DNA from: a virus
Reading direction: 5' to 3' (one strand)
UHGV virus genome: UHGV-1360357
Length of the DNA stretch: 29,070 nt
Shown: positions 1 through 29,070 of the stretch, in pieces
Numbering within the stretch: position 1 is the first letter of the stretch
How the letters are laid out: every line of letters begins with the position of its first letter
The notes under the pieces: model-generated
What the model was told of the DNA's origin: nothing
Database searches by the model: none
Seen by the model: the letters and a program-made list of their open reading frames with translations, nothing else
Position numbers and translations under genes: made by a program

Positions 1-42
1 CAGAAGCAACGCGGAAAATCAATTCCAGCTTATTACGATTGA
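1..42 (+). CDS. 3' end of an upstream early-operon ORF (partial, last 13 codons, stop TGA at 40-42)
   Basis: Open frame running into the window from the left and ending at TGA 40-42; GAGGTGA Shine-Dalgarno for the next ORF overlaps its end. Confidence 0.25.
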   Translation, partial: QKQRGKSIPAYYD

Positions 43-50
43 GGTGAGCC

Positions 51-188
51 ATGCTCAAGAAAGTCAAACGCCGACTTTACAAAGAAGGTAGATATTCATG
101 CCAGTTGCCAAAATGCGACACAACAAAATGGAGTGTCGATGATTGGTGTAACTGGATAGATAGATACGGAACTTGGTGGAATAAATAA
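51..188 (+). CDS. small Cys-rich hypothetical protein (45 aa)
   Basis: ATG at 51 preceded by GAGGTGA RBS; 45 codons to TAA at 186-188; contains four Cys (C-x4-C ... C ... W-rich), possible metal-binding peptide. Not in the >=60 aa ORF track. Confidence 0.4.
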   Translation: MLKKVKRRLYKEGRYSCQLPKCDTTKWSVDDWCNWIDRYGTWWNK

Positions 189-242
189 CAGGTAACTTAA
201 GCGTATTTACTTTCGAAGCAAACAACTTATTTGAGGTGATAT

Positions 243-692
243 ATGGAAGAACAAGCAAACAAGATTCTCGTAGAACTACTGAAAAAAGCCAGTAATGGAA
301 TAGACGCGGCTGTTTCATTTAGCCAGGCACAGATTCCTGATGTTGTTCATCAGTTGCTGCTATGGAATATGGTTGACAGTCTGATTAAAACATTAATGGC
401 CATTCTAACAATCCCACTGGTTTTCTGGTTTATGAAGAAGCAGTGCCAAAGAGTTGAGACAGGTAAAATCGGTGATGAAGGATATTCATGGGAGAAAGGA
501 AATCACAAATACAGGCCGACAATGGTTTGGGATAGCAAAGGTGATATTAATCTTCTTATCATGCCATTGGTTGTAGTTTTGACTCTGTGGGGGATTTTTA
601 TTATTGGTGTAGTAACCAATATGACTTGGTTAAAAATTTGGCTGGCCCCAAAGCTTTACCTTATCGAATATGCAGCATCATTGGTTAAGTAA
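243..692 (+). CDS. hypothetical membrane protein (149 aa, two hydrophobic helices)
   Basis: ATG 243 with GAGGTGA RBS; two long hydrophobic stretches (LIKTLMAILTIPLVFWF and LLIMPLVVVLTLWGIFIIGVV) suggest inner membrane localisation; followed by a hairpin terminator. Confidence 0.6.
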   Translation: MEEQANKILVELLKKASNGIDAAVSFSQAQIPDVVHQLLLWNMVDSLIKTLMAILTIPLVFWFMKKQCQRVETGKIGDEGYSWEKGNHKYRPTMVWDSKGDINLLIMPLVVVLTLWGIFIIGVVTNMTWLKIWLAPKLYLIEYAASLVK

Positions 693-696
693 TTTC

Positions 697-722
697 AGGC
701 CGCATAGTCGGCCTTTATTTTT
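697..722 (+). terminator. hairpin plus T-run, putative intrinsic terminator
   Basis: AGGCCG-catagt-CGGCCT stem-loop followed by TTTATTTTT directly after the stop of the 149-aa ORF. Confidence 0.5.
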
Positions 723-744
723 GGCATAAACAACAGAGGTGGAT

Positions 745-1023
745 ATGAAAGAGTTTAAGGGTACGCCTGGTAAATGGAAGTACACGGTTAGAAACGTCAA
801 CGAGATGATGACTACGTTCCATGGTGTGACGATTGGTGACACATACATTGAAGCAGCAACAAGAAATGAAAGGGAGGATGCGCTACTGATAGCAGCAGCT
901 CCTGATTTGCTTGAAGCACTGCAAGAGCTTGTCTTCATTTACGAGCATGACGAAGGGTGCAGAGAGTTAACCGAATACAAACGAGCCAAGGCAGCCATCA
1001 GCAAGGCTCTTGGGGAAGAATGA
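745..1023 (+). CDS. hypothetical protein (92 aa) with Ea22-like IAAAPDLLEAL motif
   Basis: ATG 745 with AGAGGTGG RBS (the track ORF starts at an upstream GTG at 739); the IAAAPDLLEALQEL segment resembles the conserved AxEFIAAAxPAxVLALLDELE segment of the Ea22-like ORF at 5191. Confidence 0.55.
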   Translation: MKEFKGTPGKWKYTVRNVNEMMTTFHGVTIGDTYIEAATRNEREDALLIAAAPDLLEALQELVFIYEHDEGCRELTEYKRAKAAISKALGEE

Positions 1024-1181
1024 TGAATAAGAAATACATTGTTGAAGTTATAGAGCGAGAAACGAAAGAAGTAATTAAACATTTCGAATTTGATAATTAT
1101 AGAAAAGCTGACCGCGTAGAAGAAGGATTGTTGCGACAAAGTAATCTCGAAAAATTTGATGTTGTCATGCGATGCGAATAA
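1020..1181 (+). CDS. hypothetical small protein (53 aa)
   Basis: ATGATG at 1020 overlapping the upstream stop (ATGA coupling), GGGGAAGAA RBS; charged, no hydrophobic segment. Confidence 0.4.
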   Translation: MMNKKYIVEVIERETKEVIKHFEFDNYRKADRVEEGLLRQSNLEKFDVVMRCE

Positions 1182-1272
1182 GCACCTATAGCAGATTTGC
1201 GAGTCTGCTATGTGAGCAATGTCGCTCGTAACTAAACAGGAGTCGACTTGTTCTGATTATTGGAAATCTTCT

Positions 1273-1302
1273 TTGCCCTCCAGTGTGAGGGCAATTTTTT
1301 TT
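1273..1302 (+). terminator. strong hairpin plus T8 intrinsic terminator
   Basis: TTGCCCTC-cagtgt-GAGGGCAA stem-loop followed by TTTTTTTT, immediately upstream of a GGAGG RBS and ATG 1315. Confidence 0.6.
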
Positions 1303-1314
1303 GATGGAGGAATT

Positions 1315-1731
1315 ATGGAAATTACAGATATTCTGGTTAATCCAGATAATTACGACCAATTCAATATCTCTACTCAATCAGTTGATTTGGGTTGTGCAAC
1401 TGTCAGCGCATGGCTACTTAATGGTAAACAGTTGGATAAATGCCTTGATGCACATATGACGGTTAACAGCTTCCTTGCAGAAAAAACACACTGGCAAGAT
1501 GCTGGAGGGAAATATGCTGGATGGCTTGAAAGCATGGGATTTGAATATCAATCTGATGAAGGTTGGTGGAGCCTTATAGCTGTAACGCCTGAGACAATAG
1601 AATGCTTCGTTAAATACTCAAACGACGATGACTATAAACACCAGGTGGATTCTGCGATAGAAAGATACAAAAGAAAATCGTTCAGCCACGAAATATCATC
1701 AGTTCTTGATTTCATAGAAATCTTCAAATAA
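1315..1731 (+). CDS. hypothetical protein (138 aa), candidate early accessory gene
   Basis: ATG 1315 with GGAGG RBS 5 nt upstream; the longer track ORF from 1219 would read through the terminator hairpin, so the internal start is preferred. Confidence 0.55.
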   Translation: MEITDILVNPDNYDQFNISTQSVDLGCATVSAWLLNGKQLDKCLDAHMTVNSFLAEKTHWQDAGGKYAGWLESMGFEYQSDEGWWSLIAVTPETIECFVKYSNDDDYKHQVDSAIERYKRKSFSHEISSVLDFIEIFK

Positions 1732-1814
1732 GCCGCCAAGCGCGGCTTTACCGCATACCAATAACGCTTCACTTGAGGCGTTTTCGTTATGCAATCAAAC
1801 AGAAGGAGCATCCT

Positions 1815-1985
1815 ATGCAACAGTTCGCTATTGCAGGGGCGGCATCGGTTCGCCCTTTCAACCCAATTTTATCGGTGCAGCATTCACGAAAAAACATTTT
1901 AACCGGAGCAGACTTTAAACAACCAAGAATGAAAAGTTTGCTCGAAAAGCTTTGGGATATTTTGAAACAACAAGGCCGCCCATGA
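1815..1985 (+). CDS. small protein (56 aa) with lambda CIII-like termini (possible FtsH-inhibitor family)
   Basis: ATG 1815 with AAGGAG RBS; N-terminus MQQFAIAG and C-terminal SLLEKLWDILKQQG resemble lambda CIII (MQYAIAG ... ESLLERI ... IDILNQPG) as recalled from memory; position upstream of the recombination genes fits the cIII/kil slot. Confidence 0.35.
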   Translation: MQQFAIAGAASVRPFNPILSVQHSRKNILTGADFKQPRMKSLLEKLWDILKQQGRP

Positions 1986-2140
1986 GTTTTACAGATAACT
2001 GGTCAGACGAAGAATTCATTCTTCAGATGAAAGAATTAATCGGTAACGAAGGAGATATTCATGTCACTTGCAACCACAGTGAAGGAGAGCAAGTTACAGA
2101 GACGCATGTACACGCAGAAAGCTCTCTGGTATCGCCATAA
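1982..2140 (+). CDS. hypothetical small acidic protein (52 aa), at the kil-like position
   Basis: ATG 1982 overlapping the upstream stop (ATGA); 52 codons; no recognisable domain. Confidence 0.35.
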   Translation: MSFTDNWSDEEFILQMKELIGNEGDIHVTCNHSEGEQVTETHVHAESSLVSP

Positions 2141-2239
2141 TGGCGACCGCGAAGGAATGCGGGTATGCCTTAATTTGTCCCGAGTCGAAGTATTAAATCA
2201 GCGTTATTTCCTTGGGCCGTGTCCATTCTGAGGTGAATT

Positions 2240-2947
2240 ATGGATTTGAATAAATTCGATGAGCCATTCAGCCCTGAAGATATCGAATGGCGAATACAGC
2301 AAAGCGGTAAAACACGCGATGGCAAAGTGTGGGCTATGGTGCTGGCTTATGTCACGAACCGGGCAATCATGAAACGCCTGGACGATGTTTGCGGCAAAGC
2401 AGGATGGCGCAATGAATACCGCGATATTCCCAACAACGGCGGAGTTGAATGCGGCATATCAATCAAAATTGATTCCGAATGGGTAACCAAATGGGATGCT
2501 GCTGAAAACACGCAAGTAGAAGCCGTCAAAGGTGGTCGTTCCGGTGCAATGAAGCGCGCTGCCGTTCAATGGGGAATCGGTCGGTATCTGTATAACCTTG
2601 AGGAAGGTTTCGCACAAACATCTCTCGATAAAAAGCAGGGGTGGCACAGGGCAAAACTGAAGGATGGAACAGGGTTTTACTGGCTCCCTCCAACGCTGCC
2701 CGGCTGGGCAATCCCAGCATCAGATAACAAACCATCACCAGAAAATACCAACCAGAAATCTCCATCGGTTGACTGCGAACAAATCCTGAAAGACTTCAGC
2801 GATTATGCATCGAAAGAAACTGATAAGAAAAAACTCATCGAGCGTTATCAGCGTGACTGGCAATTAATGGCTGGAAACGAGGAGGCGCAGGCTAAATGCG
2901 TTCAGGTAATGAACATCAGAGTTAACGAGCTAAAACAGGCGGCATAA
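2240..2947 (+). CDS. Rad52/22-family single-strand annealing protein (phage recombinase)
   Basis: GAGGTGA RBS; 235 aa; contains the Rad52-family signature region KGGRSGAMKRAAVQWGIGRYLY. Confidence 0.85.
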   Translation: MDLNKFDEPFSPEDIEWRIQQSGKTRDGKVWAMVLAYVTNRAIMKRLDDVCGKAGWRNEYRDIPNNGGVECGISIKIDSEWVTKWDAAENTQVEAVKGGRSGAMKRAAVQWGIGRYLYNLEEGFAQTSLDKKQGWHRAKLKDGTGFYWLPPTLPGWAIPASDNKPSPENTNQKSPSVDCEQILKDFSDYASKETDKKKLIERYQRDWQLMAGNEEAQAKCVQVMNIRVNELKQAA

Positions 2948-3463
2948 ATGGCAAGCAGAGGCGTAAATAAGGTGATCATTATTGGTCGCCTTGGGCATGA
3001 TCCAGAAATCAGATATTCACCATCAGGAACGGCATTTGCAAACCTTACAGTTGCTACGTCAGAACAATGGCGTGATAAGCAAACTGGAGAGCAAAAGGAG
3101 CAGACGGAGTGGCACCGCGTGGTAATGAGCGGGAAACTGGCAGAAATTGCCAGCGAATATCTGCGAAAAGGCTCTGAGGTTTATCTTGAAGGAAAATTGC
3201 GGACAAGAAAATGGCAGGATCAAAGCGGACAGGATCGGTTCACTACTGAAGTCATCGTGGGCGTTGGTGGAACTATGCAAATGATTGGTGGCAAGCAAGG
3301 AGGCAATGAACAGTCTTCACCTCAGCGAAATGACGGTCAGCAACAAAGACAACAACCTCAGCAGCAAGGGAATCACAGCGAACCACCTATGGATTTTGAC
3401 GACGATATCCCCTTTGCACCAGTAACTCTCCCTTTCCCTCGTCACGCTATTCACGCAATTTAA
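2948..3463 (+). CDS. ssb: single-stranded DNA-binding protein
   Basis: N-terminal OB fold ([23 protein letters not shown]...), Gly/Gln-rich linker and acidic C-terminal tail ending DDDIPF, typical of bacterial/phage SSB; start ATG adjacent to the annealase stop. Confidence 0.9.
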
Positions 3464-3471
3464 GGACTTAC

Positions 3472-4020
3472 ATGAATCACTTGATGGTTGACCTTGAAAC
3501 AATGGGCAACGGGCCATACGCGCCAGTTATTTCTGTTGGGGCGGTATTCTTTGACCCGAATACCGGAGAAACAGGAGAAGAGTTCTCGGTAAATATCTCG
3601 CTTGAGTCATCAATGCGATATCGGGCGCGTCCTGACGCTTCAACGATTTTATGGTGGCTGGAACAGAGTGAAGAAGCCAGAAAATCGCTAACCAGCAACA
3701 CTCAAGAGCTTTCAACGGCTCTTTCATGGTTATCTGAATTCATCATAAAGAACGCCAACCACAAACTCGTTCAGGTTTGGGGGAATGGAGCATCATTTGA
3801 CTGCGTTATTCTCCGCAACAGTTATTCGCTGACAGGGAAGCCAGTTCCGTGGCAGTGGTGGAATGACCGCGACGTAAGAACAATCGTCGAACTTGGGAAG
3901 GTAATAGGATTCGATCCTAAGCGAGATATGCCATTCAAAGGAACTCGCCACAACGCGCTTGATGATGCCATCCACCAAGCCAAATACGTTTCAGCGATCT
4001 GGAAAAAGTTAGCTAAATAA
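3472..4020 (+). CDS. DnaQ-like DEDDh 3'-5' exonuclease
   Basis: Exo I motif VDLETMG, Exo II GNGASFDCVIL, Exo III HNALDDAIHQAKY; 182 aa; AAGGA RBS. Confidence 0.85.
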   Translation: MNHLMVDLETMGNGPYAPVISVGAVFFDPNTGETGEEFSVNISLESSMRYRARPDASTILWWLEQSEEARKSLTSNTQELSTALSWLSEFIIKNANHKLVQVWGNGASFDCVILRNSYSLTGKPVPWQWWNDRDVRTIVELGKVIGFDPKRDMPFKGTRHNALDDAIHQAKYVSAIWKKLAK

Positions 4021-4037
4021 TCAACAGGAGAAAAACC

Positions 4038-4331
4038 ATGCCAGCGCCTCTGTATGGTGCGGATGACCCGCGCCGCTGTTCCGGCAATTCCGTATCGGAG
4101 GTGCTGGATAAATTCAGAAAAAACTACGATCGAATAATGTCTCTACCACAGGAAACGAAAGAGGAAAAGGAATTTCGCCACTGTATATGGCTTGCAGAGA
4201 AAGAAGAACGAGAGCGAATTTACCAGACATCAATCCGACCATTCCGCAAAGCCACATATACCCACTTCCCTGAAATTGACCCGCGCCTACGTAATTACCG
4301 CTCACGCTATGGCGCTATCAGTAATGACTGA
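4038..4331 (+). CDS. hypothetical protein (97 aa)
   Basis: ATG 4038 with AGGAG RBS; basic/acidic mixed small protein. Confidence 0.5.
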
Positions 4332-4341
4332 GGAATTTACC

Positions 4342-4506
4342 ATGAGAGGACTTGCATACAATCCCGGCACTCTTCCGGCAGAAATGATTATTCGCCAACG
4401 CATAAAGCCAATGCCATCGAGAGAGGAATTGCTTAAGAGAAATTCTTTTCCTTCAGTGAATCAAAACAAATATCTGAATGCGATGTGGCGGAGTGGGAAG
4501 AAATGA
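4342..4506 (+). CDS. hypothetical small protein (54 aa; alternative start 4324)
   Basis: In-frame ATG 4342 preceded by GAGGAA; the track ORF from 4192 overlaps the previous gene and was trimmed; stop overlaps the next start (ATGA). Confidence 0.3.
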
Positions 4507-4949
4507 AACAAATATCACTAATTGAGATGGATGGTTTTCTGAAAGGTAAATGCATCCCACGAGATTTAAAGGTTAACGAAACAAATGCTGAATATCTGGT
4601 GCGTAAATTTGCTGAAGCTGAGGCCAAGTGCGCGGCACTGGCGGTGGAGAATGCGGGAATAAAGTCTGCAATTCCTCAACTACGGGATATTGATGCTGAC
4701 AATGACAATATGGATGACGTATCTCTTGCTGAAGACTTCGGATTCAATCATGCAATAGAACGGATGAGGAGACAGATACCTGAAACCCCAGCCACCGATG
4801 CTTTTCTGGCTGAAGTGCGGGCGCAGGGTGTGGATTCAGCGATTAACACAGTCATTGCGATGATGAACCATCAGCATCCTGTCACATCGAAGGCAATCGA
4901 CATAATGCGCGTCCATGCCTACCAAATTCGCAAAGGAGTGCAGTCATGA
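4503..4949 (+). CDS. hypothetical protein (148 aa), early-region accessory protein
   Basis: ATG 4503 with GGAG...GAAGAA upstream and overlapping the previous stop; Ala/Glu-rich helical sequence. Confidence 0.55.
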
Positions 4950-5194
4950 GTACTCGTCGCAAAATTAACAAAATTCTGAAAGAGAAAGGCCTGACGGCTA
5001 ATGTCGAGTACGACGGAAGCGGTGCCGGTAGAGATGAATATGGTTGGTGGACCGTTACTTTCGAACCGGCATCTGCTGATTTTATTCGTCTTAAGCTGAA
5101 TGAGCCCGAATTCACTGGCTCGATAGAATTTTGCGAACTCGAAGATGGGTTTGAGCAGCTTTCGGAGTTACCCGCAGTGGAGGCCGCCCAATGA
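4946..5194 (+). CDS. hypothetical protein (82 aa)
   Basis: ATG 4946 overlapping the previous stop, AAGGAG RBS. Confidence 0.55.
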   Translation: MSTRRKINKILKEKGLTANVEYDGSGAGRDEYGWWTVTFEPASADFIRLKLNEPEFTGSIEFCELEDGFEQLSELPAVEAAQ

Positions 5195-5715
5195 GCAACA
5201 TCGACAAACAGGTGCTGCGTGAAAAGGCAGAGAAAGCAACGAGTGGTGTGTGGTCGCTCGAATATGGAGAGGAGAGATTTGATGCTGGTGATGCGCTAAT
5301 TCATCGTGAAGTTGTTGGATATCTTCCCATTTGCAGAATTGAAGGAGCGCATCCTGAAAGCGGTTTCGATGAAGATTTCCAAATGGAACAGCAGGCCAAT
5401 GCTGAATTCATCGCCGCAGCCAGTCCGGCTACTGTGCTGGCGCTGCTGGATGAGCTGGAGAAGATGCAGGCGCAATCGTCCAAATGGTGCGAAGCCTTCC
5501 ATAAAGCCGTTTCCGTTGGCGCTCGGTATGAGGAGCGGATTGCTGAACTGGAGGCTCGGGAGCAGAAGAATTTAGCGGAGGAGCGCCAACGTGTGATTGA
5601 TGGTCTTTGCACTATCGGTGAAACGGCGTGGGAAATTGAGGAGTACATGAAAGAATGGGACGCAAAGCACCCGCATGAAGCGGCCACCGCTGGCATTGGC
5701 GTGAAGGGGGAGTGA
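5191..5715 (+). CDS. Ead/Ea22-like protein
   Basis: 174 aa; contains the characteristic EQQANAEFIAAASPATVLALLDELEKMQ segment of the lambdoid Ea22-like family; GGAGG RBS, ATGA overlap. Confidence 0.7.
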   Translation: MSNIDKQVLREKAEKATSGVWSLEYGEERFDAGDALIHREVVGYLPICRIEGAHPESGFDEDFQMEQQANAEFIAAASPATVLALLDELEKMQAQSSKWCEAFHKAVSVGARYEERIAELEAREQKNLAEERQRVIDGLCTIGETAWEIEEYMKEWDAKHPHEAATAGIGVKGE

Positions 5716-5716
5716 G

Positions 5717-5917
5717 ATGGCTACCGTAACAGAAATTCGAGCAAAGCTGCGTGCCGGTGAAGTAGTGATTATGCCGGGGAATTCTGTATTCCTGTTCATG
5801 AGTGAATGCGAGCGCCACCTGGAAGGTGATGAATGCTACCACATCGAACCTCACTCTCATGGGTACTCAAAAGTTTTCGACCCTAAGCGGGCGAAAGGAG
5901 AACACCATGACAACTAA
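5717..5917 (+). CDS. hypothetical small protein (66 aa)
   Basis: ATG 5717 with GGGGGAG RBS; Cys/His-containing (C-x-R-H ... C-Y-H ... H-S-H). Confidence 0.5.
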   Translation: MATVTEIRAKLRAGEVVIMPGNSVFLFMSECERHLEGDECYHIEPHSHGYSKVFDPKRAKGEHHDN

Positions 5918-6434
5918 CAACCACCCGGCGCACGGCCCTGTATCACTCGATCGCCTGCACCAGATACGCGAAGTACTCAGCAAAGCAGCAGCACAAAGCG
6001 ACGGCGGTAATCTCGGCTACGCAATGGCTGATGCTGTCAAGGTGATTGATAAGGCTATTGCTGCGTTTAATGCGGAGCTTTATGTTCCTACCGTTCAGTG
6101 CTGGTCATGCAGAGAGGTTATTGAAGTTTCCGCAGTAGGTGACTGTGATGGTTATTGCCCGAAATGCGACTCGCCAATTGATCTCGATGAAGAGCCATAC
6201 GATGCCGCCATACTTCAGGCTGGCAACTCTCCGGTGATTCCGGATGGTTGGATAAGCTGTAGTGAGCGAATGCCGGATAAGTTAATTCCGGTAATGGTCA
6301 TGTATGAAGACGGTGAGATGTGGTCTGCAATGTGGAATGGCAATCGCTGGGATGATGGCACCGAATATCCGGATCCGCACTCAGTTACGCACTGGCGTGA
6401 AATGCCAGCAGCACCACAGCAGGAGGTGAAGTGA
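5907..6434 (+). CDS. DUF551-like protein with CxxC...CxxC zinc-ribbon (175 aa)
   Basis: ATG 5907 with AAAGGAGAA RBS (the track start at 5802 is an upstream alternative start overlapping the previous ORF); zinc ribbon CWSC...CPKC; C-terminal WISCSERMPD...HWREMP resembles the DUF551 domain common in lambdoid early regions. Confidence 0.65.
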   Translation: MTTNNHPAHGPVSLDRLHQIREVLSKAAAQSDGGNLGYAMADAVKVIDKAIAAFNAELYVPTVQCWSCREVIEVSAVGDCDGYCPKCDSPIDLDEEPYDAAILQAGNSPVIPDGWISCSERMPDKLIPVMVMYEDGEMWSAMWNGNRWDDGTEYPDPHSVTHWREMPAAPQQEVK

Positions 6435-6712
6435 TGTACTCCTTCGCGAAATATACGATTATTGACTGGATAGCCTTCCTTCAGGTTTTGCTCATCTGGT
6501 TTTATATGGCTTACAGGAGTGGACAGTGGATTGTCAGTGTATCCTGTAGCAAGGGATGGCGTTGGTGGAACCGAAAGAATAAAAAAGCGCTGGCCTTGGA
6601 TTCGTTTTACGAAGCATTCAATCTTAACAGTCTTCAGCCTGGTTCTGTCATTGTAGTCACCACTCAAAGCGGCATGACCATTCAGATTCATAAACCAAAA
6701 GAGGAAAAATGA
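6434..6712 (+). CDS. hypothetical protein (92 aa) with N-terminal hydrophobic segment
   Basis: ATG 6434 seven nt after AGGAGG; hydrophobic N-terminus (IIDWIAFLQVLLIWFYMAY). Confidence 0.45.
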   Translation: MYSFAKYTIIDWIAFLQVLLIWFYMAYRSGQWIVSVSCSKGWRWWNRKNKKALALDSFYEAFNLNSLQPGSVIVVTTQSGMTIQIHKPKEEK

Positions 6713-6798
6713 TGTGGCCTATATGTGTTAATTGCGGACGGATGTGCCTATCTGGATGGTGCCGAAAGTGCGACAAATGCACGAAGAAAAGACAATAA
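6709..6798 (+). CDS. 29-aa Cys-rich micro-protein (MMWPICVNCGRMCLSGWCRKCDKCTKKRQ)
   Basis: ATG overlapping the upstream stop, AAGAGGAAAA RBS; six Cys in 29 residues (CxxC, CxxxC, CxxC spacing). Confidence 0.3.
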   Translation: MMWPICVNCGRMCLSGWCRKCDKCTKKRQ

Positions 6799-6857
6799 CA
6801 ATCCTCGCACTCGCGGGGATTTCTTTTATCTGAACTCGCTACGGCGGGTTTTGTTTT

Positions 6858-7169
6858 ATGGAGATGATTATGGTCTGTTCAACATTCAACCATCTAACGT
6901 TACAGAAATACCAGCCGGACCCTGAAGATTTATGCTCACTGTGTGGCGGAAATCATGGTAAAGCCGCCATGATCGAATGTAAGGACAAAATCCACATTTG
7001 CCTTAATTGCGTTGATGTCCTCGTTGATATCAAAAATGAGAGAGAAGATAAAAAGCGTAGCGAGGCTGTTCGCGCCTTAGATTCATGGATGCGGGATGGA
7101 TATAGTGCCGCGCAAATTTATGACTTAGCAATATCAAAAGGCGAAATACCAGGAGTACGCATCGAATAA
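6858..7169 (+). CDS. hypothetical zinc-finger protein (about 100 aa; likely start 6864-6870)
   Basis: CSLCGG ... CLNC Cys pairs; GGAG 6 nt upstream of ATG 6870; last gene before xis. Confidence 0.5.
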   Translation: MEMIMVCSTFNHLTLQKYQPDPEDLCSLCGGNHGKAAMIECKDKIHICLNCVDVLVDIKNEREDKKRSEAVRALDSWMRDGYSAAQIYDLAISKGEIPGVRIE

Positions 7170-7210
7170 GACGTAACCAATATTCGAATTGAAGAACTGA
7201 AAGAAAACCA

Positions 7211-7233
7211 AGCCGCCTGATGGCGGTTTTTTC
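7211..7233 (+). terminator. hairpin plus T6, putative intrinsic terminator upstream of xis
   Basis: GCCGCC-tgat-GGCGG(T) stem followed by TTTTTT. Confidence 0.45.
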
Positions 7234-7247
7234 TTGCGTGTAATTGC
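7234..7247 (+). promoter_or_regulatory. cII-type activator box TTGC-N6-TTGC (PI-like int promoter -35 region)
   Basis: TTGCgtgtaaTTGC directly upstream of the xis start, matching the TTGC-N6-TTGC CII recognition pattern known for lambda PI/PRE/PaQ. Confidence 0.5.
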
Positions 7248-7259
7248 GGAGACTTTGCG

Positions 7260-7478
7260 ATGTACTTGACACTTCAGGAGTGGAACGCACGCCAACGACG
7301 CCCAAGAAGCCTTGAAACAGTTCGTCGATGGGTACGCGAGTGCAGGATATTCCCTCATCCGGTTAAGGATGGAAGAGAGTATCTGTTCCACGAATCAGCG
7401 GTAAAGGTTGACTTAAATCGACCAGTAACAGGTAGCCTTTTGAAGAGGATCAGAAATGGGAAGAAGGCGAAGTCATGA
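7260..7478 (+). CDS. xis: excisionase Xis (lambda-type)
   Basis: 72 aa, MYLTLQEWNARQRRPRSLETVRRWVRECRIFPHPVKDGREYLFHESAVKVDL..., recognised as lambda Xis; overlaps the int start as in lambda. Confidence 0.9.
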   Translation: MYLTLQEWNARQRRPRSLETVRRWVRECRIFPHPVKDGREYLFHESAVKVDLNRPVTGSLLKRIRNGKKAKS

Positions 7479-8526
7479 GCGCCGGGATTTACCCCCTAAC
7501 CTTTATATAAGAAACAATGGATATTACTGCTACAGGGACCCAAGGACGGGTAAAGAGTTTGGATTAGGCCGAGACAGGCGAATCGCAATCACTGAAGCTA
7601 TACAGGCCAACATTGAGTTATTTTCAGGACACAAACACAAGCCTCTGACAGCGAGAATCAACAGTGATAATTCCGTTACGTTACATTCATGGCTTGATCG
7701 CTACGAAAAAATCCTGGCCAGCAGAGTAATCAAGCAGAAGACACTCATAAATTACATGAGCAAAATTAAAGCAATAAGGAGGGGTCTGCCTGATGCTCCA
7801 CTTGAAGACATCACCACAAAAGAAATTGCGGCAATGCTCAATGGATACATAGACGAGGGCAAGGCGGCGTCAGCCAAGTTAATCAGATCAACACTGAGCG
7901 ATGCATTCCGAGAGGCAATAGCTGAAGGCCATATAACAACAAACCCTGTCGCTGCCACTCGCGCAGCAAAATCAGAGGTAAGGAGATCAAGACTTACGGC
8001 TGACGAATACCTGAAAATTTATCAAGCAGCAGAATCATCACCATGTTGGCTCAGACTTGCAATGGAACTGGCTGTTGTTACCGGGCAACGAGTTGGTGAT
8101 TTATGCGAAATGAAGTGGTCTGATATCGTAGATGGATATCTTTATGTCGAGCAAAGCAAAACAGGCGTAAAAATTGCCATCCCAACAGCATTGCATGTTG
8201 ATGCTCTCGGAATATCAATGAAGGAAACACTTGATAAATGCAAAGAGATTCTTGGCGGAGAAACCATAATTGCATCTACTCGTCGCGAACCGCTTTCATC
8301 CGGCACAGTATCAAGGTATTTTATGCGCGCACGAAAAGCATCAGGTCTTTCCTTCGAAGGGGATCCGCCTACCTTTCACGAGTTGCGCAGTTTGTCTGCA
8401 AGACTCTATGAGAAGCAGATAAGCGATAAGTTTGCTCAACATCTTCTCGGGCATAAGTCGGACACCATGGCATCACAGTATCGTGATGACAGAGGCAGGG
8501 AGTGGGACAAAATTGAAATCAAATAA
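7456..8526 (+). CDS. int: tyrosine integrase Int (lambda-type)
   Basis: 356 aa; N-terminal arm-binding domain MGRRRSHERRDLPPNLYIRNNGYYCYRDPRTGKEFGLGRDRR, catalytic region with the conserved R...H-x-x-R...Y residues (HELRSLSARL, LLGHKSDTMASQY); recognised as lambda Int. Confidence 0.95.
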   Translation: MGRRRSHERRDLPPNLYIRNNGYYCYRDPRTGKEFGLGRDRRIAITEAIQANIELFSGHKHKPLTARINSDNSVTLHSWLDRYEKILASRVIKQKTLINYMSKIKAIRRGLPDAPLEDITTKEIAAMLNGYIDEGKAASAKLIRSTLSDAFREAIAEGHITTNPVAATRAAKSEVRRSRLTADEYLKIYQAAESSPCWLRLAMELAVVTGQRVGDLCEMKWSDIVDGYLYVEQSKTGVKIAIPTALHVDALGISMKETLDKCKEILGGETIIASTRREPLSSGTVSRYFMRARKASGLSFEGDPPTFHELRSLSARLYEKQISDKFAQHLLGHKSDTMASQYRDDRGREWDKIEIK

Positions 8527-8529
8527 TGA

Positions 8530-8760
8530 TTTTATTTTGACTGATAGTGACCTGTTCGTTGCAACAAATTGATAAGCAATGCTTTTTTATAATGCCAACT
8601 TAGTATAAAAAAGTTGAATGTGAAACGGTAAAAACAATTAATATCAACAGCTTATAATTGATTCAGTCTAAAAAATAGACTGCATAATGCTACAAAACAC
8701 AACATATCCAGTCACTATGAATCAACCACTTAGATGGTATTAGTGACCTGTAACAGAGCA
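8530..8760. other. attP attachment site (P' arm - core - P arm), lambda-type
   Basis: Core TTAGTATAAAAAAG at 8600-8613 (reverse complement of the lambda common core GCTTTTTTATACTAA, one mismatch at the edge); arm-type Int sites containing GTCACTAT on both sides (8539-8554 tandem, 8706-8715, 8741-8750). Both arms look phage-derived. Confidence 0.8.
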
Positions 8761-8802
8761 TTAGCGCAAGGTGATTTTTTTGTCTTCTTGCGCTAATTTT
8801 TT
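8761..8802 (+). terminator. sib / tI retroregulation hairpin and terminator
   Basis: TTAGCGCAAG ... CTTGCGCTAA 10-bp stem followed by TTTTTT, matching the lambda sib/tI sequence as remembered; lies distal to attP relative to int. Confidence 0.75.
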
Positions 8803-8989
8803 GTCAACACACTGGGTTAGCTGAATTTACAACCACGCTCAGTATCTCGATAAGCGCAGAGAAATGATGCAGTGGTGGGCGGACTGGCTTGATGAAAAGG
8901 TTGAGTGAACGACATTATGAACAACAGGAGAACACACAAAACCTCGCAAAAATTACAAAGATTTGTGTGTTAGTACTTATCATTGCGAT

Positions 8990-10936
8990 TTAAAGAATAA
9001 TTCTTTCAACCTTCCAAGTTGCAGATCTACTTCCTGAAATTCCAACTCCATTTGAATCTTTGAGAAGAATTCTAAATGATGTTTCTGTTACCAAATCATA
9101 CGTTGCATTTATTGCTGCGCCATCTCCTATCGATATTGAGATAAAATCAGGCACAACTCCAAGTCCGTGAGTTATTATTTGTCCATTTGAATAAACCCCA
9201 GTTCCTATTTTAGTCGTTGCATACCCGGCATTGTTTGCAAGGACAACATTAACCGAATTTGCTCCTAATTTAGCAATCTTCCTATCAGATGAAATCTCTG
9301 TAGATTGTATTGCATTATTTGAAATAACTGCATCTTTTATAGCCCTGAAATCTCCAGGTGTTCCTGATACAGCATTAACAAGTATTGCATACTGCATACT
9401 TCTATCACTTCTTTTATTGCCGAAAGCATTACCGCAAATTGTTGTCCCGGTAAATCCAGATGCTCCCGTGTTATCAAGAAGAATTCCGCACCTATATGTA
9501 TTTGATGTATCAGAAGGCAAACCTATACCTCTTATGGAATTATTGGATACTATATTATTATCTGGCTTGACATTTGCATTATTGCAGTAAATGCGAATTC
9601 CAACATCACAAAATGCATCTAATACATTATCAGATATAACATTACCCGCTCCCCACACATCAATACCCATAAACGAATCAGCACCATCTCCAAAAAATTT
9701 ATTTTGAGTAACTATTGTTCCGCTACCCCTAATCAATATAGCAGGCCTTGGAATGCTTGAAGTCTTTTTGCTATCATTGTAGCCATGATTATCGTTTATA
9801 TGAGATTCCCCCCCCGCACTATCTATGCAGCAATTACACGAATCTATTATATTTTTATTTATCCTTACATAGACAGAATCGTGTTTTATACCTGTAATAA
9901 AATTTGATATGGAATTTGATACAAAACTAGTTGCCTTACATGGCAATGAAACGCCATGTATAGCGTCCTTAGACGCTCCTATGGCAACAAAATGTATCCC
10001 TGTAACAATTGCTGGGTTCTCATTAGATGATGTGTCACCTATGGTAATAGCAAAAGAATTCTCATCTTCAGGACCATCAATTGTTAATATCGTTTGTGGC
10101 GTATATCCTTGAGATATTTGCGATCCATTTCCTGAACCAAACCCTCTCATACTTACAAAAGATGGGATTCTTAGTTTTTCTGTTACTCTACAGTTGCCCC
10201 CCCAAAAAAATTCCTCTTTAACATGGGCAGCGGCCAGCATGATTGGAATTGTATCATCTTTAACTCCATCAAGCGTCGCTCCATAATTTCTAAGGTCATT
10301 GGTTTCATACCCATTTAAATAACCAATACATCTCCATCCTGTTGAGGTATATCTGGCAAATTTATCATCTGGGGGAACAGTAAAAGGAGGAACTGTCATT
10401 TCTCCTCCAGTTATTTCATTTTCATATACCCAAAACAACCCATCATAATCTTTGATTGCGCATCGGTTGTCTCGAATGATATTTTGCTTGTCATAGTTCC
10501 CACAATATGAAAAACCAGTTGCTAATTTCTGTAGATTTGTTCCTGATGCTGAGTTTATTAATGATGCGCCATTTTCGCTAGTTAATACATTATTTAGAGG
10601 GTCAGGATCATACTTCAGCACATTAGGAAAATAGAACTGCTGCGCACCGTACGCATCATAAACAGCCATAGAATGGCCTTGCACGGTTACGAATTTGGCA
10701 ATCTGTCCGTTATATGCAGGATACCCGCCAGCGTTAATGATGATTGGCTGTGCAACAGGAACGTGAGAACCGTCTTCATTCTCTACATAAACCTGAATCT
10801 GGTTTTCAGGATTTACCGGGTCAGTGTCAATTTTTCCGATATAAATTTTGCCATTGGCAACCGCTTTAAAAGAACGCGCCATAGTGAAGAGTTGCGAAGG
10901 CATGCTTACCACAACATTTGCGGTGATATCTGTCAT
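8990..10936 (-). CDS. tailspike protein (P22 gp9 family; conserved head-binding domain, divergent receptor-binding beta-helix)
   Basis: 648 aa; first ~115 residues ([58 protein letters not shown]...) match the P22/HK620-type tailspike head-binding domain; the rest is Asn/Gly/Ser-rich with beta-helix-like repeats but unrelated to the P22 endorhamnosidase domain. Confidence 0.9.
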
Positions 10937-10993
10937 TTAATTTGCTCCAGATACAAGGAATCGCCGCAGCATGGCTACGGTGAATTTTGGGCA

Positions 10994-11020
10994 TAAAAAA
11001 ACCCAGCCGAAGCTGGGTCG
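10994..11020 (-). terminator. intrinsic terminator downstream of ant
   Basis: On the - strand CCCAGC-ttcg-GCTGGG followed by TTTTTTTAT, between the ant stop and the tailspike RBS. Confidence 0.6.
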
Positions 11021-11036
11021 TTGCGTTGGTTATCTG

Positions 11037-11993
11037 TCAGTAGTTATGTACTGAAGGAGGTAATTCTTTATTCTTAAGTCTCATCCATGCGGAAAGATTC
11101 GTTGGTCCGTCTGGCTCATTGATATCAACATCTCGTGTGTGATTGATTAAAACGTCTCTCGCCATATCGATAATACGGGAGAACTCATAACCGCAGTCAT
11201 GACATCTGCCGGAATAGTTCGATTGAATTTGTTTTAGCGCCGGATACAATTCGCGGAATAATGCCTGTGAGCGGTTGGCATAATCCCATAACCATACAAG
11301 GCTGTTTGCTTCTTTTGCAGAAAGCTCGTCGGTTTTCTTCTCTTGTTTGCCGATAAATTCACCTTCAAGCACTACCCTGTGGATGTACTCTACGGCCAGC
11401 GGGATTTGTTCAATTGAAAGTTCATCAATGCTGTCAATGCCAAAACGCTGATGAACCATATTGTATGCATCGTCATAGCGAAGTCCTTTCTTTCCTACCA
11501 GCATGTTTACTGCATCGCGTAGCGGTGTGCGTTCAGCTACTGAAGTTTTACCGCCAATAGCCTTCCTCTCTTGTGTGGCAGTAACTATTGCGTCATATGC
11601 GCGGATAACCTTCAGCGCAAATGCTGCGCTAATCCACATGGCGTAGGAGTAAACAAGCTCCTTGCACACGTATGTTCCACCATATCTACCTTTCTTAGAA
11701 ATGACGGGATTCTTATTCTGCATATCCGCAGAATTAAAAATTTCATTAATCAATTCAATAGTTTCATTTCTACGCATGAAGAAAGCTGGCTGATGTTTTT
11801 CCTCCTTTCCAGACGCTACATGAAGGTCATTAAGCGAGTAACGACCCTCTGAATCCATATGAATCTTGACGTCAGAAATGATGATGCTATTAGTGCAATT
11901 TACAGTTGACTTTGCTAAGCTTGACATATCAATAATACCTCGTAAGTTTTGTTGATACCGAAGCCCTGACTGTTCCCGCAGTTGGGGCTTCAC
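11037..11993 (-). CDS. ant: KilA-N domain antirepressor-like protein at the ant position
   Basis: 318 aa; N-terminal KilA-N-like motif (...[13 protein letters not shown] ... [23 protein letters not shown]); located downstream of arc and upstream of the tailspike as P22 ant is; the symbol is by position, orthology to P22 Ant unverified. Confidence 0.6.
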
Positions 11994-12211
11994 TGTTTTT
12001 GTAAGTCACTGTAGCTATAAAGCCACTGACCACTCATTTTTGATTTGATTGACTCTACTGAGTCACGGCAAGGAATGATTCCGCCTGACATCATTCTGAT
12101 CTCCGTAAATTCACCACTCCTTATCGATTCAATGCCATCAATGTTAACTAAAGATTTACCTCTACCAAGTGCATTCTCATAGCCAATCTCATCAACCTCA
12201 ATAAATCTCAT
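11990..12211 (-). CDS. hypothetical protein (73 aa) inserted between arc and ant
   Basis: ATGA overlaps at both ends (with the arc stop and the ant start) indicate translational coupling; no recognisable domain. Confidence 0.5.
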
Positions 12212-12348
12212 ACCGTTATCCCCTCTCTCTTCAAGCTGTCCATCACCCGTTTAATTACTTCTGCGCTAAATGAGCGACACTCTTCCTTTGCTTTTTCTTC
12301 AAGAATTTTTTCTAGCTTCTCTGGCATACGCAGTGTTTTTACCTTCAT
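12208..12348 (-). CDS. arc: Arc-like ribbon-helix-helix repressor (46 aa)
   Basis: Found by hand (below the 60-aa track cutoff): [46 protein letters not shown], aligning with P22 Arc (...FNLRWPREVLDLVRKVAEENGRSVNSEIYQRVMESFKKEGRIGA); GGAGG RBS. Confidence 0.7.
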   Translation of the reverse strand: MKVKTLRMPEKLEKILEEKAKEECRSFSAEVIKRVMDSLKREGITV

Positions 12349-12453
12349 TGCATCCTCCGTTGTATGTGGTACGCATACATAGTATTTAGGTACGCATTGA
12401 TAGTCAATAGATACCTACATATCCTGTGGTAAAAAATTATTCAGGATGCGCCT
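12349..12453. promoter_or_regulatory. divergent Pant/Pmnt-type promoter-operator region
   Basis: 105-bp intergenic region between divergent arc and mnt; inverted repeat TGTATG-N7-CATACA (12361-12379), direct repeats GGTACGCAT spaced 21 bp (12368, 12389), inverted repeat ATCCTG-N14-CAGGAT (12421-12446) overlapping the mnt RBS. Confidence 0.5.
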
Positions 12454-12705
12454 ATGTCTGATCGTAAGTACAAAAACCCTCAAGTGAATCTGAGGCTTCC
12501 TGTAGAGATAAAGGAACGTCTTATTGAACTGGCTGAGGCTAATTCTCGTTCATTAAATGCTGAGATGGTAGCAGCACTTGAGGCATGGACTGAAAAAAAT
12601 AAACATATTCAAGCACTAGATCTTGCAACTATAGCATCGCGGTTGATAGAGCTTGAGCATGAGGTTGAGAAGTTAAAATCTATACATGGCAACAGTGAAA
12701 AATGA
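12454..12705 (+). CDS. mnt: Mnt-like ribbon-helix-helix repressor
   Basis: 83 aa; PQVNLRLPVEIKERLIELAEANSRSLNAEMVAALEAW aligns with P22 Mnt (PHFNFRMPMEVREKLKFRAEANGRSMNSELLQIVQDAL); divergent from arc as in P22 immI. Confidence 0.75.
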   Translation: MSDRKYKNPQVNLRLPVEIKERLIELAEANSRSLNAEMVAALEAWTEKNKHIQALDLATIASRLIELEHEVEKLKSIHGNSEK

Positions 12706-13016
12706 AACGTATCGCTATTTTGTTAATATTGTTCTTCTCTACAATAGTTTTCGCCAAACCAAAATCAGATAATGGCGATCTTAAAGGCCTGCAAGAACTC
12801 ATGATAACTTCGAAATTTGCTGGCATGTGCGGCACAATCAAACAAATGGCAACATTTCAAGAATCAACAAAAATGCCTGGCGGAGATGAGTTCTTACAGC
12901 GTTTTCTGACCACAGAGCAAGCAAGACTAGGAATGAATCCACAGGAATTTCTTGAAGCATGCCAGAAGTCAATTTCAGCTTATACCAATTATTACAATCT
13001 AACTTCTGATAAATAA
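12702..13016 (+). CDS. secreted (signal-peptide) protein, 104 aa, unknown function
   Basis: ATGA-coupled to mnt; N-terminal signal peptide MKRIAILLILFFSTIVFA with an AxA-like cleavage site; mature part contains two Cys. Confidence 0.65.
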   Translation: MKRIAILLILFFSTIVFAKPKSDNGDLKGLQELMITSKFAGMCGTIKQMATFQESTKMPGGDEFLQRFLTTEQARLGMNPQEFLEACQKSISAYTNYYNLTSDK

Positions 13017-13041
13017 TAGAAAGGATTTTATAAATAACTTT

Positions 13042-13527
13042 ATGAAAAAATCACTATTAATTGTCCCGCTTCTGCTGGCTGGATGCGCAAAAGTAAGTGA
13101 CTACCAAGCAAGTTGCGAACAACGCTATCCAAAGCTTAGTGATATGGCTAATTGCCTTGATGCCAGCGTGAAGAACGACTCACGCATGGCATCAGCACCA
13201 ACACCTAAGCTGTATGTCCTTGCTGCGAAGATGCTCGGGCAAGGTGTCGATCAAGGCAAGATAAGTGACGCACAGGCAAGACTTGAGCTTCAGAATCTTT
13301 ATGTTCAATTACAAAGCCAAGAACAAGCCCAACAAATAGCACAAAGCCAAGCATTCCAGCAGGCTTTATTGAATTATCAGGCTGTAAACACAATGCAAGC
13401 GATCGAGCAAAAAGCGCGCCAGCCTGTTATAACTCAACCTTACCCAACACGCGTTGACACATATACAAACTGCAATTCAGGTTTTGGAAACACGGTAACA
13501 TGCAACAGTAGCAGTAATATCAGGTAG
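13042..13527 (+). CDS. lipoprotein (lipobox LLAGC, +2 Ala), 161 aa, Gln-rich
   Basis: MKKSLLIVPLLLAGC lipoprotein signal; residue after the Cys is Ala (not Asp), consistent with outer-membrane sorting; Gln-rich helical middle, Cys/Asn-rich C-terminus. The RBS is weak or distant. Confidence 0.65.
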   Translation: MKKSLLIVPLLLAGCAKVSDYQASCEQRYPKLSDMANCLDASVKNDSRMASAPTPKLYVLAAKMLGQGVDQGKISDAQARLELQNLYVQLQSQEQAQQIAQSQAFQQALLNYQAVNTMQAIEQKARQPVITQPYPTRVDTYTNCNSGFGNTVTCNSSSNIR

Positions 13528-13541
13528 TTATATCTTATCTT

Positions 13542-15389
13542 TTATTGCTGTTCTGCTGTAATTTGGCTTGAAAGTATAGGGCGTATCGCATTTGCAGCAT
13601 TATTTAGCGCTCTTTCATAGGCTGGTGTTCCTGCTTTGGTGTTTGCCAAACGTAAGAGAGCATTCCTTGCTGCTTTGGACTCATACAAGCGCATCATTGC
13701 ACCGAAACCAGCCTCAAGCCCCATTGATACGCCAAGAGTCGCAGTTGCGCCAATCGTCCTTATCCTGTTGGCTTGCGATTGCCCCGTCTGAGTTACTACA
13801 TTTGCGGTGTCTGACCTTGCTGTTTGCTGCAGAACTTCATGAAGAGCATCAAGTTCTTTCATGTGCTTTCCAGAAAAAATAGTGTTGTAAATTTCACCGC
13901 CTGACTGAGATTTCAGCTTATTAACTTCAGTGATGAACTTGGCTGGAGAGTCACCGGCCTTTTCCGCTATTTTGCTGACGTAAGCTGCACGCATAGCATC
14001 TTTCCCTTTATCATCCAGTGCGCTCCAGATTCGTTTCACGTCAGATGGTTTTCTGCTTAATACAACGGTATTTATAAGTTCAGGACTGGCTTCACTGCTT
14101 GCCTTGTTGAGTTTGTTAGCAATGTTTTTATTAAGCACCTTATTATAAACGTTTGCATAATCGGAATTTGCTTTAAGGTATTTTGCTGCGTCTGATGCAC
14201 CGAGGTTTTTAGCAACTGCGTTACGAAGGTCTTTTGACATTGCATTCTCTACCATATTGGTAGCTGCTTTTGCCTGGTTGGGGAAGACCATAGCATCTCC
14301 CTGAACATTAGATCTAAATGCTGTTCTGTGCTGACGCAAGAGATCAAACGTAACATCCAAATCAGTTGCAGGGTTTGCTAATTCTTCACGTAGGTTACGC
14401 AAGGATGTAAGCAGGCTTTGATTGGCAGACGTCCCAAGTCGTTCCTGTCTTGCGATCGCTGTATTCAGAGCATTCATGGTATTTGTGGTATCAACTGCGG
14501 CATTACCCATTTTATTGGTGACGTCATTGATAACAGCGCCAGCGGCATCCTTCCTCCCCCTTAACGTGGTGGTCAGAGATTTCACCACATCATCAGGGTT
14601 GTACTCACCAAAACGGTCAAAATAATTACTTACCAGCTTACTACGCGTTGCATATTGCTCCGCTCGCTTTGAGCCTGTCCCGAGCAAAGCCCCCTCGGCA
14701 TCCTGAGTAAGGCCGCGAGTGAAAGCATTTTTCGGCGGGATAACATCAGATGTCATTGGTGTCACGCCCATCGATTCTGATGTGGCAATTTTCTTCGCCA
14801 CTTCTGGCGCAATATCACCTTTTATAGCCGTTATTCCACGCCCTATTCCCTTTGCTGCGGCGGAAAGAACACCCTGAGCGGCAAGGTTAACTCCGGCATT
14901 TTTAGCTGCATTTTGTGCGAAATCGCCTTTCTGATTTGCGGCCTCTGCCAGTGATCCAATAGCCATGCTTCCTGCCGTTCCAACTCCTGGAACTAAATAC
15001 CCACCAATTGTTTCACCGGCTTGTGCGTAGGGGTCTGTCGGTCTGTCTACTGGACGATAAACATCATCCAAAACCTTGGGTCCACCAAGCCCCTGACTGA
15101 TTGCATTAATCAGACTTGCGCCACCCTGCAATACGTCAAATGGTATGTTTACCAGACCACGACCAGCCTGTTCTGCAATTTGCCCTGCACTTTGACCACC
15201 AGTGAGCCAATCGCCAGCTTGTTGCATCAATGATGGTTCTTCCCGTGTTGGTGCATTATTGTCCTGATTAACTGTTTGTTGCTGAACAGCCTGACCAGCA
15301 AAATACTCATCAATGGCGGCCCCAATATCTTCCGTGCTCGTACCATCAGGGAAGGTAAATGTCTTACCGTTTGCAGTTACTTTCATCAT
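13542..15389 (-). CDS. ejection (injection) protein, P22 gp16 homolog
   Basis: 615 aa; N-terminus (M)[32 protein letters not shown]; size and position match P22 gp16. Confidence 0.8.
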
Positions 15390-16852
15390 TCCACCGTAAA
15401 TTGAATGCCTGATTTTGAGGTATATGATCCGGATTGACTCTGCTGCTGTTGGGTATTTGTCGGTTGTTGGCTATTGCTCTGTTGTTGACTATTTGCAGCA
15501 CTTGAAACCACCAAAGCATCATAAACGCGACCAGACTGACCACGTAATGAGTTATATTGGCCCTGCATTTTTCGCATTTTTGTTTCAGTAGCAGCCTTGG
15601 AATCACCGGGCTGAGGCAGGTACATTTTGGAATACTCCTGCATCTCTGGCAGAGTAATTGCTGCACCTGTTTCTGGGCGCAAAATTGCATACAAGGCGTC
15701 TCTCGCATTTACCATATATTGCTGCTCCGCTGGTGATAGGCTTAAATTTGCAATAGTCCCATCACCAAGAGAGCGATTTATTAATGCAACTCGCTTAGGG
15801 TCAATGCTTTTACTAAGCTGATTCATTGAGTCCATTGAATCTTTTAATCGCAAAGCAAATCCTGCCGCCTTCTTGGAACCCTCATTAGCCTTATCTATGA
15901 TGCTTTGCGCTTGTGGCAAGCTAATTGGTTTAATGCCATCACCAGATATAGGTTGGTTTAGTTTTCCTGCTTCCTCGCTGCCATCGGTGTAATACTTAGT
16001 TACCGAGCCATCAGGATTGGTTTCAACCTTAAGTAATTTCTTAGCATTGGGATTAATTCCCGCCGCTGCCGCAAATGCCGCTGCACCATCTGGATCCGCC
16101 TTTAACATTTGCGCGTACTGATTGTAATTCTGCATTGCGGCTGTTGGTGCATATGCTGACGTTAACGCATTTGCTCGGCTAATATCCTGCCCTCTCGCCT
16201 GAAGTGCTTCGCTGGCCTGATTGCTGCGGATTGTCTCTGCCAGCCTGCCTCGGTCAATTTCACGACCAGCCATCTTGTCCTGAACATTGAAGTAATCAAT
16301 CGGACCAAGCGCAGCCATCCCAAGATGATCAACAAACTCACCAAATCCTGAAGGATTCTGCTGATACATCTGAGCAACGCTGTTAGGGTCAACACCGACG
16401 CGAGTCAGTTCCTTGGCGTTGTTTTGCAGCCATGATTGCATTGCTTCTGGAGACGATGACGCAAGGCGTGCGCCAGCCGCTAAGGTGCCGATAGAATTAC
16501 GCTGGTCTTCATCAATGAATCCCATGCCTTTACGAACGGATTCAATCTGGTCTGGATATTGAGTAGCCAACTGACGCAAAGCACCGCGATCACCAGACGC
16601 ATAAGCATTAGCGTATGCCTGCTGAAATTCTTTCTGCCGCTGAGCCTGCTTTTCCTGCTGAAACACCCCCGCAATACCTGAAAGGCCTTGCAAAGCAGTC
16701 AGCCCAACATTGTTAGCGCCTGAACGCTCAATATCATTGTTCTTCCTGATAAGCTGAAGCGTATTGCCGATGTCATTTACGCTCGGAGCGTTTGAGTTGA
16801 CGCCGCCGATACCAGCCAACAATCCGCCGTTTGTTCCTTGCCAAGTAGCCAT
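15386..16852 (-). CDS. ejection protein, P22 gp20 homolog
   Basis: 488 aa; Gln/Ala-rich; position between the gp7 and gp16 homologs; ATGA coupling to gp16. Confidence 0.8.
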
Positions 16853-16861
16853 GATTACCCC

Positions 16862-17554
16862 TTAAAACAACGAGCCAAGCAGGCCAAGTCCGCCGCCAAT
16901 TGCCGCACCTAATCCAGTGCCAAGTCCTGGAACAATAGAGCCAAGAGCAGCGCCAGTCATAGCCCCTGAAGCTCCGCCGCTAATTGCTGTCTGAAGACCT
17001 GATGGTTTATTGGCATTAGCAGCGGCAAGAGCCGCACTTTGCTGCGAAATCTGACTCATGTTGTTGGCATATGTCTGCCCGGCGTTTGCCTGACCTTGCA
17101 GTGCGCCAAGACCAATATTTGCCAGATTCTGGTAGTTGTTCATCTGACCAGACAGCCACTGCTGACCAAGCGTTGGTGCGATTGTTGCTAACTGATTACC
17201 GGTTGCAGTGGAACCCAATCCACCTGTTGCTTCCGCTGCCGCCAGACTCTGATAGCGAGCCTGACCAGCAAGATCTTTGTACTGCTGAGAGTTGTAATAC
17301 TGGTTAAGTGCCTGACCTTGCCCCTGAAGAGAGGAAAGATTCTGCAATTGTGATACGTACTGCTGAGCGAGTGGCGTGAACGGAGCAAGGTTTTTCATGA
17401 TCGTCTGCCACTGCTGATTCTGCAGGTCTGCGGCATACTTCTGAGCTTCTGCTGCATACTTTGCGCTTTTATCGGACCCACCTTTCCCGCCTTTTTCAGG
17501 GCAATAAGGTTCCTCGCCGCGCAGTTTTCTGCCCAGCTTAAATGCATATAACAT
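16862..17554 (-). CDS. ejection protein, P22 gp7 homolog
   Basis: 230 aa; N-terminus MLYAFKLGRKLRGEEP; Gly/Ala-rich C-terminus; synteny. Confidence 0.8.
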   Translation of the reverse strand: MLYAFKLGRKLRGEEPYCPEKGGKGGSDKSAKYAAEAQKYAADLQNQQWQTIMKNLAPFTPLAQQYVSQLQNLSSLQGQGQALNQYYNSQQYKDLAGQARYQSLAAAEATGGLGSTATGNQLATIAPTLGQQWLSGQMNNYQNLANIGLGALQGQANAGQTYANNMSQISQQSAALAAANANKPSGLQTAISGGASGAMTGAALGSIVPGLGTGLGAAIGGGLGLLGSLF

Positions 17555-17556
17555 GG

Positions 17557-18012
17557 CTATCTCCCGTGATTCAGGAAGTCGATTAGTTCTTCGCGTGTGG
17601 CGCTGTAAAAAGTCACGTCATCCACGCCTTTGAAGTATTTCTTGATGGTTCCTACACGCTTAAGGCCAATCATTGCGCAGTACATCTGACCGTGGCGGAA
17701 TTTGCGTGCAGCGAACGATGTTACGCACTGAACGGTGGTGTTAGTCAGAATGTATCGCCAGAACGCCAGCCCGATTTCCTTGCTGAATCCACGAATCTCT
17801 GGCAGGTACATGGCGTGGCAATCGAATGTCAGCGGCTGAATCTCATGATAGTAAACAATGCCGCCGAACTGCCCGTGCACGTTCACCTCAAAGTAACGGC
17901 AATCATGTTTATAGTCGTATCCATCACCGTTGTTGCTCCCGGCAATAATGTCAGGGTGATTTCCGACTGCTTCGATCAAGTCGATGTTTCGCGTTGGTTT
18001 GAACTGAATCAT
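17557..18012 (-). CDS. P22 gp14 homolog (tail-associated assembly/ejection protein)
   Basis: 151 aa; [51 protein letters not shown]... matches gp14 as recalled. Confidence 0.8.
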   Translation of the reverse strand: MIQFKPTRNIDLIEAVGNHPDIIAGSNNGDGYDYKHDCRYFEVNVHGQFGGIVYYHEIQPLTFDCHAMYLPEIRGFSKEIGLAFWRYILTNTTVQCVTSFAARKFRHGQMYCAMIGLKRVGTIKKYFKGVDDVTFYSATREELIDFLNHGR

Positions 18013-18965
18013 TACTGCTCCGCGATTATCTTGATGGTTGTGGCAGTAAACGCCGCACCATTCGACTGAATGGTTAACGTACTGCCATTTGTGGCAAGAA
18101 AGCCGTCTTTATCCACACTGAAGAACGTAGCTAACAGGATGTTGTCGGTTGTTGTCGCCGCATTACGACTGCTTACCAGTGTGTCAGGAACAGAACCGGA
18201 AAATGTTAGCTGCATTGACCTGTTGGCGGTTCCGCTGGGCCACGTCCCGACAATCGACAGCTTGAAGAACAGGGTTTTGTTCTCGTTGAACACAACCATC
18301 TTGTTGTTAACGGTGTCGAAGAATGGTGCCAACGTGCCGGATGACGGCGTGAACGTTTTCAGCAGGCTAACAAGGTTGGTAGGCGCTGTCGGAATTGTTA
18401 CCGATACCCCTGAGTAAACAACCTCTGATTTCTTGCGCGTGGTGGCATACTCAAGCGCAGATATTCTTGTTGAGTGATCACCAACTGTGCTTTGTAGCGT
18501 CGAAATACTTCCCTCTGCCGCTGTGAGCCTGGTATCAAGTGCGTCGATATCGGTTGTATTCTGAGTTATGCGCGCATCATGGTTTGCTAACTCAGATTCA
18601 TTGGCAGCAATTCTCGTCTCGTGATCAGCCAACTCTGTTTCAGCAGCCGTAATCCTTGTTTCATGATCTGCAAGAGTGCTTTCCGCTGCTGCAATTCTAT
18701 GCTCATGATTGATGAGAGTTTCTTCAGCTGCTTCAATTCTGGATTCATGGTCTGCAAGGGTGACATCCTGCTCATCGTTCCTGACCTGTGCATCATAAGC
18801 GCCCTGTCCGGCCTCGTTGGCTTTGTTAGCCACGTTACCAACATCAGTACCCTGTGCGATAACGTAAAGCAGATATGACTGCGAGAAGATATTGCGTGGA
18901 AGGACTGATGTGTCGAGCCGTGTAGCCTGAATGATTACCGGCACATTGAGATTCGAATCCGCCAT
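18012..18965 (-). CDS. tail needle protein (P22 gp26 family) with extended coiled coil and C-terminal knob-like domain
   Basis: 317 aa; N-terminus [43 protein letters not shown] as in gp26; heptad repeats LADHETRI...; C-terminal ~140 aa beta-rich domain absent from P22 gp26 (Sf6/HK620-like knob). Confidence 0.85.
18567..18776. repeat. five imperfect tandem 42-nt repeats (14-aa double heptads) inside the tail needle gene
   Basis: DNA units such as aattctcgtctcgtgatcagccaactctgtttcagcagccgt / aatccttgtttcatgatctgcaagagtgctttccgctgctgc recur with 42-nt period; encode [70 protein letters not shown]. Confidence 0.6.
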
Positions 18966-20383
18966 TACTCAATCCTTATCTGGCAGCCAGACAGAGTGAC
19001 AGGTGACTTCGTGATAACGCGCAATTTGAAGCCGACATTTTTCCTGATGCGCCCGACTCGCTTCCACAAAACGCGTTTGTCGTAAACGAACGGTTCATTC
19101 TGCTCAATCATCTGCTCACGCCCGTAATTGATGCCGTCAGTAGTTGCAGAGAGGAACAGGCGGTCAGCATACTGCGCAACGCCAGTTGAAGATTCAACTT
19201 CAAGGTCGAAAACTCTGGCGTTATCCGCTTTGAACAACGGAGTAAACAGCAGGTGTTCCTGTTGCTTGTCGTACTGGCTGCTGATATCGAATTGCAATTT
19301 CCCGGTCACGGACTCCAGCTTGTCGCCGCACGTTATCTGATTGCCTTCGTAAATGAAGTCGATAGCGCGGTACACATCGTCATACAGGCCTGTTTTCAGT
19401 ACACACCATTGCGGACCATTAGCGCTTGAAGATGCGTCATACACTAGGACGTGGCGCGGCAGGTGGATAATCAGCAACTCATGAGCATCAAAGCGCAACG
19501 ATTCCATCACGCCATCAGCCAGTTCATCAGCAGTGTAGGAGCGGAGGATTTTCTCAATGCTCGCACTGGCGATTGGTGATACCTGACCGGAACCGATGAT
19601 GTACACAGACGGCGCACCCGTTGCCGGATTACTGATGAACGCATACGAATCAGCAAACGGCGTTTTGCAGTAAGTCCCGGCAATGCCTTTCTGCACCATC
19701 AGCGATGGCTGGGCGACATACAAAGCAGCACCAACGGTGGTTGCACCAGTCAGGGAAAAATACTCAATCGTCGATGAACCAAAGCAGACGATGAAGTCTC
19801 GCCATGTTCCGATGCCGATGATGCCGTCAGGCTGAGACTCAGCACGATATTGTGCGCTGTATCGGTCAGGATGTGATTCGTCTTCAAGGTCAGTGATAAA
19901 CCATGAATCAGTGCCGTCTTTTGACCACGCATAACGCCCACGTAAACGCGTAATGTCGCGAACCGAACCTAACTCATACTGTGTGAATCCGCTGTCTGTA
20001 GGCCAGTTTGAGACTGTTTTAACTGTGCCATCATAGCGGTATTCGACCAGTTGCCCGTTAACACCTACCGCCTGTGATGTCCGACCATGTGCCATTGATA
20101 CGCGACCACTTCCGGCAACGTCACCGACTTCACTTTCGCCTTTGTAGAGCTTGCCACCACACACACGATAAACAGCATTCTGCGCCATGTTGTACTCGAC
20201 GCCTCGAGATACACCGTTCACATCAGAACGTTTGGCAATGCCCGGGAATGAGCGAAGATATCCGCTGCTGTTGAGGATTTCTTTGGGTGTAGCCAACATA
20301 TTCACTGGCAGATAGTCGATATAGTCGGCGTTTCTAAAGTCTTTGCCGACGCCTTTCATGAGCGGAAGTTGCTGAATCGGCAT
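18965..20383 (-). CDS. tail hub protein, P22 gp10 homolog
   Basis: 472 aa; near-identical along its length to P22 gp10 as recalled ([49 protein letters not shown]...). Confidence 0.9.
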
Positions 20384-20392
20384 TTATTCACC

Positions 20393-20854
20393 TCACGTAC
20401 TCGGATCATCTTTCTCGATGTAAAACCGATTCCACGTAAACGCGCTTTTGTTACCACTACCGCGAGGCATGTCATTTCGTCGCTCAAGTGGTGGTATTTT
20501 GGTTAAAGCGATACAGATTGTCTGATATGCACTGTCAGCAGCGGTCAGGAGAGCATCCGACGGCTGAATGACGTTATCCATGCACACTTGCACAGCGAGC
20601 TTCAAAGCGACGCCATCATTTGCCCATGCAGGGATACCTGAATCATCGTCAGGTAACGGCATGATGCCGTTTTCTGTATCCGCAAACTGATATCCAAGCT
20701 CGATACCTTTCGCCTGCCATGCTGCCATCATGTCTTCGAGGTCATTAATGGCATCTTCAATTGCCTGAGGGTCGGCATCTGTCAACGTGGCATTGGAATA
20801 CAGCCCGGCTTTTCGTAAAGCCTTAAGAACGAGATCACCCTTCGTTTTCGCCAT
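20393..20854 (-). CDS. head-to-tail adaptor, P22 gp4 homolog
   Basis: 153 aa; MAKTKGDLVLKALRKAGLYSNATLTDADPQAIEDAINDLEDMMAAW aligns with the gp4 N-terminus. Confidence 0.85.
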   Translation of the reverse strand: MAKTKGDLVLKALRKAGLYSNATLTDADPQAIEDAINDLEDMMAAWQAKGIELGYQFADTENGIMPLPDDDSGIPAWANDGVALKLAVQVCMDNVIQPSDALLTAADSAYQTICIALTKIPPLERRNDMPRGSGNKSAFTWNRFYIEKDDPST

Positions 20855-21023
20855 CTTCTTCCGCCTTAGCCACTTTTTGCTTCGTTGCGGTTTCTTCAGG
20901 AGTTTTTACCCAACCTTTTTTCAGGTGAGATTTAACTTCTTCGTCATCAACAATGATGTAATCGACAGCAAACTGACCACAGGTGATCATGTTGCCAGGC
21001 TTATAGAGCATTGTTCGTGCCAT
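20835..21023 (-). CDS. hypothetical small protein (62 aa) between coat and gp4
   Basis: ATG at 21023 (complement) with GGGAGAAG RBS just after the coat terminator hairpin; the track ORF extends upstream to a TTG inside the hairpin, which is unlikely. Confidence 0.4.
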   Translation of the reverse strand: MARTMLYKPGNMITCGQFAVDYIIVDDEEVKSHLKKGWVKTPEETATKQKVAKAEEDGENEG

Positions 21024-21029
21024 TGTCTT

Positions 21030-21060
21030 CTCCCAATAAAAATGGGGCCGAAGCCCCACC
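21030..21060 (-). terminator. hairpin plus T-run after the coat gene (partial terminator)
   Basis: On the - strand GGGGC-ttcg-GCCCC followed by ATTTTTATT immediately after the coat stop. Confidence 0.5.
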
Positions 21061-21064
21061 AAAA

Positions 21065-22318
21065 TTACTGCCCGGCAATAACGATGCCCGTATATTCAGG
21101 AACCAGTACAGAGCAACCGTACAGAGTGGTGAAACGCGCAGTGGTTACGCCTTTGATGTGGTCGAAGGCGTAAGACATGATCAGCGTAGCGCCCTGCTCG
21201 GTGGTTGCTGTCATTACCTGTGGGCCCTGACCAGTTGGGAACGCCAGTTTGCCGTACATCAGTTCAACAGAACCATCAGCCCAGAACAGGTTAGCCGGTG
21301 CGGCATTTTTGTTGAGAATGGTGATTGCTGCGCTACTTGCCGCATTAGCATCAACGTTTGCATATGGACGGCTGGCGACATCCGCGTTGTCAGGCGGCAG
21401 AATTTTCGGGGAGATAGTTACTGTCGTTCCGCTAACTGCCAGAACGCGGAATACCTGCGGCTGCCCGGTGGTATCTTTGGTGATCTGGTGTACAGAATTC
21501 ACCCCTGCGATGGTAAACGCATCGCCAACCTGCAAACCTTCAGCAGATACCGTAATGGTGCCCTGTCGGTTATCCACTGGCATATCGTTAGCATCTTTCG
21601 CTTCAACCTTGTGCGCAGGTGCTGCTGCCAGCGTAATGGAAGTTGCTGTACCCTTCGGAACACGACCAGAAATATCGGTCTTGTAGCTATCGAAGGACGC
21701 AACCGGAGGGATTTGCGCTTTTTCGTATGCTGTCAGGGTTGCGCCCTGAGCATAGGCACGGTGACCAAGCTCGCCAGCAAGGTCTTTGTAGTTGAAGGGG
21801 TTCCAGAAAGAGCGACGGTTGATACCCTGAGGTACACCAATCGCCGTCATGGTGGCATCAATACCTGCCGCACAGTTCCACAAATCACGGCCCTGTGAAC
21901 CTGTGGTTGAGTCAGCCATCGTGATCACGTTAGTAGCACGCTGCGTAACCATGGAAATCAGGTCAGAGTCAATCTGTGCAGCAAGGCGCATACCTGCGGC
22001 GCGACCAGCTTCAGTTTTATGTTCCGGGTCACGCATTTCACGCGCATCCAGAGTGTACAGAATGTTTTTCGGCTCCTTGAACACAGAAGGAACAAGGCGC
22101 TGAACCAGTGCTGTTGGCGTTTTGCTGCTGAGGTCGAGGCCTTCCTCAATATTCATGTGGTAATGCTGCGGACGATACAGAACATCACCTGCTCGCTGCA
22201 TTGCTGTATCACCGGGACGGAATTTTTTAGCGTTACGGGAAACTACGCAGGCGGCCTCAAAGCCTTCAACGTAGTTTTCGAACATGATTTCAAGGTCTTT
22301 TGCTAATTGGTTAGCCAT
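21065..22318 (-). CDS. major coat protein (P22 gp5 / Sf6 gp5 family)
   Basis: 417 aa; position after scaffold, size and general similarity to P22-like coat proteins; strong RBS. Confidence 0.85.
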   Translation of the reverse strand: MANQLAKDLEIMFENYVEGFEAACVVSRNAKKFRPGDTAMQRAGDVLYRPQHYHMNIEEGLDLSSKTPTALVQRLVPSVFKEPKNILYTLDAREMRDPEHKTEAGRAAGMRLAAQIDSDLISMVTQRATNVITMADSTTGSQGRDLWNCAAGIDATMTAIGVPQGINRRSFWNPFNYKDLAGELGHRAYAQGATLTAYEKAQIPPVASFDSYKTDISGRVPKGTATSITLAAAPAHKVEAKDANDMPVDNRQGTITVSAEGLQVGDAFTIAGVNSVHQITKDTTGQPQVFRVLAVSGTTVTISPKILPPDNADVASRPYANVDANAASSAAITILNKNAAPANLFWADGSVELMYGKLAFPTGQGPQVMTATTEQGATLIMSYAFDHIKGVTTARFTTLYGCSVLVPEYTGIVIAGQ

Positions 22319-22336
22319 GCTTAATGCTCCGATAGG

Positions 22337-23230
22337 TTATTTTTTTGCCTTTTTAGCGGCGAAATACGGCGTCCAGTCACCAGTTTCCAGCGCCTTGGCT
22401 TTCAGTTTGTCGAGGTTGTTGATTACTGCGCCGTTGCTCCCCTTAACTGTCGGGGTTGTGGCTGCCGTGGTTTTTGCTTTTGGCATGATTCTGGCCTTCG
22501 ATTCGATACGTTCCAGCAGACGACCAATTGCTACGGGGTTGGTAGCTTCTGCCAGTTGCTTGCGCAGTTCAGCGTTGCGACCGAGTGCCAGAACAACGAT
22601 TTCCGGCTTCTCTGACTCAAACAAGATCGCGTTTTGTGTCTCGATGGGGATTTCCTCTAGTACGGCCTGCTCAGCTTCCTGATAGCCAGGAACTTTGAGA
22701 GCCTTAACACGTTGCTGATATTTGGATAATCGCTCTTGATAGGCAGCCTGAAGCTCCTGCTCCTTCTGCTTGCGAGCCATCTCCTGTTGCTGGTACTTGC
22801 CGTTATCCTCTGCCCACTTAGCCATGCGTTGCTGGTAGATTTCTTCATCGAAACCGATGTCCTCATCATCCAGTTTTGGCATTCGCGGTGGTTGAGTGAT
22901 TACCGGCTGCTGCTCGACGGGTTTCTGAGACTGACGCATCAGCTCTTTCAGCTCACGGTCTTTCTCTTTAATCGTCTTGCGCAGGTGTTTTACCAGTCCA
23001 TGCTCTGCGCCATCTTCGCTGGTTGGCGAATCCAGCTTTTCGTCACCAAAGTAGAATTCCTGTTCTGATTCGTCGTCATCAGTTTCAGTAGCTTCCTCTA
23101 CATCATTGCCGGATGACTCACTGCCATCTTCTGTTTCGACTTCTTCAGCCAGTTCGACATCATCAGGAATCTGCTCTGACGCGTCGGTTTCGATTTCAAC
23201 TTCTGGTGTGTTTTCTGCCATCTGGTCCAT
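22337..23230 (-). CDS. scaffolding protein (P22 gp8-like)
   Basis: 297 aa; highly acidic N-terminus, Glu/Gln/Lys-rich helical middle, basic C-terminal helix-turn-helix-like tail (...LDKLKAKALETGDWTPYFAAKKAKK) like the gp8 coat-binding domain; synteny. Confidence 0.75.
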   Translation of the reverse strand: MDQMAENTPEVEIETDASEQIPDDVELAEEVETEDGSESSGNDVEEATETDDDESEQEFYFGDEKLDSPTSEDGAEHGLVKHLRKTIKEKDRELKELMRQSQKPVEQQPVITQPPRMPKLDDEDIGFDEEIYQQRMAKWAEDNGKYQQQEMARKQKEQELQAAYQERLSKYQQRVKALKVPGYQEAEQAVLEEIPIETQNAILFESEKPEIVVLALGRNAELRKQLAEATNPVAIGRLLERIESKARIMPKAKTTAATTPTVKGSNGAVINNLDKLKAKALETGDWTPYFAAKKAKK

Positions 23231-23320
23231 TTGTTACCCCTGTTTACTCGATGTTCAGCCCATCGGAAGGCAATAGGGTGCCAGGCCTCATAAAGACAGC
23301 CATTGCACGTTATGGGTTAA

Positions 23321-25519
23321 TTACTGCTGTGGTTGTTGCTGAGTTGATTTTTGCAGGATGCTGCTGATGTCCATGCGCTGCGCATGGCCATGTGCCTGAC
23401 TTTTCAGGACAAGCTCTGCATCAGCACGGGCATTGTCTCCTTGCTGTTGCTGGAACTGCCCGAGCAGTTTCAGAGCCTCGCGGATATCAGATTTCTGCTG
23501 GCTATCAGCAGATGCGAGGATTTTCACAACGTTTGCCGCTGCAACCTGAGCATCAGTCTGTGCCTGGAATGCTTTAACCTGAATGGCTGCCTGCTCGTTC
23601 TGCGCTTTCTGCAATTCAGCCTGACCAGCAAGAAGCTGACCTTGCGCAGCAACCATAGCCGGATCTGGCTGACTGGCCTGTTGTTGTTTCGCCTGCTCAA
23701 CCATCTGCTGTTCTTCTGGCGTTCTCGGCTTGATAACTCCAGACAGAAGCAACTGATTGCGGTTGTATTCTTTAAGGTCGTCCATCCCTTCGCCGTCCAT
23801 ATTGTCGAGGATCATCGACGATACAAGGTCGTGTTTCGGCGTTCCTGGCGGGATAAGTGCCAGCATGGAAAGTAACGACTTAACCGTTGCGTCACGGCGA
23901 GTAGCGAACGACTGACCGACATCGACAGTCACTTCATAGTTACCCTGAGAAAGGTCGTTAAGCGCGATAACCTGCCCTGTCTGACGGTCAACCACTTCAC
24001 CAGTCATCAGCGCCACGTCATCGCTGCCGTCCTCATTAACGATACGCATCGGCGTATCACTACCATAGACCTCACGTGCCATAGAAAGCCACACGACGCC
24101 AGCGCGACGCATGGATTTAGCCATGTTGTCCATGTAGATATAGGACTGCGTATCCATCCGGTTAAAAATGCTATCAACGGTATCGGTGGCGACGTTGCTC
24201 GGCATGTTCTCAAGCTGCGACGCACCTGTAATTTGCTGAATAGCCGTTCCGGTGTACTGCAATAGCCCGGCAAGAGCTGGCGGCATTTGTGTCGGAGGTG
24301 TCCAGCCAGCAACCTGAGCTTCTGAAATGACTGTTCCGTTTTTGTCCTTCTTGCTGGTCATAGGAAGAACTGCAGGTCTTTTCTTATTCCTCTCTGCCCA
24401 GTGATTCATTAATGGGCCGGGAATGAAATCAACATCCACGATAGGAATGCCATCACCGCCAGCCTGAGTAGCGTTATCTGCAATCATGGAAACCATCAGG
24501 TTCTCAAGACGCTGTGCATCCATCGCTTTTGCTGCGTGGCCTTCGATTCGCTCCTGATTATCAACAAATGAACGACGCCCATATACCGGGATGAGAGGAA
24601 TATGTTCGCCCGGAATACGCTTAGGTTCTTCCAGCCATTCAGCGCCAGACAGAAGACCGCAATAAACTCTGCGTTTCTTCACCGTCCGCTCACCGATCAG
24701 TTCGAATGCACCATCGGTTAGCTCATCGACAATATCTTTGATTTGATCTTCATCATAGATTGCCGTTTCTCCGCTAACAGGGTTGCGCCATGCCGTGAGC
24801 TTCACCTTCTCTATGCGAACTTCGTAGTAGCGCCCAACATAGATGGCATCTGGCGTTGACCAGTCATATTGAGTGCCAGTGTCATCACGAGAAAGGCTTG
24901 CCGCGATGGAATCAGGGTATTCAGCCTCAAACGCTTTAGGCGTCATGGAGAACATTTCCATAGCCCACATAGCATCAGAACGGTCATATTGCTTGCTGTC
25001 CTGATCGAAGAAGACGCATGTCGCTGGGTCGTAAACAGGAAGAAGGCTGATGCGTCGCTGCTCGTTACTCGGATCCATTTCATCTTCGTAATCGGCACAC
25101 ATGCGGAAACAACCGAATCCACCTGTTACGGCATCATCAAATGCGTTATCACACGCTTCGCCACCGGATGTTTCCTGATAGTCAGCGCGGAATTTGCCGT
25201 TCATTTTTTCGGCTAACGCTTCCGATGCCTTATCGTCCTTCGGCCTGAATTTAACGCTGATGCGATTCTGTCGATACTCGCCAATGATGCGATCACATTC
25301 ACGGGCAATCTTATTCAGTTCAAAGCGCGGGTAATGCTCAAACCTGCCTTCATCAAATGAGTAACCAGCGTTTGTGCTGCCTTCCCACTGTGCGCCGGAT
25401 ACCCGGACGAAACGTTGAGCCTCAATAATCTGCTCACGCATATCCTGCGTTGCTGACCAGGCATTATCAAAGTTGCACAGCACCTTGCGATGCCAGTCAG
25501 TCATCTTTTTTTCTGCCAT
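23321..25519 (-). CDS. portal protein (P22 gp1 family)
   Basis: 732 aa; alignable with P22 portal (EHIPLIPVYG, KPRTPEEQQ..., Gln-rich C-terminal barrel helix); synteny after large terminase. Confidence 0.9.
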   Translation of the reverse strand: MAEKKMTDWHRKVLCNFDNAWSATQDMREQIIEAQRFVRVSGAQWEGSTNAGYSFDEGRFEHYPRFELNKIARECDRIIGEYRQNRISVKFRPKDDKASEALAEKMNGKFRADYQETSGGEACDNAFDDAVTGGFGCFRMCADYEDEMDPSNEQRRISLLPVYDPATCVFFDQDSKQYDRSDAMWAMEMFSMTPKAFEAEYPDSIAASLSRDDTGTQYDWSTPDAIYVGRYYEVRIEKVKLTAWRNPVSGETAIYDEDQIKDIVDELTDGAFELIGERTVKKRRVYCGLLSGAEWLEEPKRIPGEHIPLIPVYGRRSFVDNQERIEGHAAKAMDAQRLENLMVSMIADNATQAGGDGIPIVDVDFIPGPLMNHWAERNKKRPAVLPMTSKKDKNGTVISEAQVAGWTPPTQMPPALAGLLQYTGTAIQQITGASQLENMPSNVATDTVDSIFNRMDTQSYIYMDNMAKSMRRAGVVWLSMAREVYGSDTPMRIVNEDGSDDVALMTGEVVDRQTGQVIALNDLSQGNYEVTVDVGQSFATRRDATVKSLLSMLALIPPGTPKHDLVSSMILDNMDGEGMDDLKEYNRNQLLLSGVIKPRTPEEQQMVEQAKQQQASQPDPAMVAAQGQLLAGQAELQKAQNEQAAIQVKAFQAQTDAQVAAANVVKILASADSQQKSDIREALKLLGQFQQQQGDNARADAELVLKSQAHGHAQRMDISSILQKSTQQQPQQ

Positions 25520-25520
25520 A

Positions 25521-26936
25521 TCAACCTACACCACAAGGAATTGAGTAACTGGAATAGTCGGGTTGCGCAGCCGACTCCGGGCAATGCATACACATCATCA
25601 GCGCATCAGCCAGGTTAGGAGATGGAATCCCGAGCTTCTGTTTCATTTCGACCTTAGTCATAAGCTCCAGCTTCCCGTTGTTATTGAATTTGCGCTGAAT
25701 CTGCGTCAGTTCTGCAAACAGCTTCTCCAGCATATTCTCGCCTATCGCTTCTTTGTCGAAACTCAGCATGTCGTCGGGGTCTGCATACTCACCGTAAACA
25801 ACCGCCCGATATGTCAGATACAGCCTGTCAGCCAGCGCGTAATAGAATTGCGCTCGCTTATTGCGGAACACATCACCAATAGTGCGAACGTTGTCGCCCT
25901 GTACGACTTCATCAGCCCATGCTCCGGCCTGATACGGCGCATCTTCATCGAATGGCGATTCACTGCCCTTGAACATCGTGGCGGTGATTTTCTTGCCGGA
26001 GAACGCTTCCGTTGTCTGTCTGCGTAGGCCCGCACCGACGCCATCACCATCCCACAGGTAATGGTCAGCGCCGTCTTCAATTGCCAGCGAAGTAGCCCAG
26101 TCAGCACCCTCGTTGATATCCATCAGCAGACCTTCGGCAATGCGCTTAACTACCGAACCGTGACGCGATGCATAACCTTTAGCATCTGGCCCTGTATCTG
26201 ATGGGTCATGCGCAGAGACAACAGCGCCTTTCGCTTTCCATCCGAGTTTCTTGTGCGCATCTGTTGCGGCTTCAAGCCATTCACGTTTGATGATTGCCAT
26301 ATCACTTGCGCTTACTGGCTCACCAAGCCAGATATGACGATACAGTGTCGGATTTCTGCGTTTGCACTCTTCCATCTCCAGACGGAGAACTTCAGGAAAG
26401 TGCGGGTTGTCGGTGTAGTTCACCGTCAGCAGACAAATATCATCAGGAGGATTTACGACGAATCGCTGATAGGTATCGTCGAGGATGTTCTTCGGGTTAA
26501 AGCTCACCCATATTTCAGAGAACGGCTTACGGATGGTTGGAATCAGGATATCCCATGATTCCTTCGTTACCGCTTCCGCTTCTTCCACCCAGCAGATATC
26601 AATGCCTTCGAGCGATTTAATCTTCGTCGGGTTGTTTTTGATGCCGTAGAACATGAATTCAGCATTCGTTCCGAGATGACGAATCATTGAGCGCTGAATT
26701 TCAAACTCAGCCGAATACCCTTCACGCTCGATGGTATCTTCAAGCAACCGGATTACCGAATCGCTGATACTGTTTTGCAGTTCACGAGCGCAGAGAATAC
26801 GCACAGGCTGCCGACGCGCCGCTTCAACAAGCAGCCTCGCAATTGCCCATGACTTACCGCTACCTCGACCGCCTTTGGCGACTTTGTAGCGATGCGCCTC
26901 AATGAACGGTTCAAAGATAGGATTAATCGAGGTCAT
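25521..26936 (-). CDS. terminase large subunit (Sf6 gp2-like)
   Basis: 471 aa; Walker A KGGRGSGKS, Walker B/catalytic ICWVEEAE, C-terminal RNase H-like nuclease domain. Confidence 0.9.
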   Translation of the reverse strand: MTSINPIFEPFIEAHRYKVAKGGRGSGKSWAIARLLVEAARRQPVRILCARELQNSISDSVIRLLEDTIEREGYSAEFEIQRSMIRHLGTNAEFMFYGIKNNPTKIKSLEGIDICWVEEAEAVTKESWDILIPTIRKPFSEIWVSFNPKNILDDTYQRFVVNPPDDICLLTVNYTDNPHFPEVLRLEMEECKRRNPTLYRHIWLGEPVSASDMAIIKREWLEAATDAHKKLGWKAKGAVVSAHDPSDTGPDAKGYASRHGSVVKRIAEGLLMDINEGADWATSLAIEDGADHYLWDGDGVGAGLRRQTTEAFSGKKITATMFKGSESPFDEDAPYQAGAWADEVVQGDNVRTIGDVFRNKRAQFYYALADRLYLTYRAVVYGEYADPDDMLSFDKEAIGENMLEKLFAELTQIQRKFNNNGKLELMTKVEMKQKLGIPSPNLADALMMCMHCPESAAQPDYSSYSIPCGVG

Positions 26937-27355
26937 TTTCCGAATAGAGTGCTCATCGGTGATGTTTCAATCTGAATTGCGCCGCCGTCCTTACCGACAA
27001 GCTCGTTAGTTACCCTGTCGCCATACTTACGGGGATTCATTCGGGCCAGCGCCCATTTGCGGGTATCAACGCGAAGTCTTGCCTTTGCCACCTCAGCAGC
27101 ATCTGGAATCGCATTGTCAGCAATTTCGAATATCTCTTCGAAAATAGAATCAGCTCGTGCCTCAGTTGCCTTCGCGTACTTGTCGCGAAAATCCTCATGC
27201 TTTGCCAACCAGCGGAAAACAGTGGACTTATCCGGCATACCAGGACGCTTACATACTTTCAGCAAACTTTCGCCAGAAGAAAGCAACGAGCAGATATCGT
27301 CAGCCACCTCCGGCATATAATCAGAGGGGCGACCAGCTTTTGGTTCAGTCGCCAT
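26933..27355 (-). CDS. terminase small subunit (Sf6 gp1-like); alternative start at 27361
   Basis: MATEPKAGRPSDYMPEVADDICSLLSSGESLLKVCKRPGMPDKSTVFRWLAKHEDFRDKYAKATEARADSIFEEIFEIADN... recognised as Sf6-type small terminase with N-terminal HTH; ATGA overlap with TerL. Confidence 0.8.
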   Translation of the reverse strand: MATEPKAGRPSDYMPEVADDICSLLSSGESLLKVCKRPGMPDKSTVFRWLAKHEDFRDKYAKATEARADSIFEEIFEIADNAIPDAAEVAKARLRVDTRKWALARMNPRKYGDRVTNELVGKDGGAIQIETSPMSTLFGK

Positions 27356-27377
27356 ATTCATCTCACTTAATTGTCAT

Positions 27378-27557
27378 TTCAGGCTGAGGACTCTTTCGCG
27401 CTTTCAATCAGTGACTGCTTCAGCAATTCGAGTGTGCCAATCGCCTCGCATAAACTGATTTCACCATCGTAATCATGGATGACGCTTTCCAGCCGCTCGT
27501 ATAGCTCTTGAGTAATTGGGAATTTCTTCTCCTTACCAAGATCAACGACGCTTGTCA
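27378..27557 (-). CDS. hypothetical small protein (59 aa)
   Basis: Found by hand; ATG at 27557 (complement), AGGA-type RBS; acidic helical peptide MTSVVDLGKEKKFPITQELYERLESVIHDYDGEISLCEAIGTLELLKQSLIESAKESSA. Confidence 0.4.
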
Positions 27558-27567
27558 TAGAGGATTC

Positions 27568-27855
27568 CTATAATTTTGAATATCCAGACTCAAATACCTC
27601 AGCAGGAGAATATGATTCATATCCATCCTCATAGACAACGTAATAGCCTCCAGACATTGGTCGGTGCTTACAGATATATTCCGCGCTAACATCAAATGCT
27701 GCGTATTTCTTATCATCCGGATGAATAATTGCCCCATAACTAGAAGAGCCAGTCTTACCAGACTGATCTGGGTTTGGCTTATGTTCTATAGAGCCAATCT
27801 TCAGGGCACGAACTTTTTTGTGGCACTGGTATCTCGGCATTTCTTGTTCAGTCAT
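27568..27855 (-). CDS. hypothetical protein (95 aa)
   Basis: Track ORF; compact spacing with neighbours; unknown function. Confidence 0.5.
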   Translation of the reverse strand: MTEQEMPRYQCHKKVRALKIGSIEHKPNPDQSGKTGSSSYGAIIHPDDKKYAAFDVSAEYICKHRPMSGGYYVVYEDGYESYSPAEVFESGYSKL

Positions 27856-27858
27856 CTC

Positions 27859-28101
27859 TTACACTCCGGTGGTGAACAGGTCTAACGCTTCCTTCGATTT
27901 ACGCACCGCTTCAAATGTGCGGATCGTGATATCTGAATTAGCGCCGCCTGACTGGAAGTGAATTTTGAATAGCTCAAGCTTCAGCTCGTCAGTGCCAATG
28001 AATTGAAATGCTTCCTCTGCGGCTGCGTTCTGGTTCATGACCAGTTTGTAAATCTCTAACTGGAATTTCTGTTCTTCAGTCATGGGAATAATCTCTGCCA
28101 T
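27859..28101 (-). CDS. hypothetical protein (80 aa)
   Basis: Track ORF with ACGGAG RBS; unknown function. Confidence 0.5.
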   Translation of the reverse strand: MAEIIPMTEEQKFQLEIYKLVMNQNAAAEEAFQFIGTDELKLELFKIHFQSGGANSDITIRTFEAVRKSKEALDLFTTGV

Positions 28102-28459
28102 TGTTGGCTCCGTTTATCCGTTAAAAGGGATATCAGTTAAGTTATCCCGTGTAGGGTATAAGCCATTGTCGAGACCACTCATTGAATGGCCTCTGCAATA
28201 ACCGATGTCTTTCCATCAGTCCGCCACCACAAAGAATCTTTTTTGCCATAAGGCTGGAGGTTCATCTTTCAGTGGCTGCCAGTGTTATTTCCCCACTTAC
28301 TGGCTTGGGTTGTTTCGTGGTACTGCTGTTAATTAGTGACCAGAAATTAACTCCGGTTTCATTATCAAGCCCACCCGTAGATGGGCTTTGTAATGGATAG
28401 CCGTTGCTCAGTTCTCGTAATGCTTTGATTTTTCCGATAACGCAGTTTTGCGTTTGCCA

Positions 28460-28981
28460 TCAGCACGCGATATCGAGAGTCAACTGCAGTTGCTCGCGCC
28501 AGTACTCAACATTTGCTTCAATAACCGGCTTATCCCATCGCCAGCGAGCCATCTCTCTTGCCCCATTGCTGGCTTTTGATTTCCGGTCATCGCGAATGCG
28601 ACATGCTTGCTCATATTTCTGCTGCTCAGTCAGTTCACCGCGAAGCAGACTATCAATGTGCAGGTCGCACCATACGGAGAATTTCGGATCGCACCATCTT
28701 GCAAAGGCAACTGATAACTTTGGATGCAGCCATGTTCCGCCACCCCTGTCCTTTCGTGCCTTGCTTGTTTTTACATACCCGGAATCACGGGTATGTAGAA
28801 TTTTCGATGGTTCACCTGAATAAACCTCATCCAGAGCTCTAACGTATTCGAGAGTTTCAGCGTTGGACAACCAGTGATCCAGACGCTTCCCGAAACGTTT
28901 TGCAATATCAGTGGCATTAATCCAGCCATCAGTATTGAAGCGGATAGGTTCGCCTTTGTAATTCAGTGGAACGATATTCAT
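28460..28981 (-). CDS. KilA-N domain protein (173 aa)
   Basis: Canonical KilA-N motifs: INATDIAKRFGKRLDHWL ... GGGTWLHPKLSVAFARWCDPKFSVWCDLHI. Confidence 0.7.
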   Translation of the reverse strand: MNIVPLNYKGEPIRFNTDGWINATDIAKRFGKRLDHWLSNAETLEYVRALDEVYSGEPSKILHTRDSGYVKTSKARKDRGGGTWLHPKLSVAFARWCDPKFSVWCDLHIDSLLRGELTEQQKYEQACRIRDDRKSKASNGAREMARWRWDKPVIEANVEYWREQLQLTLDIAC

Positions 28982-29070
28982 AGCGTCTTACCTTTTAGAA
29001 AGATGAGCCTGTTCGCACAGAAAAGCCGCCCCGAGATGGTCGCCACCATATACGGCAGTTCTCAGGCTCA

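Follow-up and report, generated by a model that had tools for sequence, protein, structure and literature searches.

Mosaic organization of a probable early-left operon segment with a PreS/LPR1 small RNA homolog in a lambdoid phage genome

The first 2,240 nt of the window analysed here, a 29,070-nt stretch of the virus genome UHGV-1360357, very probably represent the accessory segment next to N in the early-left (PL) operon of an Sf6/P22-like lambdoid phage, built by cassette exchange at conserved non-coding junctions. By homology, the sole element of this segment with a demonstrated host-takeover function is an RNA, a homolog of the lambda small RNA (sRNA) PreS/LPR1, and none of its open reading frames (ORFs). 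Judged by profile matches, every ORF of the segment falls in an existing phage protein family, and none except cIII has an assigned function. The segment is a mosaic region of the ordinary type and represents no new kind of system. Its features, and those of the recombination genes that follow, are listed in Table 1.

Table 1. Features at the left end of the window and the basis on which each was assigned
Feature	Position	Strand	Basis
3' end of antitermination gene N (ending …QKQRGKSIPAYYD and a stop)	1..42	+	alignment to annotated N of Sf6, HF4s, N7
o1, 45-aa DUF5484 protein (= Sf6 gp36), basic, Trp-rich	51..188	+	Pfam and PHROG
o2, 149 aa, two hydrophobic segments (~residues 43-66, 100-130)	243..692	+	phrog_3054, E = 1e-63
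Intrinsic-terminator-like hairpin and T-run	697..722 (hairpin 697-714)	+	terminator scan, folding, alignment
o3, 92 aa, PF27050 (Phage_P22_Y8K6), first gene of inserted two-gene cassette	745..1023	+	phrog_1273
o4, 53 aa, ATGA-coupled to o3	1020..1181	+	phrog_6949, E = 3e-40
Stable 11-bp hairpin abutting PreS 5' end, minority allele V2	1187..1212	+	folding
PreS/LPR1 sRNA homolog, 3' end = terminator tL2a	1213..1300	+	identity to lambda
o5, 138 aa, acidic (pI 4.5), swappable cargo behind PreS/tL2a	1315..1731	+	
Small GC hairpin closing o5 cassette	1730..1748	+	folding, -10.9 kcal/mol
Hairpin and T-run in leader of long cIII allele	1763..1782	+	scan, folding
cIII, long allele, 56 aa, pI 11	1815..1985	+	phrog_550 'CIII', E = 1e-22
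o7, 52-aa ORF (= Sf6 gp30 / HK97 gp42.1)	1982..2140	+	phrog_2123
o8, 56-aa ORF (= Sf6 gp29 / HK97 gp42), strong GAAGGAG Shine-Dalgarno site	2061..2231	+	phrog_1723, E = 9e-36
Rad52/Erf-type annealing protein, start of recombination module	2240..2947	+	Pfam Rad52_Rad22, E = 5e-26; phrog_1097
abc2, recognisable anti-host-nuclease gene outside 1-2240	4038-4331	+	sole such gene recognised

An earlier, sequence-only reading of this DNA had proposed an N-antiterminated PL-type operon, and this proposal is borne out by the 3' end of N at the start of the window and by a gene order like that of Sf6, in which PL, nutL, N and tL2A are annotated. Sf6, HF4s and N7 align with the window from base 1 onward, and the annotated N of these phages stops 8 nt before a gp36-type ORF. 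The window begins downstream of PL and nutL, which Sf6 has annotated at the equivalent place, and N-dependence is therefore read from synteny alone. The order N, accessory genes, cIII, recombination genes and int is present on one strand (+) together with tL2-type terminators, and the genes 3' of the segment (Rad52/Erf, SSB, Abc2 and integrase) all lie on the + strand. Synteny of the segment was observed with Sf6, HF4s and mEp213. The early-left order of Sf6 is N, gp36, ral, gp34, bsq4/tL2A, gp33, cIII, kil, gp30, gp29 and erf; the operon, its orientation and its ends are alike in the two phages, with the N 3' end, gp36 (o1), the tL2A block, gp30, gp29 and erf 96-100% identical, whereas the ral, gp34, gp33 and kil of Sf6 are absent from the window, which has o2, o3-o4, o5 and a long cIII allele instead. 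Pieces of the segment are common to 339 phage records and 2283 E. coli genomes, and coverage of at least 80% of it was found in no phage record and in no E. coli genome.

With this organization, transcription would come in from N and run rightward on the + strand, and in the absence of N-mediated antitermination the transcript would end in the lambda tL2-type block. The genes beyond this block, which are o5, the long cIII allele and o7/o8, followed by erf, ssb and abc2 through to int, would then be made only from N-modified read-through transcripts.

Two hairpin/T-run terminators, at 697-722 and 1273-1302, had been taken to punctuate the gene cluster. Both are real and conserved, but they are not simple punctuation between genes, as the second forms the 3' end of PreS/LPR1 and both, according to the alignments, are halves of one conserved lambda tL2-type block that is split here by the o3-o4 cassette (745-1181). 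The first, with a predicted hairpin of -9.7 kcal/mol (z = -1.7), is homologous to the sequence directly after ral in lambda and after gp34 in Sf6, and its counterpart lies directly upstream of the tL2 block in lambda, Sf6, HF4s and prophages. The second, homologous to tL2A of lambda and Sf6, consists of an 8-bp stem (1273-1294; 5 G-C pairs, -13.2 kcal/mol, z = -3.4) followed by T8 at 1295-1302; window 1214-1302 hardly differs from the lambda sequence between ral and ea10 and from 'bsq4' plus tL2A of Sf6. That both sites are nearly identical in lambda and Sf6 is stronger evidence for terminators than the terminator scan, whose excess over expectation in 8.6 kb is modest (12 sites, with 7.5 +/- 2.2 expected).

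Other hairpins of the segment mark further junctions. In lambda, Sf6 and most loci, the equivalent of the hairpin at the PreS 5' end has a like position and shape and an entirely different stem sequence, the window carrying the rarer allele. The GC hairpin at the end of the o5 cassette is missing from prophages in which tL2a leads straight into the cIII leader, and the hairpin within that leader is kept in 20KM2222, PEC301 and VTB96929v. These comparisons map the cassette junctions precisely: cargo is swapped at both halves of the tL2 block, at the hairpin preceding PreS and at the Shine-Dalgarno site after the U-tail.

The report on lambda PreS describes an Hfq-dependent sRNA of the PL operon that has its 3' end at tL2a and activates dnaN; it is abundant as an 88-nt, Hfq-bound transcript from which a 68-nt form is processed, its targets are validated, and a phage phenotype is described (bioRxiv 10.1101/2024.10.31.621285). 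The homolog in the window is identical to lambda 34012-33925 at 85 of 88 positions (96.6%), where its describers place membership in PreS/LPR1 at 92% identity or more to lambda LPR1. It resembles the lambda RNA in its position in the PL operon, its GC hairpin and U-tail, and its predicted fold (-29.2 compared with -30.0 kcal/mol for lambda), and differs in its neighbours, which are ral upstream and ea10 downstream in lambda and o3-o4 and o5, respectively, in the window. Its seed, in two stretches, 1249-1259 (11 nt) and 1264-1275 (12 nt), is perfectly complementary to positions -27..-17 and -47..-36 of the E. coli K-12 dnaN leader. Both stretches lie in a part of the RNA that is identical to lambda. 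The three substitutions relative to lambda are at position 1, C31U, which falls outside the dnaN-complementary stretches, and G81A, which converts a U.G pair of the terminator stem to U-A. Positions 1-62 are near-invariant across 118 loci, with variation confined to the terminator loop and tail, and 2231 of the 5426 E. coli genomes (~41% of complete genomes) carry the block. Rfam holds no family for PreS, and the records inspected carry no PreS annotation. Given its near-identity to the lambda RNA, the homolog would be expected to base-pair with the dnaN leader of the host and to raise sliding-clamp synthesis in lytic growth. In an early-left region, a 'clean terminator' can mark where a functional sRNA ends.

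It is very improbable that the hairpin/T-run sites are plain lambda tL2-type terminators without an RNA product of their own and that the conserved block serves only as a 'boundary sequence' for recombination. The block is annotated in Sf6 in these terms, as boundary sequence bsq4 plus tL2A, and the cassette junctions fall exactly at its edges; however, the same sequence in lambda yields an Hfq-bound RNA with validated targets (bioRxiv 10.1101/2024.10.31.621285), and the near-invariance of positions 1-62 and the retained dnaN complementarity argue for the sRNA. The terminator/boundary role and the sRNA role are compatible and not exclusive. It is also quite unlikely that some of the ORFs are chance reading frames in AT-rich spacer DNA and not genes. 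The seven ORFs listed by the sequence-only reading (45, 149, 92, 53, 138, 56 and 52 aa) all exist at these sizes, and an eighth, o8, had been overlooked. Good Shine-Dalgarno sites had been ascribed to all seven, and sites of the GAGG/GGAG type are present 6-9 nt upstream of five; the start codons at 1020 and 1982 each overlap the stop codon before them as ATGA, an arrangement that suggests translational coupling. Each of the seven matches a PHROG family, with E from 1e-22 to 3e-87, and codon-level conservation, the absence of which had been named as evidence against genes, was seen wherever diverged homologs could be compared, with dN/dS values of 0.14-0.23 for o2, 0.09 for o5 and 0.22 for o8, and synonymous changes only in o4 and cIII. 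The observations that favour chance ORFs concern o7, in which the 3' half, overlapping o8, has a dN/dS of ~5.7 and which is omitted from the RefSeq annotation of several prophages. The coding status of this 3' half appears doubtful, and o8 is the better supported of the two, but the remaining ORFs combine strong family matches with divergence that is purifying or synonymous only. Minus-strand ORFs at 64-318 and 678-938, for which no claim had been made, are without support.

The match of the cIII product to the PHROG CIII family is not weak, in contrast to the resemblance that had been reported, although Pfam Lambda_CIII (PF02061) was not matched at E <= 1. By its alignment to lambda and Sf6 CIII, the product is a probable CIII variant lengthened by a 12-aa insertion; the identical protein, WP_001183771, occurs in four prophages. 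The variant has the N-terminal MQxFAIAG and C-terminal LxDILxQxGxP motifs of lambda CIII and the same position before the recombination genes, and differs from it by the insertion. In lambda CIII, a central amphipathic helix at approximately residues 14-37 is needed for activity. The insertion falls in or beside this helix region between conserved flanking motifs and, taken with the missing Pfam match, indicates that the function of the long form could differ; most likely it is still an FtsH inhibitor that stabilises CII. No kil gene follows the long cIII allele in the window or in the four examined prophages that carry it; the gp30-type ORF comes directly after the allele, without the 153-nt kil that Sf6 and STEC384 have, and the cIII product itself has no similarity to Sf6 Kil.

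Upstream of the first terminator, o1 scored 46.7 bits against Pfam DUF5484 (cut-off 27) and E = 1.6e-22 against phrog_1871, and is 98% identical to Sf6 gp36. Its homologs are found in 924 phage records, mostly T4-like, at ~50% identity. The description of this peptide as Cys-rich was overstated, as it has 3 Cys, none of them conserved in the T4-like homologs, and belongs to a Trp-rich family. The proposed two-TM membrane protein is o2, whose two hydrophobic segments were confirmed by hydropathy and whose HF4s counterpart is annotated as a 'TM helix-containing protein'; its homologs form 512 clusters, all unnamed, from Enterobacteriaceae. It probably acts at the inner membrane.

The o3-o4 cassette is nearly the same as gp49-gp48 of mEp213, with o3 99% identical to gp49 and o4 identical to gp48 apart from synonymous differences. 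The PF27050 family of o3, the P22 'Y8K6' family, was assigned through precomputed annotation on clusters 98% identical to it. The mEp213 pair also lies in the PL operon, where it is placed near a second, remnant N gene, whereas in the window the pair splits the tL2 block. In alignments of o3, the first 60 and the last 13 residues are near-invariant and flank approximately 20 hypervariable middle residues; its structure model is of mediocre confidence (pLDDT 68). With this pattern, o3 could be an arms-race binder that switches specificity.

The Shine-Dalgarno site of o5 begins ~5 nt after the tL2a U-run. Across 108 loci, the slot behind tL2a holds at least nine different cargos, or none, which marks the slots as hot spots of gene exchange. 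In 20KM2222 and PEC301, tL2a joins the cIII leader directly, and o5 is therefore a separate cassette. Elsewhere, o5 occurs in lytic rV5-like phages. A 138-aa hypothetical protein of Vequintavirus (rV5-like) phages, e.g. Bas59 gene 0086, is of equal length, has ~65% amino acid identity to o5 (the comparison that gave the dN/dS of 0.09) and is likewise placed directly after an intrinsic terminator, but belongs to a block of small unannotated same-strand genes in a 135-kb strictly lytic myovirus, whereas o5 is carried by a temperate lambdoid phage. The motif DWGGxYAxWL…GWWS is common to ~62 representative o5 clusters, and structure prediction reached a pLDDT of 77 in only one of five models. As o1 and o5 also occur in lytic phages, T4-like and rV5-like ones, both probably act on a host target.

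Early host-directed modulation would be the most likely general role of o1, o2, o3, o4, o5 and o8, all of which are real accessory proteins. The sequence-only reading saw them more specifically as anti-defence candidates, and that at least one of o1-o5 and o8 acts against restriction or another host defence, from a place where such genes are known to gather, is possible though on the less probable side. Equivalent slots in relatives are occupied by ral, by P22 gp17 (Pfam GP17), a gene for escape from prophage exclusion, by Nmad5 and by abc2-type genes, and the variety of cargos behind tL2a, the purifying selection on o1 and o5 in common with lytic phages, the acidity of o5 and the hypervariable segment of o3, as expected of an arms-race protein, point the same way. 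Direct sequence or structure support for this reading of the proteins was not obtained. The ORFs of the segment gave no PADLOC, NCBIfam or PDB match, no informative Pfam match and no structural neighbour, and none has sequence or fold similarity to a characterised inhibitor of the known anti-defence families. The kil, ral and sieB-type functions of this zone are absent, with no Pfam or PHROG match to Ral, SieB or P22 gp17 among these ORFs and GP17 found only in a relative. An anti-defence role of the proteins is plausible by position only. A narrower form of this idea, in which o2, as a SieB- or Imm-like membrane protein, works in superinfection exclusion or abortive infection and shields the infected cell or lysogen from other phages, is unlikely. 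This protein is small, has two hydrophobic segments, lies just downstream of N where lambda has sieB, and is widespread in enterobacterial prophages; yet it has no similarity to lambda SieB (E = 30) and no Pfam or PADLOC match, and as the scan found no promoter-like site in front of it, its expression in the lysogen, in contrast to that of sieB, is improbable. Somewhat unlikely, and offered tentatively, is the proposal that o5 represents a new host-directed effector family that moves between lytic rV5-like myoviruses and the temperate lambdoid PreS slot and inhibits, for example, a host defence or replication-control protein, with o3 likewise an arms-race binder. For functional screens, o5 and o1, which are shared with lytic phages, and the hypervariable o3 form a shortlist of better candidates than the region as a whole.

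Positions 1-2240 of the window are a patchwork of pieces that are 93-98% identical by megablast to Sf6, HF4s, mEp213, N7 and many E. coli prophages, and in that search no phage record or complete E. coli genome covered at least 80% of the segment. When placed via annotated relatives, the gene order runs from N through the small ORFs (o1-o8) to cIII, an Erf-type recombinase and SSB, and the Sf6 record annotates the PL promoter with its operators, nutL and a terminator 'tL2A' in the equivalent frame of reference. A sequence-only reading had proposed an N-antiterminated PL-type operon. It is because of this synteny that the proposal is supported; PL and nutL themselves would lie outside the window. 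We consider 1-2240 to be, very probably, an accessory segment of the PL operon in which exchangeable cassettes surround a conserved RNA-and-terminator block, and of which only the sRNA PreS and CIII are functionally interpretable. The segment thus described combines known parts into a new mosaic and is no new kind of system, and its key RNA, PreS, was already described in 2024.

Features of the early-left segment and of the regions downstream
Feature	Coordinates	Strand	Assignment or remark
Gene N (antiterminator), 3' end	1-42		via annotated relatives
o1	51-188		phrog_1871, E = 1.6e-22
o2	243-692		phrog_3054, E = 1e-63
First terminator	697-722		detected by scan, -9.7 kcal/mol
o3	745-1023		phrog_1273, E = 1e-23
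o4	1020-1181		phrog_6949, E = 3e-40
Hairpin, 11-12 bp	1187-1212		directly 5' of PreS +1; allele V2
PreS homolog	1213-1300
Second terminator	1273-1302		detected by scan, -13.2 kcal/mol
Slot behind PreS/tL2a	1303-1760		cargo hot spot
o5	1315-1731		phrog_8967, E = 3e-87
Small closing hairpin	1730-1748		follows o5
o6	1815-1985		phrog_550 'CIII', E = 1e-22
o7	1982-2140		phrog_2123, E = 1e-40
o8	2061-2231		phrog_1723, E = 9e-36; 56 aa, strong GAAGGAG Shine-Dalgarno (SD) site
Rv2179c-like 3'-5' exonuclease	3472-4020	+	precedes Abc2
Abc2, P22-type, full-length, anti-RecBCD	4038-4331	+	Pfam PF11043, E = 6e-64; downstream of SSB
Integrase	7456-8526	+
sar RNA	11929-11994	+	Rfam RF00262, 61.7 bits
Ead/Ea22-like genes	further downstream in window	+

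Two clean terminators had been noted in the segment. Both were found and are stable, but they are not separate elements. When the window is aligned with three prophages and with lambda, Sf6, HF4s and mEp213, 1214-1302 differs hardly at all from the lambda stretch between ral and ea10 or from the Sf6 'bsq4 boundary sequence' together with tL2A, and the first terminator sequence (GGCCGCATAGTCGGCCTTTATTTTTGGCATAAACAACAGA) stands immediately upstream of this tL2 block in the aligned relatives. Since the two-gene o3-o4 cassette separates them in the window, the two terminators are halves of one conserved block.

The lambda ral–ea10 interval encodes LPR1/PreS, an 88-nt Hfq-dependent sRNA that is processed to about 68 nt and has tL2a as its 3' end; this lytic-cycle RNA activates host dnaN translation and represses alaS, and when it is deleted the phage replicates its DNA less and plaque yield drops (bioRxiv 10.1101/2024.10.31.621285). 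The window homolog matches lambda PreS (34012-33925) at 85 of 88 positions with a similar predicted fold. Pairing with the E. coli K-12 dnaN leader would be free of mismatches over 1249-1259 (leader -27..-17) and 1264-1275 (leader -47..-36), and all three substitutions relative to lambda fall outside these two stretches. The block is present in 2231 of 5426 complete E. coli genomes and is without annotation among the matches listed; Rfam matched no family in 1-2400 and none for PreS. A reading of the structures as terminators without an RNA product is very unlikely. The prophage anti-sRNAs AgvB/AsxR and the Pas sRNAs were considered as identities of the block and rejected, as they map near Q/PR', lysis and structural genes.

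The hairpin directly 5' of PreS is stable and allelic. Stem V1 (GTGTATTCATTC…GAGTGAATACAC) occurs in about 100 of 118 loci and stem V2 (CTATAGCAGAT…GAGTCTGCTATG) in about 8, including the window; position and shape are equal, but the stem sequences are entirely different. A third version is found in the comparison locus L136, 5' of a diverged PreS-like RNA that lies upstream of an o5 homolog and whose seed for dnaN pairing is reduced to 8 nt (GTTCTGAT). The allelic hairpin may set the 5' processing of PreS or shield the upstream mRNA at its 3' end.

The slot directly behind PreS/tL2a acts as a hot spot for cargo genes. Prophages 20KM2222 and PEC301 have the leader of their long-allele cIII joined directly to tL2a; at this junction the window carries an insert made up of an SD, o5 and the closing hairpin. 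An exact-pattern scan of viral contigs provided 120 further loci, 108 of them usable, in which the slot holds an Ea10-like gene (about 38), no cargo with cIII next (about 37), an Sf6 gp33-like gene (about 10), o5 (7-8), a P22 gp17-like gene (4) or one of five less frequent cargos, an HNH endonuclease among them. Every cargo has its own SD a few nt past the U-run. That of o5 starts about 5 nt past it, a spacing also seen in lambda ea10 and Sf6 gp33, and translation of o5 would therefore need read-through of tL2a.

Within the phage collection, o5 is confined to 115 genomes of the lytic, rV5-like Vequintavirus group (about 65% identity). It is also found in 37 of 5426 complete E. coli genomes, where the copies examined (3 of 3) are prophage-borne and occupy the same slot as in the window; two more distant lambdoid prophages have it in this slot as well. 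Homologs in more distant lambdoid prophages and in a lytic Vequintavirus follow right after an intrinsic terminator (L136:3850-3990, L137:3900-3990, L011:2890-2990). A search with the o5 family profile gave no meaningful match in PDB or Pfam.

The o3-o4 cassette corresponds to gp49 and gp48 of mEp213, which are 99-100% identical to o3 and o4. An alignment of 27 homologs of o3 (family PF27050, 'Phage_P22_Y8K6') showed that the N-terminal 60 and C-terminal 13 residues are nearly invariant, while the roughly 20 residues between them vary completely in sequence and length. Variable segments of this family also recombine with different N-terminal domains, for example in PEC301. The motifs TPGxW … LIAAAPxLLxAL are common to o3 and Ead/Ea22, and suggest a possible kinship as a motif-level lead only. 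A minimal Ead/Ea22 domain was rejected as an identity for o3 (hhalign probability 0.6%; Pfam Ead_Ea22 without match to o3-type proteins), and the o3 structure model (pLDDT 68) was too poor for a fold search.

All seven ORFs of the sequence-only reading were confirmed by ORF listing and direct reading, but an eighth, o8, had been missed; all eight match a PHROG family. Nei-Gojobori comparison with fetched homologs gave dN/dS values of 0.14-0.23 for o2, 0.22 for o8 and, when the rV5-like copy was the partner, 0.09 for o5, and o4 and o6 differ from their homologs by synonymous changes only, patterns that speak against ORFs devoid of codon-level conservation. It is quite improbable that some are non-coding, and the case concerns essentially o7 only. 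Where o7 is overlapped by o8 in another frame, nearly all changes are non-synonymous in o7 (dN/dS about 5.7), and o7 is left out of the RefSeq annotation in several prophages. For these reasons o8, which is of the Sf6 gp29 type (56 aa), is the more secure gene of the two, and coding is doubtful for the 3' half of o7.

The small ORFs had further been proposed as candidate anti-defence genes. The cargos that relatives carry in the slot make this plausible, as does the sharing of ORFs with lytic phages, but no similarity of any kind stands behind it. PADLOC and NCBIfam scans of o1-o8 returned nothing useful, PDB sequence searches with all ORFs were uninformative, peptide strings of the o-proteins were not found in the supplementary files of a screen of accessory genes, and the literature gave no match by accession or DUF name. 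We regard it as unlikely, if conceivable, that one or more of the uncharacterised proteins is an anti-defence factor, and as somewhat less likely still that o5 and o3 are new host-directed effectors. An exclusion function for o2 is improbable. Two hydrophobic segments fit the predicted two-TM membrane protein, its 512 homolog clusters are all unnamed and come from Enterobacteriaceae, and SieB was ruled out as its identity for want of similarity to the lambda protein.

The CIII-like resemblance of o6 includes both ends and the PHROG match, but o6 fails Pfam Lambda_CIII. The ends shared with lambda and Sf6 CIII are MQxFAIAG… and …LxDILxQxGxP, and neither protein has the 12-residue insertion of o6. 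In a small sample, the long (56-aa) allele occurs without kil in five genomes and a short allele followed by kil in five; kil is absent from the window, where o6 directly adjoins o7. A cIII-kil fusion was ruled out, as the long CIII has no similarity to Kil.

The lone Pfam family returned for the eight ORFs was DUF5484, for o1, which equals gp36 of Sf6. A tblastn search places o1 homologs in 924 phage records. Most are T4-like, and there the gene lies within a small-ORF block between nrdG and gene 55; Trp, Gly, Tyr and Lys residues are the ones conserved. The peptide had been described as Cys-rich; the three Cys are present but are not conserved in the T4-like homologs, and are specific to the lambdoid copy. 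Further along the window, the sar RNA indicates a P22-type immI/ant region, and Abc2, outside 1-2240, is the sole recognisable anti-host-nuclease gene of the operon.

Follow-up and report, generated by a model that had tools for sequence, protein, structure and literature searches.

The window analysed here is a stretch of 29,070 nucleotides from the virus genome UHGV-1360357. Near its start lie the end of an antiterminator N gene, a small DUF5484 gene, a gene for a two-pass membrane protein and a predicted intrinsic terminator (Table 1). An earlier note on this DNA had placed the membrane-protein gene in an early operon, and this placement is correct, with N ending upstream and the genes from cIII and kil onward lying downstream. 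Past position 692, the gene order in the window is cIII, kil, Erf/Rad52, SSB, exonuclease, Abc2 and integrase.

Table 1. Features of the membrane-protein gene and its surroundings (positions are those of the window).
Feature	Position	Strand	Codons	Basis or remark
3' end of antiterminator N (...QKQRGKSIPAYYD*), first gene of the shared transcript	1..42	+	last 14	in-frame reading
45-aa Cys-rich DUF5484 protein, homologue of Sf6 gene 36	51..188	+		between N and the membrane-protein gene
Shine-Dalgarno sequence GAGGTG	233..238	+		4 nt 5' of the ATG; sequence reading
CDS, 149-aa two-pass inner-membrane protein, PHROG 3054 family	243..692	+		ATG start; stop codon included
Acidic N-terminal helix, nearly invariant, MNEQ..L..LL.KA..G.D.AV.F.QAQIPDVI.QLL.W	243..365	+	1-41	conservation; predicted periplasmic
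TM1, sequence-variable across the PHROG 3054 family	366..434	+	42-64	hydropathy
Basic loop starting KKQCQR	435..548	+	65-102	predicted cytoplasmic
TM2, fastest-evolving segment	549..620	+	103-126	hydropathy; pN/pS
C-terminal helix, nearly invariant, WL.IW.APKLYLIEYAASL.K	621..689	+	127-149	predicted on the same membrane side as the N-tail
Predicted intrinsic terminator: 6-bp stem 697-702 / 709-714, 6-nt loop, T-run 715-722	697..722	+		

The description of the reading frame as encoding 149 residues with two hydrophobic helices is borne out by the ORF call and by the Kyte-Doolittle profile. It is near certain that this is a genuine gene under purifying selection. A comparison of 49 distinct close alleles gave pN/pS values of 0.12 for the N-tail, 0.16 for TM1, 0.30 for the loop and 0.07 for the C-tail; only TM2 is higher, at 0.89. 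The protein also matches the profile of PHROG 3054 over its full length (E 1.1e-63, residues 1-149 onto profile positions 1-137 of 137). Because of this match and the low pN/pS outside TM2, the frame is more than a chance ORF. An equivalent Shine-Dalgarno sequence is found in related phages: GAGGTGA is kept in HF4s and in Salmonella phage Oslo, and CUS-3 has AAGGTGA.

The proposed lambdoid slot has been confirmed as the N-to-cIII accessory region of P22-like phages, which in P22 and lambda is the site of ral, sieB and gene 17. The upstream side is rather constant, with an N-like protein as the upstream gene in 63 of the 74 related loci, while the downstream side is mosaic. Lambdoid members of the family are positioned after N and ral and have the same terminator 3' of them; ral lies directly 5' of the gene in 15 related loci, and also in Sf6 and CUS-3. 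The small protein that precedes the gene in the window is assigned to DUF5484 by Pfam (PF17583, E 2.5e-12) and to phrog_1871 (E 1.6e-22), and gene 36 of Sf6 has the equivalent position. The C-terminus of N given in Table 1 is shared with an N-like ORF (5540-5800) of L010, a related locus in which the membrane protein is 100% identical.

The hairpin and T-run that had been reported directly after the gene are present. They read AGGCCG-CATAGT-CGGCCT, with five G-C pairs in the stem, followed by TTATTTTT. The folding energy of -9.7 kcal/mol (z -1.7) is not exceptional by itself. Of 73 close relatives, however, 70 have the hairpin with its T-run directly 3' of the stop codon, and phage Oslo has a structurally equivalent terminator in which the loop differs and the stem is a G-U variant. 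A hairpin also follows the family members of Vibrio phage 1220 g2 and of the loci L093, L094 and L096.

It had been claimed that the gene possesses its own terminator. A terminator-like hairpin is indeed there, but the autonomous transcription unit that the phrase implies is not. No sigma-70 promoter was found 5' of position 243, including the interval 188-243, in a consensus scan and by eye, a search that a weak or non-sigma-70 promoter could escape. A scan of L010 did not find a promoter between N and the membrane-protein gene either. In HF4s, the membrane-protein gene begins 8 nt past N. The order in L010 is cI, terminator, pL-like promoter (5101-5129), N, DUF5484, membrane-protein gene and terminator, and the first terminator on the + strand after the pL-like promoter is located at 6455-6472. 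Because of the missing upstream promoter, the short spacing in HF4s and the position of the first terminator in L010, the hairpin and T-run at 697-722 read as a terminator of the tL1 type, the first one in the pL operon, and not as evidence for an autonomous unit. With respect to what defines a moron, the gene has a terminator of its own but no promoter of its own. Some distant family members are solo genes on the strand opposite to both neighbours, and these must have their own promoter.

The terminator of the window resembles tL1 of lambda in being intrinsic and in being the first terminator past pL and N on the operon strand. It differs in that the DUF5484 and membrane-protein genes sit between N and the terminator. 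Since these two genes lie 5' of the first terminator after pL, they would be part of the transcript that is made independently of N. The membrane-protein gene thus appears to belong to an immediate-early transcript composed of pL, N, DUF5484, the gene itself and the terminator. In lambda, tL1 is overridden by N. By analogy, the terminator at 697-722 would be overridden by N as well, and N-modified polymerase would then pass it into the remaining operon. In a repressed prophage, the membrane-protein gene would be silent.

This organization bears on the possibility that the protein is a SieB-like superinfection-exclusion or abortive-infection factor, expressed from the prophage by a transcription unit of its own. 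SieB had been named as an example of what is found in this slot. The membrane-protein gene does share the N-to-cIII accessory region with sieB of lambda and P22, both genes encode a membrane-associated accessory protein, and here a terminator follows. Nevertheless, such a role is extremely improbable. The two proteins are unrelated, with an hhalign probability of 0.33% against SieB of Oslo and 0.31% against SieB of P22, and Oslo carries a PHROG 3054 gene and sieB side by side. The sieB gene of P22 encodes 192 aa and is transcribed from the opposite strand by an annotated promoter of its own, whereas the present gene has none of these features, no promoter was found for it, and it lies in line with N on the strand transcribed from pL, a transcription that is repressed in lysogens. 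SieB is expressed from the prophage and has an internal Esc product that confers self-immunity; neither is a feature of the gene at 243-692. Finally, many family members occur in virulent phage groups. Members in virulent phages and in late structural operons mean that abortive infection of the SieB kind, with expression from the prophage, cannot be what the family does in general. For annotation, this means that the label 'SieB-like' is corrected and that the adjacent terminator is taken as the end of the immediate-early transcript instead of the boundary of a private unit.

The protein almost certainly belongs, on the basis of profile matches, to PHROG 3054, a very large and phage-specific family that carries no functional annotation. 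A profile search against 1.84 billion representatives yielded 2,464 clusters at E<=1e-3, of which 1,098 remain at E<=1e-10, the family count of about 2,460 being one of clusters at 50% identity. Lengths range from 70 to 184 aa among the 150 matches listed. All 512 close homologues are named 'hypothetical', and the annotated members include Sf6 gene 34, CUS-3 ECRS218_0047, HF4s_0037 ('TM helix-containing protein') and phi92 gp220. No mention of the family or of members such as Sf6 gp34 was found in the literature, including a phage accessory-gene screen.

The earlier note had recognised no homology by eye. This holds in so far as profile and fold searches give no characterised relative. Scans of the 149-aa protein against Pfam, NCBIfam and PADLOC gave zero matches even at E<=1. 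When 110 family members were scanned singly against Pfam, only scattered spurious matches to transmembrane segments appeared, each Pfam family in at most four members. A sequence profile search of the PDB returned nothing but chance transmembrane matches to GPCRs, and Foldseek of the structural model against the PDB gave zero matches. Against BFVD, there were at most two apparent relatives, a protein of Pseudomonas phage Bjorn and one unnamed entry, both without a functional name.

Conservation in the family is concentrated in the two tails. The motifs QAQIPDV..QLL.W in the N-tail and that of the C-terminal helix (Table 1) flank the two transmembrane helices of the 149-aa protein and are nearly invariant in alignments of 110 and of 141 sequences. 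Comparison with Sf6 gp34 illustrates this pattern: the two proteins are 49% identical (BLASTP E 1e-37) with near-identical ends. At the DNA level, identity to Sf6 amounts to 97% in the N-tail and only 40% in the middle, and the C-tails are 86% identical as protein but only 77% as DNA. The membrane core in the window is of a 'type A' that is also found in HF4s and Oslo, while Sf6 and CUS-3 combine the same tails with an unrelated 'type B' core. Judging from these alignments, it is nearly certain that the core, consisting of TM1, loop and TM2, varies widely across the family and is swapped by recombination.

With near certainty, TM1, loop and TM2 form a helical hairpin, with an acidic N-terminal helix of about 40 aa that runs on into TM1 and a C-terminal helix of 22 aa. 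An AF2 model built on 110 sequences has a pLDDT of 90.2, with helices at residues 2-68, 106-125, 128-134 and 136-148 and values of 72-75 in the loop (codons 65-102); it supersedes an earlier run on a shallow alignment of 16 sequences, for which pLDDT was 64.6. The best Kyte-Doolittle 19-mers of the protein score 1.87 at about residues 42-64 and 2.69 at about residues 103-126. Across the family, both transmembrane segments are strongly hydrophobic (mean about 2.3), which rules out a SAR-like, weakly hydrophobic TM1 as in the pinholin idea. The loop varies from 10 to 67 aa. Family means for lysine and arginine are 0.06 in the 10 residues before TM1 versus 2.64 in the 10 residues after it, and the mean net charge is -3.65 for the N-tail and slightly basic, +1.0, for the C-tail. 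By the positive-inside rule, these charges would make the loop cytoplasmic and the two conserved tails periplasmic, although the basic C-tail fits this less well. On the outer surface of the inner membrane, the N- and C-tails may then pack into a small module of helices.

Beyond the lambdoid phages, the family occurs in a variety of contexts. The phi92 member (gp220) lies in an early cluster, and the N4-like Shigella phage B2 carries a member as well. In Vibrio phage 1220 g2, the gene is found on the opposite strand within neck and tail genes and with its own terminator. Three P22-like environmental phages have a member between gp4 and gp10, and one siphovirus between head-completion and tail genes. 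The settings include early operons, the vicinity of repressors or the immunity region and the inside of head-tail clusters, sometimes on the opposite strand. A conserved neighbour was not found among 142 proteins from 25 diverse loci, which fall into 182 PHROG families, each seen at most three times. Candidates for an operon partner, such as an AAA ATPase, a DUF2800 nuclease and a YadA-like protein, stand beside single members and are mutually unrelated. PHROG 3054 therefore appears to be a solo, freely relocating accessory gene without a conserved partner, shared by temperate and virulent phages of Gammaproteobacteria.

The occurrence of a small two-TM protein in late operons of some phages, at one locus near a weakly holin-like gene, could suggest a regulator of lysis timing, that is, an antiholin-like or lysis-inhibition factor in the inner membrane. 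This is very unlikely to be its role. In the window, about 25 kb in operon terms separate the gene from any lysis cassette, and its product would be made at time zero together with N. The transmembrane segments, which mediate holin interactions, are widely variable, with TM2 the least conserved, and holins are too diverse for a single invariant partner motif. A class II holin or pinholin was likewise rejected in view of the site in the early pL operon, the variable transmembrane helices and zero holin or antiholin matches in Pfam or PHROG for the protein and 110 relatives.

The explanation that is favoured here, and only tentatively, is that of an exclusion or envelope factor that operates during lytic growth on the periplasmic side of the inner membrane. 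The protein would act alone, through its conserved tails, on a conserved step at the envelope. It may keep the DNA of secondary phages out of the cell while lytic growth proceeds, or protect the envelope of the infected cell. Exclusion finds support in the fact that known exclusion genes, namely HK97 gp15, P22 sieA, T4 imm and sp, and cor, are likewise small, solo and variably placed. P22 SieA, with which the protein shares its small size, solo occurrence and inner-membrane location, provides the preferred functional model. [quoted passage not shown] Homology to SieA was rejected: the hhalign probability is 0.26%, the 149-aa protein has only two transmembrane helices and the motif is absent from its sequence. 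HK97 gp15 is also a solo small membrane protein, encoded by a terminator-ended moron in a tail operon, a situation comparable to that of the family members in head-tail clusters. T4 imm and sp as well as cor are exclusion genes of the small, solo membrane-protein or lipoprotein type that parallels PHROG 3054, and T4, a virulent phage, produces Imm early (PMC11436027). Proteins of the HK97 gp15 and T4 Imm type differ, however, in having 62-83 aa and no conserved long N-terminal and C-terminal helices. Again, homology was rejected, with hhalign probabilities of 0.97% for HK97 gp15 and 0.31% for a Vibrio phage protein annotated 'immunity to superinfection', which stood in for T4 Imm. Any resemblance to T4 Imm, HK97 gp15 and Cor would be functional and not ancestral. 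An exclusion-type role during lytic growth is plausible.

Several observations argue against exclusion. Searches of sequence, profile and fold show no similarity to characterised exclusion proteins, and expression from late operons in some phages would be poorly timed for it. Injection blockers such as SieA are each specific to one injection machinery (PMC10883804). The tails of the present family, in contrast, are almost invariant across podovirus, siphovirus and myovirus delivery and across different hosts, so that exclusion explains them no better than a conserved target in the host or a role that is purely structural.

The same near-invariance of the tails, in phages of Escherichia, Salmonella, Klebsiella, Vibrio and Pseudomonas with unrelated virions, points to a conserved host partner. 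It is therefore conceivable, if somewhat doubtful, that the protein is a host-takeover factor, of which the tails bind a conserved host machine of the inner membrane or periplasm and remodel the cell for phage production, without any exclusion. Candidate targets are the divisome, peptidoglycan synthesis, secretion or insertion, and FtsH/HflKC. The predicted immediate-early expression from an operon shared with kil and cIII would suit this role, Kil acting on FtsZ and CIII on FtsH, as would the presence of the family in virulent phage groups. It is less easily reconciled with a gene that is dispensable, patchily distributed and mobile between early and late operons, and similarity to known host-directed phage proteins was not found in Pfam or in fold and profile searches.

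Another candidate role is counter-defence, in which the protein would neutralise membrane-acting abortive-infection effectors or envelope-located immunity and protect membrane integrity, much as T4 rII counters RexAB. The accessory slot is near anti-defence genes, with ral upstream in relatives and abc2 downstream in the window. The inferred immediate-early timing, the occurrence in virulent as well as temperate phages, the exchange of the membrane core by recombination and the almost neutral evolution of TM2 are all in keeping with it. However, there is no homology to anti-defence families and no PADLOC-related signal. Moreover, the conserved tails are predicted to face the periplasm, while for most known effectors sensing or assembly takes place from the cytoplasmic side, and the tails do not display the rapid evolution that is expected in an arms race. 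Counter-defence is considered quite unlikely.

A more general proposal can also be made, though it is rather unlikely. PHROG 3054 might represent a so far unrecognised class of solo inner-membrane effectors common to many phages, in which a freely evolving and swappable transmembrane hairpin displays an invariant periplasmic two-helix module that binds one conserved envelope machine of the Gammaproteobacteria. As soon as infection starts, P22-like, N4-like, phi92-like and Vibrio phages would use this module either to prevent further DNA from entering the cell or to inactivate immunity based in the envelope. If true, this would be a new and very common mechanism of exclusion or takeover with a single host target. 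The predicted expression at time zero with N, the tails that hardly change across hosts and virion types and the solo, relocatable nature of the gene make it a tractable target. PHROG 3054 is among the larger families of phage membrane proteins without a Pfam model or a solved structure, and it is present in the model phages Sf6, CUS-3 and phi92.

The gene at 243-692 encodes a two-pass membrane protein that is under selection and has invariant tails; it lies on the pL strand with N and ends at the first terminator. Its family is catalogued and wholly uncharacterised, the gene is an ordinary member of it, and nothing in the results on it is startling. The protein matches PHROG 3054, a family of unknown function, over its whole length (E 1e-63), and scans of it against Pfam, NCBIfam and PADLOC gave no match. 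All 512 close homologues in the protein database are labelled hypothetical, none with a Pfam domain. When a profile from 16 close homologues was searched against 1.84 billion cluster representatives, 2,464 clusters were matched at E<=1e-3, 1,098 of them at E<=1e-10; the members are short, 70 to 184 aa among the 150 matches listed. A further indexed search, with a profile of 110 sequences, gave no informative name among its matches either. A tblastn search of sequenced phages placed the family in 175 records, among them P22-like temperate phages (CUS-3, N7, HF4s, Oslo and several Salmonella prophage-derived phages), phi92-like myoviruses, N4-like Ithacavirus phages (Shigella phage B2, FSL SP-058), many Vibrio phages, and the Pseudomonas phages Bjorn and Lyrsu02. 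Gene 34 of Sf6 is also a member (49% identity). The full-length allele of the window is found in 130 of 5,426 complete E. coli genomes and some match in 245; in genomes such as that of UTI89 the match is confined to the two ends of the gene.

The window comes from a P22-like phage, with tailspike, DNA transfer and other virion genes on the - strand. The membrane-protein gene occupies the accessory slot between N and cIII. It is followed on the + strand by a terminator, two small ORFs, a second terminator, a 138-aa ORF and a third terminator-like site, beyond which lie cIII, kil, Erf/Rad52, SSB, a 3'-5' exonuclease and Abc2. The same slot holds sieB/esc, ral, orf78, orf87 and gene 17 in P22, and genes 36, 35 (ral) and 34 in Sf6. 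The early-operon placement proposed in the earlier note is thus borne out, and the 149-aa ORF with two hydrophobic stretches is as described there, as is the hairpin with T-run 3' of it, which was recovered by a terminator scan and is conserved in relatives. The DUF5484 protein, Cys- and Trp-rich and encoded directly 3' of N, would share the immediate-early transcript; the annotation of its homologue in Sf6, gene 36, notes a similarity to T4 Orf55.4. The 92-aa ORF directly 3' of the terminator carries a C-terminal motif, AAAPDLLEALQ, that is also present in a different 99-aa protein at the equivalent position in 10 related loci. The further hairpins on the operon strand divide the N-to-cIII region into three short, terminator-ended cassettes, and G+C in this region is about 0.37-0.44, against about 0.46-0.50 in the downstream recombination genes.

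Features of the window and of related loci
Feature	Sequence	Coordinates	Strand	Remarks
N, last 14 codons	window	1-42	+	opens window
DUF5484 protein	window	51-188	+	45 aa; Pfam E 2.5e-12; phrog_1871
GAGGTG	window	233-238	+	4 nt 5' of ATG
Membrane-protein ORF	window	243-692	+	ATG start, 149 aa
G+C-rich hairpin, 6 bp	window	697-714	+	4 bases past stop codon; terminator scan
T-run TTATTTTT	window	715-722	+	directly 3' of hairpin
92-aa ORF	window	745-1023	+	phrog_1273, a function-unknown family
Second hairpin	window	1273-1294	+	-13.2 kcal/mol
Third hairpin	window	1763-1782	+	-9.9 kcal/mol
Erf/Rad52	window	2240-2947	+	
Integrase	window	7456-8526		
Tailspike	window	8990-10936	-	
Lipoprotein-signal ORF	window	13042-13527	+	161 aa
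Gene-16-type DNA transfer protein	window	13542-15389	-	
cI	L010	4274-4975		
Bidirectional terminator	L010	5006-5027		
pL-like promoter	L010	5101-5129		TTGACT-17-TACTAT
First terminator past promoter	L010	6455-6472	+	
Family member	Sf6 (L090)	2072-2494		compared with window gene
Family member	CUS-3 (L005)	3001-3423		compared with window gene
Family member	L093	4377-4829		
Family member	L094	6001-6453		
Family member	L096	6001-6429		
Autotransporter-like gene	phage B2 (L006)	3473-4462		
183-aa protein gene	L092	6447-6998		
183-aa protein gene	L098	5447-5998		
183-aa protein gene	L101	5480-6031		

Because the folding energy of the hairpin is modest (-9.7 kcal/mol; z -1.7 against shuffles), its reality rests on conservation: hairpin and T-run are kept at the equivalent place in 70 of 73 close relatives. 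Salmonella phage Oslo has a counterpart whose loop differs and whose stem includes a G-U pair. Neither a scan nor inspection by eye found a sigma-70-like promoter in the stretch that separates the ATG from the DUF5484 gene, and in HF4s the membrane-protein gene begins 8 nt past the stop codon of N. Over 74 loci with close relatives, the upstream gene is N at 63, and at 15 ral is the immediate upstream neighbour; downstream, the loci are mosaic, with gene sets of lambda type (kil/gam/bet/exo), Erf type and others. The operon start, absent from the window, is covered by L010, a metagenomic locus with an identical protein, where the pL-like promoter is followed by N, DUF5484, the membrane-protein gene and the terminator. 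Since this is the first + strand terminator past that promoter, the window hairpin is best read as the tL1-equivalent of the pL operon. The implication that the gene has a terminator of its own, as a private unit, has therefore to be given up, with no promoter found and the hairpin being the first of the pL operon. N, the DUF5484 protein and the membrane protein would be immediate-early products, transcription stopping at the hairpin without N; with N, judging from lambda biology, polymerase would pass into the rest of the operon. CUS-3 has an extra terminator between ral and the family gene, and a position before the first terminator is therefore usual, not universal.

Of the suggestion that the gene fills a SieB slot, the accessory slot and the membrane nature stand; the likeness to SieB does not, profile-profile probability being 0.3% against SieB of both Oslo and P22. 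P22 sieB, which runs antisense to pL, has its own promoter and a product of 192 aa, and Oslo carries SieB and the family gene side by side. The membrane-protein gene should be silent in a repressed lysogen, and a SieB-like abortive-infection factor expressed from the prophage is a very improbable reading of it. Homology to P22 SieA (0.26%), HK97 gp15 (1%) and a phage protein annotated 'immunity to superinfection' (0.3%) was rejected likewise. SieA, with three or four TM helices, bears an FxRYPxEAxxFNK motif on the cytoplasmic side and is directed against the P22 ejection proteins (PMC10883804); none of this applies to the window protein. A separate ORF with a lipoprotein signal (MKKSLLIVPLLLAGC...), matching the function-unknown family phrog_6067, adjoins the gene-16-type gene on the opposite strand, in a slot and orientation equivalent to those of P22 sieA. 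Its product could be an alternative candidate exclusion factor, of the Cor/Llp type.

The best Kyte-Doolittle 19-mers of the window protein score 1.87 for TM1 (residues 42-64) and 2.69 for TM2 (103-126). Both segments are strongly hydrophobic family-wide (mean best 19-mer about 2.3), which speaks against TM1 being dynamic or of the SAR type. There is wide sequence variation among members in TM1, the loop (10-67 aa) and TM2. The tails are near-invariant even where members are 30-40% identical overall, the first 41 residues following MNEQ...AL..LL.KA..G.D.AV.F.QAQIPDVI.QLL.W and the last 22 WL.IW.APKLYLIEYAASL.K. In a set of 49 distinct close alleles, the N-tail has a pN/pS of 0.12, TM1 0.16, the loop 0.30, TM2 0.89 and the C-tail 0.07, which shows that the reading frame is under selection. 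From a shallow alignment AlphaFold2 produced a poor model (pLDDT 64.6), and from 110 diverse sequences a confident one (pLDDT 90.2, pTM 0.68), with a single unbroken helix 2-68 linking N-tail and TM1, a loop of lower confidence that contains small beta-bridges, helix 106-125 (TM2), and helices 128-134 and 136-148 in the C-tail. Over 142 aligned sequences (query plus 141 members) the charge pattern is clear for TM1: net charge in the N-tail is -3.65, and K/R per ten residues rises from 0.06 before TM1 to 2.64 after it; the C-tail is slightly basic. Because K/R follow rather than precede TM1, the positive-inside rule predicts a cytoplasmic loop and two periplasmic tails.

Compared with Sf6 and CUS-3, codons 1-41 show 95-97% DNA identity, the middle 86 codons cannot be aligned (39-40% nt, 21% aa), and the last 22 agree better in protein (86-91%) than in DNA (77-80%; 8 synonymous differences). 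Therefore, at least two unrelated membrane cores, flanked by the same tails, exist in P22-like phages. There is a recombination junction at the N-tail/TM1 boundary, and the constancy of the C-tail reflects selection, not recent common descent.

Outside the lambdoid early operon, the family gene is found in varied places. In phi92 it lies in an early cluster ahead of an AAA ATPase, in phage B2 beside a YadA-anchor/collagen-repeat protein near dUTPase, and in one Vibrio phage beside a DUF2800 nuclease. Vibrio phage 1220 g2 has a lone opposite-strand copy with its own terminator, with tail sheath and neck terminator genes on one side and a tail-completion (Neck1) gene on the other. A siphovirus has it between its head-completion and tail genes; at another locus it is flanked by lysis-like and tail genes, and in three different P22-like environmental phages it lies in the late operon immediately upstream of gp10. 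When 142 proteins from the neighbourhood of the gene at 25 diverse loci were scanned against PHROGs, no conserved neighbour emerged: 182 families were matched, each at most three times, repressors, a sigma factor and head-tail adaptors recurring. The family is therefore without a conserved partner and belongs to no single module or time of expression; its members are accessory genes, solo and mobile, of both temperate and virulent phages.

The family is distributed like a small, self-sufficient membrane protein whose gene may lie at any genome position, be expressed early or late, and persist in virulent and temperate phages alike. Genes acting on phage entry or on the envelope of the infected cell, such as T4 imm/sp, cor, llp, HK97 gp15 and sieA, show this pattern. 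For this reason exclusion or envelope protection during the lytic cycle, by way of the conserved tails on the periplasmic side of the inner membrane, is tentatively favoured. What speaks chiefly against this is the invariance of the tails among phages whose delivery machines are unrelated and whose hosts differ. This invariance suits a conserved host target, and a role in host takeover, somewhat doubtful in itself, is therefore rated almost as likely as exclusion or envelope protection. Counter-defence against membrane-acting immunity is unlikely, and control of lysis timing rather more so. The size of the family, its invariant tails and its probable immediate-early expression make it worth experiments.

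Some neighbours deserve mention. In the environmental podoviruses L093, L094 and L096, the family member ends an accessory insert between gp4 and gp10 homologues; the start of the family member and the stop of a hypothetical gene of 166-184 aa overlap in L093, in L094 and in L095, a short contig. The gene after the family member in the virulent phage B2 encodes a trimeric-autotransporter-like protein, with collagen triple-helix repeats and a YadA-like outer-membrane anchor. In three siphovirus-like contigs (L092, L098, L101) the family member is followed by a gene for a 183-aa protein, probably the source of three neighbour matches to phrog_4603 ('alpha-2,3-sialyltransferase'); if so, this would be a further envelope-directed accessory gene between head and tail modules.

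Follow-up and report, generated by a model that had tools for sequence, protein, structure and literature searches.

The DNA analysed here, a 29,070-nucleotide stretch of the viral genome UHGV-1360357 (the window), carries a previously catalogued recombination cluster of a P22-like phage of E. coli; the cluster comprises positions 2240-4020 and the adjoining abc2 gene (Table 1). The first-pass annotation had placed a Rad52-family annealase, an SSB and a DEDDh 3'-5' exonuclease there in tight succession, and Pfam matches bear out all three genes (the SSB is of bacterial type), separated by 0 nt (annealase/SSB, where the stop codon TAA abuts the start codon ATG at 2945-2950) and 8 nt (SSB/exonuclease). 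The genes of that unit are correct, but its limits were drawn too narrowly: the real span reaches from two small ORFs upstream through abc2, a gene missed earlier, which starts 17 nt past the exonuclease stop.

Table 1 Features of the recombination locus and the matches that support them
Feature	Position	Strand	Support
cIII homologue	1773..1985	+	phrog_550 CIII, E 1.9e-22
Two overlapping small ORFs, 1982-2140 (52 aa) and 2061-2231 (56 aa)	1982..2231	+	phrog_2123 (E 1e-40), phrog_1723 (E 9e-36)
Single-strand annealing protein, Rad52/Sak-type	2240..2947	+	Pfam PF04098 Rad52_Rad22, E 4.9e-26, residues 4-136
GIGRYLY motif of annealase, residues 112-118	2573-2593		
Three-helix C-terminal domain of annealase, residues 157-235	2708-2944		
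Bacterial-type SSB	2948..3463	+	Pfam PF00436, E 1.6e-38; E. coli SSB 1EQQ, E 3e-65
Acidic tip DFDDDIPF of SSB, residues 149-156	3392-3415		
15-residue extension of SSB	3416-3460		
DEDDh (DnaQ-like) 3'-5' exonuclease, Rv2179c/T4 DexA family	3472..4020	+	Pfam PF16473, E 3.6e-72, full profile
Catalytic residue D7	3490-3492		
Catalytic residue E9	3496-3498		
Catalytic residue D110	3799-3801		
Catalytic residue H160	3949-3951		
Catalytic residue D165	3964-3966		
Abc2, anti-RecBCD protein 2	4038..4331	+	Pfam PF11043, E 6.1e-64; PDB 8B1T, E 2.2e-58

The cIII homologue lies just 5' of the recombination module, in the gene order known from P22, and marks the early-left (PL) operon position. Both small ORFs, labelled 'recombinase' in PHROGs, sit in the kil/arf slot immediately 5' of the annealase, and 71 of 79 Abc2 loci contain a homologue of the 56-aa ORF. 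This ORF was considered as a candidate P22 Arf and rejected, since BLAST gave no alignment; it belongs to another small-protein family, phrog_1723. A consensus scan of the + strand found no promoter-like site within 2015-4879 and no terminator-like site within 1782-6061, and the exonuclease gene is thus co-transcribed with its block. The '...EAA' C-termini conserved on many proteins of the operon were considered as a common docking peptide, an idea dismissed once the GAGGCGGCATAA-type gene ends were read from the sequence as the ribosome-binding site of the next gene. The late genes of the same phage are P22-like, which implies headful packaging.

The cassette is already known from phages that have been sequenced and can be cultivated, and published descriptions of it exist. 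It occurs at 97-99% protein identity in mEp235, mEpX2 and Bas106 (97-99% for the annealase, the exonuclease and Abc2 against their mEp235 and Bas106 counterparts), and the pair of exonuclease and Abc2 is about 88% identical to that of epsilon34. The Rec modules of epsilon34, g341c, mEp235, mEpX2 and CurroJimenez_Bas106 hold the same genes in the same order, and nothing of substance differs; the SSB of mEp235 diverges more, being an allele with about 72% identity to the one described here. Both mEp235 and Bas106 grow on E. coli K-12. The epsilon34 arrangement was described in 2008, when the nuclease was already called unusual, and the "DnaQ-like 3'-to-5' nucleases" of lambdoid Rec modules were treated by Zheng et al. 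(2025), in whose scheme SAP-SSB-DnaQ-Abc2 forms a functional type of its own.

The annealase scored 91.9 bits against PF04098 (curated cut-off 20.3), and this domain was present in all of at least 120 homologues among the matches listed. Its N-terminal annealing domain (approximately residues 4-150) includes the GIGRYLY motif reported earlier, and is accompanied by a disordered linker (residues 163-175) and the three-helix C-terminal domain. An AlphaFold (AF2) model of the protein (pLDDT 86) had Mgm101 or the N-domain of human RAD52 as all 16 of its best PDB matches (Foldseek probability 0.99-1.0), with modest TM-scores of 0.26-0.39 over the full-length model, and the product is accordingly predicted to contain the Rad52-type annealing-domain fold. 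The last 79 amino acids are 62% identical to the C-terminus of P22 Erf (E 1e-29), and this C-domain also occurs on Erf- and Sak4-type annealases. We infer that the annealase plugs into the RecBCD pathway via this C-terminal domain in common with Erf.

The SSB consists of an OB domain and a Q/G/P-rich linker, followed by the acidic tip and 15 further residues. The DDDIPF motif of the first-pass annotation is therefore present, but it is not the C-terminal tail it was taken for, and no free carboxylate of a terminal Phe closes the tip at the extreme C-terminus of this SSB. Residue 156, the last of the tip, is also the last position reached by full-length NCBIfam SSB profiles (e.g., NF006533 and TIGR00621). 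The additional 15 residues are the last residues of an HNH protein of Bas106, and their DNA matches the final 42 nt of that ORF; in Bas106 the intact HNH gene lies between the SSB and the exonuclease, whereas only 15 codons of it are left here. The extension is evidently the in-frame scar of a deleted HNH endonuclease gene. The opposite order of events, an ancestral extension into which the HNH gene was inserted, was rejected as less parsimonious, because in some modules the SSB ends with IPF-stop right before the exonuclease at the same TAAGGA junction, and because the extension equals the 3' end of the HNH gene. The suggestion that the phage SSB tail competes for host SSB partners loses weight, as the HNH-derived extension would mask the tip, internal in this allele. 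The masked tail also warns against taking it for granted that a phage SSB engages the SSB-interacting proteins of its host.

The exonuclease matched PF16473 with 242 bits (cut-off 27). Across 51 homologues its catalytic residues D7, D110, H160 and D165 do not vary, and at least 90% keep E9. Its PDB sequence match is T4 DexA (8KEL/8KEN, E 7e-14), and the same two entries were the best Foldseek matches of its AF2 model (pLDDT 93; E 1e-12, TM 0.80), followed by the folds of RNase T, REXO2, Orn and RNase AS. DexA is thus the closest relative by solved structure and by sequence and has the same DEDDh catalytic set, but it is only about 25% identical, counts 227 aa against 182 aa here (45 residues fewer) and has insertions absent here, including the position of Asp90, a residue linked to tetramer formation by Kang et al. 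(2025). The setting differs too, since T4 is a lytic phage in which dexA has no annealase, SSB or Abc2 neighbours. DexA digests DNA in the 3'-5' direction, preferring ssDNA and being weaker on dsDNA, and it is the one source from which the 3'-5' polarity and the substrate of the present product are predicted by analogy. Its documented role is the scavenging of host DNA; as cited by Kang et al. (2025), it also has a part in intron homing, a form of recombination that repairs double-strand breaks. NCBIfam had no model for the exonuclease, the annealase or Abc2. Proofreading for a phage polymerase was rejected as its function in this phage, because in mEp235, with the same cassette, the encoded replication proteins are O-like and DnaB-like only and a DNA polymerase is absent; for a distant homologue located beside a polymerase in Rhodobacter phage RcMcLean, proofreading is plausible.

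The similarity to DexA also raises an HREX-like role in inter-phage competition or defence, in which the enzyme would degrade the hydroxymethylcytosine DNA of co-infecting T-even phages and take no part in recombination. EcD, an E. coli DexA homologue without the tetramerisation residue Asp90, is inactive on plain dsDNA yet digests T4 DNA, and when plasmid-borne it protects cells from T4 (Kang et al. 2025), a result obtained by overexpression, which counsels caution. The exonuclease of the window is likewise a short DexA homologue: in the HMMER alignment Ala83 or a gap corresponds to Asp90 of DexA, and by our own reading of that alignment Trp130 and Asp148 fall near DexA Trp152 and Asp169, the proposed 5hmC-recognition positions. 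However, EcD is a different sequence, starting with MIDTET (from its primers) where the protein here starts with MNHLMVDLET; the MIDTET start was absent from all 179 protein sequences compared, and the reverse-primer sequence of EcD gave 0 matches in viral contigs, so that the comparison with HREX is indirect. The sole PADLOC match was weak and to a generic DEDDh model (E 6e-4). The PL operon of lambdoid phages is repressed in lysogens. As the consensus scan gave the gene no promoter-like site of its own, it is not expected to be expressed where defence would be needed, and we regard the defence role as rather unlikely.

Abc2 of the window is 94% identical to that of P22 and conserves Pro68, which is believed to be the docking residue for host PpiB. 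According to Wilkinson et al. (2022, PMC9836394), Abc2 binds RecC, co-opts host RecBCD for resection and probably loads the phage annealase, the last being a model and not a demonstrated step; in the published model, phages with Abc2 carry no exonuclease because RecBCD is co-opted. That a phage 5'-3' exonuclease is missing beside the annealase had been pointed out before, and tblastn found none in the entire window, where the best match to lambda Exo, RecE, RecT, Bet or Gam had an E of 0.35. Searches of the window and of the complete mEp235 genome for lambda Exo, Bet and Gam, Rac RecE and RecT, and P22 Abc1 and Arf gave best E-values of 0.15-0.35, and the mEp235 annotation lists no lambda Exo, RecE or Gam. 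A canonical 5'-3' exonuclease just outside the locus, which would have changed the picture, was not found in the complete genome of mEp235, which has the same cassette. Nor was a 5'-3' dsDNA exonuclease of the YqaJ/lambda Exo or RecE PD-(D/E)XK kind found within 7 kb on either side in 80 related loci. The missing enzyme is largely explained by Abc2, which lets host RecBCD supply resection. Homology to characterised proteins assigns the module to the Abc2-dependent type and not to the lambda Red/RecET type; it appears to be a P22-type module that outsources resection to the host and would depend on RecBCD.

We then considered which genes accompany the exonuclease in the 80 most similar IMG/VR loci per query, samples that contain many near-identical prophages; the statistics ignore kinship. 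An SSB gene lies directly 5' of close relatives of the exonuclease in about 70 of 80 loci (in some with an HNH gene between), and Abc2 or a divergent Abc2 lies directly 3' in about 70 of 80, while the annealase of these loci is Rad52-type (56), Sak4-type (8) or Erf-type (5). The ssDNA-binding protein that precedes the exonuclease is itself of three unrelated kinds: bacterial SSB, HK620-type SSB-2 and, in Rhodobacter phage RcMcLean, Enc34-type. Among 79 Abc2 loci, the exonuclease is present in 9 of 28 with SSB and in 0 of 51 without (Fisher p 3e-5, kinship ignored); it is found in 9/79 Abc2 loci against 0/80 lambda Gam/Red loci (p 0.0014, again ignoring kinship). The Abc2 modules of P22, HK620 and Sf6 lack the DexA-like exonuclease, which is therefore dispensable for the core reaction. 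The clade also occurs in LLS-type phages, which have no Rec module and use RecBCD and Chi. Additionally, in some RecE-like proteins the N-terminal region of RecE is fused to this DEDDh domain, which replaces the 5'-3' PD-(D/E)XK nuclease.

This distribution bears on three further explanations. An RNA-acting protein, as Rv2179c/RNase AS, or a neutral passenger, carried along by mosaic exchange and without a function related to the module, would fit the facultative presence of the gene among otherwise identical modules, and an exoribonuclease is the namesake of the Pfam family, with RNase T, Orn and REXO2 among the next-best folds. By sequence as well as by structure, the nearest relative is nevertheless a DNA exonuclease, and the gene keeps its place after the SSB when the annealase or the SSB is exchanged for another type, which speaks against a neutral passenger; we find this explanation barely credible.

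A primary resection enzyme working independently of RecBCD would chew the 3' strands at dsDNA ends, leaving 5' tails to be coated by the SSB and annealed by the Rad52-type protein, as in poxviruses. The logic is workable, given that the vaccinia E9 3'-5' exonuclease and I3 SSB drive recombination by single-strand annealing both in vitro and in vivo, and it would agree with the strict pairing of SSB and exonuclease and with the fusions, in which this domain, joined to the RecE N-terminal region, stands in for the resection nuclease of RecE. On the other hand, dsDNA is a poorer substrate than ssDNA for DexA and, if plain, none for EcD; Abc2 is almost always also present, implying the use of RecBCD; and Sf6-type modules have the same annealase and SSB without the exonuclease. 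On balance we hold primary resection to be very unlikely.

Clean-up or salvage of ssDNA and oligonucleotides is the third explanation. Here the enzyme, in a manner reminiscent of DexA scavenging, would convert the ssDNA products of RecBCD to mononucleotides wherever RecBCD remains active, either for nucleotide supply or for the removal of fragments that could feed host sensing or CRISPR adaptation, the CRISPR-adaptation variant being speculation. The host-DNA scavenging and ssDNA preference of DexA point this way, and in the loci sampled the clade occurs only with RecBCD-active strategies; moreover, a predicted dNMP phosphatase is encoded in the same operon in LLS, ST64B and mEp460, and nucleotide-metabolism genes follow the exonuclease in Vibrio phage 1.106.O. 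Degradation of host DNA is not known from temperate lambdoid phages, which speaks against salvage, and salvage explains neither the tight adjacency to the SSB nor the fusion to the RecE N-terminal region. We judge it quite unlikely.

With moderate confidence, we favour an Abc2-dependent PL-operon Rec module of a P22-like temperate phage, to which the SSB and the exonuclease would add an optional 3'-end-processing sub-cassette. By homology to proteins already characterised, Abc2 would bind RecC, and RecBCD, not a phage exonuclease, would unwind and resect DNA ends; the Rad52-fold annealase would anneal the resulting ssDNA, for example circularising terminally redundant headful-packaged DNA and forming concatemers. 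The SSB and the DexA-like exonuclease would form the optional two-gene part, in which the nuclease may, like host Exonuclease I, attack SSB-coated ssDNA from its 3' ends. RecBCD binds flush ends, and in E. coli 3' tails hinder reloading of the helicase unless 3'-5' ssDNA exonucleases remove them. Trimming of 3' tails by the phage enzyme could thus allow RecBCD-Abc2 to load on near-flush ends, and removal of unpaired 3' flaps after annealing may render joints extendable or ligatable. Our preferred reading of the exonuclease is thus a putative trimmer of 3' ssDNA ends that is coupled to the SSB and would assist annealing dependent on RecBCD. Its placement and enrichment beside SSB and Abc2, the ssDNA preference of DexA and the part of DexA in intron homing, and the RecE fusions all speak for this reading. 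Against it stands, besides the dispensability of the gene, that a recombinogenic 3' tail normally does not survive 3'-5' ssDNA exonucleases, for which reason Zheng et al. (2025) considered such nucleases in Rec modules curious. The clade is also found outside Rec modules, beside xis/int, so that its function need not be tied to recombination.

A broader version of the trimming proposal is possible, although we advance it only tentatively and would lean against it. The SSB and the exonuclease could be a portable 3'-end-processing unit, carried specifically when a temperate phage leaves RecBCD active, whether hijacked by Abc2 or used via Chi as in LLS-type phages. The exonuclease would then be an ExoI analogue that makes ends loadable for RecBCD, or else the bacterial counterpart of the poxvirus annealing reaction, and the RecE-N::DEDDh fusions would represent this activity packaged in a third way.

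As a discovery the cassette matters little, being known from published phages. It does touch a small question, namely why a 3'-5' exonuclease, an expected destroyer of recombinogenic 3' tails, is kept in some phage recombination modules. An answer would clarify how Abc2-type phages exploit RecBCD and could improve recombineering toolkits of annealase/SSB pairs.

Among characterised systems, P22 (c3-kil-arf-erf-abc1-abc2) uses the same operon slot after cIII/kil, has the annealase C-domain in common and likewise co-opts RecBCD with no 5'-3' exonuclease of its own. Its annealing domain is, however, of the Erf type where that of the window is Rad52/Sak-type, and it encodes Abc1 and Arf, which have no homologue here, the abc1 slot being filled by the SSB and the DexA-like exonuclease. 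The Red system of lambda (Exo-Bet-Gam) and Rac RecET resemble the module in the same operon position and in recombination centred on a phage annealase, but in them the annealase has a 5'-3' dsDNA exonuclease as its partner, and lambda Gam blocks RecBCD; the window has none of these genes. E. coli Exonuclease I (SbcB), a DEDDh 3'-5' ssDNA exonuclease that acts on SSB-coated DNA, offers a functional comparison only, as it is not orthologous to the phage enzyme. ExoI interacts with the SSB tail, whereas in the allele described here the tip is masked. Vaccinia E9 and I3 set a precedent for a 3'-5' exonuclease and an SSB driving single-strand annealing, with no homology implied: that exonuclease is part of the replicative polymerase, and neither a separate annealase nor RecBCD is involved.

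The + strand from 1 to 8526 carries the genes of a lambdoid early-left (PL) operon in one co-directional run. The annealase stop and the SSB start abut, 8 nt separate SSB and exonuclease, and the 17-nt spacer between exonuclease and Abc2 places AGGAG ahead of the Abc2 ATG. On this strand, no promoter-like sites were found at 2015-4879 and no terminator-like sites at 1782-6061. The first-pass annotation had recognised an annealase, an SSB and a DEDDh exonuclease here, and all three identities are borne out by the Pfam matches listed in the table. The remainder, on the - strand, carries P22-like tailspike, injection, portal and terminase genes; the genome therefore belongs to a temperate E. coli podophage of the P22-like kind, and headful packaging is implied. 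At 8527-29070, a gap of ~460 nt, presumably attP, follows the integrase, and then come the tailspike (8990-10936), injection proteins, portal and terminase, closest to those of CUS-3, Sf101 and Kapi1; this succession of integrase, gap and virion genes is thus the order of the non-integrated phage.

Features of the early-left operon and of related exonuclease loci (L-numbers are labels of related phage loci)
Feature	Sequence	Coordinates	Strand	Remarks
cIII	window	1773-1985	+	
Two overlapping small ORFs	window	1982-2231	+	
Annealase	window	2240-2947	+	Pfam Rad52_Rad22, E 4.9e-26
SSB	window	2948-3463	+	Pfam SSB, E 1.6e-38
DEDDh exonuclease	window	3472-4020	+	Pfam Rv2179c-like, E 3.6e-72
Abc2	window	4038-4331	+	
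Ead/Ea22- and DUF551-type genes	window	between Abc2 and xis	+	
xis, then lambda-type integrase	window	7456-8526	+	
ST64B sb30	L254	4476-5045		~60%-identical DexA-like exonuclease, last before xis/int
mEp460 gp26	L253	6010-6582		~60%-identical DexA-like exonuclease, last before xis/int
RecE-DEDDh protein, 820-850 aa	L082	5015-7561		
RecE-DEDDh protein, 820-850 aa	L091	3501-5972		Citrobacter phage Chris1
RecE-DEDDh protein, 820-850 aa	L092	2973-5414		
RecE-DEDDh protein, 820-850 aa	L089	2085-4552		

The module was correctly described as devoid of a canonical 5'-3' exonuclease: lambda Exo/Bet/Gam, Rac RecE/RecT and P22 Abc1 gave no tblastn match in the window. Neither did they match the complete 37.6-kb genome of mEp235, a phage that shares 98-99% identity with the window in annealase, exonuclease and Abc2, so the search for such a gene just outside the window was negative. 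What the first reading overlooked was Abc2. The adjoining gene answers the main puzzle, and modules of this type normally lack a 5'-3' exonuclease. The protein shares 94% identity with the Abc2 of P22, matches PDB 8B1T (E 2e-58) and keeps Pro68. In the working model, co-opted RecBCD produces ssDNA and loads the phage annealase rather than RecA (Wilkinson et al. 2022, PMC9836394). Homology firmly supports a scheme in which RecBCD is redirected by Abc2 and the ssDNA, covered by SSB, is annealed by the Rad52-fold protein.

In its structural model (pLDDT 86) the annealase has an N-terminal domain, with Mgm101 and human RAD52 as its only significant PDB matches, which a disordered linker joins to a C-terminal domain of three helices (residues 157-235, nt 2708-2944), 62% identical to the P22 Erf C-terminus. 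In related loci the same C-terminal domain is joined to Rad52-, Erf-, Sak4- and one unassigned annealing type, and Erf domain swaps of this kind were remarked in the epsilon34 genome paper. Its portability suggests a common docking partner; the domain would tie the annealase to the remaining pathway.

The SSB does contain the acidic motif, DFDDDIPF, at residues 149-156 of 171, but the tip is internal and not terminal as had been proposed. The remaining 15 residues (157-171, window 3416-3463) match the C-terminus of an HNH endonuclease encoded between SSB and exonuclease in modules of the CurroJimenez_Bas106 type, and the DNA of this scar matches the last 42 nt of the HNH ORF (compare L001 7983-8472 and L060 6980-7003). 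Since some modules have the SSB IPF-stop immediately ahead of the exonuclease with an identical TAAGGA junction, the simplest history is that an HNH gene entered at the SSB stop codon and was then cut down by an internal in-frame deletion. In our samples scarred alleles outnumber the others (49 of 67 SSB ORFs), and the scar was found also in modules without the exonuclease; relatives show four configurations, SSB-HNH-exo-Abc2, SSB-HNH-Abc2, SSB(scar)-exo-Abc2 and SSB(scar)-Abc2. The partners of E. coli SSB recognise its terminal Phe by the free carboxylate, and the scarred SSB, with its tip masked by the extension, would therefore probably be a poor competitor for the host proteins that interact with SSB, a role suggested earlier for this tail.

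The exonuclease retains D7, E9, D110, H160 and D165. AlphaFold models it with confidence (pLDDT 93), and T4 DexA (8KEL/8KEN; phmmer E 7e-14; Foldseek E 1e-12, TM 0.80) is its nearest solved structure in both sequence and fold, followed by RNase T, REXO2, Orn and RNase AS; an RNA or passenger role is one rival reading. Among 80 IMG/VR loci with relatives at 60-99% identity, SSB (bacterial-type or HK620-type SSB-2) lies directly upstream in about 70, some loci having a free-standing HNH endonuclease gene in between, and Abc2 or divergent Abc2 (phrog_656) follows in about 70. The annealase is Rad52-type in 56, Sak4-type in eight and Erf-type in five. In a few loci the place downstream of the exonuclease is taken by small proteins (73, 97 and 131 aa; L079 7528-7923, L066 7575-7796, L074 7568-7861) not recognisable as Abc2; two of these finish in Abc2-like '...GGA(S/I)R(S/Q)(D/E)' tails and could be highly diverged forms of Abc2. 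A 47%-identical homologue in Rhodobacter phage RcMcLean comes after an Enc34-type ssDNA-binding protein (L086 3222-4597), the pair being placed between a Cas4-family exonuclease and DNA polymerase, and in Vibrio phage 1.106.O a distant homologue directly follows a bacterial-type SSB (L255 3501-4652).

Two further samples were retrieved with Abc2 (79 loci) and lambda Gam (80 loci; Exo in 71, Bet in 76). The exonuclease occurs in 9/28 Abc2 loci with SSB vs 0/51 without (Fisher p 3e-5), and in 9/79 Abc2 loci vs 0/80 Gam loci (p 0.0014), p-values that are indicative only, as each query contributed its most similar loci and these are phylogenetically non-independent.

A ~60%-identical sister group stands alone beside xis/int in LLS, ST64B, phiNP and mEp460; LLS gene 34 (L093 8760-9332), annotated "DnaQ-like exonuclease", is likewise the last gene before xis/int. 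LLS belongs to a group without a Rec module, with ST64B and phiNP its closest relatives, its growth is helped by host RecBCD and Chi sites are unusually frequent in its genome (Zheng et al. 2025). No Rec-module genes were found in the mEp460 early-left operon. Together with the absence of the gene from the 80 Gam loci, this hints that the exonuclease goes with phages leaving RecBCD active. The operons of LLS, ST64B and mEp460 also encode a predicted dNMP phosphatase and DUF2303/yfdQ. In a third form, the 820-850-aa proteins, the initial ~530 residues share homology with the N-terminal part of Rac RecE (32% identity over 304 aa, E 2e-35; Pfam Exonuc_VIII) and a C-terminal DexA-like DEDDh domain replaces the RecE PD-(D/E)XK 5'-3' nuclease. 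Their genes, annotated 'exodeoxyribonuclease VIII', lie directly before xis/int, and no annealase, SSB or Abc2 was found near them.

Most likely, the exonuclease is a putative SSB-coupled trimmer of 3' ssDNA ends that aids RecBCD-dependent recombination, because it persistently follows ssDNA-binding proteins of three unrelated kinds and is restricted, in our samples, to phages keeping RecBCD active. DexA, moreover, prefers ssDNA and has a cited role in intron homing (Kang et al. 2025), and E. coli RecBCD binds flush ends, 3' tails hindering its reloading unless 3'-5' ssDNA exonucleases trim them. Unpaired 3' flaps left after annealing would be a second site of action. A 3'-5' exonuclease would not be illogical within annealing itself, since vaccinia E9 exonuclease with the I3 SSB drives single-strand annealing, and by this analogy a poxvirus-like mechanism is a rival; scavenging of ssDNA or nucleotides is another. 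According to HREX, the anti-T4 exonuclease idea of Kang et al. 2025, the enzyme would attack T4 DNA, as the E. coli DexA homologue EcD digests T4 DNA and shields cells; this reading is weakened, because the window gene sits in a lysogen-repressed operon without a promoter-like site of its own and EcD differs in sequence.

Where P22 has kil and arf between cIII and annealase, the window has predicted ORFs of 52 aa (1982-2140, phrog_2123) and 56 aa (2061-2231, phrog_1723) in different, overlapping frames; neither resembles P22 Arf, both phrogs are labelled 'recombinase', and the 56-aa ORF accompanies Abc2 in 71/79 loci. Literature searches found no functional study of the Rec-module nuclease, and the question of what it does, which is genuine but small and has been raised in print before, is easy to test. 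The cassette itself is not new: it is annotated in mEp235, mEpX2, CurroJimenez_Bas106, epsilon34, g341c and NM-3, and each of its four proteins falls, at 90% identity, in a cluster with more than 1000 members drawn from assemblies of E. coli and Salmonella. It is a known, catalogued module; Zheng et al. 2025, listing 13 functional module types, accepted the epsilon34 nuclease gene as a legitimate Rec-module member.

Follow-up and report, generated by a model that had tools for sequence, protein, structure and literature searches.

Gene content between exonuclease and xis

What is encoded between the exonuclease gene and xis in this virus, and is the very short, cysteine-rich open reading frame (ORF) found there a gene? 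The window, that is, the whole stretch of DNA analyzed, is 29,070 nucleotides long (virus genome UHGV-1360357). Its segment 4038–7169 holds ten plus-strand ORFs between exonuclease and xis, with a coding fraction of 0.98. They are listed here, with xis added for context.

4038–4331, +: abc2, anti-RecBCD protein, 97 aa (Pfam PF11043, E = 6.1e-64; phrog_656 ‘abc2 anti-RecBCD’)
4342–4506, +: DUF2737 family protein, 54 aa (Pfam PF10930, E = 1.1e-30, 105.7 bits, above the gathering score; phrog_1117)
4503–4949, +: Ead/Ea22-like protein, 148 aa (PF13935, E = 1e-6, 29.9 bits, cut-off 27; phrog_614, E = 5.6e-47)
4946–5194, +: small orphan protein without assigned function, 82 aa (phrog_28780, E = 3.8e-24)
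5191–5715, +: Ead/Ea22-like protein, 174 aa (PF13935, E = 4.5e-18, 66.6 bits, cut-off 27; phrog_250)
5717–5917, +: orphan protein, 66 aa (GGGGGAG upstream of the start)
5907–6434, +: protein with central CxxC-x15-CxxC zinc ribbon and C-terminal DUF551, 175 aa (PF04448, E = 3.8e-18, residues 114–171)
6434–6712, +: DUF4752 protein with hydrophobic N-terminal helix, 92 aa (PF15944, E = 7.5e-36, 122.5 bits, above the gathering score)
6712–6798, +: micro-gene, 28 aa from ATG 6712 or 29 aa from ATG 6709 (conserved short ORF, frame-specific pN/pS)
6870–7169, +: 99-aa protein, or 103 aa from ATG 6858 (phrog_3680, E = 4e-69)
7260–7478, +: xis (Pfam PF07825 Exc, E = 1.9e-40)

Judged from its sequence, the phage is temperate and P22-like, and the segment is the accessory ‘ea’ (exo-xis-type) portion of its early-left operon. 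The first-pass annotation had proposed an ea-type accessory region between exonuclease and xis, and the family matches and gene order bore this out; xis and then int follow the last gene. Every item that it listed was found at or near where it had been placed, including the Cys-pair protein directly before xis, though it had counted about nine ORFs and there are ten. Mosaic matches to the region occurred in Sf6, HK620-type, ST104, HK106, Kapi1 and Stx phages and in 3,435 E. coli genomes. Overall, such mosaic blocks of accessory genes are familiar from P22-like and lambdoid phages, and nothing here is new apart from the micro-gene. The segment would consist of small genes in a row, most of them non-essential, presumably transcribed as a single message towards xis-int.

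Abc2 matched PF11043 over residues 1–97 of 97 with 212.7 bits, above the curated cut-off of 25, and AGGAG lay 7 nt 5′ of its start. This first ORF of the chain, a well-known anti-RecBCD protein, had been missed earlier. The function of Abc2 is to hijack RecBCD; the remaining genes of the segment belong to families of uncharacterized function or to no family. A single Ea22-like protein had been suggested, and PF13935 matched both 5191–5715 and 4503–4949. The suggested DUF551-like protein with a CxxC...CxxC ribbon was likewise recovered at 5907–6434 (PF04448, 66.6 bits against 22, above the gathering score), with CWSC...CDGYCPKC preceding the domain; the ribbon itself gave sub-threshold zinc-ribbon matches only. 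Lar (PF14354) was rejected as an identity for this 175-aa protein: BLASTP against Sf6 gp20 (Lar) gave E = 0.37 without an alignment, and the Lar profile matched none of the ORFs in the window. A Kapi1 homologue of the DUF4752 protein carries an annotated transmembrane helix (residues 9–27). The exact 82-aa sequence (4946–5194) was present in 74 contigs from E. coli and Salmonella. The 66-aa orphan (5717–5917) had no match in Pfam, PHROG or NCBIfam, nor in a tblastn search of 50,697 phage records; it has seven homologues (72–97% identity), the two with source names being from Citrobacter freundii and Klebsiella michiganensis.

The last ORF likely starts at ATG 6870 (GGAG 5 nt upstream; 99 aa, the PGAP call) and not at 6858. 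Its product combines an N-terminal half resembling a ClpX-type C4 zinc finger with a helical C-terminal domain homologous to siphophage phrog_7798 proteins. The ClpX likeness appeared in Pfam (zf-C4_ClpX, PF06689, E = 0.014, 15.7 bits, short of the cut-off of 27), in NCBIfam (ClpX, E = 0.002), in a profile comparison with the PDB (ClpX zinc-binding domain 2ds7, E = 0.021) and in the rule-based name of a UniRef cluster member, ‘ClpX-type ZB domain-containing protein’. The AF2 model was of low confidence here, and Foldseek found nothing. At the sequence level there was no likeness to the homeodomain/zinc-finger hybrid Ea8.5 of lambda, as neither the single sequence nor the profile gave a 2M7A-type match at E ≤ 1.

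Of the junctions within the segment, four are ATGA overlaps and one is a TGATG overlap; a further one overlaps by 11 nt, and two have short gaps, of 1 and 10 nt. The genes starting at 4503, 4946 and 5191 share ATGA with the preceding gene; the start at 5717 lies 1 nt past the preceding stop, that at 5907 falls in the 11-nt overlap, and that at 6434 in the TGATG overlap. A Shine-Dalgarno-like motif precedes all starts but 6858. Most of these genes would thus be translated by termination-reinitiation at overlapping stop and start codons. The chain of coupled ORFs claimed by the first-pass annotation held for most junctions through these ATGA and TGATG overlaps; the last ORF stands outside it, set off from the micro-ORF by a 59-nt gap that holds two terminator-like hairpins.

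The micro-ORF and its homologues

The micro-ORF had been described as a 29-aa, six-cysteine frame at 6709–6798. That frame is present (MMWPICVNCGRMCLSGWCRKCDKCTKKRQ), though only five of its six cysteines are conserved. From the arrangement of the sequence, the start is most likely the second ATG (6712), not 6709, giving the 28-aa form MWPICVNCGRMCLSGWCRKCDKCTKKRQ. The A of ATG 6712 is also the last letter of the upstream TGA (6710–6712), a layout that homologues repeat, and in one relative the first ATG is gone and the second is kept.

The description of the micro-ORF as unannotated was nearly right, the one proper annotation being HK106 gp30 (YP_007151700.1, UniProt K7P872; ‘hypothetical protein’). 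This is the same gene, 29 aa long with one substitution (K27Q) and likewise placed after DUF4752 with an ATGA overlap; it shows no biological difference from the window copy and is an isolated annotation without family, function or literature. Public records hold the micro-gene correctly annotated once and in the wrong frame twice. It is carried by 183 of 5,426 complete RefSeq E. coli genomes, and all 25 rows sampled from these 183 list only the DUF4752 gene and leave it unannotated. Pfam, NCBIfam and PHROGs have no entry for the family, and we found no published description of the gene. DUF1244 (PF06844) is the label given to the peptide in three TPA metagenome entries; this identity was rejected, since none of 11 family members matched at E ≤ 10.

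Homologues of 24–29 aa share the core MWPICxxCGR[MK]CxxxWCx[KR]CD with five invariant cysteines, and we here define the MWPIC micro-protein family by it (M-W-P-I-C-x2-C-G-R-[MK]-C-x3-W-C-x-[KR]-C-D). Fourteen residues are invariant, including the non-cysteine positions W, P, I, G, R, M/K, W and D, and their codons vary. The window peptide has all the features of the family: its own ATG, a length of 24–29 codons, the consensus, and a start overlapping or abutting the upstream stop. The family occurs in phages unrelated to one another: lambdoid prophages, virulent siphophages of four genera and one large myophage; tblastn recovered peptides 64–76% identical in Deseoctovirus C1/S192, Skatevirus KFS-SE2, ST1UNAM, ZCEC08, Swiduovirus CF-SP1 and Citrobacter myophage Tr1.

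A DNA pattern made from codons 1–12 only retrieved 77 IMG/VR loci, and W-C-x-[KR]-C-D lay downstream in all except a few disrupted close lambdoid copies (one deletion fusion, two point changes at Cys21). The reciprocal C-terminal pattern led to the same loci. A looser pattern began at TGG and did not require an ATG; it found 43 metagenome loci, with an ATG directly 5′ in 43 of 43 and a stop after 24–29 codons in 43 of 43. At least seven different genes precede the micro-gene: DUF4752, DUF551, Orf73/TraR-like, phrog_7798, phrog_2510, a membrane protein and a 226-aa protein. In every one of these contexts there is a stop/start overlap or 1-nt gap, plus a purine-rich Shine-Dalgarno sequence; the micro-gene would be translated by UGAUG or AUGA coupling to whichever gene lies upstream.

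These data bear on two other conceivable origins of the micro-ORF: what is left of a longer zinc-finger gene, reduced to its N-terminal stump, or a C-terminal extension that upstream proteins would gain by ribosomal frameshifting. The slot after DUF4752 does hold a full-length ASCH gene in Salmonella-type relatives, truncated ASCH stumps occur, and deletion fusions through the micro-ORF are known (loci L031 and L041). A stump does not agree, however, with a constant length of 24–29 aa in every lineage or with an own ATG in each of the 43 loci of a scan that did not demand one. Moreover, a representative library of 1.84 billion proteins contained no longer homologue, no larger protein with the motif and no fusion clue. 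A common frameshift product is excluded because the upstream genes are mutually unrelated. We consider either origin very unlikely.

Coding status and selection

Ten codons outside the search pattern were scored for selection. In the micro-ORF frame pS was 1.00 and pN 0.22 (ratio 0.22), a value that is biased downwards to the extent that homologues were retrieved by protein similarity, a bias limited by leaving out the codons of the pattern. The other two frames gave ratios of 2.43 and 2.73, and both contain stops. Change was concentrated at third codon positions: variable sites at codon positions one, two and three numbered 7, 7 and 18 of 22. Purifying selection was therefore seen in the micro-ORF frame only. 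Because the comparative tests all pass, the micro-ORF is far beyond chance, and comparison of the sequences indicates that it is very probably a real protein-coding gene. The first-pass annotation had named protein-level conservation in related phages as a test in advance; it was clearly found, from lambdoid prophages to siphophages and a myophage.

The conservation could otherwise belong to a DNA or RNA element, such as a recombination boundary or structured RNA, that overlaps an open frame by accident. Micro-ORF DNA is almost invariant within lambdoid phages, and the adjoining 70-nt hairpin element is a conserved boundary. Across lineages, though, synonymous sites are saturated and non-synonymous change is suppressed in a frame-specific manner; there was no Rfam match, and the mosaic joints (~6794 and ~6868) lie outside the ORF. 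Such an accident is extremely improbable in our judgment.

Closely related lambdoid copies showed few substitutions, mostly non-synonymous. About 6 of 56 lambdoid copies were disrupted by frameshift, nonsense change, Cys21Arg/Tyr or deletion fusion, and the copy in Vi II-E1 has decayed; the micro-gene is therefore dispensable in many settings. It would move between phages as a tiny cassette that is at times lost or decayed, as fits an accessory gene.

Hairpins downstream of the micro-gene

Three terminator-like hairpins were predicted on the plus strand.

6800–6821, +: hairpin 1, 9-bp stem then TCTTTTAT, beginning 1 nt past the micro-ORF stop
6832–6851, +: hairpin 2, 8-bp stem then TGTTTTAT (fold prediction)
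7210–7229, +: hairpin with bidirectional stem, upstream of xis

With their U tracts, the GC-rich stem-loops occupy 6800–6829, 6832–6859 and 7210–7237, and the stems are conserved. The two-hairpin fold has a free energy of −24.6 kcal/mol (z = −3.98). Relatives retain the hairpin 1 stem with different sequences, and divergent stems occur in locus L130 and in CF-SP1. Hairpins 1 and 2 form a conserved boundary element of ~70 nt between mosaic modules; from their structure they would be intrinsic terminators, and would also act as a conserved site at which gene modules are joined by recombination. This tandem pair, which interrupts the chain before the last gene, had been missed in the first-pass annotation.

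This arrangement could also be read as that of a leader or spacer ORF, whose terminating ribosome would occupy the 5′ arm of the downstream terminator stem and so tune how often transcription continues to the 99-aa gene, xis and int, and the peptide would have no function. In L130, in all siphophage copies and in the window itself, 1–6 nt separate the stop from a terminator-like hairpin that follows it, and the peptide, rich in Cys and Trp, resembles attenuator leader peptides, which are enriched in the amino acid that they sense. Yet another gene follows directly, with no hairpin, in the Orf73/TraR-NinX, Tr1 and L104 contexts; no alternative anti-terminator pairing was found, and a spacer would not require fourteen invariant residues with varying codons. 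We regard a leader function as improbable.

Predicted fold and possible role

The motif CxxC-x8-CxxC is present in the window peptide and invariant across the family. A single-sequence AF2 model was compact (mean pLDDT 80.7). Given the motif spacing and this model, the micro-peptide is reasonably likely to be a Zn(Cys)4 zinc knuckle: its two CxxC pairs, eight residues apart, would fold round one zinc ion as a minimal knuckle or ribbon, completed by the fifth invariant cysteine, two invariant tryptophans and a basic tail. The only significant match in the structural library was HK106 gp30 itself (BFVD, E = 4.7e-4). The peptide has no significant similarity to any characterized protein; its closest matches by sequence and structure, none of them significant, were to zinc modules, the best being the CxxC-x8-CxxC zinc ribbon in RPC2.

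We propose that the peptide would act alone, as a small binding module against a macromolecule of the host or of a competing phage early in infection. It is possible, and we put it forward tentatively, that it is a host-directed binder or inhibitor; neither it nor the other small Cys-rich proteins had a family, defense-library, structure or literature match bearing on host inhibition. A bolder and rather speculative suggestion is that MWPIC peptides form an undescribed class of zinc-knuckle micro-inhibitors, exchanged horizontally between temperate and virulent enterobacterial phages, that neutralize a conserved host protein (a defense component or core enzyme) early. A protein with an ‘...IAAGKIPGV-x-E’ C-terminal domain recurs beside the micro-gene, either the 99-aa protein of the window or siphophage phrog_7798 proteins, and may be its functional partner.

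Taken as a whole, an ea segment with an autonomous micro-gene for a putative zinc knuckle and a hairpin boundary is, in our view, probably the best explanation. The micro-gene exemplifies a conserved protein-coding gene under the size limit of gene callers, and annotators can retrieve the family with a simple DNA pattern. A synthetic 24-aa peptide is cheap, making metal binding, target pull-down and phenotype screens directly feasible. Should the peptide prove an inhibitor, few known folded phage effectors would be smaller.

Comparison with known systems

The lambda and Stx-phage exo-xis region and the ‘ea’ regions of P22, Sf6 and HK620 occupy the same place, from the recombination genes to xis, and share several traits with the segment: they are transcribed early-left, their accessory genes are small and mosaic, and they contain Ead/Ea22 and DUF551 modules as well as boundary sequences (PMC10834534, PMC8614690). 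The literature on the lambda exo-xis region supports this identity (PMC10834534). Among the family matches of the ten ORFs, the conserved lambda cassette genes orf60a, orf61 and orf63 did not show up; unlike lambda exo-xis, these ORFs also had no TraR/DksA-type (orf73-like) finger (no Pfam TraR/DksA or Lar at E ≤ 0.1). Its gene set is P22-like (abc2, DUF2737, DUF4752).

In the 99/103-aa protein, CSLCG...ICxxCVDxL aligns with CSFCG...ICDECVDL of the ClpX N-terminal zinc-binding domain, and the spacing CxxC-x18-CxxC is identical. Unlike ClpX, it has no AAA+ module, its helical C-terminal domain is unrelated, and it scores under the curated cut-offs.

The C-terminal ribbon of RNA polymerase III subunit RPC2 (PDB 5fj8_B, 7ast_M) shares the cysteine spacing CxxC-x8-CxxC with the micro-peptide, and the local sequences are alike (VCDKCGLMGYSGWCTTC against ICVNCGRMCLSGWCRKC). 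It was the top match by both sequence profile and Foldseek, at the non-significant values of E = 0.31 and 3.0. RPC2, however, is a 1,149-aa eukaryotic enzyme of which the ribbon is only a part, without the fifth cysteine; the likeness is best read as structural analogy, not homology.

Lambda Orf73 (TraR-like C4), Ea8.5 and Lar resemble the micro-gene product in being small Cys4 proteins whose genes lie among the early accessory ones, and in some phages an Orf73/TraR-like gene immediately precedes the micro-gene. These three proteins differ in being 55–100 aa long with long inter-knuckle spacers, and no sequence similarity to the micro-peptide was found; its profile did not match the Ea8.5 structures in the PDB. 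Against these known systems, what is new here is one undescribed micro-protein family in an otherwise ordinary region.

Gene content and origin of the region

Ten plus-strand ORFs fill the interval 4038–7169, which lies between an exonuclease gene and xis and has a coding density of 0.98.

Features of the interval and its borders
3472–4020: exonuclease; Rv2179c-like 3'-5' exoribonuclease family (PF16473, E = 3.6e-72)
4038–4331 (+): Abc2, P22 anti-RecBCD protein, 97 aa (PF11043, E = 6e-64)
4342–4506 (+): DUF2737 protein, 54 aa (family search)
4503–4949 (+): Ead/Ea22-like protein, 148 aa (family search)
4946–5194 (+): 82-aa protein, no assigned function (phrog_28780)
5191–5715 (+): Ead/Ea22-like protein, 174 aa (family search)
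5717–5917 (+): 66-aa protein, no assigned function; strong SD
5907–6434 (+): zinc ribbon plus DUF551 protein, 175 aa (DUF551 by family search)
6434–6712 (+): DUF4752 protein, 92 aa (family search)
6709/6712–6798 (+): micro-ORF, 29/28 aa
6800–6821: stem-loop 1 with U-rich tail, directly 3' of the micro-ORF stop
6832–6851: stem-loop 2 with U-rich tail
6858/6870–7169 (+): ClpX-type zinc-finger-like protein, 103/99 aa (phrog_3680)
7260–7478: xis (PF07825 match)

The junctions comprised four ATGA overlaps, one TGATG overlap, one 11-nt overlap, and single gaps of 1 nt, 10 nt and 59 nt, the last of these 5' of the final gene. An SD-like motif lay 3–9 nt upstream of every start except ATG 6858; for that final gene, GGAG stands 5 nt 5' of ATG 6870, which is the RefSeq start. 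The first-pass annotation, which had described a chain of mostly overlapping ORFs including Ea22-like, DUF551, Cys-pair and micro-ORF products, was thus correct in substance. The exonuclease 5' of abc2 belongs to the Rv2179c-like family (PF16473) and is not lambda Exo. For the zinc ribbon in the DUF551 protein a Lar identity was rejected, as comparison showed it not to be Lar-like. The exact sequence of the 82-aa ORF occurred on 74 contigs. No homologue of the 66-aa ORF was detected among 50,697 phage records; a large protein collection held seven relatives (72–97% identity), two of which are assigned to Citrobacter freundii and Klebsiella michiganensis. Two long antisense ORFs, 5301–5696 (−; 131 aa, opposite the Ea22-like gene) and 6215–6691 (−; 158 aa, opposite DUF551/DUF4752), are probably spurious.

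By DNA comparison the region is a mosaic. Any single phage or complete E. coli record covered at most 58% of the 3.1 kb, and pieces matched IME10, Sf6, ST104, HK106, Kapi1, mEp213 and Stx phages at 88–97% identity; matching pieces were present in 3,435 of 5,426 complete E. coli genomes. Located 3' of the integrase are a tailspike-sized ORF and then a block of large ORFs on the opposite strand. Both this arrangement and the hits to Sf6, HK620-type and ST104 phages indicate a P22-like phage as the source; 4038–7169 is therefore the 'ea' region, the counterpart of the lambda exo–xis region, which is transcribed early, non-essential and poorly understood (PMC10834534; PMC8614690).

Evidence that the micro-ORF is a gene

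Close relatives were insufficient to judge coding status. The 56 IMG/VR loci anchored on DUF4752 were 95–98% related, too close to settle the matter alone; the micro-ORF DNA was almost invariant among them (about six copies were disrupted), and a DUF4752-anchored scan of one-genome-per-species contigs returned one locus. The decisive evidence came from distant relatives. Searching 50,697 phage records with tblastn, we found unannotated peptides 64–76% identical to the micro-peptide (for example MWPICKHCGRMCLNSWCRKCDKPSK, MWPICKHCGRKCWGDWCVKCDKTSK and MWPICKHCGRMCWSVWCTKCDKRG) in unrelated phages. Carriers included the virulent siphophages C1/S192 (Deseoctovirus), KFS-SE2 (Skatevirus), ST1UNAM, ZCEC08 and CF-SP1 (Swiduovirus), and the 154-kb Citrobacter myophage Tr1.

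A degenerate DNA pattern restricted to codons 1–12 recovered 77 IMG/VR loci, in which the unspecified downstream part held W-C-x-[KR]-C-D, barring a few disrupted close lambdoid copies (one deletion fusion and two point changes at Cys21). The reciprocal pattern, for the C-terminal half, recovered all of these loci and one other; the two halves of the gene always travel together. A looser pattern that started at the Trp codon yielded 43 metagenome loci, and all 43 had an ATG directly 5' of that codon and a stop after 24–29 codons. Over the ten codons outside the search pattern, the micro-ORF frame gave pS = 1.00 and pN = 0.22 (ratio 0.22), whereas the other two frames contained stops and gave pN/pS of 2.43 and 2.73. 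Variable sites at codon positions 1, 2 and 3 numbered 7, 7 and 18 of 22. Selection on the micro-ORF is frame-specific.

Fourteen positions were invariant in an 11-sequence alignment (M, W, P, I, C, C, G, R, M, C, W, C, C, D), and the metagenome set contributed GRKC variants in which M12 is replaced by K. Of the six cysteines five are conserved, and only the lambdoid version has Cys24. Protein-level conservation across unrelated phages, combined with frame-specific selection, bears out the earlier proposal of a cysteine-rich peptide gene at this position, and the comparisons indicate that the micro-ORF is very probably a genuine gene, belonging to a conserved micro-protein family that is essentially undescribed.

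In homologues the ATG overlaps the upstream stop (UGAUG or UAAUG) or comes one base after it, and the upstream gene contains a purine-rich SD. The equivalent ATG here is 6712, which shares its A with the TGA at 6710–6712; in one relative the first ATG is changed to ATT and the second is kept. For these reasons the gene is likely 6712–6798 (28 aa), and a start at 6709 is possible.

The hairpin element

The two stem-loops that follow the micro-ORF fold together at −24.6 kcal/mol (z = −3.98), and Rfam had no match within 3400–8700. The element of about 70 nt (6795–6868) was kept between different flanking genes, at least three upstream and at least three downstream: on its 5' side stood the micro-ORF, an ASCH stump or other sequence, and on its 3' side three alternative genes. 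Mosaic break points at about 6794 and 6868 flank it. In the comparison locus L130 and in CF-SP1, hairpins occupied the same place with different stem sequences. The element was also present, with a DUF4752 protein 92% identical to that of the window, on a 2.7-kb contig from a 'Segatella copri' MAG (JAJXBQ010000315.1); this contig almost certainly derives from an enterobacterial phage and was wrongly binned into a MAG of Bacteroidota.

The micro-ORF stop codon adjoins the hairpin, as might be expected if the peptide had a leader-like role tied to it. We rate this role as low in probability, because the gene occurs in other genomic contexts without any hairpin and because its amino-acid sequence is itself conserved. 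We read the hairpins as putative intrinsic terminators of the early-left transcript that would also form a recombination boundary. In its behaviour the element resembles the 'boundary sequences' of the Sf6 annotation.

Genomic neighbours of the micro-gene

The micro-gene was found after at least seven unrelated genes.

Genes directly upstream of the micro-gene
DUF4752: this window and many lambdoid prophages
DUF551, directly: loci L178/L209
Orf73/TraR-like C4 protein, with a NinX-like gene downstream: loci L102, L111, L116 and L155
phrog_7798 protein, 190–216 aa: siphophages
phrog_2510 protein: Tr1
Membrane protein, with a MazG-like gene downstream: locus L104
226-aa protein: locus L130

In Salmonella-type P22-like phages, an ASCH-domain gene occupies the slot after DUF4752 instead. 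Salmonella phage Vi II-E1 retained a decayed copy (about 685–790 of its locus, L214) with an insertion and a frameshift, so the micro-gene can be lost; the interval upstream of this copy, which in related siphophages holds the phrog_7798 gene, has no annotated gene. The micro-gene has the behaviour of an accessory cassette that is small, mobile and dispensable and has no fixed partner, and these properties argue for an autonomous, probably host-directed function. That its product is a host-directed binder or inhibitor is a tentative proposal.

Annotation status

The sole proper annotation was HK106 gp30 (YP_007151700.1, UniProt K7P872). Three TPA metagenome entries of the peptide were labelled 'DUF1244', an identity we rejected because family search did not support it. 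Bas106_0019 (L005 1502–1603) and mEp213_028 (L004 1495–1734), called over the micro-gene in the two non-conserved frames, are probable mis-annotations. For the 183 complete E. coli genomes that carry the micro-gene, each of the 25 RefSeq rows sampled showed only the DUF4752 gene at the matching position, and the O26:H11 11368 annotation lacked the micro-gene. No model in Pfam, NCBIfam, PHROGs or PADLOC matched the peptide, and literature searches (motif, DUF families, small-ORF profiling, phage ClpX-ZBD, accessory-gene screens) found no paper with the motif or on this gene. The 90%-identity cluster holding the 29-aa peptide (entries P0001–P0006) is represented by an unrelated 480-aa TolC-like protein, which we rejected as a relative; owing to this artefact of clustering, searches based on representatives miss the peptide.

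The protein before xis

The 99/103-aa protein matched phrog_3680 (E = 4e-69). Its residues 24–62 align with the ClpX N-terminal zinc-binding domain with identical CxxC-x18-CxxC spacing and resemble that domain, scoring E = 0.014 in Pfam (below cut-off), E = 0.002 against NCBIfam ClpX and E = 0.021 against PDB 2ds7; in UniRef, members of the cluster go by the name 'ClpX-type ZB domain-containing protein'. The 24 homologues compared had in common the invariant core YQPDPEDLCSLCG...KIH.C..C. The AF2 model of the 103-aa form (pLDDT 66) was too weak for fold assignment. It is conceivable that the protein acts as a ClpX N-domain decoy. PDB profile searches led us to reject an Ea8.5 identity for both this protein and the micro-peptide.

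Residues 64–103 (7047–7169) were homologous to the phrog_7798 C-terminus, '...IYDAIAAGKIPGVKLED' (BLASTP E = 7e-6). Proteins of the phrog_7798 type (190–216 aa; e.g. L088 921–1499) lie directly upstream of the micro-gene in four siphophage genera, and in L130 one lies just downstream of the micro-gene and hairpins (13058–13666). The micro-gene and proteins sharing this C-terminus thus form a recurrent neighbourhood.

Predicted fold and placement among known proteins

The micro-peptide has two CxxC pairs eight residues apart, the minimal zinc-ribbon geometry. Its best PDB profile match (VCDKCGLMGYSGWCTTC versus ICVNCGRMCLSGWCRKC) was to the CxxC-x8-CxxC ribbon of RNA polymerase III RPC2, at a non-significant E = 0.31. 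Foldseek against PDB and BFVD found nothing significant beyond HK106 gp30 itself; the RPC2 ribbon again headed the list without significance, and the other weak matches were mostly zinc-binding modules. Single-sequence AlphaFold2 returned a compact shape (mean pLDDT 80.7). Spacing and model together suggest that a Zn(Cys)4 knuckle is fairly likely. Such a knuckle would leave Cys13, also invariant, to spare; the peptide would further have a basic tail and two exposed Trp, and might act as a small binding module. An exhaustive representative-protein search with a 30-aa version of the query returned only a repetitive, unrelated 157-aa protein, and hence no larger protein with the motif and no fusion clue.

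The first-pass annotation is thus upheld as an observation and in part as an interpretation. The region as a whole is ordinary, already known biology. The micro-ORF brings no new principle but is a clean case that can be tested cheaply, and its family is best classed among the known small, putatively zinc-binding phage accessory proteins.

Follow-up and report, generated by a model that had tools for sequence, protein, structure and literature searches.

A lambda/434-type integration cassette with an attP site in the genome of a P22-like temperate phage

Sf6/HK620-type phages integrate at the tRNA gene argW, as exemplified by Kapi1, and carry their own attP and IntS integrase in the genomic slot that, in the DNA described here, is occupied by a cassette of the lambda type. 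Three P22-like phages, Huey, JEP4 and vB_EcoP-720R6, have a lambda-type cassette followed by the 3' stub of an IntS-type integrase, as do the siphoviruses 434, ev099 and mEp332; the plaques of Huey on E. coli K-12 are turbid, a sign of lysogeny (PMC11990801). For the general architecture of attP we follow PMC4880445. The mosaic of a lambda cassette and a P22-like genome is real yet ordinary, being already known from sequenced phages and from hundreds of E. coli prophages. The original prediction, that our sequence holds a horizontally exchanged integration module, stands as regards the mosaic; the arrangement is not new, since the three P22-like phages just named carry it.

The window, that is, the whole stretch of 29,070 nucleotides from the virus genome UHGV-1360357, has the P22-like character that had been proposed for it. 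Its structural genes share ~94-95% nucleotide identity with the Lederbergvirus phages Huey, JEP4, Sf101 and Sf6, and 8.6-25 kb of the window are at ~94-95% nucleotide identity to Huey, JEP4, Sf101, CUS-3 and Sf6, in whose matching segments P22-type virion genes are annotated (terminase, portal, scaffold, coat, gp4/gp10/gp26 and ejection proteins). The tailspike gene, with its P22 head-binding domain, lies on the late-gene side of attP (Table 1), and the same tailspike gene adjoins attR in the OkiPb01694 and A35 prophages. A sar RNA at 11929-11994 (Rfam RF00262, 61.7 bits against a gathering score of 43) marks the immI region, where Arc-like and P22_AR_C/KilA-N proteins were recognised with Pfam. 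The unannotated flanking ORFs, scanned for a defence moron beside attP, had no PADLOC match.

Within this genome, the stretch from 7169 to approximately 8902-8905 is very probably a complete, apparently functional lambda/434-type recombination cassette of a temperate podovirus related to Sf6 and CUS-3. Its elements follow one another in the order t'I, a presumably cII-activated pI, xis, int, attP, the sib/tI hairpin and a dead IntS-type 3' stub. A megablast search with 7211-8810 matched lambda (J02459) at 97.6% identity over 1599 bases (E = 0), such that the low identity that would have spoken against a lambda-type cassette did not occur, and 54 phage records were recovered with at least 80% query cover. 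By local BLAST, the lambda-similar block covers ~1.64 kb, with 7169-8806 corresponding to lambda 29169-27534 on the reverse strand at 97.6%. Taken by feature, the identity to lambda is 98.9% in the terminator/pI region, 96.3% in xis and 99.6% in int, 100% in the P' arm, 75% in the P-arm stretch from the core to X1, 96.7% in P2-H1-P1 and 96.8% in sib/tI, and the attP core has two differences.

Table 1. Features of the cassette and its borders (window coordinates).
Feature	Coordinates	Strand	Basis
Short lambda-like segment upstream of the cassette	6795-6868	+	lambda 29361-29288, 98.6%
Early-left ORF, 103 aa, Sf6 gene 19 homologue	6858-7169	+	PHROG 3680, unknown function
Boundary segment common to lambda, 434-type modules and Sf6	7169-7241	+	three-way alignment
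pI promoter, with cII-type activator site TTGC-N6-TTGC at 7234-7247	7234-7265	+	sequence read
xis, excisionase, 72 aa	7260-7478	+	70/72 identical to lambda Xis
int, lambda-type tyrosine integrase, 356 aa	7456-8526	+	353/356 identical to lambda Int
P' arm-type Int sites: P'3 8523-8532, P'2 8534-8543, P'1 8544-8553	8523-8553	-	consensus scan
H' IHF site TATCAATTTGTTG	8562-8574	-	exact match to WATCAANNNNTTR, position homologous to lambda's
attP core: C', overlap, C	8596-8616		alignment, consensus scan
H2 IHF site TATCAACAGCTTA	8642-8654	+	exact consensus match, homologous position
Xis (X1, X1.5, X2) and Fis binding region of the P arm, predicted	8660-8705	-	sequence identity only
P2 arm-type site CAGTCACTAT	8709-8718		consensus scan
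H1 IHF site	8720-8732		consensus scan
P1 arm-type site, bottom strand AGGTCACTAA	8740-8749		consensus scan
sib retroregulator and tI terminator	8753-8806	+	RNA fold
IntS/Sf6/HK620-type integrase 3' stub, last 27 codons plus stop	8825-8908	+	96% to the 3' end of Sf6 gene 16 (int)
Tailspike, 648 aa, P22 head-binding domain	8990-10936	-	Pfam PF09008, E = 1.6e-65; PHROG tailspike families

The xis and int products match those of lambda as anticipated, both in identity and in their Pfam domains: Xis is recognised as PF07825 Exc (E = 1.9e-40), and Int contains PF09003 Arm-DNA-bind_1 (E = 7e-33) followed by PF00589 Phage_integrase (E = 2.9e-40). As in lambda, the last 23 bases of xis also belong to int. 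In the alignment to lambda Int, R212, K235, H308, R311, H333 and Y342 are all unchanged, and so are the residues that we take to set lambda versus HK022 core specificity. Int H164P and I248V are common alleles and G91V is private to the window; in Xis, G59S is a common natural allele whereas P33H is private to the window among the 7 alleles compared. An exact-sequence look-up found no record of the window's Int. Minus-strand ORFs over xis and int (7030-7305, 7134-7391, 7752-7958, 8078-8275 and 8142-8306) were judged spurious because they are antisense to genes 96-99.6% identical to the well-characterised xis and int of lambda, and because the lambda and curated 434 records annotate no minus-strand gene there.

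The attP is intact, with its sites in the order P'3-P'2-P'1-H'-C'-O-C-H2-F/X2/X1-P2-H1-P1. Consensus scans located five arm-type, three IHF and both core-type sites at lambda-homologous positions, and P'1-3 on one arm, the same three sites as in lambda, together with P1 and P2 on the other agree with the earlier claim of arm-type Int sites on both sides of the core. C' is found at 8596-8604 (CAACTTAGT), and the 7-bp overlap at 8603-8609, GTATAAA (TTTATAC in the lambda orientation), is identical to that of lambda and to those in attL and attR of prophages at the lambda attB. The C site, 8608-8616, reads CAACTTTTT on the bottom strand and its lambda counterpart CAGCTTTTT. It was claimed that the core matches lambda; this is so for the 7-bp overlap but not for the whole 15-bp common core, in which one base differs, T at 8614 versus C in lambda (G to A at -8 in the lambda orientation). 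The change falls outside the overlap and turns C into a perfect match to the core-type consensus CAACTTNNT.

In the P arm, H2 differs from lambda at N positions only. The X1, X1.5, X2 and Fis sites bear the names and positions that we assume for 8660-8705 from lambda attP; the X1 sequence is that of lambda, and X2 has two substitutions that are also present in 434, Huey, JEP4, ExPEC XM and the attR of the OkiPb01694 prophage. In the divergent stretch of the arm, the IHF consensus positions are conserved, and the majority of the substitutions recur in at least one other natural allele (434, Huey, JEP4).

The sib/tI element, expected to resemble that of lambda, folds into a strong hairpin with the lambda stem (-29.1 kcal/mol, z = -4.8), in which a 12-bp G+C-rich core stem at 8760-8796 is followed by a T-run at 8797-8802 and the extended stem includes the T-run; lambda has the same architecture at -25.6 kcal/mol, and the loop is 2 T longer in the window. 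Rfam gave no match in the cassette, neither to a curated sib nor to any other RNA family; the sole match in the window is sar.

Beyond tI stands the 3' stub of an IntS/Sf6/HK620-type integrase. Its translation, IYNHAQYLDKRREMMQWWADWLDEKVE*, matches the C-terminus of Sf6 Int and there is an in-frame stop upstream; the full-length frame of this integrase is absent, with only the last 27 codons left. The stub is a pseudogene remnant and moves together with the cassette. It is present after tI in 434, Huey, JEP4 and ExPEC XM as well, and 737 of 5426 complete E. coli genomes contain the tI-plus-stub junction. The mosaic junction placed by the original prediction at about 8805 is thus correct with respect to lambda itself, as similarity ends at ~8806, but not with respect to 434, Huey, JEP4 and many prophages, in which the module continues to ~8902. 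We rejected the stub as proof that a lambda cassette displaced an Sf6-type int in the ancestor of this particular phage, since the same junction occurs in the siphovirus 434 and in those 737 E. coli genomes; as it travels with the cassette, it neither dates nor orients the exchange in this lineage. We also looked near the stub for the relic of a tRNA-type attachment site, and ARAGORN found no tRNA in the window. In Sf6 the attP is upstream of int, so an Sf6-type attP would have gone with the replaced segment.

On the opposite side, the short lambda-like segment corresponds to lambda sequence downstream of ea8.5, has two terminator-like hairpins (6800-6821 and 6832-6851, terminator scan) and is present also in Sf6, JEP4, 434 and ExPEC XM. 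The early-left ORF that follows had no Pfam match. With 6794-7247 at 96.5% identity to Sf6, this ORF does not belong to the lambda-type cassette and identifies the Sf6-like flank of the left junction. In the three-way alignment, the sequence is Sf6-like to the left of 7169-7241 and lambda-like to the right, and all three agree within, which places the left crossover inside this ~70-bp terminator/pI segment. It comprises the t'I hairpin at 7210-7229 with its T-run, as located by the terminator scan, together with the first half (TTGC) of the cII site, and its counterpart in the Sf6 record is annotated as 'bsq2; boundary sequence' and 'pI'. The flanks had been described as non-lambda; this applies to the tailspike side, but on the left it fails in part, given the lambda-like upstream segment and the sequence from 7169 to ~7241 that is common to lambda and Sf6.

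We placed pI by mapping the promoter and CII site annotated in phage 434 (OL657226) onto the window, and its sequence agrees with that annotation. The activator site, TTGCGTGTAATTGC, and the promoter that overlaps the xis start codon lie in a stretch with zero differences from lambda; as the sequence up to ~7241 is common to lambda and Sf6, pI is not diagnostic of a lambda origin. A sigma-70 promoter scan of 6700-9100 found one promoter versus 4.8 expected by chance and did not detect pI, as expected for an activator-dependent promoter. Activation of pI would be brought about by a cII/C1 protein. The genes for the cII/C1 activator and for the N-type antiterminator of the proposed regulation are outside the window.

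The cassette is bracketed by two stretches homologous to Sf6/HK620, the terminator/pI boundary at its left end and the 3' stub of int at its right, and two such short homologies can explain swaps of integration modules by homologous recombination in the lambdoid/P22-like gene pool. A stronger proposal is that the stub and the boundary sequence are a maintained pair of homology arms rather than hitch-hikers, making a portable cassette that double crossovers could exchange between siphoviral and podoviral lambdoid phages. A role of the stub as the right-hand arm is plausible, yet it has signs of neutral decay, the 434 stub being without a stop codon, and we consider maintenance of the pair distinctly unlikely.

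Both the P and P' arms flank the core, with int on one side and the stub and tailspike on the other, so the site is in the attP configuration, and it is this configuration that suggests a phage form, be it phage, circular or replicative genome. A different origin would be a bacterial chromosome with tandem prophages, where attP is the internal junction between copies arising through polylysogeny, duplication or assembly collapse. In fact, the ExPEC XM chromosome has the same int-attP-stub-tailspike junction in a duplicated, partly deleted and rearranged P22-like prophage, and both ends of the window fall inside phage genes; the original prediction was thus right about attP but too strict in excluding a chromosomal source. 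However, ExPEC XM is one case among the genomes inspected, phage records show the same layout (those of Huey and JEP4 being circular), and a continuous phage gene order across attP over 29 kb is what a virion or a circular genome gives. We therefore see a tandem origin as unlikely.

We then considered whether the cassette is a decaying, non-functional remnant, in which Int G91V, Xis P33H, the G to A at -8 of the C site and the longer sib loop disable integration or its control, such that the site is no longer used for lysogeny. The three private or rare substitutions and the lack of a recorded identical Int protein are in line with this. Nevertheless, the xis and int frames are intact and the catalytic residues present, all consensus positions of the binding sites are retained, and the sib stem is preserved; the -8 change brings the C site closer to the core-type consensus and is seen in integrated attR junctions of at least 5 E. 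coli genomes. Decay is for these reasons very improbable. As a lesser possibility, the -8, G91V and P33H changes could jointly tune the efficiency of recombination. Finally, that the site is the attL or attR of a single integrated prophage with bacterial DNA beside the core, considered because the original prediction had named it as the finding that would overturn it, and for which we found no supporting point, is refuted by the sequence: a P' arm 100% identical to lambda and a P arm with all its sites flank the core, phage genes are on both sides, and the sequence of true attL and attR junctions departs from that of the window precisely at the edge of the core.

The preferred reading, a functional attP in a phage genome, agrees with comparative evidence on the predicted attB between gal and bio, as related prophages are located at ybhC/ybhB-bioA. 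E. coli 3CM and STEC313 have precisely this P-arm allele, with its -8 variant, in attR beside ybhB-bioA; 149 of 150 bases are identical there, and the one mismatch is the expected C' to B' base. OkiPb01694 has a complete 40-kb P22-like prophage with the same tailspike between ybhC and ybhB, with junctions attL = BOP' and attR = POB'. We accordingly expect the phage to use the lambda attB between ybhC and ybhB for lysogeny in E. coli. Prophages bearing the P arm are present at this site in 1465 of the 5426 complete E. coli genomes, roughly a quarter; with the site already taken, lysogenisation may be restricted or insertions may occur in tandem.

How the cassette works, in its recombination activity and in its regulation through pI/cII and sib/RNase III, we infer from its near-identity to lambda; its exchange as a module by double crossover is likewise a proposal. 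Int and host IHF would assemble on attP and carry out strand exchange with the lambda attB (ybhC / ybhB-bioA) across TTTATAC, and Xis with Fis would redirect the reaction to excision. During the establishment of lysogeny, pI would give Int without Xis, whereas in the attP form the sib element 3' of int would let read-through pL transcripts be degraded, such that Int is limited in lytic growth. The main value of this analysis is correct annotation, with little beyond: the phage is identified as a temperate P22-like podovirus and is to be treated as temperate, for instance in therapy screening, and the locus is a clean worked example of module exchange at short common boundary sequences in the lambdoid/P22-like gene pool.

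Compared with lambda (J02459 27534-29169), the cassette has the same gene order, xis/int overlap, P' arm, 7-bp overlap, site positions and sib/tI hairpin, with Int 99% and Xis 97% identical; it differs in the -8 G to A of the C site, in the C-X1 stretch of the P arm (75%) and in the sib loop, longer by 2 T. After the counterpart of 8806, lambda continues with the b region whereas the window has the IntS-type stub, and the virion genes of the window are podoviral (P22-like). Phage 434 (M60848; OL657226) carries the cassette at 96.8-97.2% identity and shares with the window the common Int (P164, V248) and Xis (S59) alleles, some P-arm substitutions and the IntS-type stub after tI; over the core plus P arm it is 88.5% identical to the window, versus 83.4% for lambda. 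Unlike the window, 434 has an extra ORF114 between the upstream segment and t'I/pI, another allele of the tI-stub linker and a stub that has lost its stop codon, and it is a siphovirus.

The Sf6/HK620 module occupies the same slot between the early-left operon and the tailspike side and shares the t'I/pI boundary sequence and the last ~78 bases of int, but its integrase belongs to an unrelated family branch, its attP is upstream of int and it uses another attB. A P22-like prophage next to torT in E. coli A35 has an HK022-type module and occupies the HK022 attB, which PMC6814406 locates between torS and torT; it shares with the window the tailspike, stub and sib, and also P1-H1-P2 of the P arm (98.4% from window position 8669 onward), whereas the core and the core-proximal P arm are different. 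Huey (PQ850609), JEP4 (MT740315) and vB_EcoP-720R6 (ON470605) are likewise of the Lederbergvirus type and have the xis-int-attP-sib-stub cassette between the early-left operon and the tailspike side. They differ from the window in that the ~94-95% identity extends over only about half of it, in their tailspikes and in the morons by attP, with a UmuD-like gene between stub and tailspike in Huey, and in their P-arm alleles, which are 85-87% identical over 8596-8745.

A megablast search with window 7211-8810 against 50,697 phage records aligned 1599 bases to lambda (J02459) with 97.6% identity (E = 0), a similarity far above chance, and returned 434, HK97, HK106, HK629/630 and others at 96.8-98%; the lambda-type pI-xis-int-attP-sib cassette expected from the original prediction is thus present. 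By local BLAST, the similar block spans window 7169-8806 (lambda 29169-27534, in reverse orientation), stopping practically where it had been predicted to end, at about 8805. On all features testable here, the cassette belongs to the lambda/434 Int-Xis-attP family. The coordinates of the features are collected in the table.

Features of the integration cassette and its surroundings in the window
Feature	Position	Strand	Remarks
Terminator hairpin	7210-7229		upstream of xis; terminator scan
cII-type site TTGCGTGTAATTGC	7234-7247		upstream of xis; no differences from lambda
int	7456-8526		356-aa product; 353/356 identical to lambda Int
P'3	8523-8532		arm-type consensus scan
P'2	8534-8543		arm-type consensus scan
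P'1	8544-8553		arm-type consensus scan
H'	8562-8574		IHF consensus scan
C'	8596-8604		core-type consensus scan
Overlap	8603-8609		7 bp
C	8608-8616		core-type consensus scan
H2	8642-8654		IHF consensus scan
P2	8709-8718		arm-type consensus scan
H1	8720-8732		IHF consensus scan
P1	8740-8749		arm-type consensus scan
sib/tI hairpin	8753-8806		downstream of attP; fold -29.1 kcal/mol, z = -4.8
Tailspike	8990-10936	minus	P22 head-binding domain at N-terminus
sar RNA (P22 immI antisense RNA)	11929-11994	plus	RF00262, 61.7 bits vs gathering score 43

Both recombination proteins resemble those of lambda as anticipated. Int has the lambda arm-DNA-binding and phage-integrase catalytic domains, and its alignment to lambda Int shows R212, K235, H308, R311, H333 and Y342 all present, with N99, S282, G283, R287 and E319, which we take to be the positions separating lambda from HK022 core specificity, also in place. 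Its three differences from lambda are G91V, private to the window among the alleles compared, and H164P and I248V, a common natural allele found also in 434, Huey, JEP4 and the E. coli ExPEC XM prophage. Xis is identical to lambda Xis at 70 of 72 positions, G59S being a common allele and P33H private to the window among those compared. An exact-sequence look-up returned no record of the window Int.

When scanned with the consensus sequences for arm-type (MAGTCACTAT), IHF (WATCAANNNNTTR) and core-type (CAACTTNNT) sites, the window and lambda gave an identical set of sites at equal relative positions, including the arm-type Int sites foreseen on both arms. The P' arm and the 7-bp overlap (TTTATAC in lambda orientation) do not differ from lambda, but the claim of a lambda core holds only in part, since the 15-bp common core is one base off: a G to A change at position -8 (window 8614) converts the C site from CAGCTTTTT to CAACTTTTT, a perfect core-type match. 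From C to X1 the identity of the P arm to lambda falls to 75%; the substitutions there leave the IHF consensus positions untouched, and most are seen in at least one other natural allele compared. X1 is the same as in lambda, and X2 has two changes present in all non-lambda alleles compared.

As P and P' flank the core, with phage genes on either side, the site is attP, neither attL nor attR, in agreement with the original prediction. The window could instead be the junction of tandem chromosomal prophages: the ExPEC XM chromosome (NZ_CP025328.1, 814748-863221) carries an internal attP-configured int-attP-stub-tailspike junction within a tandem, partly deleted P22-like prophage duplicate, so that attP alone does not prove a free phage genome. 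We consider this improbable for the window; the ExPEC XM duplication itself may reflect either genuine polylysogeny or an error of assembly. The predicted attB between gal and bio is upheld by comparison. Five E. coli chromosomes match window 8596-8745 at 149/150, and in 3CM and STEC313 the match is an attR directly beside ybhB-bioA, with the -8 variant and, as sole mismatch, the expected C'/B' base. OkiPb01694 harbors a 40-kb P22-like prophage with the window's tailspike, lambda-type int/xis and the integrase stub, bordered by ybhC-BOP' and POB'-ybhB. Since the lambda-type P arm (query 8596-8745) was found in 1465 of 5426 complete E. coli genomes, and the tI-plus-stub junction in 737, cassette relatives occupy the lambda attB region in about a quarter of the strains.

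Outside the cassette the window is P22-like, the genome being that of a Lederbergvirus-type phage. From about 8.6 kb on lie terminase, portal, scaffold, coat, gp4/gp10/gp26-type, ejection-protein and tailspike genes, the virion genes being about 94-95% identical to those of Huey, JEP4, Sf101, CUS-3 and Sf6, and an immI-type region with Arc-like and antirepressor-like genes and a sar RNA. The sar RNA lies across the 5' end of the antirepressor-like gene (minus strand, 11037-11993; KilA-N and P22_AR_C domains). The receptor-binding part of the tailspike has low GC (36-40%), and the best PHROG family for the tailspike carries the annotation colanic-acid-degrading tailspike. Two plus-strand ORFs between the Arc-like and ejection-protein genes, 12702-13016 (104 aa) and 13042-13527 (161 aa), match strongly PHROGs of unknown function and had no Pfam or PADLOC match; they could be morons or have a role in superinfection exclusion. 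The equivalent slot of OkiPb01694 holds a Rap1a/Tai-family immunity protein. The window's phage was absent from the collections searched, the best record reaching 49% query coverage at 94.8% identity.

Left of xis are plus-strand early-left-operon ORFs of the Sf6/HK620 kind, among them two short ORFs, rich in cysteine and with CxxC pairs, that immediately precede the cassette (6712-6798 and 6858-7169, the latter the Sf6 gene 19 homologue, PHROG 3680). The window is Sf6-like through this last ORF (6794-7247, 96.5%), and its lambda-like side begins at about 7242. The segment from 7169 to about 7241 is common to the window, lambda and Sf6, and is annotated in Sf6 as "boundary sequence" plus a putative pI; the left crossover thus lies within pre-existing homology, and pI is not diagnostic of lambda ancestry. 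The proposed non-lambda flanks are indeed P22-/Sf6-like on both sides, but the left one is not strictly free of lambda similarity, given this shared segment and a short block at 6795-6868 (lambda 29361-29288, 98.6%). An extra ORF (ORF114 in 434, about 345 bp) sits just upstream of t'I/pI in 434, Huey and ExPEC XM, flanked at its ends by a short repeat of terminator-proximal sequence; the window (7229-7236), lambda, JEP4 and Sf6 lack the insert, and the site looks like a moron insertion point.

The cII-type site corresponds by position to the annotated pI of 434, and the sib/tI stem is that of lambda, as had been proposed. Because of this identity, cII/C1 control and RNase III retroregulation of the cassette are predicted; the window does not include the genes for the activator and the antiterminator.

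To the right of tI, 8825-8902 matches the final 78 bases of the integrase gene of Sf6 at 96% identity, a stub encoding the last 27 residues with an in-frame stop ahead. The same tI-linker-stub follows the cassette in 434, ev099, mEp332, Huey, JEP4, vB_EcoP-720R6 and ExPEC XM, and divergence starts only beyond the stub, so that the circulating unit extends from about 7169 to 8905. As the stub travels with the cassette elsewhere, including those 737 genomes, it was discarded as a mark of the direction or age of the exchange in the window lineage. Both the left boundary sequence and the 3' end of int occur in IntS-type phages, so entire integration modules could be swapped with these two stretches as homology arms. 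That the arms are kept for the purpose of exchange, or that activity is tuned by the private substitutions, is improbable.

P22-like phages with a lambda-type cassette are already known: JEP4, vB_EcoP-720R6, Huey and many prophages. On K-12 the plaques of Huey are turbid (PMC11990801). The P22-like prophage of E. coli A35 (NZ_CP028740.1, 1859497-1872127) lies beside torT at the HK022 attB (PMC6814406), so that a nearly identical tailspike is found at two attB sites, in OkiPb01694 and A35. A35 shares with the window the tailspike, the IntS stub, sib and P1-H1-P2 of the P arm (98.4%), whereas its core and core-proximal arm differ, being HK022-type by location; thus specificity of the lambda type and of the HK022 type has been exchanged in a cassette that is otherwise shared.

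Follow-up and report, generated by a model that had tools for sequence, protein, structure and literature searches.

A P22-like tailspike with a rare beta-helix receptor module, and the host polysaccharides that it may recognize

Tailspike receptor modules set the host range of phages and find use as typing reagents and depolymerases. In P22, Sf6 and HK620 the tailspikes are homotrimers, and their N-terminal domain docks six of these trimers on the tail hub. The understanding of how tailspikes work is unchanged by the gene described here, which codes for an uncharacterized and very rare family of receptor modules. The gene lies in a stretch of viral DNA of 29,070 nucleotides (UHGV-1360357), referred to as the window. 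An earlier note, made from the sequence alone, had taken its product for a chimeric tailspike in which a conserved head-binding domain is fused to an unrecognized receptor-binding domain, possibly of a novel glycanase fold. The locus thus raises the question of what the second part of this protein is, how it came to be joined to the first, and which surface polysaccharide of the host it might recognize.

The gene and the elements on either side of it are as follows.

8990..10936, minus strand: tailspike gene, from the list of open reading frames; ATG start, 648 amino acids plus a stop codon
8527..8989, no strand assigned: lambda-type attP region between int and the tailspike stop, with the core ACTTTTTTATACTAA at 8600-8614
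11000..11019, minus strand: terminator-like GC-rich hairpin with a T-run, between ant and the tailspike start, from a terminator scan and a consensus match only

The context is that of a P22-like phage. Genes for ejection proteins, portal and capsid belong to a complete-looking structural set, the window also encodes an Ant protein (KilA-N and P22AR_C domains), an Arc/Mnt-type repressor and a tail-needle knob of the Sf6 type, and a syntenic prophage of E. coli A35 is annotated with homologues of the P22-family capsid, gp4, gp10, gp16 and gp17. The tailspike gene is found at the end of the late region, beside immI/ant and attP-int, as expected for P22-like tailspikes, and it is convergent with an integrase gene whose product has the lambda Arm-DNA-binding domain (int-attP region 7456-8989). 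The attP core matches that of lambda with 1 mismatch, where 0 such matches are expected by chance, and the presence of attP sequence between int and the tailspike indicates that the window is in the excised phage configuration. Reading of the int-tailspike interval revealed no seroconversion genes after the tailspike. The hairpin directly upstream of the tailspike start has an 8-bp stem with 5 GC pairs, and expression of the tailspike presumably needs late antitermination read-through or a promoter of its own.

Within the protein, five parts were delimited.

10601..10936, minus strand: N-terminal head-binding (capsid/tail-hub docking) domain, residues 1-112, from Pfam PF09008 and PDB matches
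10584..10604, minus strand: recombination junction zone at the end of KYDPDP, the limit of the DNA similarity shared with other P22-like tailspikes
10301..10600, minus strand: neck or small N-proximal domain, residues 113-212, with the invariant GLFWVYE; model pLDDT 40-80, conserved in relatives
9236..10300, minus strand: right-handed parallel beta-helix, residues ~213-567, with the N-cap motif at residues 217-228
8993..9235, minus strand: C-terminal all-beta domain, residues 568-648, with five to six predicted strands, pLDDT ~75-90

Residues 1-112 are a Head_binding domain (PF09008; E 1.6e-65, a score of 218.9 bits with the cut-off at 24, aligned to positions 1-112 of the 113 in the profile), and the Pfam search of the 648-residue protein returned no family apart from this one. 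Sequence matches in the PDB are confined to residues 1-117, with Sf6 gp14 (7sg7) at E 4.6e-63 and the P22 and HK620 constructs at E 1e-49 to 1e-44. Identity in this part is ~90% to Sf6 (residues 1-112), 85.9% to HK620 (residues 1-127) and 73% to P22, so that the almost perfect match to the P22/HK620 type described in the earlier note is a fair description of the Sf6/HK620 type but fits P22 itself less closely. Its observation that the C-terminal part is unlike P22 and HK620 is borne out, as sequence similarity to P22, HK620 and Sf6 stops at residue ~117. The Asn/Ser/Gly-rich character that it ascribed to this part is also found (9.0, 9.6 and 10.9%; the corresponding values for eight other window proteins are 4.8, 7.0 and 7.4%), and the repeat motifs that it quoted are present at residues 460 and 538, within predicted beta-helix rungs.

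The chimeric nature of the gene is visible independently in the DNA. Megablast matched the tailspike gene in 1,131 of the 5,426 complete E. coli genomes, and in 1,129 of these the match covers gene nucleotides 1 to ~332-353 alone, at 90-96% identity, and then stops. Approached from the other side, an alignment of module carriers with different N-termini shows homology beginning at residue ~114, just past KYDPDP. GC3 is 0.417 over the head-binding part and drops to 0.227 over the remainder of the gene, and GC over the module is 0.35-0.38, compared with ~0.50 in the structural genes of the window. The gene is an ordinary modular mosaic tailspike of the P22 type, made of a standard docking domain and a rare receptor module.

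A similarity of another kind was seen between residues 7-232 (10241-10918) and WceF of Pantoea stewartii (PDB 6tgf, E 1.9e-10). It covers the head-binding-like domain and the neck, with none detected in the beta-helix, and at the sequence level it links the N-terminal two domains of the tailspike to a bacterial protein of exopolysaccharide processing. WceF is a tailspike-like glycanase with that function in bacteria and, unlike the window tailspike, is not a virion component.

The fold of the receptor module was predicted with AlphaFold as a monomer. The model from a 23-sequence alignment (pLDDT 83.9, pTM 0.82) begins with a neck (module residues 1-100), continues as a long series of short strands (~101-455) and ends in an all-beta C-terminal domain, with low confidence in the neck region and at residues 158-165 of the model; it was preferred to a run with an 8-sequence alignment, which was set aside (pLDDT 62, residues 138-256 below 50). 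Foldseek gave the Sf6, Dettilon and HK620 tailspikes as top matches (E 1e-9 to 1e-7, 10-14% identity), and the structural matches in BFVD were distant tailspike or pectate-lyase-superfamily models, with nothing closer. A profile of the family detected GH55 (E 2e-21 and 8e-21), phi29 gp12, AlgE4/6, the Sf6 tailspike and phi92 gp150, all on the N-cap, and residues 217-228 carry the N-cap signature (xYGAxGDGxTDD) that, followed by parallel beta-helix rungs, defines the pectate-lyase-3 type. PF12708 is precomputed on the relatives P0002, P0012 and P0013; in a comparison of the window tailspike alone with Pfam beta-helix families, PF12708 was not reached at E<=1. The structural matches to Sf6, Dettilon and HK620, together with the pectate-lyase-3-type N-cap, identify the predicted fold as the canonical tailspike beta-helix, and the idea of a novel glycanase fold is not upheld by this prediction. 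The neck is conserved in all relatives irrespective of their N-terminal anchor and has weak similarity to WceF (6tgf) and to a spike of Salmonella phage Mutine. The C-terminal all-beta domain is likewise conserved in relatives and, judging from the model, is a probable trimer-stabilizing or distal domain.

The protein thus has the layout of Sf6 gp14, HK620 gp9 and P22 gp9, with a head-binding domain, a neck, a right-handed beta-helix and a C-terminal domain. Beyond residue ~117, however, phmmer and profile searches of PDB sequences detected no similarity to these three proteins except for the generic N-cap, and structural alignments are at 10-14% identity. Their catalytic residues cannot be mapped onto the module, and at the level of sequence families its substrate is certainly different from theirs. 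The structural neighbours Dettilon gp208, CBA120 TSP2, K5A lyase, RbmB, the AlgE4 A-module and GH87 alpha-1,3-glucanase, at 12-19% sequence identity, are a mixture of hydrolases, lyases and epimerases and consequently point to no specific mechanism for the module.

Relatives of the module are few. A search of 5.8 billion clustered proteins found one cluster of near-identical modules (P0001, 91 member sequences), ten further proteins at 45-48% identity and three at 37-39%, and an exhaustive HMM scan of 1.84 billion cluster representatives gave 12 matches at E<1e-30 and 56 at E<1e-3. PHROGs held no family for the receptor module, and the GTDB species-representative genomes held no relative of it. 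The sole full-length relative in 50,697 phage records was the tail spike XLQ29711 of Escherichia phage KKE7M (Justusliebigvirus, phi92-like), with 45.8% identity over module residues 2-534 (E 5e-134); a literature search returned no paper mentioning this phage. No characterized tailspike matches the 536 C-terminal residues by sequence, a near-identical one being what the earlier note had named as evidence against its own reading. The module represents a small, uncharacterized and rare beta-helix family.

The KKE7M spike and the metagenomic relatives P0002-P0011 are 45-48% identical to the module over all ~535 residues, through neck, helix and C-terminal domain, and have the same invariant motifs (GLFWVYE, SCNCCID..ESH..NHGY and FFGDGA). 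Their N-terminal anchors are instead PF18668 (TSP1/gp66-type) or the T7 fibre domain PF03906, on lytic chassis of myo-, sipho- and podovirus type. One relative is on a contig ~90% identical to the 47.7-kb phage HC6 (an HC6-like siphovirus backbone), and the family as a whole occurs on phage chassis of at least four kinds. These relatives are uncharacterized, and 46% identity may or may not preserve specificity. Module shuffling has been described for E. coli tailspikes (PMC10408124), and the spread of this family over phage chassis is shuffling of the same sort. The sharing of one receptor module across chassis is typical module swapping, and it would provide a further documented case in which temperate P22-like phages have exchanged a module with lytic viruses of the myo-, sipho- and podovirus types. 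We also observed a viral contig in IMG/VR (IMGVR_UViG_2529293138_000011, 40,429 bp) with a module 100% identical to that of the window.

Conservation within the family, read from alignments of 9 and 23 sequences, draws attention to the following positions.

9779..9841, minus strand: most conserved motif of the family, residues 366-386, with D372, E377 and H384, from columns that are invariant or at least 90% conserved
9680-9703, minus strand: other candidate groove residue, D417
9611-9628, minus strand: other candidate groove residue, D440
9389-9418, minus strand: other candidate groove residues, R509/D511

The 9-sequence alignment, which includes KKE7M and the head-binding domain, has 162 invariant columns, and the residues conserved down to 21-39% identity are, numbered along the full-length protein, D324, D372, E377, N383, H384, R403, K413, D417, D440, R509, D511 and H590. 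The intervals that separate D372/E377, D417 and D440 measure 23-45 residues, or about one to two rungs, a spacing that resembles that of the catalytic carboxylates in P22, Sf6 and HK620. Residues 366-386 with D417, D440 and R509/D511 are proposed, from this pattern, to form part of a catalytic or binding groove, and we infer that the candidate groove around D372/E377, D417 and D440 would be hydrolytic. A separate observation concerns the cysteines. The module contains 12 of them, or 2.3% of its residues compared with 0.8% in the other window proteins, and some belong to an invariant SCNCC motif; such a content is unusual for a virion surface protein, and disulfides, metal binding or catalysis are candidate roles.

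The explanation that best accounts for the whole, and that we consider very probable, is that the gene codes for the tailspike of a P22/Sf6-like (Lederbergvirus-type) temperate podovirus, and that this tailspike is a P22-type depolymerase with a beta-helix receptor module. A tailspike-depolymerase mechanism can be confidently assigned from the architecture and the predicted fold. Recombination at the conserved YDPDP junction would have brought in the receptor module from a small family whose members are also found on lytic phage chassis. As in P22, Sf6 and HK620, the protein would form homotrimers, six of which would be docked onto the tail hub by residues 1-112. The neck, beta-helix and C-terminal beta domain would together bind, along the helix, a long-chain polysaccharide of the host surface and would cleave it endolytically. 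Cleavage would let the virion work its way down to the outer membrane, and the Sf6-type needle would then trigger DNA ejection. The chemistry would be hydrolysis by conserved carboxylates on successive rungs, for which D372/E377, D417 and D440 are the candidates.

Other readings of the module were weighed against the depolymerase. It could be a polysaccharide lyase, or lyase/epimerase-like, acting on a capsule that contains uronic acid, and not a glycoside hydrolase; we think this unlikely and keep it in consideration because the nearest structural neighbours include lyases and epimerases. A non-enzymatic adhesin that binds the glycan, or an enzyme that modifies it without depolymerizing (for instance by deacetylation), is a good deal less probable, since the cluster of invariant acidic and His residues, which lies on successive predicted rungs, persists in relatives with identities as low as 21-39% and, to our knowledge, all characterized head-binding-domain tailspikes with beta-helices (P22, Sf6, HK620) are endoglycosidases. 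The occurrence of the gene in prophages and the great rarity of the module would fit a decaying prophage remnant with no current function, a reading made most improbable by the intact 648-codon frame, by its 98.9-99% identity in three phage contexts and in the cluster of 91 sequences, and by the complete-looking structural gene set and intact attP-int of the window.

Sensitive blastn found module DNA in two of the 5,426 complete E. coli genomes, OkiPb01694 (99.9%) and A35 (99.3%), and the tailspike genes of both are 99% identical and annotated as 'phage head-binding domain-containing protein'. OkiPb01694 is a bovine stx1a/stx2d STEC, in silico O8:H4, for which ECTyper calls O8 only (PMC12613899). 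A35 is a wildlife isolate related to OkiPb01694. In both lysogens a complete O8-family polymannan cluster lies between gnd and his, 99.5-100% identical to that of IAI1, which is one of the 347 complete E. coli genomes, out of 5,426, with the O8 cluster. Both also have, between galF and gnd, an apparently complete Wzx/Wzy cluster composed of rmlBDAC, wzx, a hexapeptide acyltransferase, four glycosyltransferase-like genes and wzy (the polysaccharide locus of A35 is L004 700-11209, and its counterpart in OkiPb01694 is locus L006). The polymer of this rmlBDAC cluster presumably contains rhamnose. The variable part of the cluster occurs in five of the 5,426 complete genomes, none of which has a serotype in its name, and in one strain, A20, the cluster is fragmented, with a split wzx and a truncated GT4. 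The wzy frame codes for an intact hydrophobic protein of 401 amino acids, given in RefSeq as a 244-residue hypothetical protein from a later start. Disruption of wzy by an intron or IS was considered and rejected, as the 401-residue frame is intact and a degraded group II intron and ISAs1 are found downstream, between wzy and gnd.

The his-wca region encodes identical proteins in A35 and OkiPb01694 over its full length, so that the strains are related, and any statistic on their co-occurrence is inflated and does not count two independent events. The prophages nevertheless differ in their sites, torT in A35 and ybhB-bioA in OkiPb01694, and in their ant/immI genes, which argues against simple clonal inheritance of one prophage. 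In fact, the same tailspike (at least 98.9% identity) is tied to three different immI/ant modules, with a KilA-N and P22AR_C Ant in the window (11037-13527), a Bro-N and P22AR_C protein and a Rap1a/Tai-family immunity protein in OkiPb01694 and two database contigs, and a canonical Ant and a transthyretin-like protein in A35. Given the different sites and ant/immI genes, with the Ant of the window as a third, the same spike is kept on different P22-like mosaics infecting this host type.

Alongside their O-antigen, O8/O9 strains can make a group 4 'K' antigen that is Wzy-dependent and has its genes near his. A polymer of the group 4 type would cover O8 and would thus be the first barrier that the phage meets; nothing citable on O8 coexisting with group 4 capsules was found in the literature. 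Both lysogens fall within the five-genome set with the rare galF-gnd cluster (hypergeometric ~7e-7 over all genomes), and we regard the polymer of this cluster as the likeliest receptor, with about even chances. The O8 polymannan O-antigen is the main alternative, of lower probability, and the module would then be an endo-mannosidase like the activity of coliphage Omega8, which is said to have been described by Reske, Wallenfels and Jann in 1973 and by Prehm and Jann in 1976; the literature search gave nothing citable on a phage endo-mannosidase acting on O8. The O8-family cluster is complete in both lysogens and nearly the same (99.5-100% identity) in IAI1 and many other strains, OkiPb01694 is typed O8:H4, the relatives at 45-48% identity belong to lytic phages of several types, a distribution to be expected if the antigen is a common one, and degradation of the rare cluster in A20 suggests that it may be dispensable. 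Against O8, the module is present in 2 of the 347 O8-cluster genomes, and both of these are among the five with the extra cluster (~1.7e-4 within O8 genomes if independent, ~1.4e-2 if counted as one event).

Comparison with known O8-directed proteins also speaks against the O8 polymannan. TSP1 of phage AV101 is experimentally O8-specific (PMC10791037), and G7C_RBP1, MK-13_RBP1 and fGh-Ecl02_RBP1 form a predicted O8 RBP subtype (PMC10408124). These phages may infect hosts of the same O-group, and their receptor-binding proteins have no sequence similarity to the module: the best BLASTP match to AV101 TSP1 has E 0.036 over 43 residues, and AV101, G7C, MK-13 and fGh-Ecl02 are absent from the tblastn matches of the module in the phage records, a collection that includes AV101. 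DNA of the AV101 tsp1 RBD had no match in the complete E. coli genomes, a result that favours neither of the two candidate receptors. The weight of this comparison is tempered, as different folds can target one glycan. That the receptor is neither the rare polymer nor the O8 mannan seems unlikely.

Among complete genomes, then, the module is linked to two related isolates, a Shiga-toxin-producing O8:H4 strain of bovine origin and a strain from wildlife, each encoding two long-chain polysaccharides, and its substrate, if determined, would lead to a specific probe or enzyme for that glycan. There is also some chance, a small one in our estimation, that the family is a depolymerase whose specificity has yet to be linked with a sequence. 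It may be the first sequence-defined enzyme for the rare Wzx/Wzy polysaccharide co-encoded with O8 in an unusual and rare O8:H4-type lineage of E. coli, possibly a group 4 'K' antigen, or it may be the long-undescribed sequence of an Omega8-type endo-mannosidase; alternatively, it might have a lyase or epimerase-like active site built around the Cys-rich SCNCCID..ESH..NHGY motif.

Elsewhere in the window, the open reading frames at 12702-13016 (plus strand), 13042-13527 (plus strand) and 11990-12211 (minus strand) gave no Pfam match. The 615-residue frame at 13542-15389 (minus strand) gave none at E<=0.001, the equivalent gene on contig L010 having PF26808, and it is syntenic with an A35 gene annotated as a P22-gp16-family ejection protein. 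Finally, the lambda-type int/attP of this P22-like phage fits the position of the OkiPb01694 prophage at ybhB-bioA, which is the neighbourhood of lambda attB.

Follow-up and report, generated by a model that had tools for sequence, protein, structure and literature searches.

A small cargo gene, orf73, in the arc-sar slot of a P22-type immI operon in the virus genome UHGV-1360357

In this study, we found that the region from position 11,000 to position 12,705 of the virus genome UHGV-1360357 is a complete P22-type immI operon with mnt, arc, sar and an antirepressor gene, and that it is an ordinary secondary immunity region. The window, that is, the whole stretch of DNA that was analysed, comprises 29,070 nucleotides. 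The operon carries one extra gene, orf73. Between arc and sar, P22-like phages have a recombination slot for small cargo genes that replace one another, and orf73 belongs to a set of at least seven such genes. The anatomical part of this account (the immI operon, the identity of Ant, and orf73 as a real slot gene without specificity for one Ant type) is very likely to be correct, and we hold the full explanation, with the anatomy and the function of orf73 taken together, with moderate confidence. The antirepressor part is textbook and contains nothing new. No earlier description of the arc-sar exchange slot was found in the literature searched.

The immI region and its control elements

The features of the region and its flanks are as follows.

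8990-10936, minus strand: tailspike gene, with a P22 head-binding domain
11000-11019, minus strand: intrinsic terminator after ant and upstream of the tailspike gene (terminator scan; Emek and epsilon34 have an annotated terminator at this site)
11037-11927, minus strand: ant, 296 aa from the ATG at 11927 (Pfam KilA-N and P22_AR_C; AF2 domain layout)
11929-11994, plus strand: sar RNA gene (Rfam RF00262 at 61.7 bits, gathering score 43, E = 1.2e-11)
11960-11991, plus strand: sar terminator hairpin, its U-run encoded by the last orf73 codons (terminator scan)
12211-11990, minus strand: orf73, 73 aa (conservation, dN/dS 0.25, same-slot homologue, predicted fold)
12348-12208, minus strand: arc homologue, 46 aa (Pfam Arc, E = 2.9e-9; GGAGG upstream of the ATG)
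12361-12425, both strands: candidate divergent promoter/operator region (consensus scan and repeat search)
12407-12379, minus strand: Pant-like candidate promoter, TTGACT-17-TACTAT
12397-12425, plus strand: Pmnt-like candidate promoter, TTGATA-17-TATCCT
12383-12421: 18-nt inverted repeat (repeat search)
12368-12409: two 21-nt tandem repeats (repeat search)
12454-12705, plus strand: mnt homologue, 83 aa, a ribbon-helix-helix repressor (Pfam Arc, E = 2.8e-10; phrog_795, E = 1.2e-23)
13542-15389: ORF covered by a megablast alignment with E. coli prophage genes that carry a DNA transfer/ejection protein annotation

The two repressor genes of the Arc/Mnt ribbon-helix-helix family (Pfam Arc) lie on opposite strands with 105 nt between them, and the mnt homologue, divergent from arc, occupies the position of mnt in P22 and epsilon34. 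The gene order mnt, divergent promoter region, arc, sar, ant, terminator and tailspike matches the annotated P22, epsilon34 and Emek. Villafane et al. (2008, PMC2629481) described the P22 immI (mnt - Pmnt/Pant - arc - sar - ant), also known as the 'ant moron' of P22-like phages. Our region agrees with it in genes, order and orientation, in its site, with the ejection-protein genes on one side and the tailspike gene on the other, in an Rfam-recognised sar, in an identical 36-nt hairpin block, and in the C-terminal 170 residues of Ant, which are 83% identical. It differs from P22 in the extra coupled ORF between arc and sar, in its operator sequences, in the N-terminal module of Ant (KilA-N here, P22_AR_N in P22), and in an arc allele of 46 aa whose N-terminal strand and C-terminus are unlike those of P22 arc.

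The intergenic region between the two repressor genes holds two face-to-face promoter matches of 9/12 and an 18-nt palindrome; across the scanned region, promoter-like sites are no more numerous than the shuffled expectation. At the level of consensus matches alone, the annotated Pmnt/Pant/arcO layout of epsilon34 parallels this candidate region. In such a layout, the Mnt and Arc repressors would face each other across overlapping divergent promoters, and a single Pant transcript would carry arc, orf73 and ant.

The sar gene fills the 62-nt spacer between orf73 and ant and is complementary to the ribosome-binding site and leader of ant, so that sar made from the opposite strand would cover the ant ribosome-binding site. 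A block of 36 nt in the hairpin is invariant among this phage, P22, epsilon34 and Kapi1, and stem 1 of sar is maintained by compensatory changes. In the KilA-N variant, the hexamers of the putative Psar are weak (GTGCAA / TAAGCT).

orf73 and the arc-sar slot

The earlier note on this DNA had described an arc homologue followed by a 73-aa ORF, and both are present on the minus strand. It also placed the start and the stop of orf73 in ATGA overlaps; this holds for the start, where the orf73 ATG and the arc stop overlap as ATGA at 12211-12208, and fails for the stop, where the sequence reads GTGA at 11993-11990. The conserved block of the sar hairpin begins with the three bases of the orf73 TGA. 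AGAGGGG stands 8 nt before the orf73 ATG, and the last arc codons (AAG AGA GAG GGG ...) constitute the Shine-Dalgarno sequence of orf73. The tight coupling proposed for orf73 was upheld toward arc; toward the downstream gene it is wrong, since the two are parted by sar and by a separate ribosome-binding site. The statement of the earlier note that P22 has no gene between arc and ant was borne out, as only a 68-nt gap is found there.

Judged by its sequence conservation, orf73 is a real protein-coding gene and not a chance ORF. Its eight DNA alleles differ mostly by synonymous or conservative changes, with pN/pS mostly below 0.5. A homologue, orf84, shares 65% identity by HMMER (64% in the alignment) and 72% nucleotide identity with orf73; the dN/dS between the two is 0.25, and the 33-nt insertion of orf84 in the alignment stays in frame. 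orf84 occupies the identical arc-sar slot, with a GTGA overlap with arc and a stop inside the hairpin. The product of orf73 is an acidic protein of 8 kDa (pI 5.0; 11 D/E vs 9 K/R). As the earlier note had said, it has no recognisable domain, none being detected at threshold in Pfam, NCBIfam or PADLOC.

The orf73 gene was found in 51 of 5426 complete E. coli genomes, adjoining arc every time, and its protein is 100% identical to an ORF of Salmonella phage vB_SemP_Emek (NC_018275) annotated 'orf73, hypothetical protein'. Emek has the same arc-orf73-sar-ant arrangement, with 97% DNA identity over ant, orf73 and the arc 3' end; the N-terminal part of its arc and its mnt are unlike those here. Escherichia phage vB_EcoP-611R6 (ON470589) also shares the arrangement and differs in carrying a P22-type Ant N-terminus. 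In both records orf73 is without an assigned function.

The family is very narrow, comprising eight clusters at 90% identity and, among 1.8 billion representatives, a single distant relative. The phmmer search of 1.84 billion representatives returned one true distant relative (P0008) and one spurious match to a repeat protein (P0009), and no further relative came from a profile search with a cut-off of E = 10. No orf73 locus was found in GTDB species representatives, the PDB sequence search gave a chance match alone (FAIM1, E = 0.16), and among 50,697 phage records tblastn, with matches up to E = 10 admitted, recovered only Emek, 611R6 and two chance helicase matches.

The slot was surveyed in 120 related hairpin-bearing IMG/VR viral contigs listed. 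One of seven unrelated small ORFs occupies it in 52 of them (43%), and 67 loci have no gene there; among the reference phages, P22 is likewise empty and the slot gene of CUS-3 is orf67. Every slot ORF fills the gap in a single frame and has an ATGA or GTGA overlap with the arc stop, and all arc genes followed by a slot gene end in ...DSLK(R/K)(E/D)G(I/V)x(V/I/A). In the phages without cargo, the arc stop is followed after 0-4 nt by the same hairpin, and therefore the stop of a cargo gene restores the same geometry. One bound of the slot is the arc 3' end, whose last codons give the cargo its Shine-Dalgarno sequence and whose stop overlaps the cargo start. The other is the beginning of the sar hairpin, where the TGA serves as the cargo stop. 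The alternatives to orf73 include a membrane protein, zinc-ribbon proteins and ClpX zinc-finger-like mini-proteins, and PHROGs assigns no function to any of the slot genes.

The cargo genes and the types of Ant assort freely. orf73 lies upstream of four Ant N-terminal types (KilA-N, P22-type, 307-aa and Bro-N-like), and the KilA-N Ant is found behind orf60, orf67 or orf73. These combinations speak against the idea that orf73 serves the KilA-N protein as its own partner or chaperone, since the same gene accompanies four Ant types and the KilA-N Ant also follows two other slot genes.

Predicted fold and possible role of orf73

The AF2 model of orf73 (pLDDT 81.6, pTM 0.70), built on an alignment of six sequences and with two of five models confident, shows two strands, a short helical (3-10) turn, three strands and a terminal helix. 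Its top BFVD matches are phage proteins named 'flagellar and swarming motility' (TM 0.6-0.7). Against Pfam FlbD (PF06289), orf73 scored 14.6 bits, under the gathering score of 24.7 (E = 0.025), and all six members of the family match FlbD weakly (E 0.007-0.025). All family members keep an N-xxx-[IL]-E motif, which is N23-IDG-I27-E28 in orf73 and N-VSG-I-E in orf84. Taken together, the model, the weak Pfam matches and the structural neighbours point to a SwrD/FlbD-like (RemA/LytTR-related) fold.

Crystal structures of SwrD reported in a preprint (PMC13232269) identified a ring-forming flagellar protein with RemA and LytTR as structural neighbours, and the biochemical function of SwrD is an open question even in Bacillus (PMC13232269). 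The predicted topology of orf73, the N-xxx-[IL]-E motif at the turn, the RemA/LytTR neighbours, the weak Pfam matches throughout the family and the BFVD neighbours, which are phage proteins annotated with the SwrD/FlbD family, all agree with this relationship. On the other hand, the Pfam score is below threshold, and the Pro-Asp-Thr motif of the SwrD strand 3-4 loop is absent in the orf73 family, which has S-G-E-F-T or G-G-D-V-T instead and keeps only the Thr and an acidic residue. In addition, orf73 lies in a phage immunity operon and SwrD/FlbD in a flagellar operon, and SwrD is absent from the host genera Escherichia and Salmonella, at least for Escherichia according to PMC13232269.

We favour the explanation that orf73 is an early-burst accessory protein outside the antirepressor machinery proper. 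Its translation would be coupled to that of arc, because the arc end supplies the Shine-Dalgarno sequence and the arc stop overlaps the orf73 start. The protein would be made in the brief, strong Pant burst right after infection, or when Mnt is absent, until Arc shuts the promoter; we infer this timing, as it is taken from P22 genetics. It would then form a ring oligomer and bind a host or competitor protein, and its role would be an accessory one, such as host take-over or counter-defence, and not DNA binding or KilA-N chaperoning. This functional reading, an accessory protein that forms rings and has its target in the host or in a competitor, is a tentative proposal. A wider version is more doubtful, namely that the arc-sar junction is a new exchange slot for Pant-burst effectors in which orf73 would be a SwrD-fold ring factor for counter-defence or host take-over and the ClpX zinc-finger-like slot-mates could interfere with ClpXP.

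The logic of such a burst effector resembles, by analogy, that of anti-CRISPR operons with Aca repressors.

Among the other explanations, the one that survives best holds that orf73 acts on the immI proteins as a modulator or partner, binding the shared middle/C-terminal module of Ant, or Arc, and tuning the activity or stability of the antirepressor. orf73 lies in the arc-ant operon, where it would be co-transcribed and translationally coupled, and every Ant type behind it has the same C-terminal module; because all Ant types share this module, the free assortment leaves room for binding to the shared part. The free assortment of cargo and Ant type nevertheless speaks against it, 67 of the 120 loci lack a slot gene, and seven unrelated slot proteins are ill-suited to the place of a required partner. 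We regard this explanation as unlikely.

The immI of phage P1 is controlled by the c4 antisense RNA. In favour of such a partner, its layout is loosely comparable, as the small icd ORF, also of 73 aa, shares the immI operon with the P1 antirepressor; the operon assignment follows the title that PMC11897509 cites for Riedel (1993). However, the target of Icd is not Ant, as Icd inhibits FtsZ (PMC11897509), and orf73 has no similarity to any P1 sequence. It is moreover coupled to arc and split from ant by sar and the 62-nt gap, and nothing suggests FtsZ inhibition for orf73. Homology between orf73 and Icd was rejected, as the tblastn search of the phage records, which admitted matches up to E = 10, gave none to P1.

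Slightly less probable still is a RemA/LytTR-type nucleic-acid-binding regulator, acting either as the immunity region's third transcription factor or as an RNA-binding ring that aids or blocks the pairing of sar with ant mRNA. orf73 abuts the sar gene and overlaps the sar terminator; the SwrD fold is reminiscent of DNA/RNA-binding proteins, and sigD transcript levels are altered in a swrD mutant (PMC13232269). In RemA, however, the DNA-binding arginines are carried on a helix inserted between strands, and SwrD has no DNA-binding motifs (PMC13232269). The orf73 model has no helix between the third and fourth strands and lacks the basic DNA-contacting residues of the RemA type (Arg51/Arg53, in the helical insertion between strands 3 and 4), and the protein is acidic. 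Nor does the slot select for one regulatory role, because the alternative occupants include membrane and zinc-ribbon proteins.

It is improbable that orf73 has no protein function, either because translation alone matters by carrying ribosomes from arc to the sar hairpin, or because the gene is a neutral passenger. The cargo stop does reproduce the arc-stop/hairpin geometry of the cargo-less phages, and the family is very narrow, but the dN/dS of 0.25 against the 72%-identical DNA homologue, the frame-preserving 33-nt indel, the conservative replacements among alleles and the confident prediction of a compact fold with independent weak sequence support all argue for a selected protein.

These findings indicate that the P22 immI, a classic model operon, has a precisely bounded and often occupied slot whose cargo uses the arc end as a ribosome-binding site. 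If any of the slot genes are counter-defence or host take-over factors, more of them could be sought in the slot at little cost; should the genes be neutral passengers, the result would amount to a small annotation correction only. A phage SwrD/FlbD-like orf73 in E. coli or Salmonella may also offer a simple handle on what the ring fold binds.

The antirepressor gene

Sequence comparison indicates that the 296-aa product is a genuine Ant antirepressor with a swapped KilA-N N-terminal module, an architecture that is common and already named. The N-terminal KilA-N domain that the earlier note had recognised was confirmed (PF04383, E = 1.1e-19, about residues 13-115). The C-terminal half, which it had called uncharacterised, proved to be P22_AR_C (PF10548, E = 8e-28), residues 127-296 being 83% identical to residues 131-300 of P22 Ant over 170 residues. 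P22_AR_N is absent, and the N-terminus has no similarity to P22 Ant residues 1-130. The former size of 318 aa was an over-extension from GTG 11993. This start was rejected, as it has no Shine-Dalgarno sequence and falls within the sequence that flanks the sar terminator hairpin on its 5' side. GAGG stands 10 nt upstream of ATG 11927, and the homologues of Emek and 611R6 are annotated from the equivalent ATG. There are 4337 homologues of ant; the combination of KilA-N and P22_AR_C is common in Enterobacteriaceae, and NCBI names members of the cluster 'phage antirepressor Ant'. The complete immI, the identity to P22 Ant and this name support the classical antirepressor among the roles suggested earlier.

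A BstA-like abortive-infection defence protein, which had also been suggested, is highly improbable: the protein has KilA-N at its N-terminus, as in BstA of BTP1 (ST313-td), and PADLOC gave a partial match of 51 residues of the KilA-N domain to the candidate defence family PDC-S22, but PADLOC matched no named defence-system protein, the similarity to BTP1 BstA ends with KilA-N and is not significant (a single pairwise BLASTP, E = 0.045, 54 residues), the C-terminal 170 residues are those of P22 Ant, and ant lies in immI, whereas bstA of BTP1 adjoins the c1 repressor gene. The regulatory logic also differs, since ant under the control of Mnt, Arc and sar would be off in the lysogen, the opposite of a prophage-expressed defence gene.

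Structure prediction of Ant (AF2), used to examine the fold of its C-terminal half, was of moderate confidence (pLDDT 73, pTM 0.36), with flexible linkers. A Foldseek search of the PDB with this model gave nothing below E = 0.01, with weak DdrC and Mbp1 (APSES) matches only, and the PDB sequence search gave no matches; because no solved relative exists, the assignment of the C-terminal part rests on the sequence identity to P22 Ant. KilA-N is one of at least four N-terminal modules carried on the same Ant C-terminal body, and domain swapping in the Ant network has already been documented (PMC10111431).

The cassette is a P22 immI operon that varies in two ways already catalogued: the antirepressor, Ant, shows domain swapping, and the ant moron shows gene flux. 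The arrangement of arc, orf73, sar and ant is already present in GenBank, and the overall interest of the cassette is modest. What is new here is the corrected gene model (Ant of 296 instead of 318 aa), the definition of a slot between arc and sar with seven occupants, and the tentative assignment of a SwrD-like fold to orf73, the 73-aa ORF in that slot.

Layout of the immI region

The genes are arranged as follows.

12454-12705, plus strand: mnt homologue, 83 aa (Pfam Arc-like ribbon-helix-helix repressor, E 2.8e-10)
12348-12208, minus strand: arc homologue, 46 aa (Pfam Arc-like ribbon-helix-helix repressor, E 2.9e-9)
12211-11990, minus strand: orf73, 73 aa
End at 11037, minus strand: ant ORF (Pfam KilA-N, E 1.1e-19, and P22_AR_C, E 8e-28)
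11019-11000, minus strand: intrinsic terminator
10936-8990, minus strand: tailspike gene, 648 aa (Pfam P22 head-binding domain at the N-terminus)

The mnt ORF is located 105 nt to the right of the arc ORF on the opposite strand, and the interval between them carries promoter-like sites that face each other, together with an 18-nt palindrome and a pair of 21-nt tandem repeats, a layout resembling that annotated between arc and mnt in phage epsilon34. The 62 nt between orf73 and ant are filled by sar, an antisense RNA gene (11929-11994, plus strand; Rfam RF00262, 61.7 bits against a gathering score of 43, E 1.2e-11), whose terminator hairpin occupies 11960-11991. A 36-nt block with this hairpin is invariant across the window, epsilon34 (P22-type), Kapi1, Salmonella phage vB_SemP_Emek (Emek) and Escherichia phage vB_EcoP-611R6 (611R6). 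With the genes listed above, the sar gene and the invariant block, the immI region is complete and of P22 type, the promoters and operators between arc and mnt being putative. Elsewhere the window is the genome of a P22-like phage: an Erf-type recombinase, SSB, Ea genes and an integrase are on one flank and, on the other, a run of ORFs, matched by annotated genes for DNA transfer/ejection, portal and capsid proteins, leads to the large terminase gene.

The tandem repeats, at 12368-12409 (GGTACGCATACATAGTATTTA and GGTACGCATTGATAGTCAATA), share 76% identity and overlap the putative promoter and operator region; the palindrome was observed at 12383-12421. Repeats and palindrome probably serve as the operators for Arc and Mnt in this immI specificity. 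Two ORFs (12702-13016 and 13042-13527, plus strand) stand between mnt and ORF 13542-15389; the prophage matches over the latter carry annotations as DNA transfer/ejection genes. On the P22 map, sieA occupies this interval. One of the two ORFs has a Sec-type signal peptide (MKRIAILLILFFSTIVFA) and the other a lipoprotein signal (LLAGC); their PHROGs matches are phrog_19844 and phrog_6067, with no function given in either. Both are candidates for envelope proteins and may act in superinfection exclusion.

The antirepressor and its gene junctions

The N-terminal KilA-N domain described in the earlier note is present in the protein downstream of orf73. The C-terminal half, regarded there as uncharacterised, carries P22_AR_C. 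Residues 127-296 align with P22 Ant residues 131-300 at 83% identity, and the sequence before them, 126 residues long, is unrelated to P22 Ant. At an E cutoff of 1e-10 the protein has 4337 homologues. Fusions of KilA-N with P22_AR_C turn up repeatedly in Escherichia, Salmonella, Enterobacter and Klebsiella, alongside fusions of P22_AR_C with Bro-N or with P22_AR_N, and several of these clusters are named "phage antirepressor Ant" by NCBI. The exchange of domains within this "Bro network" has been documented (PMC10111431). We conclude from sequence comparison that the KilA-N protein is most probably an orthologue of Ant whose N-terminal module has been exchanged, in agreement with the classical antirepressor proposed as one option. 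A second option, an Abi-type protein like BstA, was rejected, as nothing favours it beyond the shared KilA-N domain: the likeness to BTP1 BstA is confined to a 54-residue stretch (E 0.045), and PADLOC gave only a partial match to a candidate family. Structure prediction had been suggested for the C-terminal half; in the AF2 model of Ant (pLDDT 73) a linker joins KilA-N to a helical middle domain, and another linker joins this to a helical domain at the C-terminus. No similar solved structure was found for the helical part.

The arc stop and the orf73 start overlap in ATGA (12211-12208), as had been noted, with AGAGGGG 8 nt upstream. The orf73 stop had been placed in a second ATGA overlap; the sequence is GTGA (11993-11990), and no Shine-Dalgarno sequence precedes its GTG. 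The ATG at 11927 is preceded by GAGG 10 nt upstream and is where the Emek and 611R6 records begin their matching genes, so the downstream gene is assigned 296 aa in place of the 318 aa reported earlier.

The sar gene was absent from that earlier listing. Its model scores 87.7 bits in loci with P22-type Ant, and stem 1 varies with the Ant type yet stays paired (AUCAA..UUGAU in the window, GUUGGU..ACUGAC in P22). All Ant types start with M-x-S-[I/V/L]-A whatever their N-terminal domain (Ant genes of L001-L023; window 11913-11927, minus strand), and these first codons, read on the opposite strand, form the -10 hexamer of the sar promoter, Psar, which is TATACT in most. Psar of the KilA-N type has TAAGCT at -10 and GTGCAA at -35, and because of these hexamers sar may be made less efficiently in this type.

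orf73 and the slot between arc and sar

The orf73 protein is 100% identical to an Emek ORF already labelled "orf73, hypothetical protein". The gene was found in 3 phage records, 16 IMG/VR loci and 51 of 5426 complete E. coli genomes, in the last always with the Arc gene adjoining, and in none of the GTDB species representatives. The family is narrow (5.8 billion proteins contain eight 90%-identity clusters of it), and an exhaustive HMMER search of 1.84 billion representatives returned one distant relative, the 84-aa P0008 (65% identity). The P0008 contig holds mnt, arc, the ORF, sar and the start of the ant gene, and the overlap of the ORF with the arc stop is GTGA. At the nucleotide level the two genes are 72% identical, with an in-frame 11-codon insertion and a dN/dS of 0.25; the eight DNA alleles of orf73 have 16 variable sites with conservative replacements and a pN/pS mostly below 0.5. 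The allele pattern, the dN/dS, the in-frame insertion and the same setting of P0008 show that orf73 is a conserved protein-coding gene at a conserved address.

A 90-aa NCBI protein (P0002) is an orf73 variant without the normal stop, reading on through the sar hairpin, which suggests a frameshift near the orf73 3' end in some prophages. A further protein from the exhaustive HMMER search (P0009; 541 aa, highly repetitive) matched the motif GQWSYSY only, eight times, and was treated as a chance repeat match.

The exact sar hairpin was searched in IMG/VR, giving a sample of at least 120 contigs (L026-L145). Among the matches listed, 67 of 120 contigs have no cargo, their arc stopping 0-32 nt short of the hairpin like that of P22; in 52 the gap is taken up by a single ORF in one frame, and no arc gene was recognised in 1. 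Every slot ORF overlaps the arc stop at its start, through ATGA or GTGA, and its own stop codon is the TGA with which the hairpin opens. At least seven unrelated occupants occur among the matches listed, and PHROGs gave no function for any of the seven.

Occupants of the arc-sar slot among the matches listed (numbers in names are lengths in aa)
orf57: at least 8 contigs; no Pfam match
orf60: at least 4 contigs; Pfam ClpX C4 zinc finger (E 4e-11) as a free-standing domain
orf63: at least 1 contig; two Cys pairs (CxxC), like orf60
orf67: at least 20 contigs; two Cys pairs (CxxC)
orf73: at least 10 contigs; predicted SwrD/FlbD-like fold
orf74: at least 5 contigs; weak ClpX zinc-finger match, Cys pairs resembling those of orf60
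orf89: at least 4 contigs; predicted membrane segment and coiled coil

Occupant and Ant type assort freely, and the KilA-N Ant also follows orf60 or orf67 in some loci. The Ant downstream of orf73 has four N-termini: KilA-N (296 aa), P22-type (300 aa), a 307-aa type and Bro-N-like (292 aa). The proposal that orf73 is a partner or chaperone of the KilA-N Ant was therefore abandoned. Upstream, Arc has at least three N-terminal (operator-reading) alleles; what is constant across orf73 loci, close variants included, is the last stretch of Arc, the codons of which are the orf73 ribosome-binding site. The arc alleles with a slot gene all end in ...DSLK(R/K)(E/D)G(I/V)x(V/I/A) (window 12208-12240, minus strand), codons that form the cargo Shine-Dalgarno sequence, and the P22-type arc ends in ...ESFKKEGRIGA. 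In at least 9 contigs a near-identical ending, DSL(R/M)REGITV, lies only 32 nt before the hairpin, perhaps as a scar left when a cargo gene was lost.

Phage CUS-3 (L003, CP000711) carries orf67 in the slot (3111-3314, minus strand). Its 'bsq2 boundary sequence' (3057-3538) holds orf67, sar and an unannotated arc gene, this arc being the same allele as that of the window (MKVKTLRMPEK...). Villafane et al. 2008 listed CUS-3 as a phage without arc; in their account the whole region is an "ant moron" that changes quickly (PMC2629481). No published description of the arc-sar slot was found in a literature search.

Predicted fold and possible role of orf73

The earlier note saw no recognisable domain in orf73, which holds at the Pfam threshold; below it, all six family members examined matched FlbD/SwrD (E 0.007-0.025), independently of structure, and no other Pfam family. 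The AF2 model from six sequences (mean pLDDT 81.6, pTM 0.70; two of five models confident) has five strands, with a one-turn helix after the second and a helix after the fifth. The top Foldseek matches among predicted viral structures were phage proteins named "flagellar and swarming motility protein" (TM 0.6-0.7). A 2026 preprint reported SwrD crystal structures of the same topology, in which a conserved Asn-xxx-Leu/Ile motif, with Glu after it, holds a hexameric ring together, with RemA, AgrA-LytTR and ComK as structural neighbours (PMC13232269). The orf73 protein has N23-IDG-I27-E28, P0008 has N-VSG-I-E, and the orf73 model has structural neighbours in common with SwrD. However, the Pro-Asp-Thr loop motif of SwrD is lost, the Pfam score is below threshold and the genomic context is not flagellar, so orf73 is predicted to be SwrD-like in fold and is not a proven family member.

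Ribosomes coming off arc would translate orf73, given the ATGA overlap and the Shine-Dalgarno sequence embedded in arc. In P22, the arc-ant promoter Pant fires strongly at infection and is then shut by Arc, and it is kept off by Mnt in lysogens. If Pant behaves likewise here, orf73 would be made in a short early burst alongside Arc and Ant, and its predicted fold suggests that it would form a ring and work by protein binding. We favour an accessory role with the host or competitors as its target, rather than one within the immunity circuit, because the slot is often empty and the other occupants are unrelated small proteins. Alternatively, orf73 may modulate Arc or the Ant body that all these loci share, or the act of translating it may be what matters. 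It may also be a RemA/LytTR-like nucleic-acid binder, possibly acting on sar, but this reading is weakened by its acidic pI of 5.0 and by the model, in which the helix between the third and fourth strands, the site of the DNA-binding arginines of RemA, is absent.

A comparable gene of 73 aa, icd, stands in the immI operon of phage P1; its product acts on FtsZ (PMC11897509), and icd is unrelated to orf73 in sequence.

What the first reader, a model, noticed from the sequence alone, without database searches (positions are those of the whole stretch)
12349..13527. mnt is translationally coupled to a secreted protein and an outer-membrane-type lipoprotein where P22 carries sieA
The Mnt-like repressor gene stops inside ATGA, which starts a 104-aa signal-peptide protein. 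A 161-aa lipoprotein (lipobox LLAGC, +2 Ala, Gln-rich) follows, then convergent ejection-protein genes. In P22 this slot, between gene 16 and mnt and transcribed from Pmnt in the lysogen, holds sieA, which blocks DNA entry of superinfecting phage. Here a two-protein envelope pair, unrecognisable to me, occupies it. That makes it a candidate lysogen-expressed superinfection-exclusion or host-envelope-modifying module. One idea is that it acts in the periplasm or outer membrane against the gp7/gp20/gp16 trans-envelope channel of incoming P22-like phages. A Bor-like lysogenic-conversion role is an alternative.
Basis: partly seen in the sequence, partly recalled or inferred. Interest (0 to 1): 0.7.

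Follow-up and report, generated by a model that had tools for sequence, protein, structure and literature searches.

The report
Prophage envelope-protein cargo genes behind mnt
In this P22-like prophage, the slot where phage P22 carries its superinfection-exclusion gene sieA holds two unrelated, independently shuffled cargo genes of unknown function, one for a small secreted protein and one for an outer-membrane-type lipoprotein, which makes the lipoprotein a reasonable but untested candidate for a new exclusion factor.

Summary
The sequence observation holds. An Mnt-like repressor gene (12454-12705) ends inside ATGA, which starts a 104-aa signal-peptide protein (12702-13016). A 161-aa lipoprotein gene (13042-13527) follows and converges on homologues of P22 genes 16 and 20.

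- **Not a pair.** Only 10 of 80 related viral contigs that carry ORF161 also carry ORF104.
- **ORF161.** Its stop lies 5-93 nt from the gene-16 stop in 77 of 77 evaluable contigs, next to three different gp16 types. It never co-occurs with SieA type A or B. It is found in 186 of 5426 complete E. coli genomes, including O104:H4 outbreak strains.
- **ORF104.** It belongs to a family of more than 300 clusters of two-cysteine secreted proteins across Proteobacteria. In phages this gene often sits directly behind Mnt/Arc-type repressor genes, including in siphovirus-type contigs.
- **P22 correction.** P22's sieA has its own annotated promoter after a terminator. It is not annotated as driven by Pmnt.

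Neither protein matches Pfam, PADLOC or PDB, by sequence or by fold.

My best reading is two independent envelope cargo genes expressed in the lysogen. ORF161 is a positional alternative to SieA and a plausible exclusion factor. Function is untested.

The parts
12379..12425 (.). Divergent, overlapping promoter-like sites: Pmnt-like on + (12397-12425) and Pant-like on - (12407-12379). An 18-nt-arm imperfect palindrome at 12383-12421 is a candidate operator.
   Evidence: Promoter scan, although 2 sites were found against 4.1 expected by chance in the region. Inverted repeat I1. The layout matches the annotated P22 Pant/Pmnt arrangement.
12454..12705 (+). mnt-like ribbon-helix-helix repressor gene, 83 aa
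   Evidence: PF03869 Arc at E 2.8e-10, above cutoff. phrog_795 at E 1e-23. 47% identity to the P22 Mnt N-terminus, with the same length.
12702..12705 (+). ATGA overlap of the mnt stop and the ORF104 start (translational coupling)
   Evidence: Read from the sequence. Conserved in 22 of 22 related loci.
12702..13016 (+). ORF104: a Sec-type signal peptide (about residues 1-18) followed by a mature protein of about 86 aa. The model shows a three-helix fold. Cys43 and Cys87 are invariant, as is the core of the FQESTKMPGGDEF motif.
   Evidence: phrog_19844 at E 7e-64, function unknown. Alignments A2 and A3. A profile search found 310 clusters. AF2 model with pLDDT 74.9. N-terminal and cysteine statistics.
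13042..13527 (+). ORF161: a lipoprotein with lipobox LAGC15 and Ala at +2. It has a disulfide-type N-terminal helical domain (about residues 18-95, Cys25 and Cys38), a Gln-rich helix (about 96-125), a Pro-rich linker, and a C-terminal Cys144-x9-Cys154 hairpin.
   Evidence: phrog_6067 at E 3e-109, function unknown. PGAP names the 99% identical gene 'lipoprotein'. Alignment A1. AF2 model. Lipobox present in 80 of 80 relatives.
13542..15389 (-). Ejection-protein gene, homologue of P22 gene 16, convergent with ORF161 across a 14-nt gap
   Evidence: 75% identity to P22 gp16 over 611 aa.
15386..16852 (-). Ejection-protein gene, homologue of P22 gene 20
   Evidence: PF16928 Inj_translocase at E 1.3e-77.
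12208..12348 (-). arc-like repressor gene, 46 aa, divergent from mnt
   Evidence: PF03869 at E 2.9e-9.
11929..11994 (+). sar antisense RNA of the immI region
   Evidence: Rfam RF00262 at 61.7 bits, E 1.2e-10. Terminator-like hairpin at 11960-11991.
11037..11993 (-). ant antirepressor gene. The real start is probably the ATG near 11927.
   Evidence: PF10548 P22_AR_C at E 8e-28 and a KilA-N domain.
8990..10936 (-). Tailspike gene with a P22-type head-binding domain. It marks the other edge of the slot.
   Evidence: PF09008 at E 1.6e-65.

Best explanation
The region is the variable cargo ('moron') slot between mnt and gene 16 of a P22-like (Lederbergvirus) prophage. It holds two independent cargo genes for cell-envelope proteins.

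**ORF104.** It is exported by Sec and released into the periplasm as a disulfide-bonded three-helix protein of about 86 aa. It is hitched directly behind the lysogeny-maintenance repressor gene mnt through an ATGA overlap, so it should be made whenever Mnt is made.

**ORF161.** It is processed as a lipoprotein and, having no Asp at +2, is sorted by Lol to the inner leaflet of the outer membrane. From there a helical domain, a Gln-rich helix and a small disulfide-closed C-terminal hairpin project into the periplasm.

**Expression (inferred).** In this prophage the three genes most likely form one Pmnt-driven operon expressed in the lysogen.

**Function (inferred).** The role I consider most likely for ORF161 is that of a positional and functional alternative to SieA. 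It would be a prophage-expressed factor that hinders infection by incoming P22-like phages at the outer membrane or periplasm, either by interfering with the ejection-protein conduit or by occluding an outer-membrane component the phage needs. ORF104 is more likely a general lysogen-expressed periplasmic factor than a channel-specific one.

**Shown versus inferred.** Shown: gene structures, family-wide signal and lipobox conservation, genomic positions, independence of the two genes, and absence of known homologues. Inferred: operon expression, localisation and the exclusion function.
For: **Position**
- The ORF161 stop is 5-93 nt from the gene-16 stop in 77 of 77 evaluable IMG/VR loci, next to three gp16 sequence types.
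- The same position holds in E. coli, Salmonella, Proteus, Morganella and Xenorhabdus P22-like (pro)phages.

**Alternation with SieA**
- SieA type A (P22) and type B (HS1) are absent from all 80 ORF161 loci and all 40 ORF104 loci.
- Only 22 of 66 P22-like phages carry sieA (PMC10883804).
- ORF161 is in 186 of 5426 complete E. coli genomes, against 21 for HS1-type sieA.

**Envelope targeting**
- A lipobox is present in 80 of 80 relatives, and +2 is never Asp.
- ORF104-family members have hydrophobic N-termini in 110 of 110 cases and two cysteines in 109 of 110.
- DeepTMHMM signal-peptide notes appear on Kapi1_059.
- No further hydrophobic segment exists in either protein.

**Lysogenic-state expression**
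- The ATGA coupling to mnt is conserved in 22 of 22 loci.
- No promoter-like or terminator-like site lies between mnt and the end of ORF161.
- ORF104 relatives sit behind Mnt-like repressors in siphovirus-type contigs and beside cI in Pseudomonas prophages.

**Precedent**
- Prophage lipoproteins located in structural gene clusters exclude phages that use the same outer-membrane receptor (PMC11893012).
- SieA acts on the gp16/gp20 conduit (PMC10883804).
Against: - No functional data exist for either family.
- Mutual exclusion with sieA may only reflect cassette replacement at one recombination site, and the 80 loci are closely related to one another.
- Distant relatives of ORF161 (about 130-aa lipoproteins, 255 representative clusters) lie in non-phage chromosomal contexts. 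None was found in viral contigs. The fold therefore has a cellular role that need not concern phages.
- The ORF104 family also occurs outside prophages.
- In a Kapi1 lysogen, mnt transcripts were below detection (PMC12922286). Pmnt-driven expression may therefore be weak.
- The promoter scan is a weak consensus tool.
Confidence: 0.4

Rival explanations
1. Lysogenic conversion unrelated to phage exclusion. One or both proteins would alter host envelope properties, for example serum or complement resistance as with Bor/Iss, stress tolerance, colonisation, or immunity to a periplasm-acting toxin. The benefit would go to the lysogen, not to defence against phages.
For: - ORF104 relatives occur in many Proteobacteria, in prophages of other morphotypes, on an integrase-linked island and in plain chromosomal DNA.
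- The ORF161 superfamily has non-phage chromosomal members.
- The module is carried by the O104:H4 outbreak lineage.
- Both proteins are small disulfide-bonded periplasmic or outer-membrane proteins, as many conversion and immunity factors are.
Against: - No similarity to Bor/Iss or any known conversion or immunity family.
- The close ORF161 family was found only in P22-like prophages at the SieA position. That pattern is easier to explain if the target is tied to P22-like phage biology.
Confidence: 0.3
2. ORF104 and ORF161 form one obligate two-protein envelope module that acts jointly on the gp7/gp20/gp16 trans-envelope channel.
For: - The two genes are adjacent, on the same strand, 25 nt apart and apparently co-transcribed in this prophage.
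- The exact mnt-ORF104-ORF161 arrangement recurs in 18 complete E. coli genomes.
Against: - They co-occur in only 10 of 80 ORF161 loci.
- Each gene is found alone in many phages.
- Megablast similarity to phage Gally begins at 13041, one base before the ORF161 start codon, which places a mosaic junction between the two genes.
- ORF104 relatives occur in siphovirus-type and Pseudomonas prophages that have no P22-type ejection proteins.
Confidence: 0.07
3. A function in the lytic cycle, not in the lysogen. Examples are a lysis or egress accessory (spanin-like), or protection of progeny from being inactivated on cell debris, as with T5 Llp.
For: - Weak PHROG hits of the ORF161 N-terminus to Rz-like spanin (E 0.06) and to Cor (E 0.032).
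- P22 sieA is reported to be up-regulated during induction (PMC10883804).
Against: - Those hits cover only the signal peptide, residues 1-36.
- The genes are antisense to the late operon and sense with mnt.
- They are not in a lysis cassette, and ORF161 has no C-terminal membrane segment.
Confidence: 0.05

Closest known systems
P22 SieA, types A, B and C (Leavitt et al. 2024, PMC10883804)
   Same: ORF161 occupies the same genomic slot, between gene 16 and mnt/gene 9 of P22-like prophages, on the same strand as mnt and convergent with gene 16. It alternates with SieA: none of 80 ORF161 loci has SieA A or B. Both are prophage cargo encoding an envelope protein.
   Different: SieA is a polytopic inner-membrane protein with the motif FxRYPxEAxxFNK. 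ORF161 is a lipoprotein with no membrane-spanning segment, no such motif and no sequence similarity to SieA. P22 sieA has its own annotated promoter after a terminator, whereas here the genes appear fused to the mnt operon. Exclusion by ORF161 is untested.
Outer-membrane lipoprotein exclusion factors: Cor (phi80, N15), Llp (T5) and the mEp-immI Lpp proteins (PMC11893012)
   Same: They are phage-encoded lipoproteins with a standard lipobox, are expressed from the phage genome, and sit in or near structural gene clusters. They provide the model for how an outer-membrane lipoprotein could block entry of related phages.
   Different: ORF161 shows no sequence relationship to them. The Cor PHROG hit has E 0.032 and covers the signal peptide only. 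ORF161 is about twice as long and has a helical domain plus a Cys-hairpin. Known members block a protein receptor (FhuA, OmpA or LamB), whereas P22-like phages bind O-antigen first.
Lambda Bor / Iss lysogenic-conversion lipoprotein
   Same: It is a small prophage-encoded outer-membrane lipoprotein expressed in the lysogen.
   Different: No Pfam Lambda_Bor match was found, the size and predicted fold differ, and no serum-resistance data exist for ORF161.
T4 Spackle (Sp), a periplasmic inhibitor of the incoming tail lysozyme
   Same: Like ORF104, it is a small Sec-exported helical periplasmic protein encoded by a phage (recalled from the literature, not tested by sequence here).

Membership tests
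SieA superinfection-exclusion proteins (types A-C) | Gene lies between gene 16 and gene 9/mnt of a P22-like prophage | tested here: met
   Window layout compared with the P22 record. 77 of 77 related loci place ORF161 next to gene 16.
SieA superinfection-exclusion proteins (types A-C) | Polytopic inner-membrane protein with several transmembrane helices | tested here: not met
   After residue 25, the highest 19-residue Kyte-Doolittle mean is 0.47 for ORF161 and 0.65 for ORF104. The AF2 models are soluble helical domains.
SieA superinfection-exclusion proteins (types A-C) | Sequence similarity to SieA and the motif FxRYPxEAxxFNK | tested here: not met
   tblastn with P22 SieA and HS1 SieA found nothing in 120 related loci. 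The motif is absent from both window proteins. As a control, HS1 SieA matches P22 SieA at 28% identity, E 9e-23.
SieA superinfection-exclusion proteins (types A-C) | Blocks DNA injection by P22-like phages | not testable with these tools
   Requires plating and potassium-efflux assays.
Bacterial lipoproteins (SPase II substrates, PROSITE PS51257-type lipobox), for ORF161 | N-terminal basic and hydrophobic signal ending in [LVI][ASTVI][GAS]C | tested here: met
   MKKSLLIVPLLLAGC15 matches. 80 of 80 full-length close relatives match, and 103 of 134 superfamily representatives match. PGAP names the gene 'lipoprotein'.
Bacterial lipoproteins (SPase II substrates, PROSITE PS51257-type lipobox), for ORF161 | Outer-membrane sorting: no Asp at +2 (the E. 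coli Lol-avoidance rule) | tested here: met
   +2 is Ala 71 times, Val 7 times, Thr 2 times and never Asp. Localisation itself is inferred.
Cor / Llp receptor-blocking lipoproteins | Sequence homology to the Cor or Llp families | tested here: not met
   phrog_1119 (Cor) at E 0.032, covering residues 1-29 only, which is the signal peptide.
Lambda Bor / Iss | Match to the Bor/Iss family profile | tested here: not met
   No Pfam family matched ORF161 at E up to 1. No NCBIfam match reached its cutoff.
Known anti-phage defence systems (PADLOC-DB) | Match to any defence-system protein model | tested here: not met
   0 families for Mnt, ORF104 and ORF161 at E up to 1.
Mnt/Arc ribbon-helix-helix repressors of immI (gene 12454-12705) | Arc-type RHH domain, placed divergent from arc-sar-ant | tested here: met
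   PF03869 at E 2.8e-10. 47% identity to the P22 Mnt N-terminus. arc, sar (Rfam, 61.7 bits) and ant lie on the other strand.
o-spanin (Rz1-like) | Lipoprotein gene within or next to the i-spanin gene in the lysis cassette; short Pro-rich mature protein | tested here: not met
   The gene is not in a lysis cassette. The PHROG Rz-like hit has E 0.06 and covers residues 5-36 only.
T4 Spackle-like periplasmic lysozyme inhibitor (for ORF104) | Structural similarity to Sp | tested here: inconclusive

The most novel reading that the evidence does not exclude
ORF161 founds a new class of superinfection-exclusion protein. It would be an outer-membrane-anchored lipoprotein that blocks P22-like phages from the outer-membrane or periplasmic side, by stopping assembly of the gp7/gp20/gp16 DNA conduit or tail-needle penetration. 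It would be the counterpart of the inner-membrane SieA, and its swappable C-terminal Cys-hairpin would set specificity. It would be roughly nine times more common in complete E. coli genomes than HS1-type sieA and is present in the O104:H4 outbreak lineage.
Probability: 0.25. Interest if true: 0.65.

Novelty: new member of a known kind. Interest (0 to 1): 0.4.

Why it matters
Two thirds of sequenced P22-like phages lack sieA (PMC10883804), and what fills that slot has not been characterised. ORF161 is a common occupant. It is in 3.4% of complete E. coli genomes and in prophages of at least five enterobacterial genera.

If it excludes phages, it would give a second, outer-membrane-side handle on how the P22 ejection proteins build their trans-envelope conduit. 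It would also bear on phage-therapy host range against E. coli and Salmonella lysogens.

The analysis also defines two sizeable uncharacterised envelope-protein families with no Pfam model. It shows that ORF104-type genes are repeatedly hitched to Mnt-type repressor genes across phage morphotypes.

If the genes prove to be ordinary conversion cargo, the finding is routine.

Tried and rejected
**Library and structure searches that found nothing useful**
- Pfam, NCBIfam, PADLOC and PHROG searches gave only 'unknown function' families or hits limited to the signal peptide.
- The weak NCBIfam GspK hit (19 bits against a cutoff of 130) falls in the Gln-rich helix. I rejected it as compositional. 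One database record named 'GspK' probably inherits the same artefact.
- PDB profile searches were empty.
- The AFDB50 library was unavailable.

**Searches for distant ORF161 relatives**
- A 32-sequence alignment was too divergent to search with.
- A 9-sequence alignment found nothing in viral contigs. In genomes it found only two non-phage loci, which gave no functional clue.
- Contexts of the metagenomic superfamily members could not be looked up.

**Literature and other checks**
- Accession searches found nothing.
- The Kapi1 lysogen RNA-seq paper has no per-gene table available for Kapi1_059.
- Megablast of siphovirus-type contig L127 against cultured phages found nothing, so its host is unknown.
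- Promoter-like sites upstream of stand-alone ORF161 genes in Gally and Morganella exist, but at chance frequency. They are only weak support for an own promoter.
Full report
**1.

The window carries a canonical P22-type immI region in inverted orientation.
- The tailspike gene lies at 8990-10936 (-) and ant at 11037-11993 (-).
- The sar antisense RNA lies at 11929-11994 (+), matching Rfam RF00262 at 61.7 bits.
- arc lies at 12208-12348 (-).
- Divergent overlapping promoter-like sites and an 18-nt-arm palindrome lie at 12379-12425.
- An 83-aa Mnt-like ribbon-helix-helix gene lies at 12454-12705 (+). It matches PF03869 at E 2.8e-10 and is 47% identical to the P22 Mnt N-terminus.

The mnt stop codon overlaps the ORF104 start in ATGA at 12702-12705. 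ORF161 starts 25 nt after the ORF104 stop. It ends 14 nt before the stop of a convergent gene that is 75% identical to P22 gene 16. A gene-20 homologue follows (PF16928, E 1e-77).

No promoter-like or terminator-like site was found between mnt and the end of ORF161. In this prophage the three genes therefore look like one Pmnt operon. This is an inference from a weak consensus scan.

**2. Both products are envelope proteins, and this holds across their families**

ORF104 starts MKRIAILLILFFSTIVFA|KPK.
- All 110 family members of 95-115 aa have a hydrophobic N-terminal segment, and 109 of 110 have exactly two cysteines in the mature part.
- Cys43, Cys87 and the core of the motif FQESTKMPGGDEF are invariant.
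- The Kapi1 homologue is annotated with a signal peptide at residues 1-22.
- AF2 gives three helices after the signal peptide, with pLDDT 74.9.

ORF161 has the lipobox LAGC15.
- All 80 full-length close relatives keep a lipobox, with +2 = Ala, Val or Thr and never Asp. By the E. coli sorting rule this points to the outer membrane.
- Cys25, Cys38 and Cys154 are invariant.
- AF2 (pLDDT 64.5) is confident only for a helical bundle at about residues 18-95. It suggests a Gln-rich helix and a C-terminal beta-hairpin closed by Cys144 and Cys154.
- Neither protein has a further hydrophobic segment.

**3. The two genes are not a pair**

Of 80 IMG/VR contigs carrying ORF161 at 96% identity or more, only 10 also have ORF104.

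ORF161 stands alone in several settings:
- behind mnt in Proteus phage Brookers;
- after a reverse-strand gene in phages Gally, 720R6 and VSe13;
- with no immI genes at all in Morganella prophages;
- inside a different five-gene cluster in Xenorhabdus.

The megablast match to Gally begins one base before the ORF161 start codon. A mosaic junction therefore separates the two genes.

ORF104-family genes also occur without ORF161. In an ETEC-type prophage the gene is coupled to mnt by overlapping start and stop codons. In Kapi1-type prophages it sits next to gene 16.

**4. ORF161 is tied to the SieA position**

- In 77 of 77 evaluable loci its stop lies 5-93 nt from the gene-16 stop.
- It sits next to Gally-type (39 loci), P22/window-type (23) and CUS-3-type (15) gp16. 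It therefore does not co-vary with its own phage's gp16.
- P22 SieA (type A) and E. coli HS1 SieA (type B) gave no hit in any of the 120 loci. I recovered HS1 SieA from NC_009800 and validated it at 28% identity to P22 SieA, with the published motif present.
- Leavitt et al. report that only 22 of 66 P22-like phages have sieA.
- Among complete E. coli genomes, ORF161 is in 186 of 5426, window-type ORF104 in 18, and HS1-type sieA in 21.
- The whole 1.18-kb module is 99.4% identical in O104:H4 outbreak strains.
- The ORF161 family shows intragenic mosaicism. Two C-terminal hairpin types are exchanged at about residue 127/128, independently of the rest of the protein. This suggests a separately evolving element, possibly one that sets specificity.

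**5. ORF104 is tied to lysogeny repressors, not to ejection proteins**

- A profile search finds 310 clusters with E ≤ 0.01. They span Enterobacterales, Pseudomonas, Methylophaga, Nitrosomonas and Sulfurimonas, and none has a Pfam domain.
- The ATGA junction with mnt is conserved in 22 of 22 loci.
- In three siphovirus-type contigs, which carry major tail and tape-measure genes, the gene again follows an Arc/Mnt-like repressor that is divergent from an Ant gene.
- In two Pseudomonas prophages it lies beside the cI-type repressor gene.
- It also occurs next to an integrase on a Methylophaga island and in ordinary Sulfurimonas chromosomal DNA.

This distribution argues against a role specific to the gp7/gp20/gp16 channel. 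It favours a more general periplasmic function that is expressed in the lysogenic state.

**6. No known relatives were found**

- Pfam, NCBIfam and PADLOC gave nothing.
- PHROGs place both proteins in 'unknown function' families.
- The Cor and Rz-like hits cover only the signal peptide.
- A whole-library profile search shows that ORF161 belongs to a superfamily of about 130-aa four-cysteine lipoproteins, with 255 representative clusters.
- The two genome loci recovered for those distant relatives are non-phage, and none was found in viral contigs.

**7. Correction to the premise**

The P22 record annotates a terminator after orf59a and a separate sieA promoter. Leavitt et al. used a putative PsieA. 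P22 sieA is therefore not documented as Pmnt-driven. Fusion of cargo genes to the mnt operon is a feature of this prophage type. In a Kapi1 lysogen, mnt transcripts were below detection, so Pmnt output may be low.

**8. Verdict**

The region is a real and accurately described cargo slot. My best reading, at confidence about 0.4 for the functional part, is two independent envelope cargo genes expressed in the lysogen. ORF161 would be a positional and possibly functional alternative to SieA, acting from the outer membrane. Precedents exist for lipoprotein exclusion factors (Cor, Llp, mEp Lpp) and for the ejection conduit as a target.

A conversion role unrelated to phages is nearly as likely. 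The obligate-pair model is disfavoured.

This is a sensible experimental lead and not a surprise. Variable cargo genes of unknown function in this slot are expected in P22-like phages.

Noticed in passing
window 11990-12211 (-), with 11929-11994 (+): An extra 73-aa ORF (phrog_11805, function unknown) sits between arc and sar/ant. Its start overlaps the arc stop in another ATGA (12208-12211). Its stop abuts the sar terminator hairpin at 11960-11991. P22 has no gene at this position. The same ORF recurs in other E. coli and Salmonella P22-like prophages (L008, L015, L123).
   Followed up: partly
window 13423-13527 (ORF161 residues 128-161); alignment A1: The ORF161 family has two alternative C-terminal Cys-hairpin modules, ending ...TNCNSGFGNTVTCNSSSNIR or ...TTNCTTYGNQTRCQSY. 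They are swapped at about residue 127/128 independently of identity in the rest of the protein. Examples are P0030 (100% in residues 96-127, 21% in the C-terminus) and P0018 (69% and 94%).
   Followed up: partly
L001 3448-3867 (-) (phage Gally); the same gene in 720R6 and in about 18 IMG/VR loci: A reverse-strand 139-aa gene between mnt and ORF161 also encodes a lipoprotein (MKRIIGVVAGAILLSGC...), with a weak PEGA-domain hit (E 0.004). It is a further envelope cargo gene in the same slot.
   Followed up: no
L127 5462-6291, L128 5497-6312, L129 5340-6252: In three siphovirus-type viral contigs, which carry major tail or tape-measure genes, an Arc/Mnt-like repressor (phrog_1388, PF03869) divergent from an Ant gene is followed by an ORF104-family gene. 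An immI-like module with the same cargo therefore exists outside P22-like phages. The host is unknown, and there is no match among cultured phages.
   Followed up: partly
L146 5992-6378; L147 485-850: Distant ORF161 relatives are lipoproteins of 121-128 aa with four cysteines. They lie in non-phage chromosomal DNA of a Muproteobacteria MAG (next to a convergently oriented ORF encoding what looks like a TolC-type outer-membrane protein, not checked against any library, and a large ORF that may be an RND-type efflux pump) and of Desulfatitalea alkaliphila. The superfamily has no Pfam model.
   Followed up: partly
L011 5609-6312 (Sulfurimonas chromosome): The ORF104 homologue there is preceded by a 131-aa ORF of unknown function whose stop overlaps its start by 4 nt. 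This echoes the mnt-ORF104 coupling, but the upstream protein has no RHH, Pfam or PHROG match.
   Followed up: partly
window 1-8900: The first 8.9 kb or so carries mostly plus-strand ORFs (for example 7456-8526, 356 aa) beyond the tailspike gene. This is presumably the prophage end, with O-antigen-modification or host genes. I did not annotate it.
   Followed up: no
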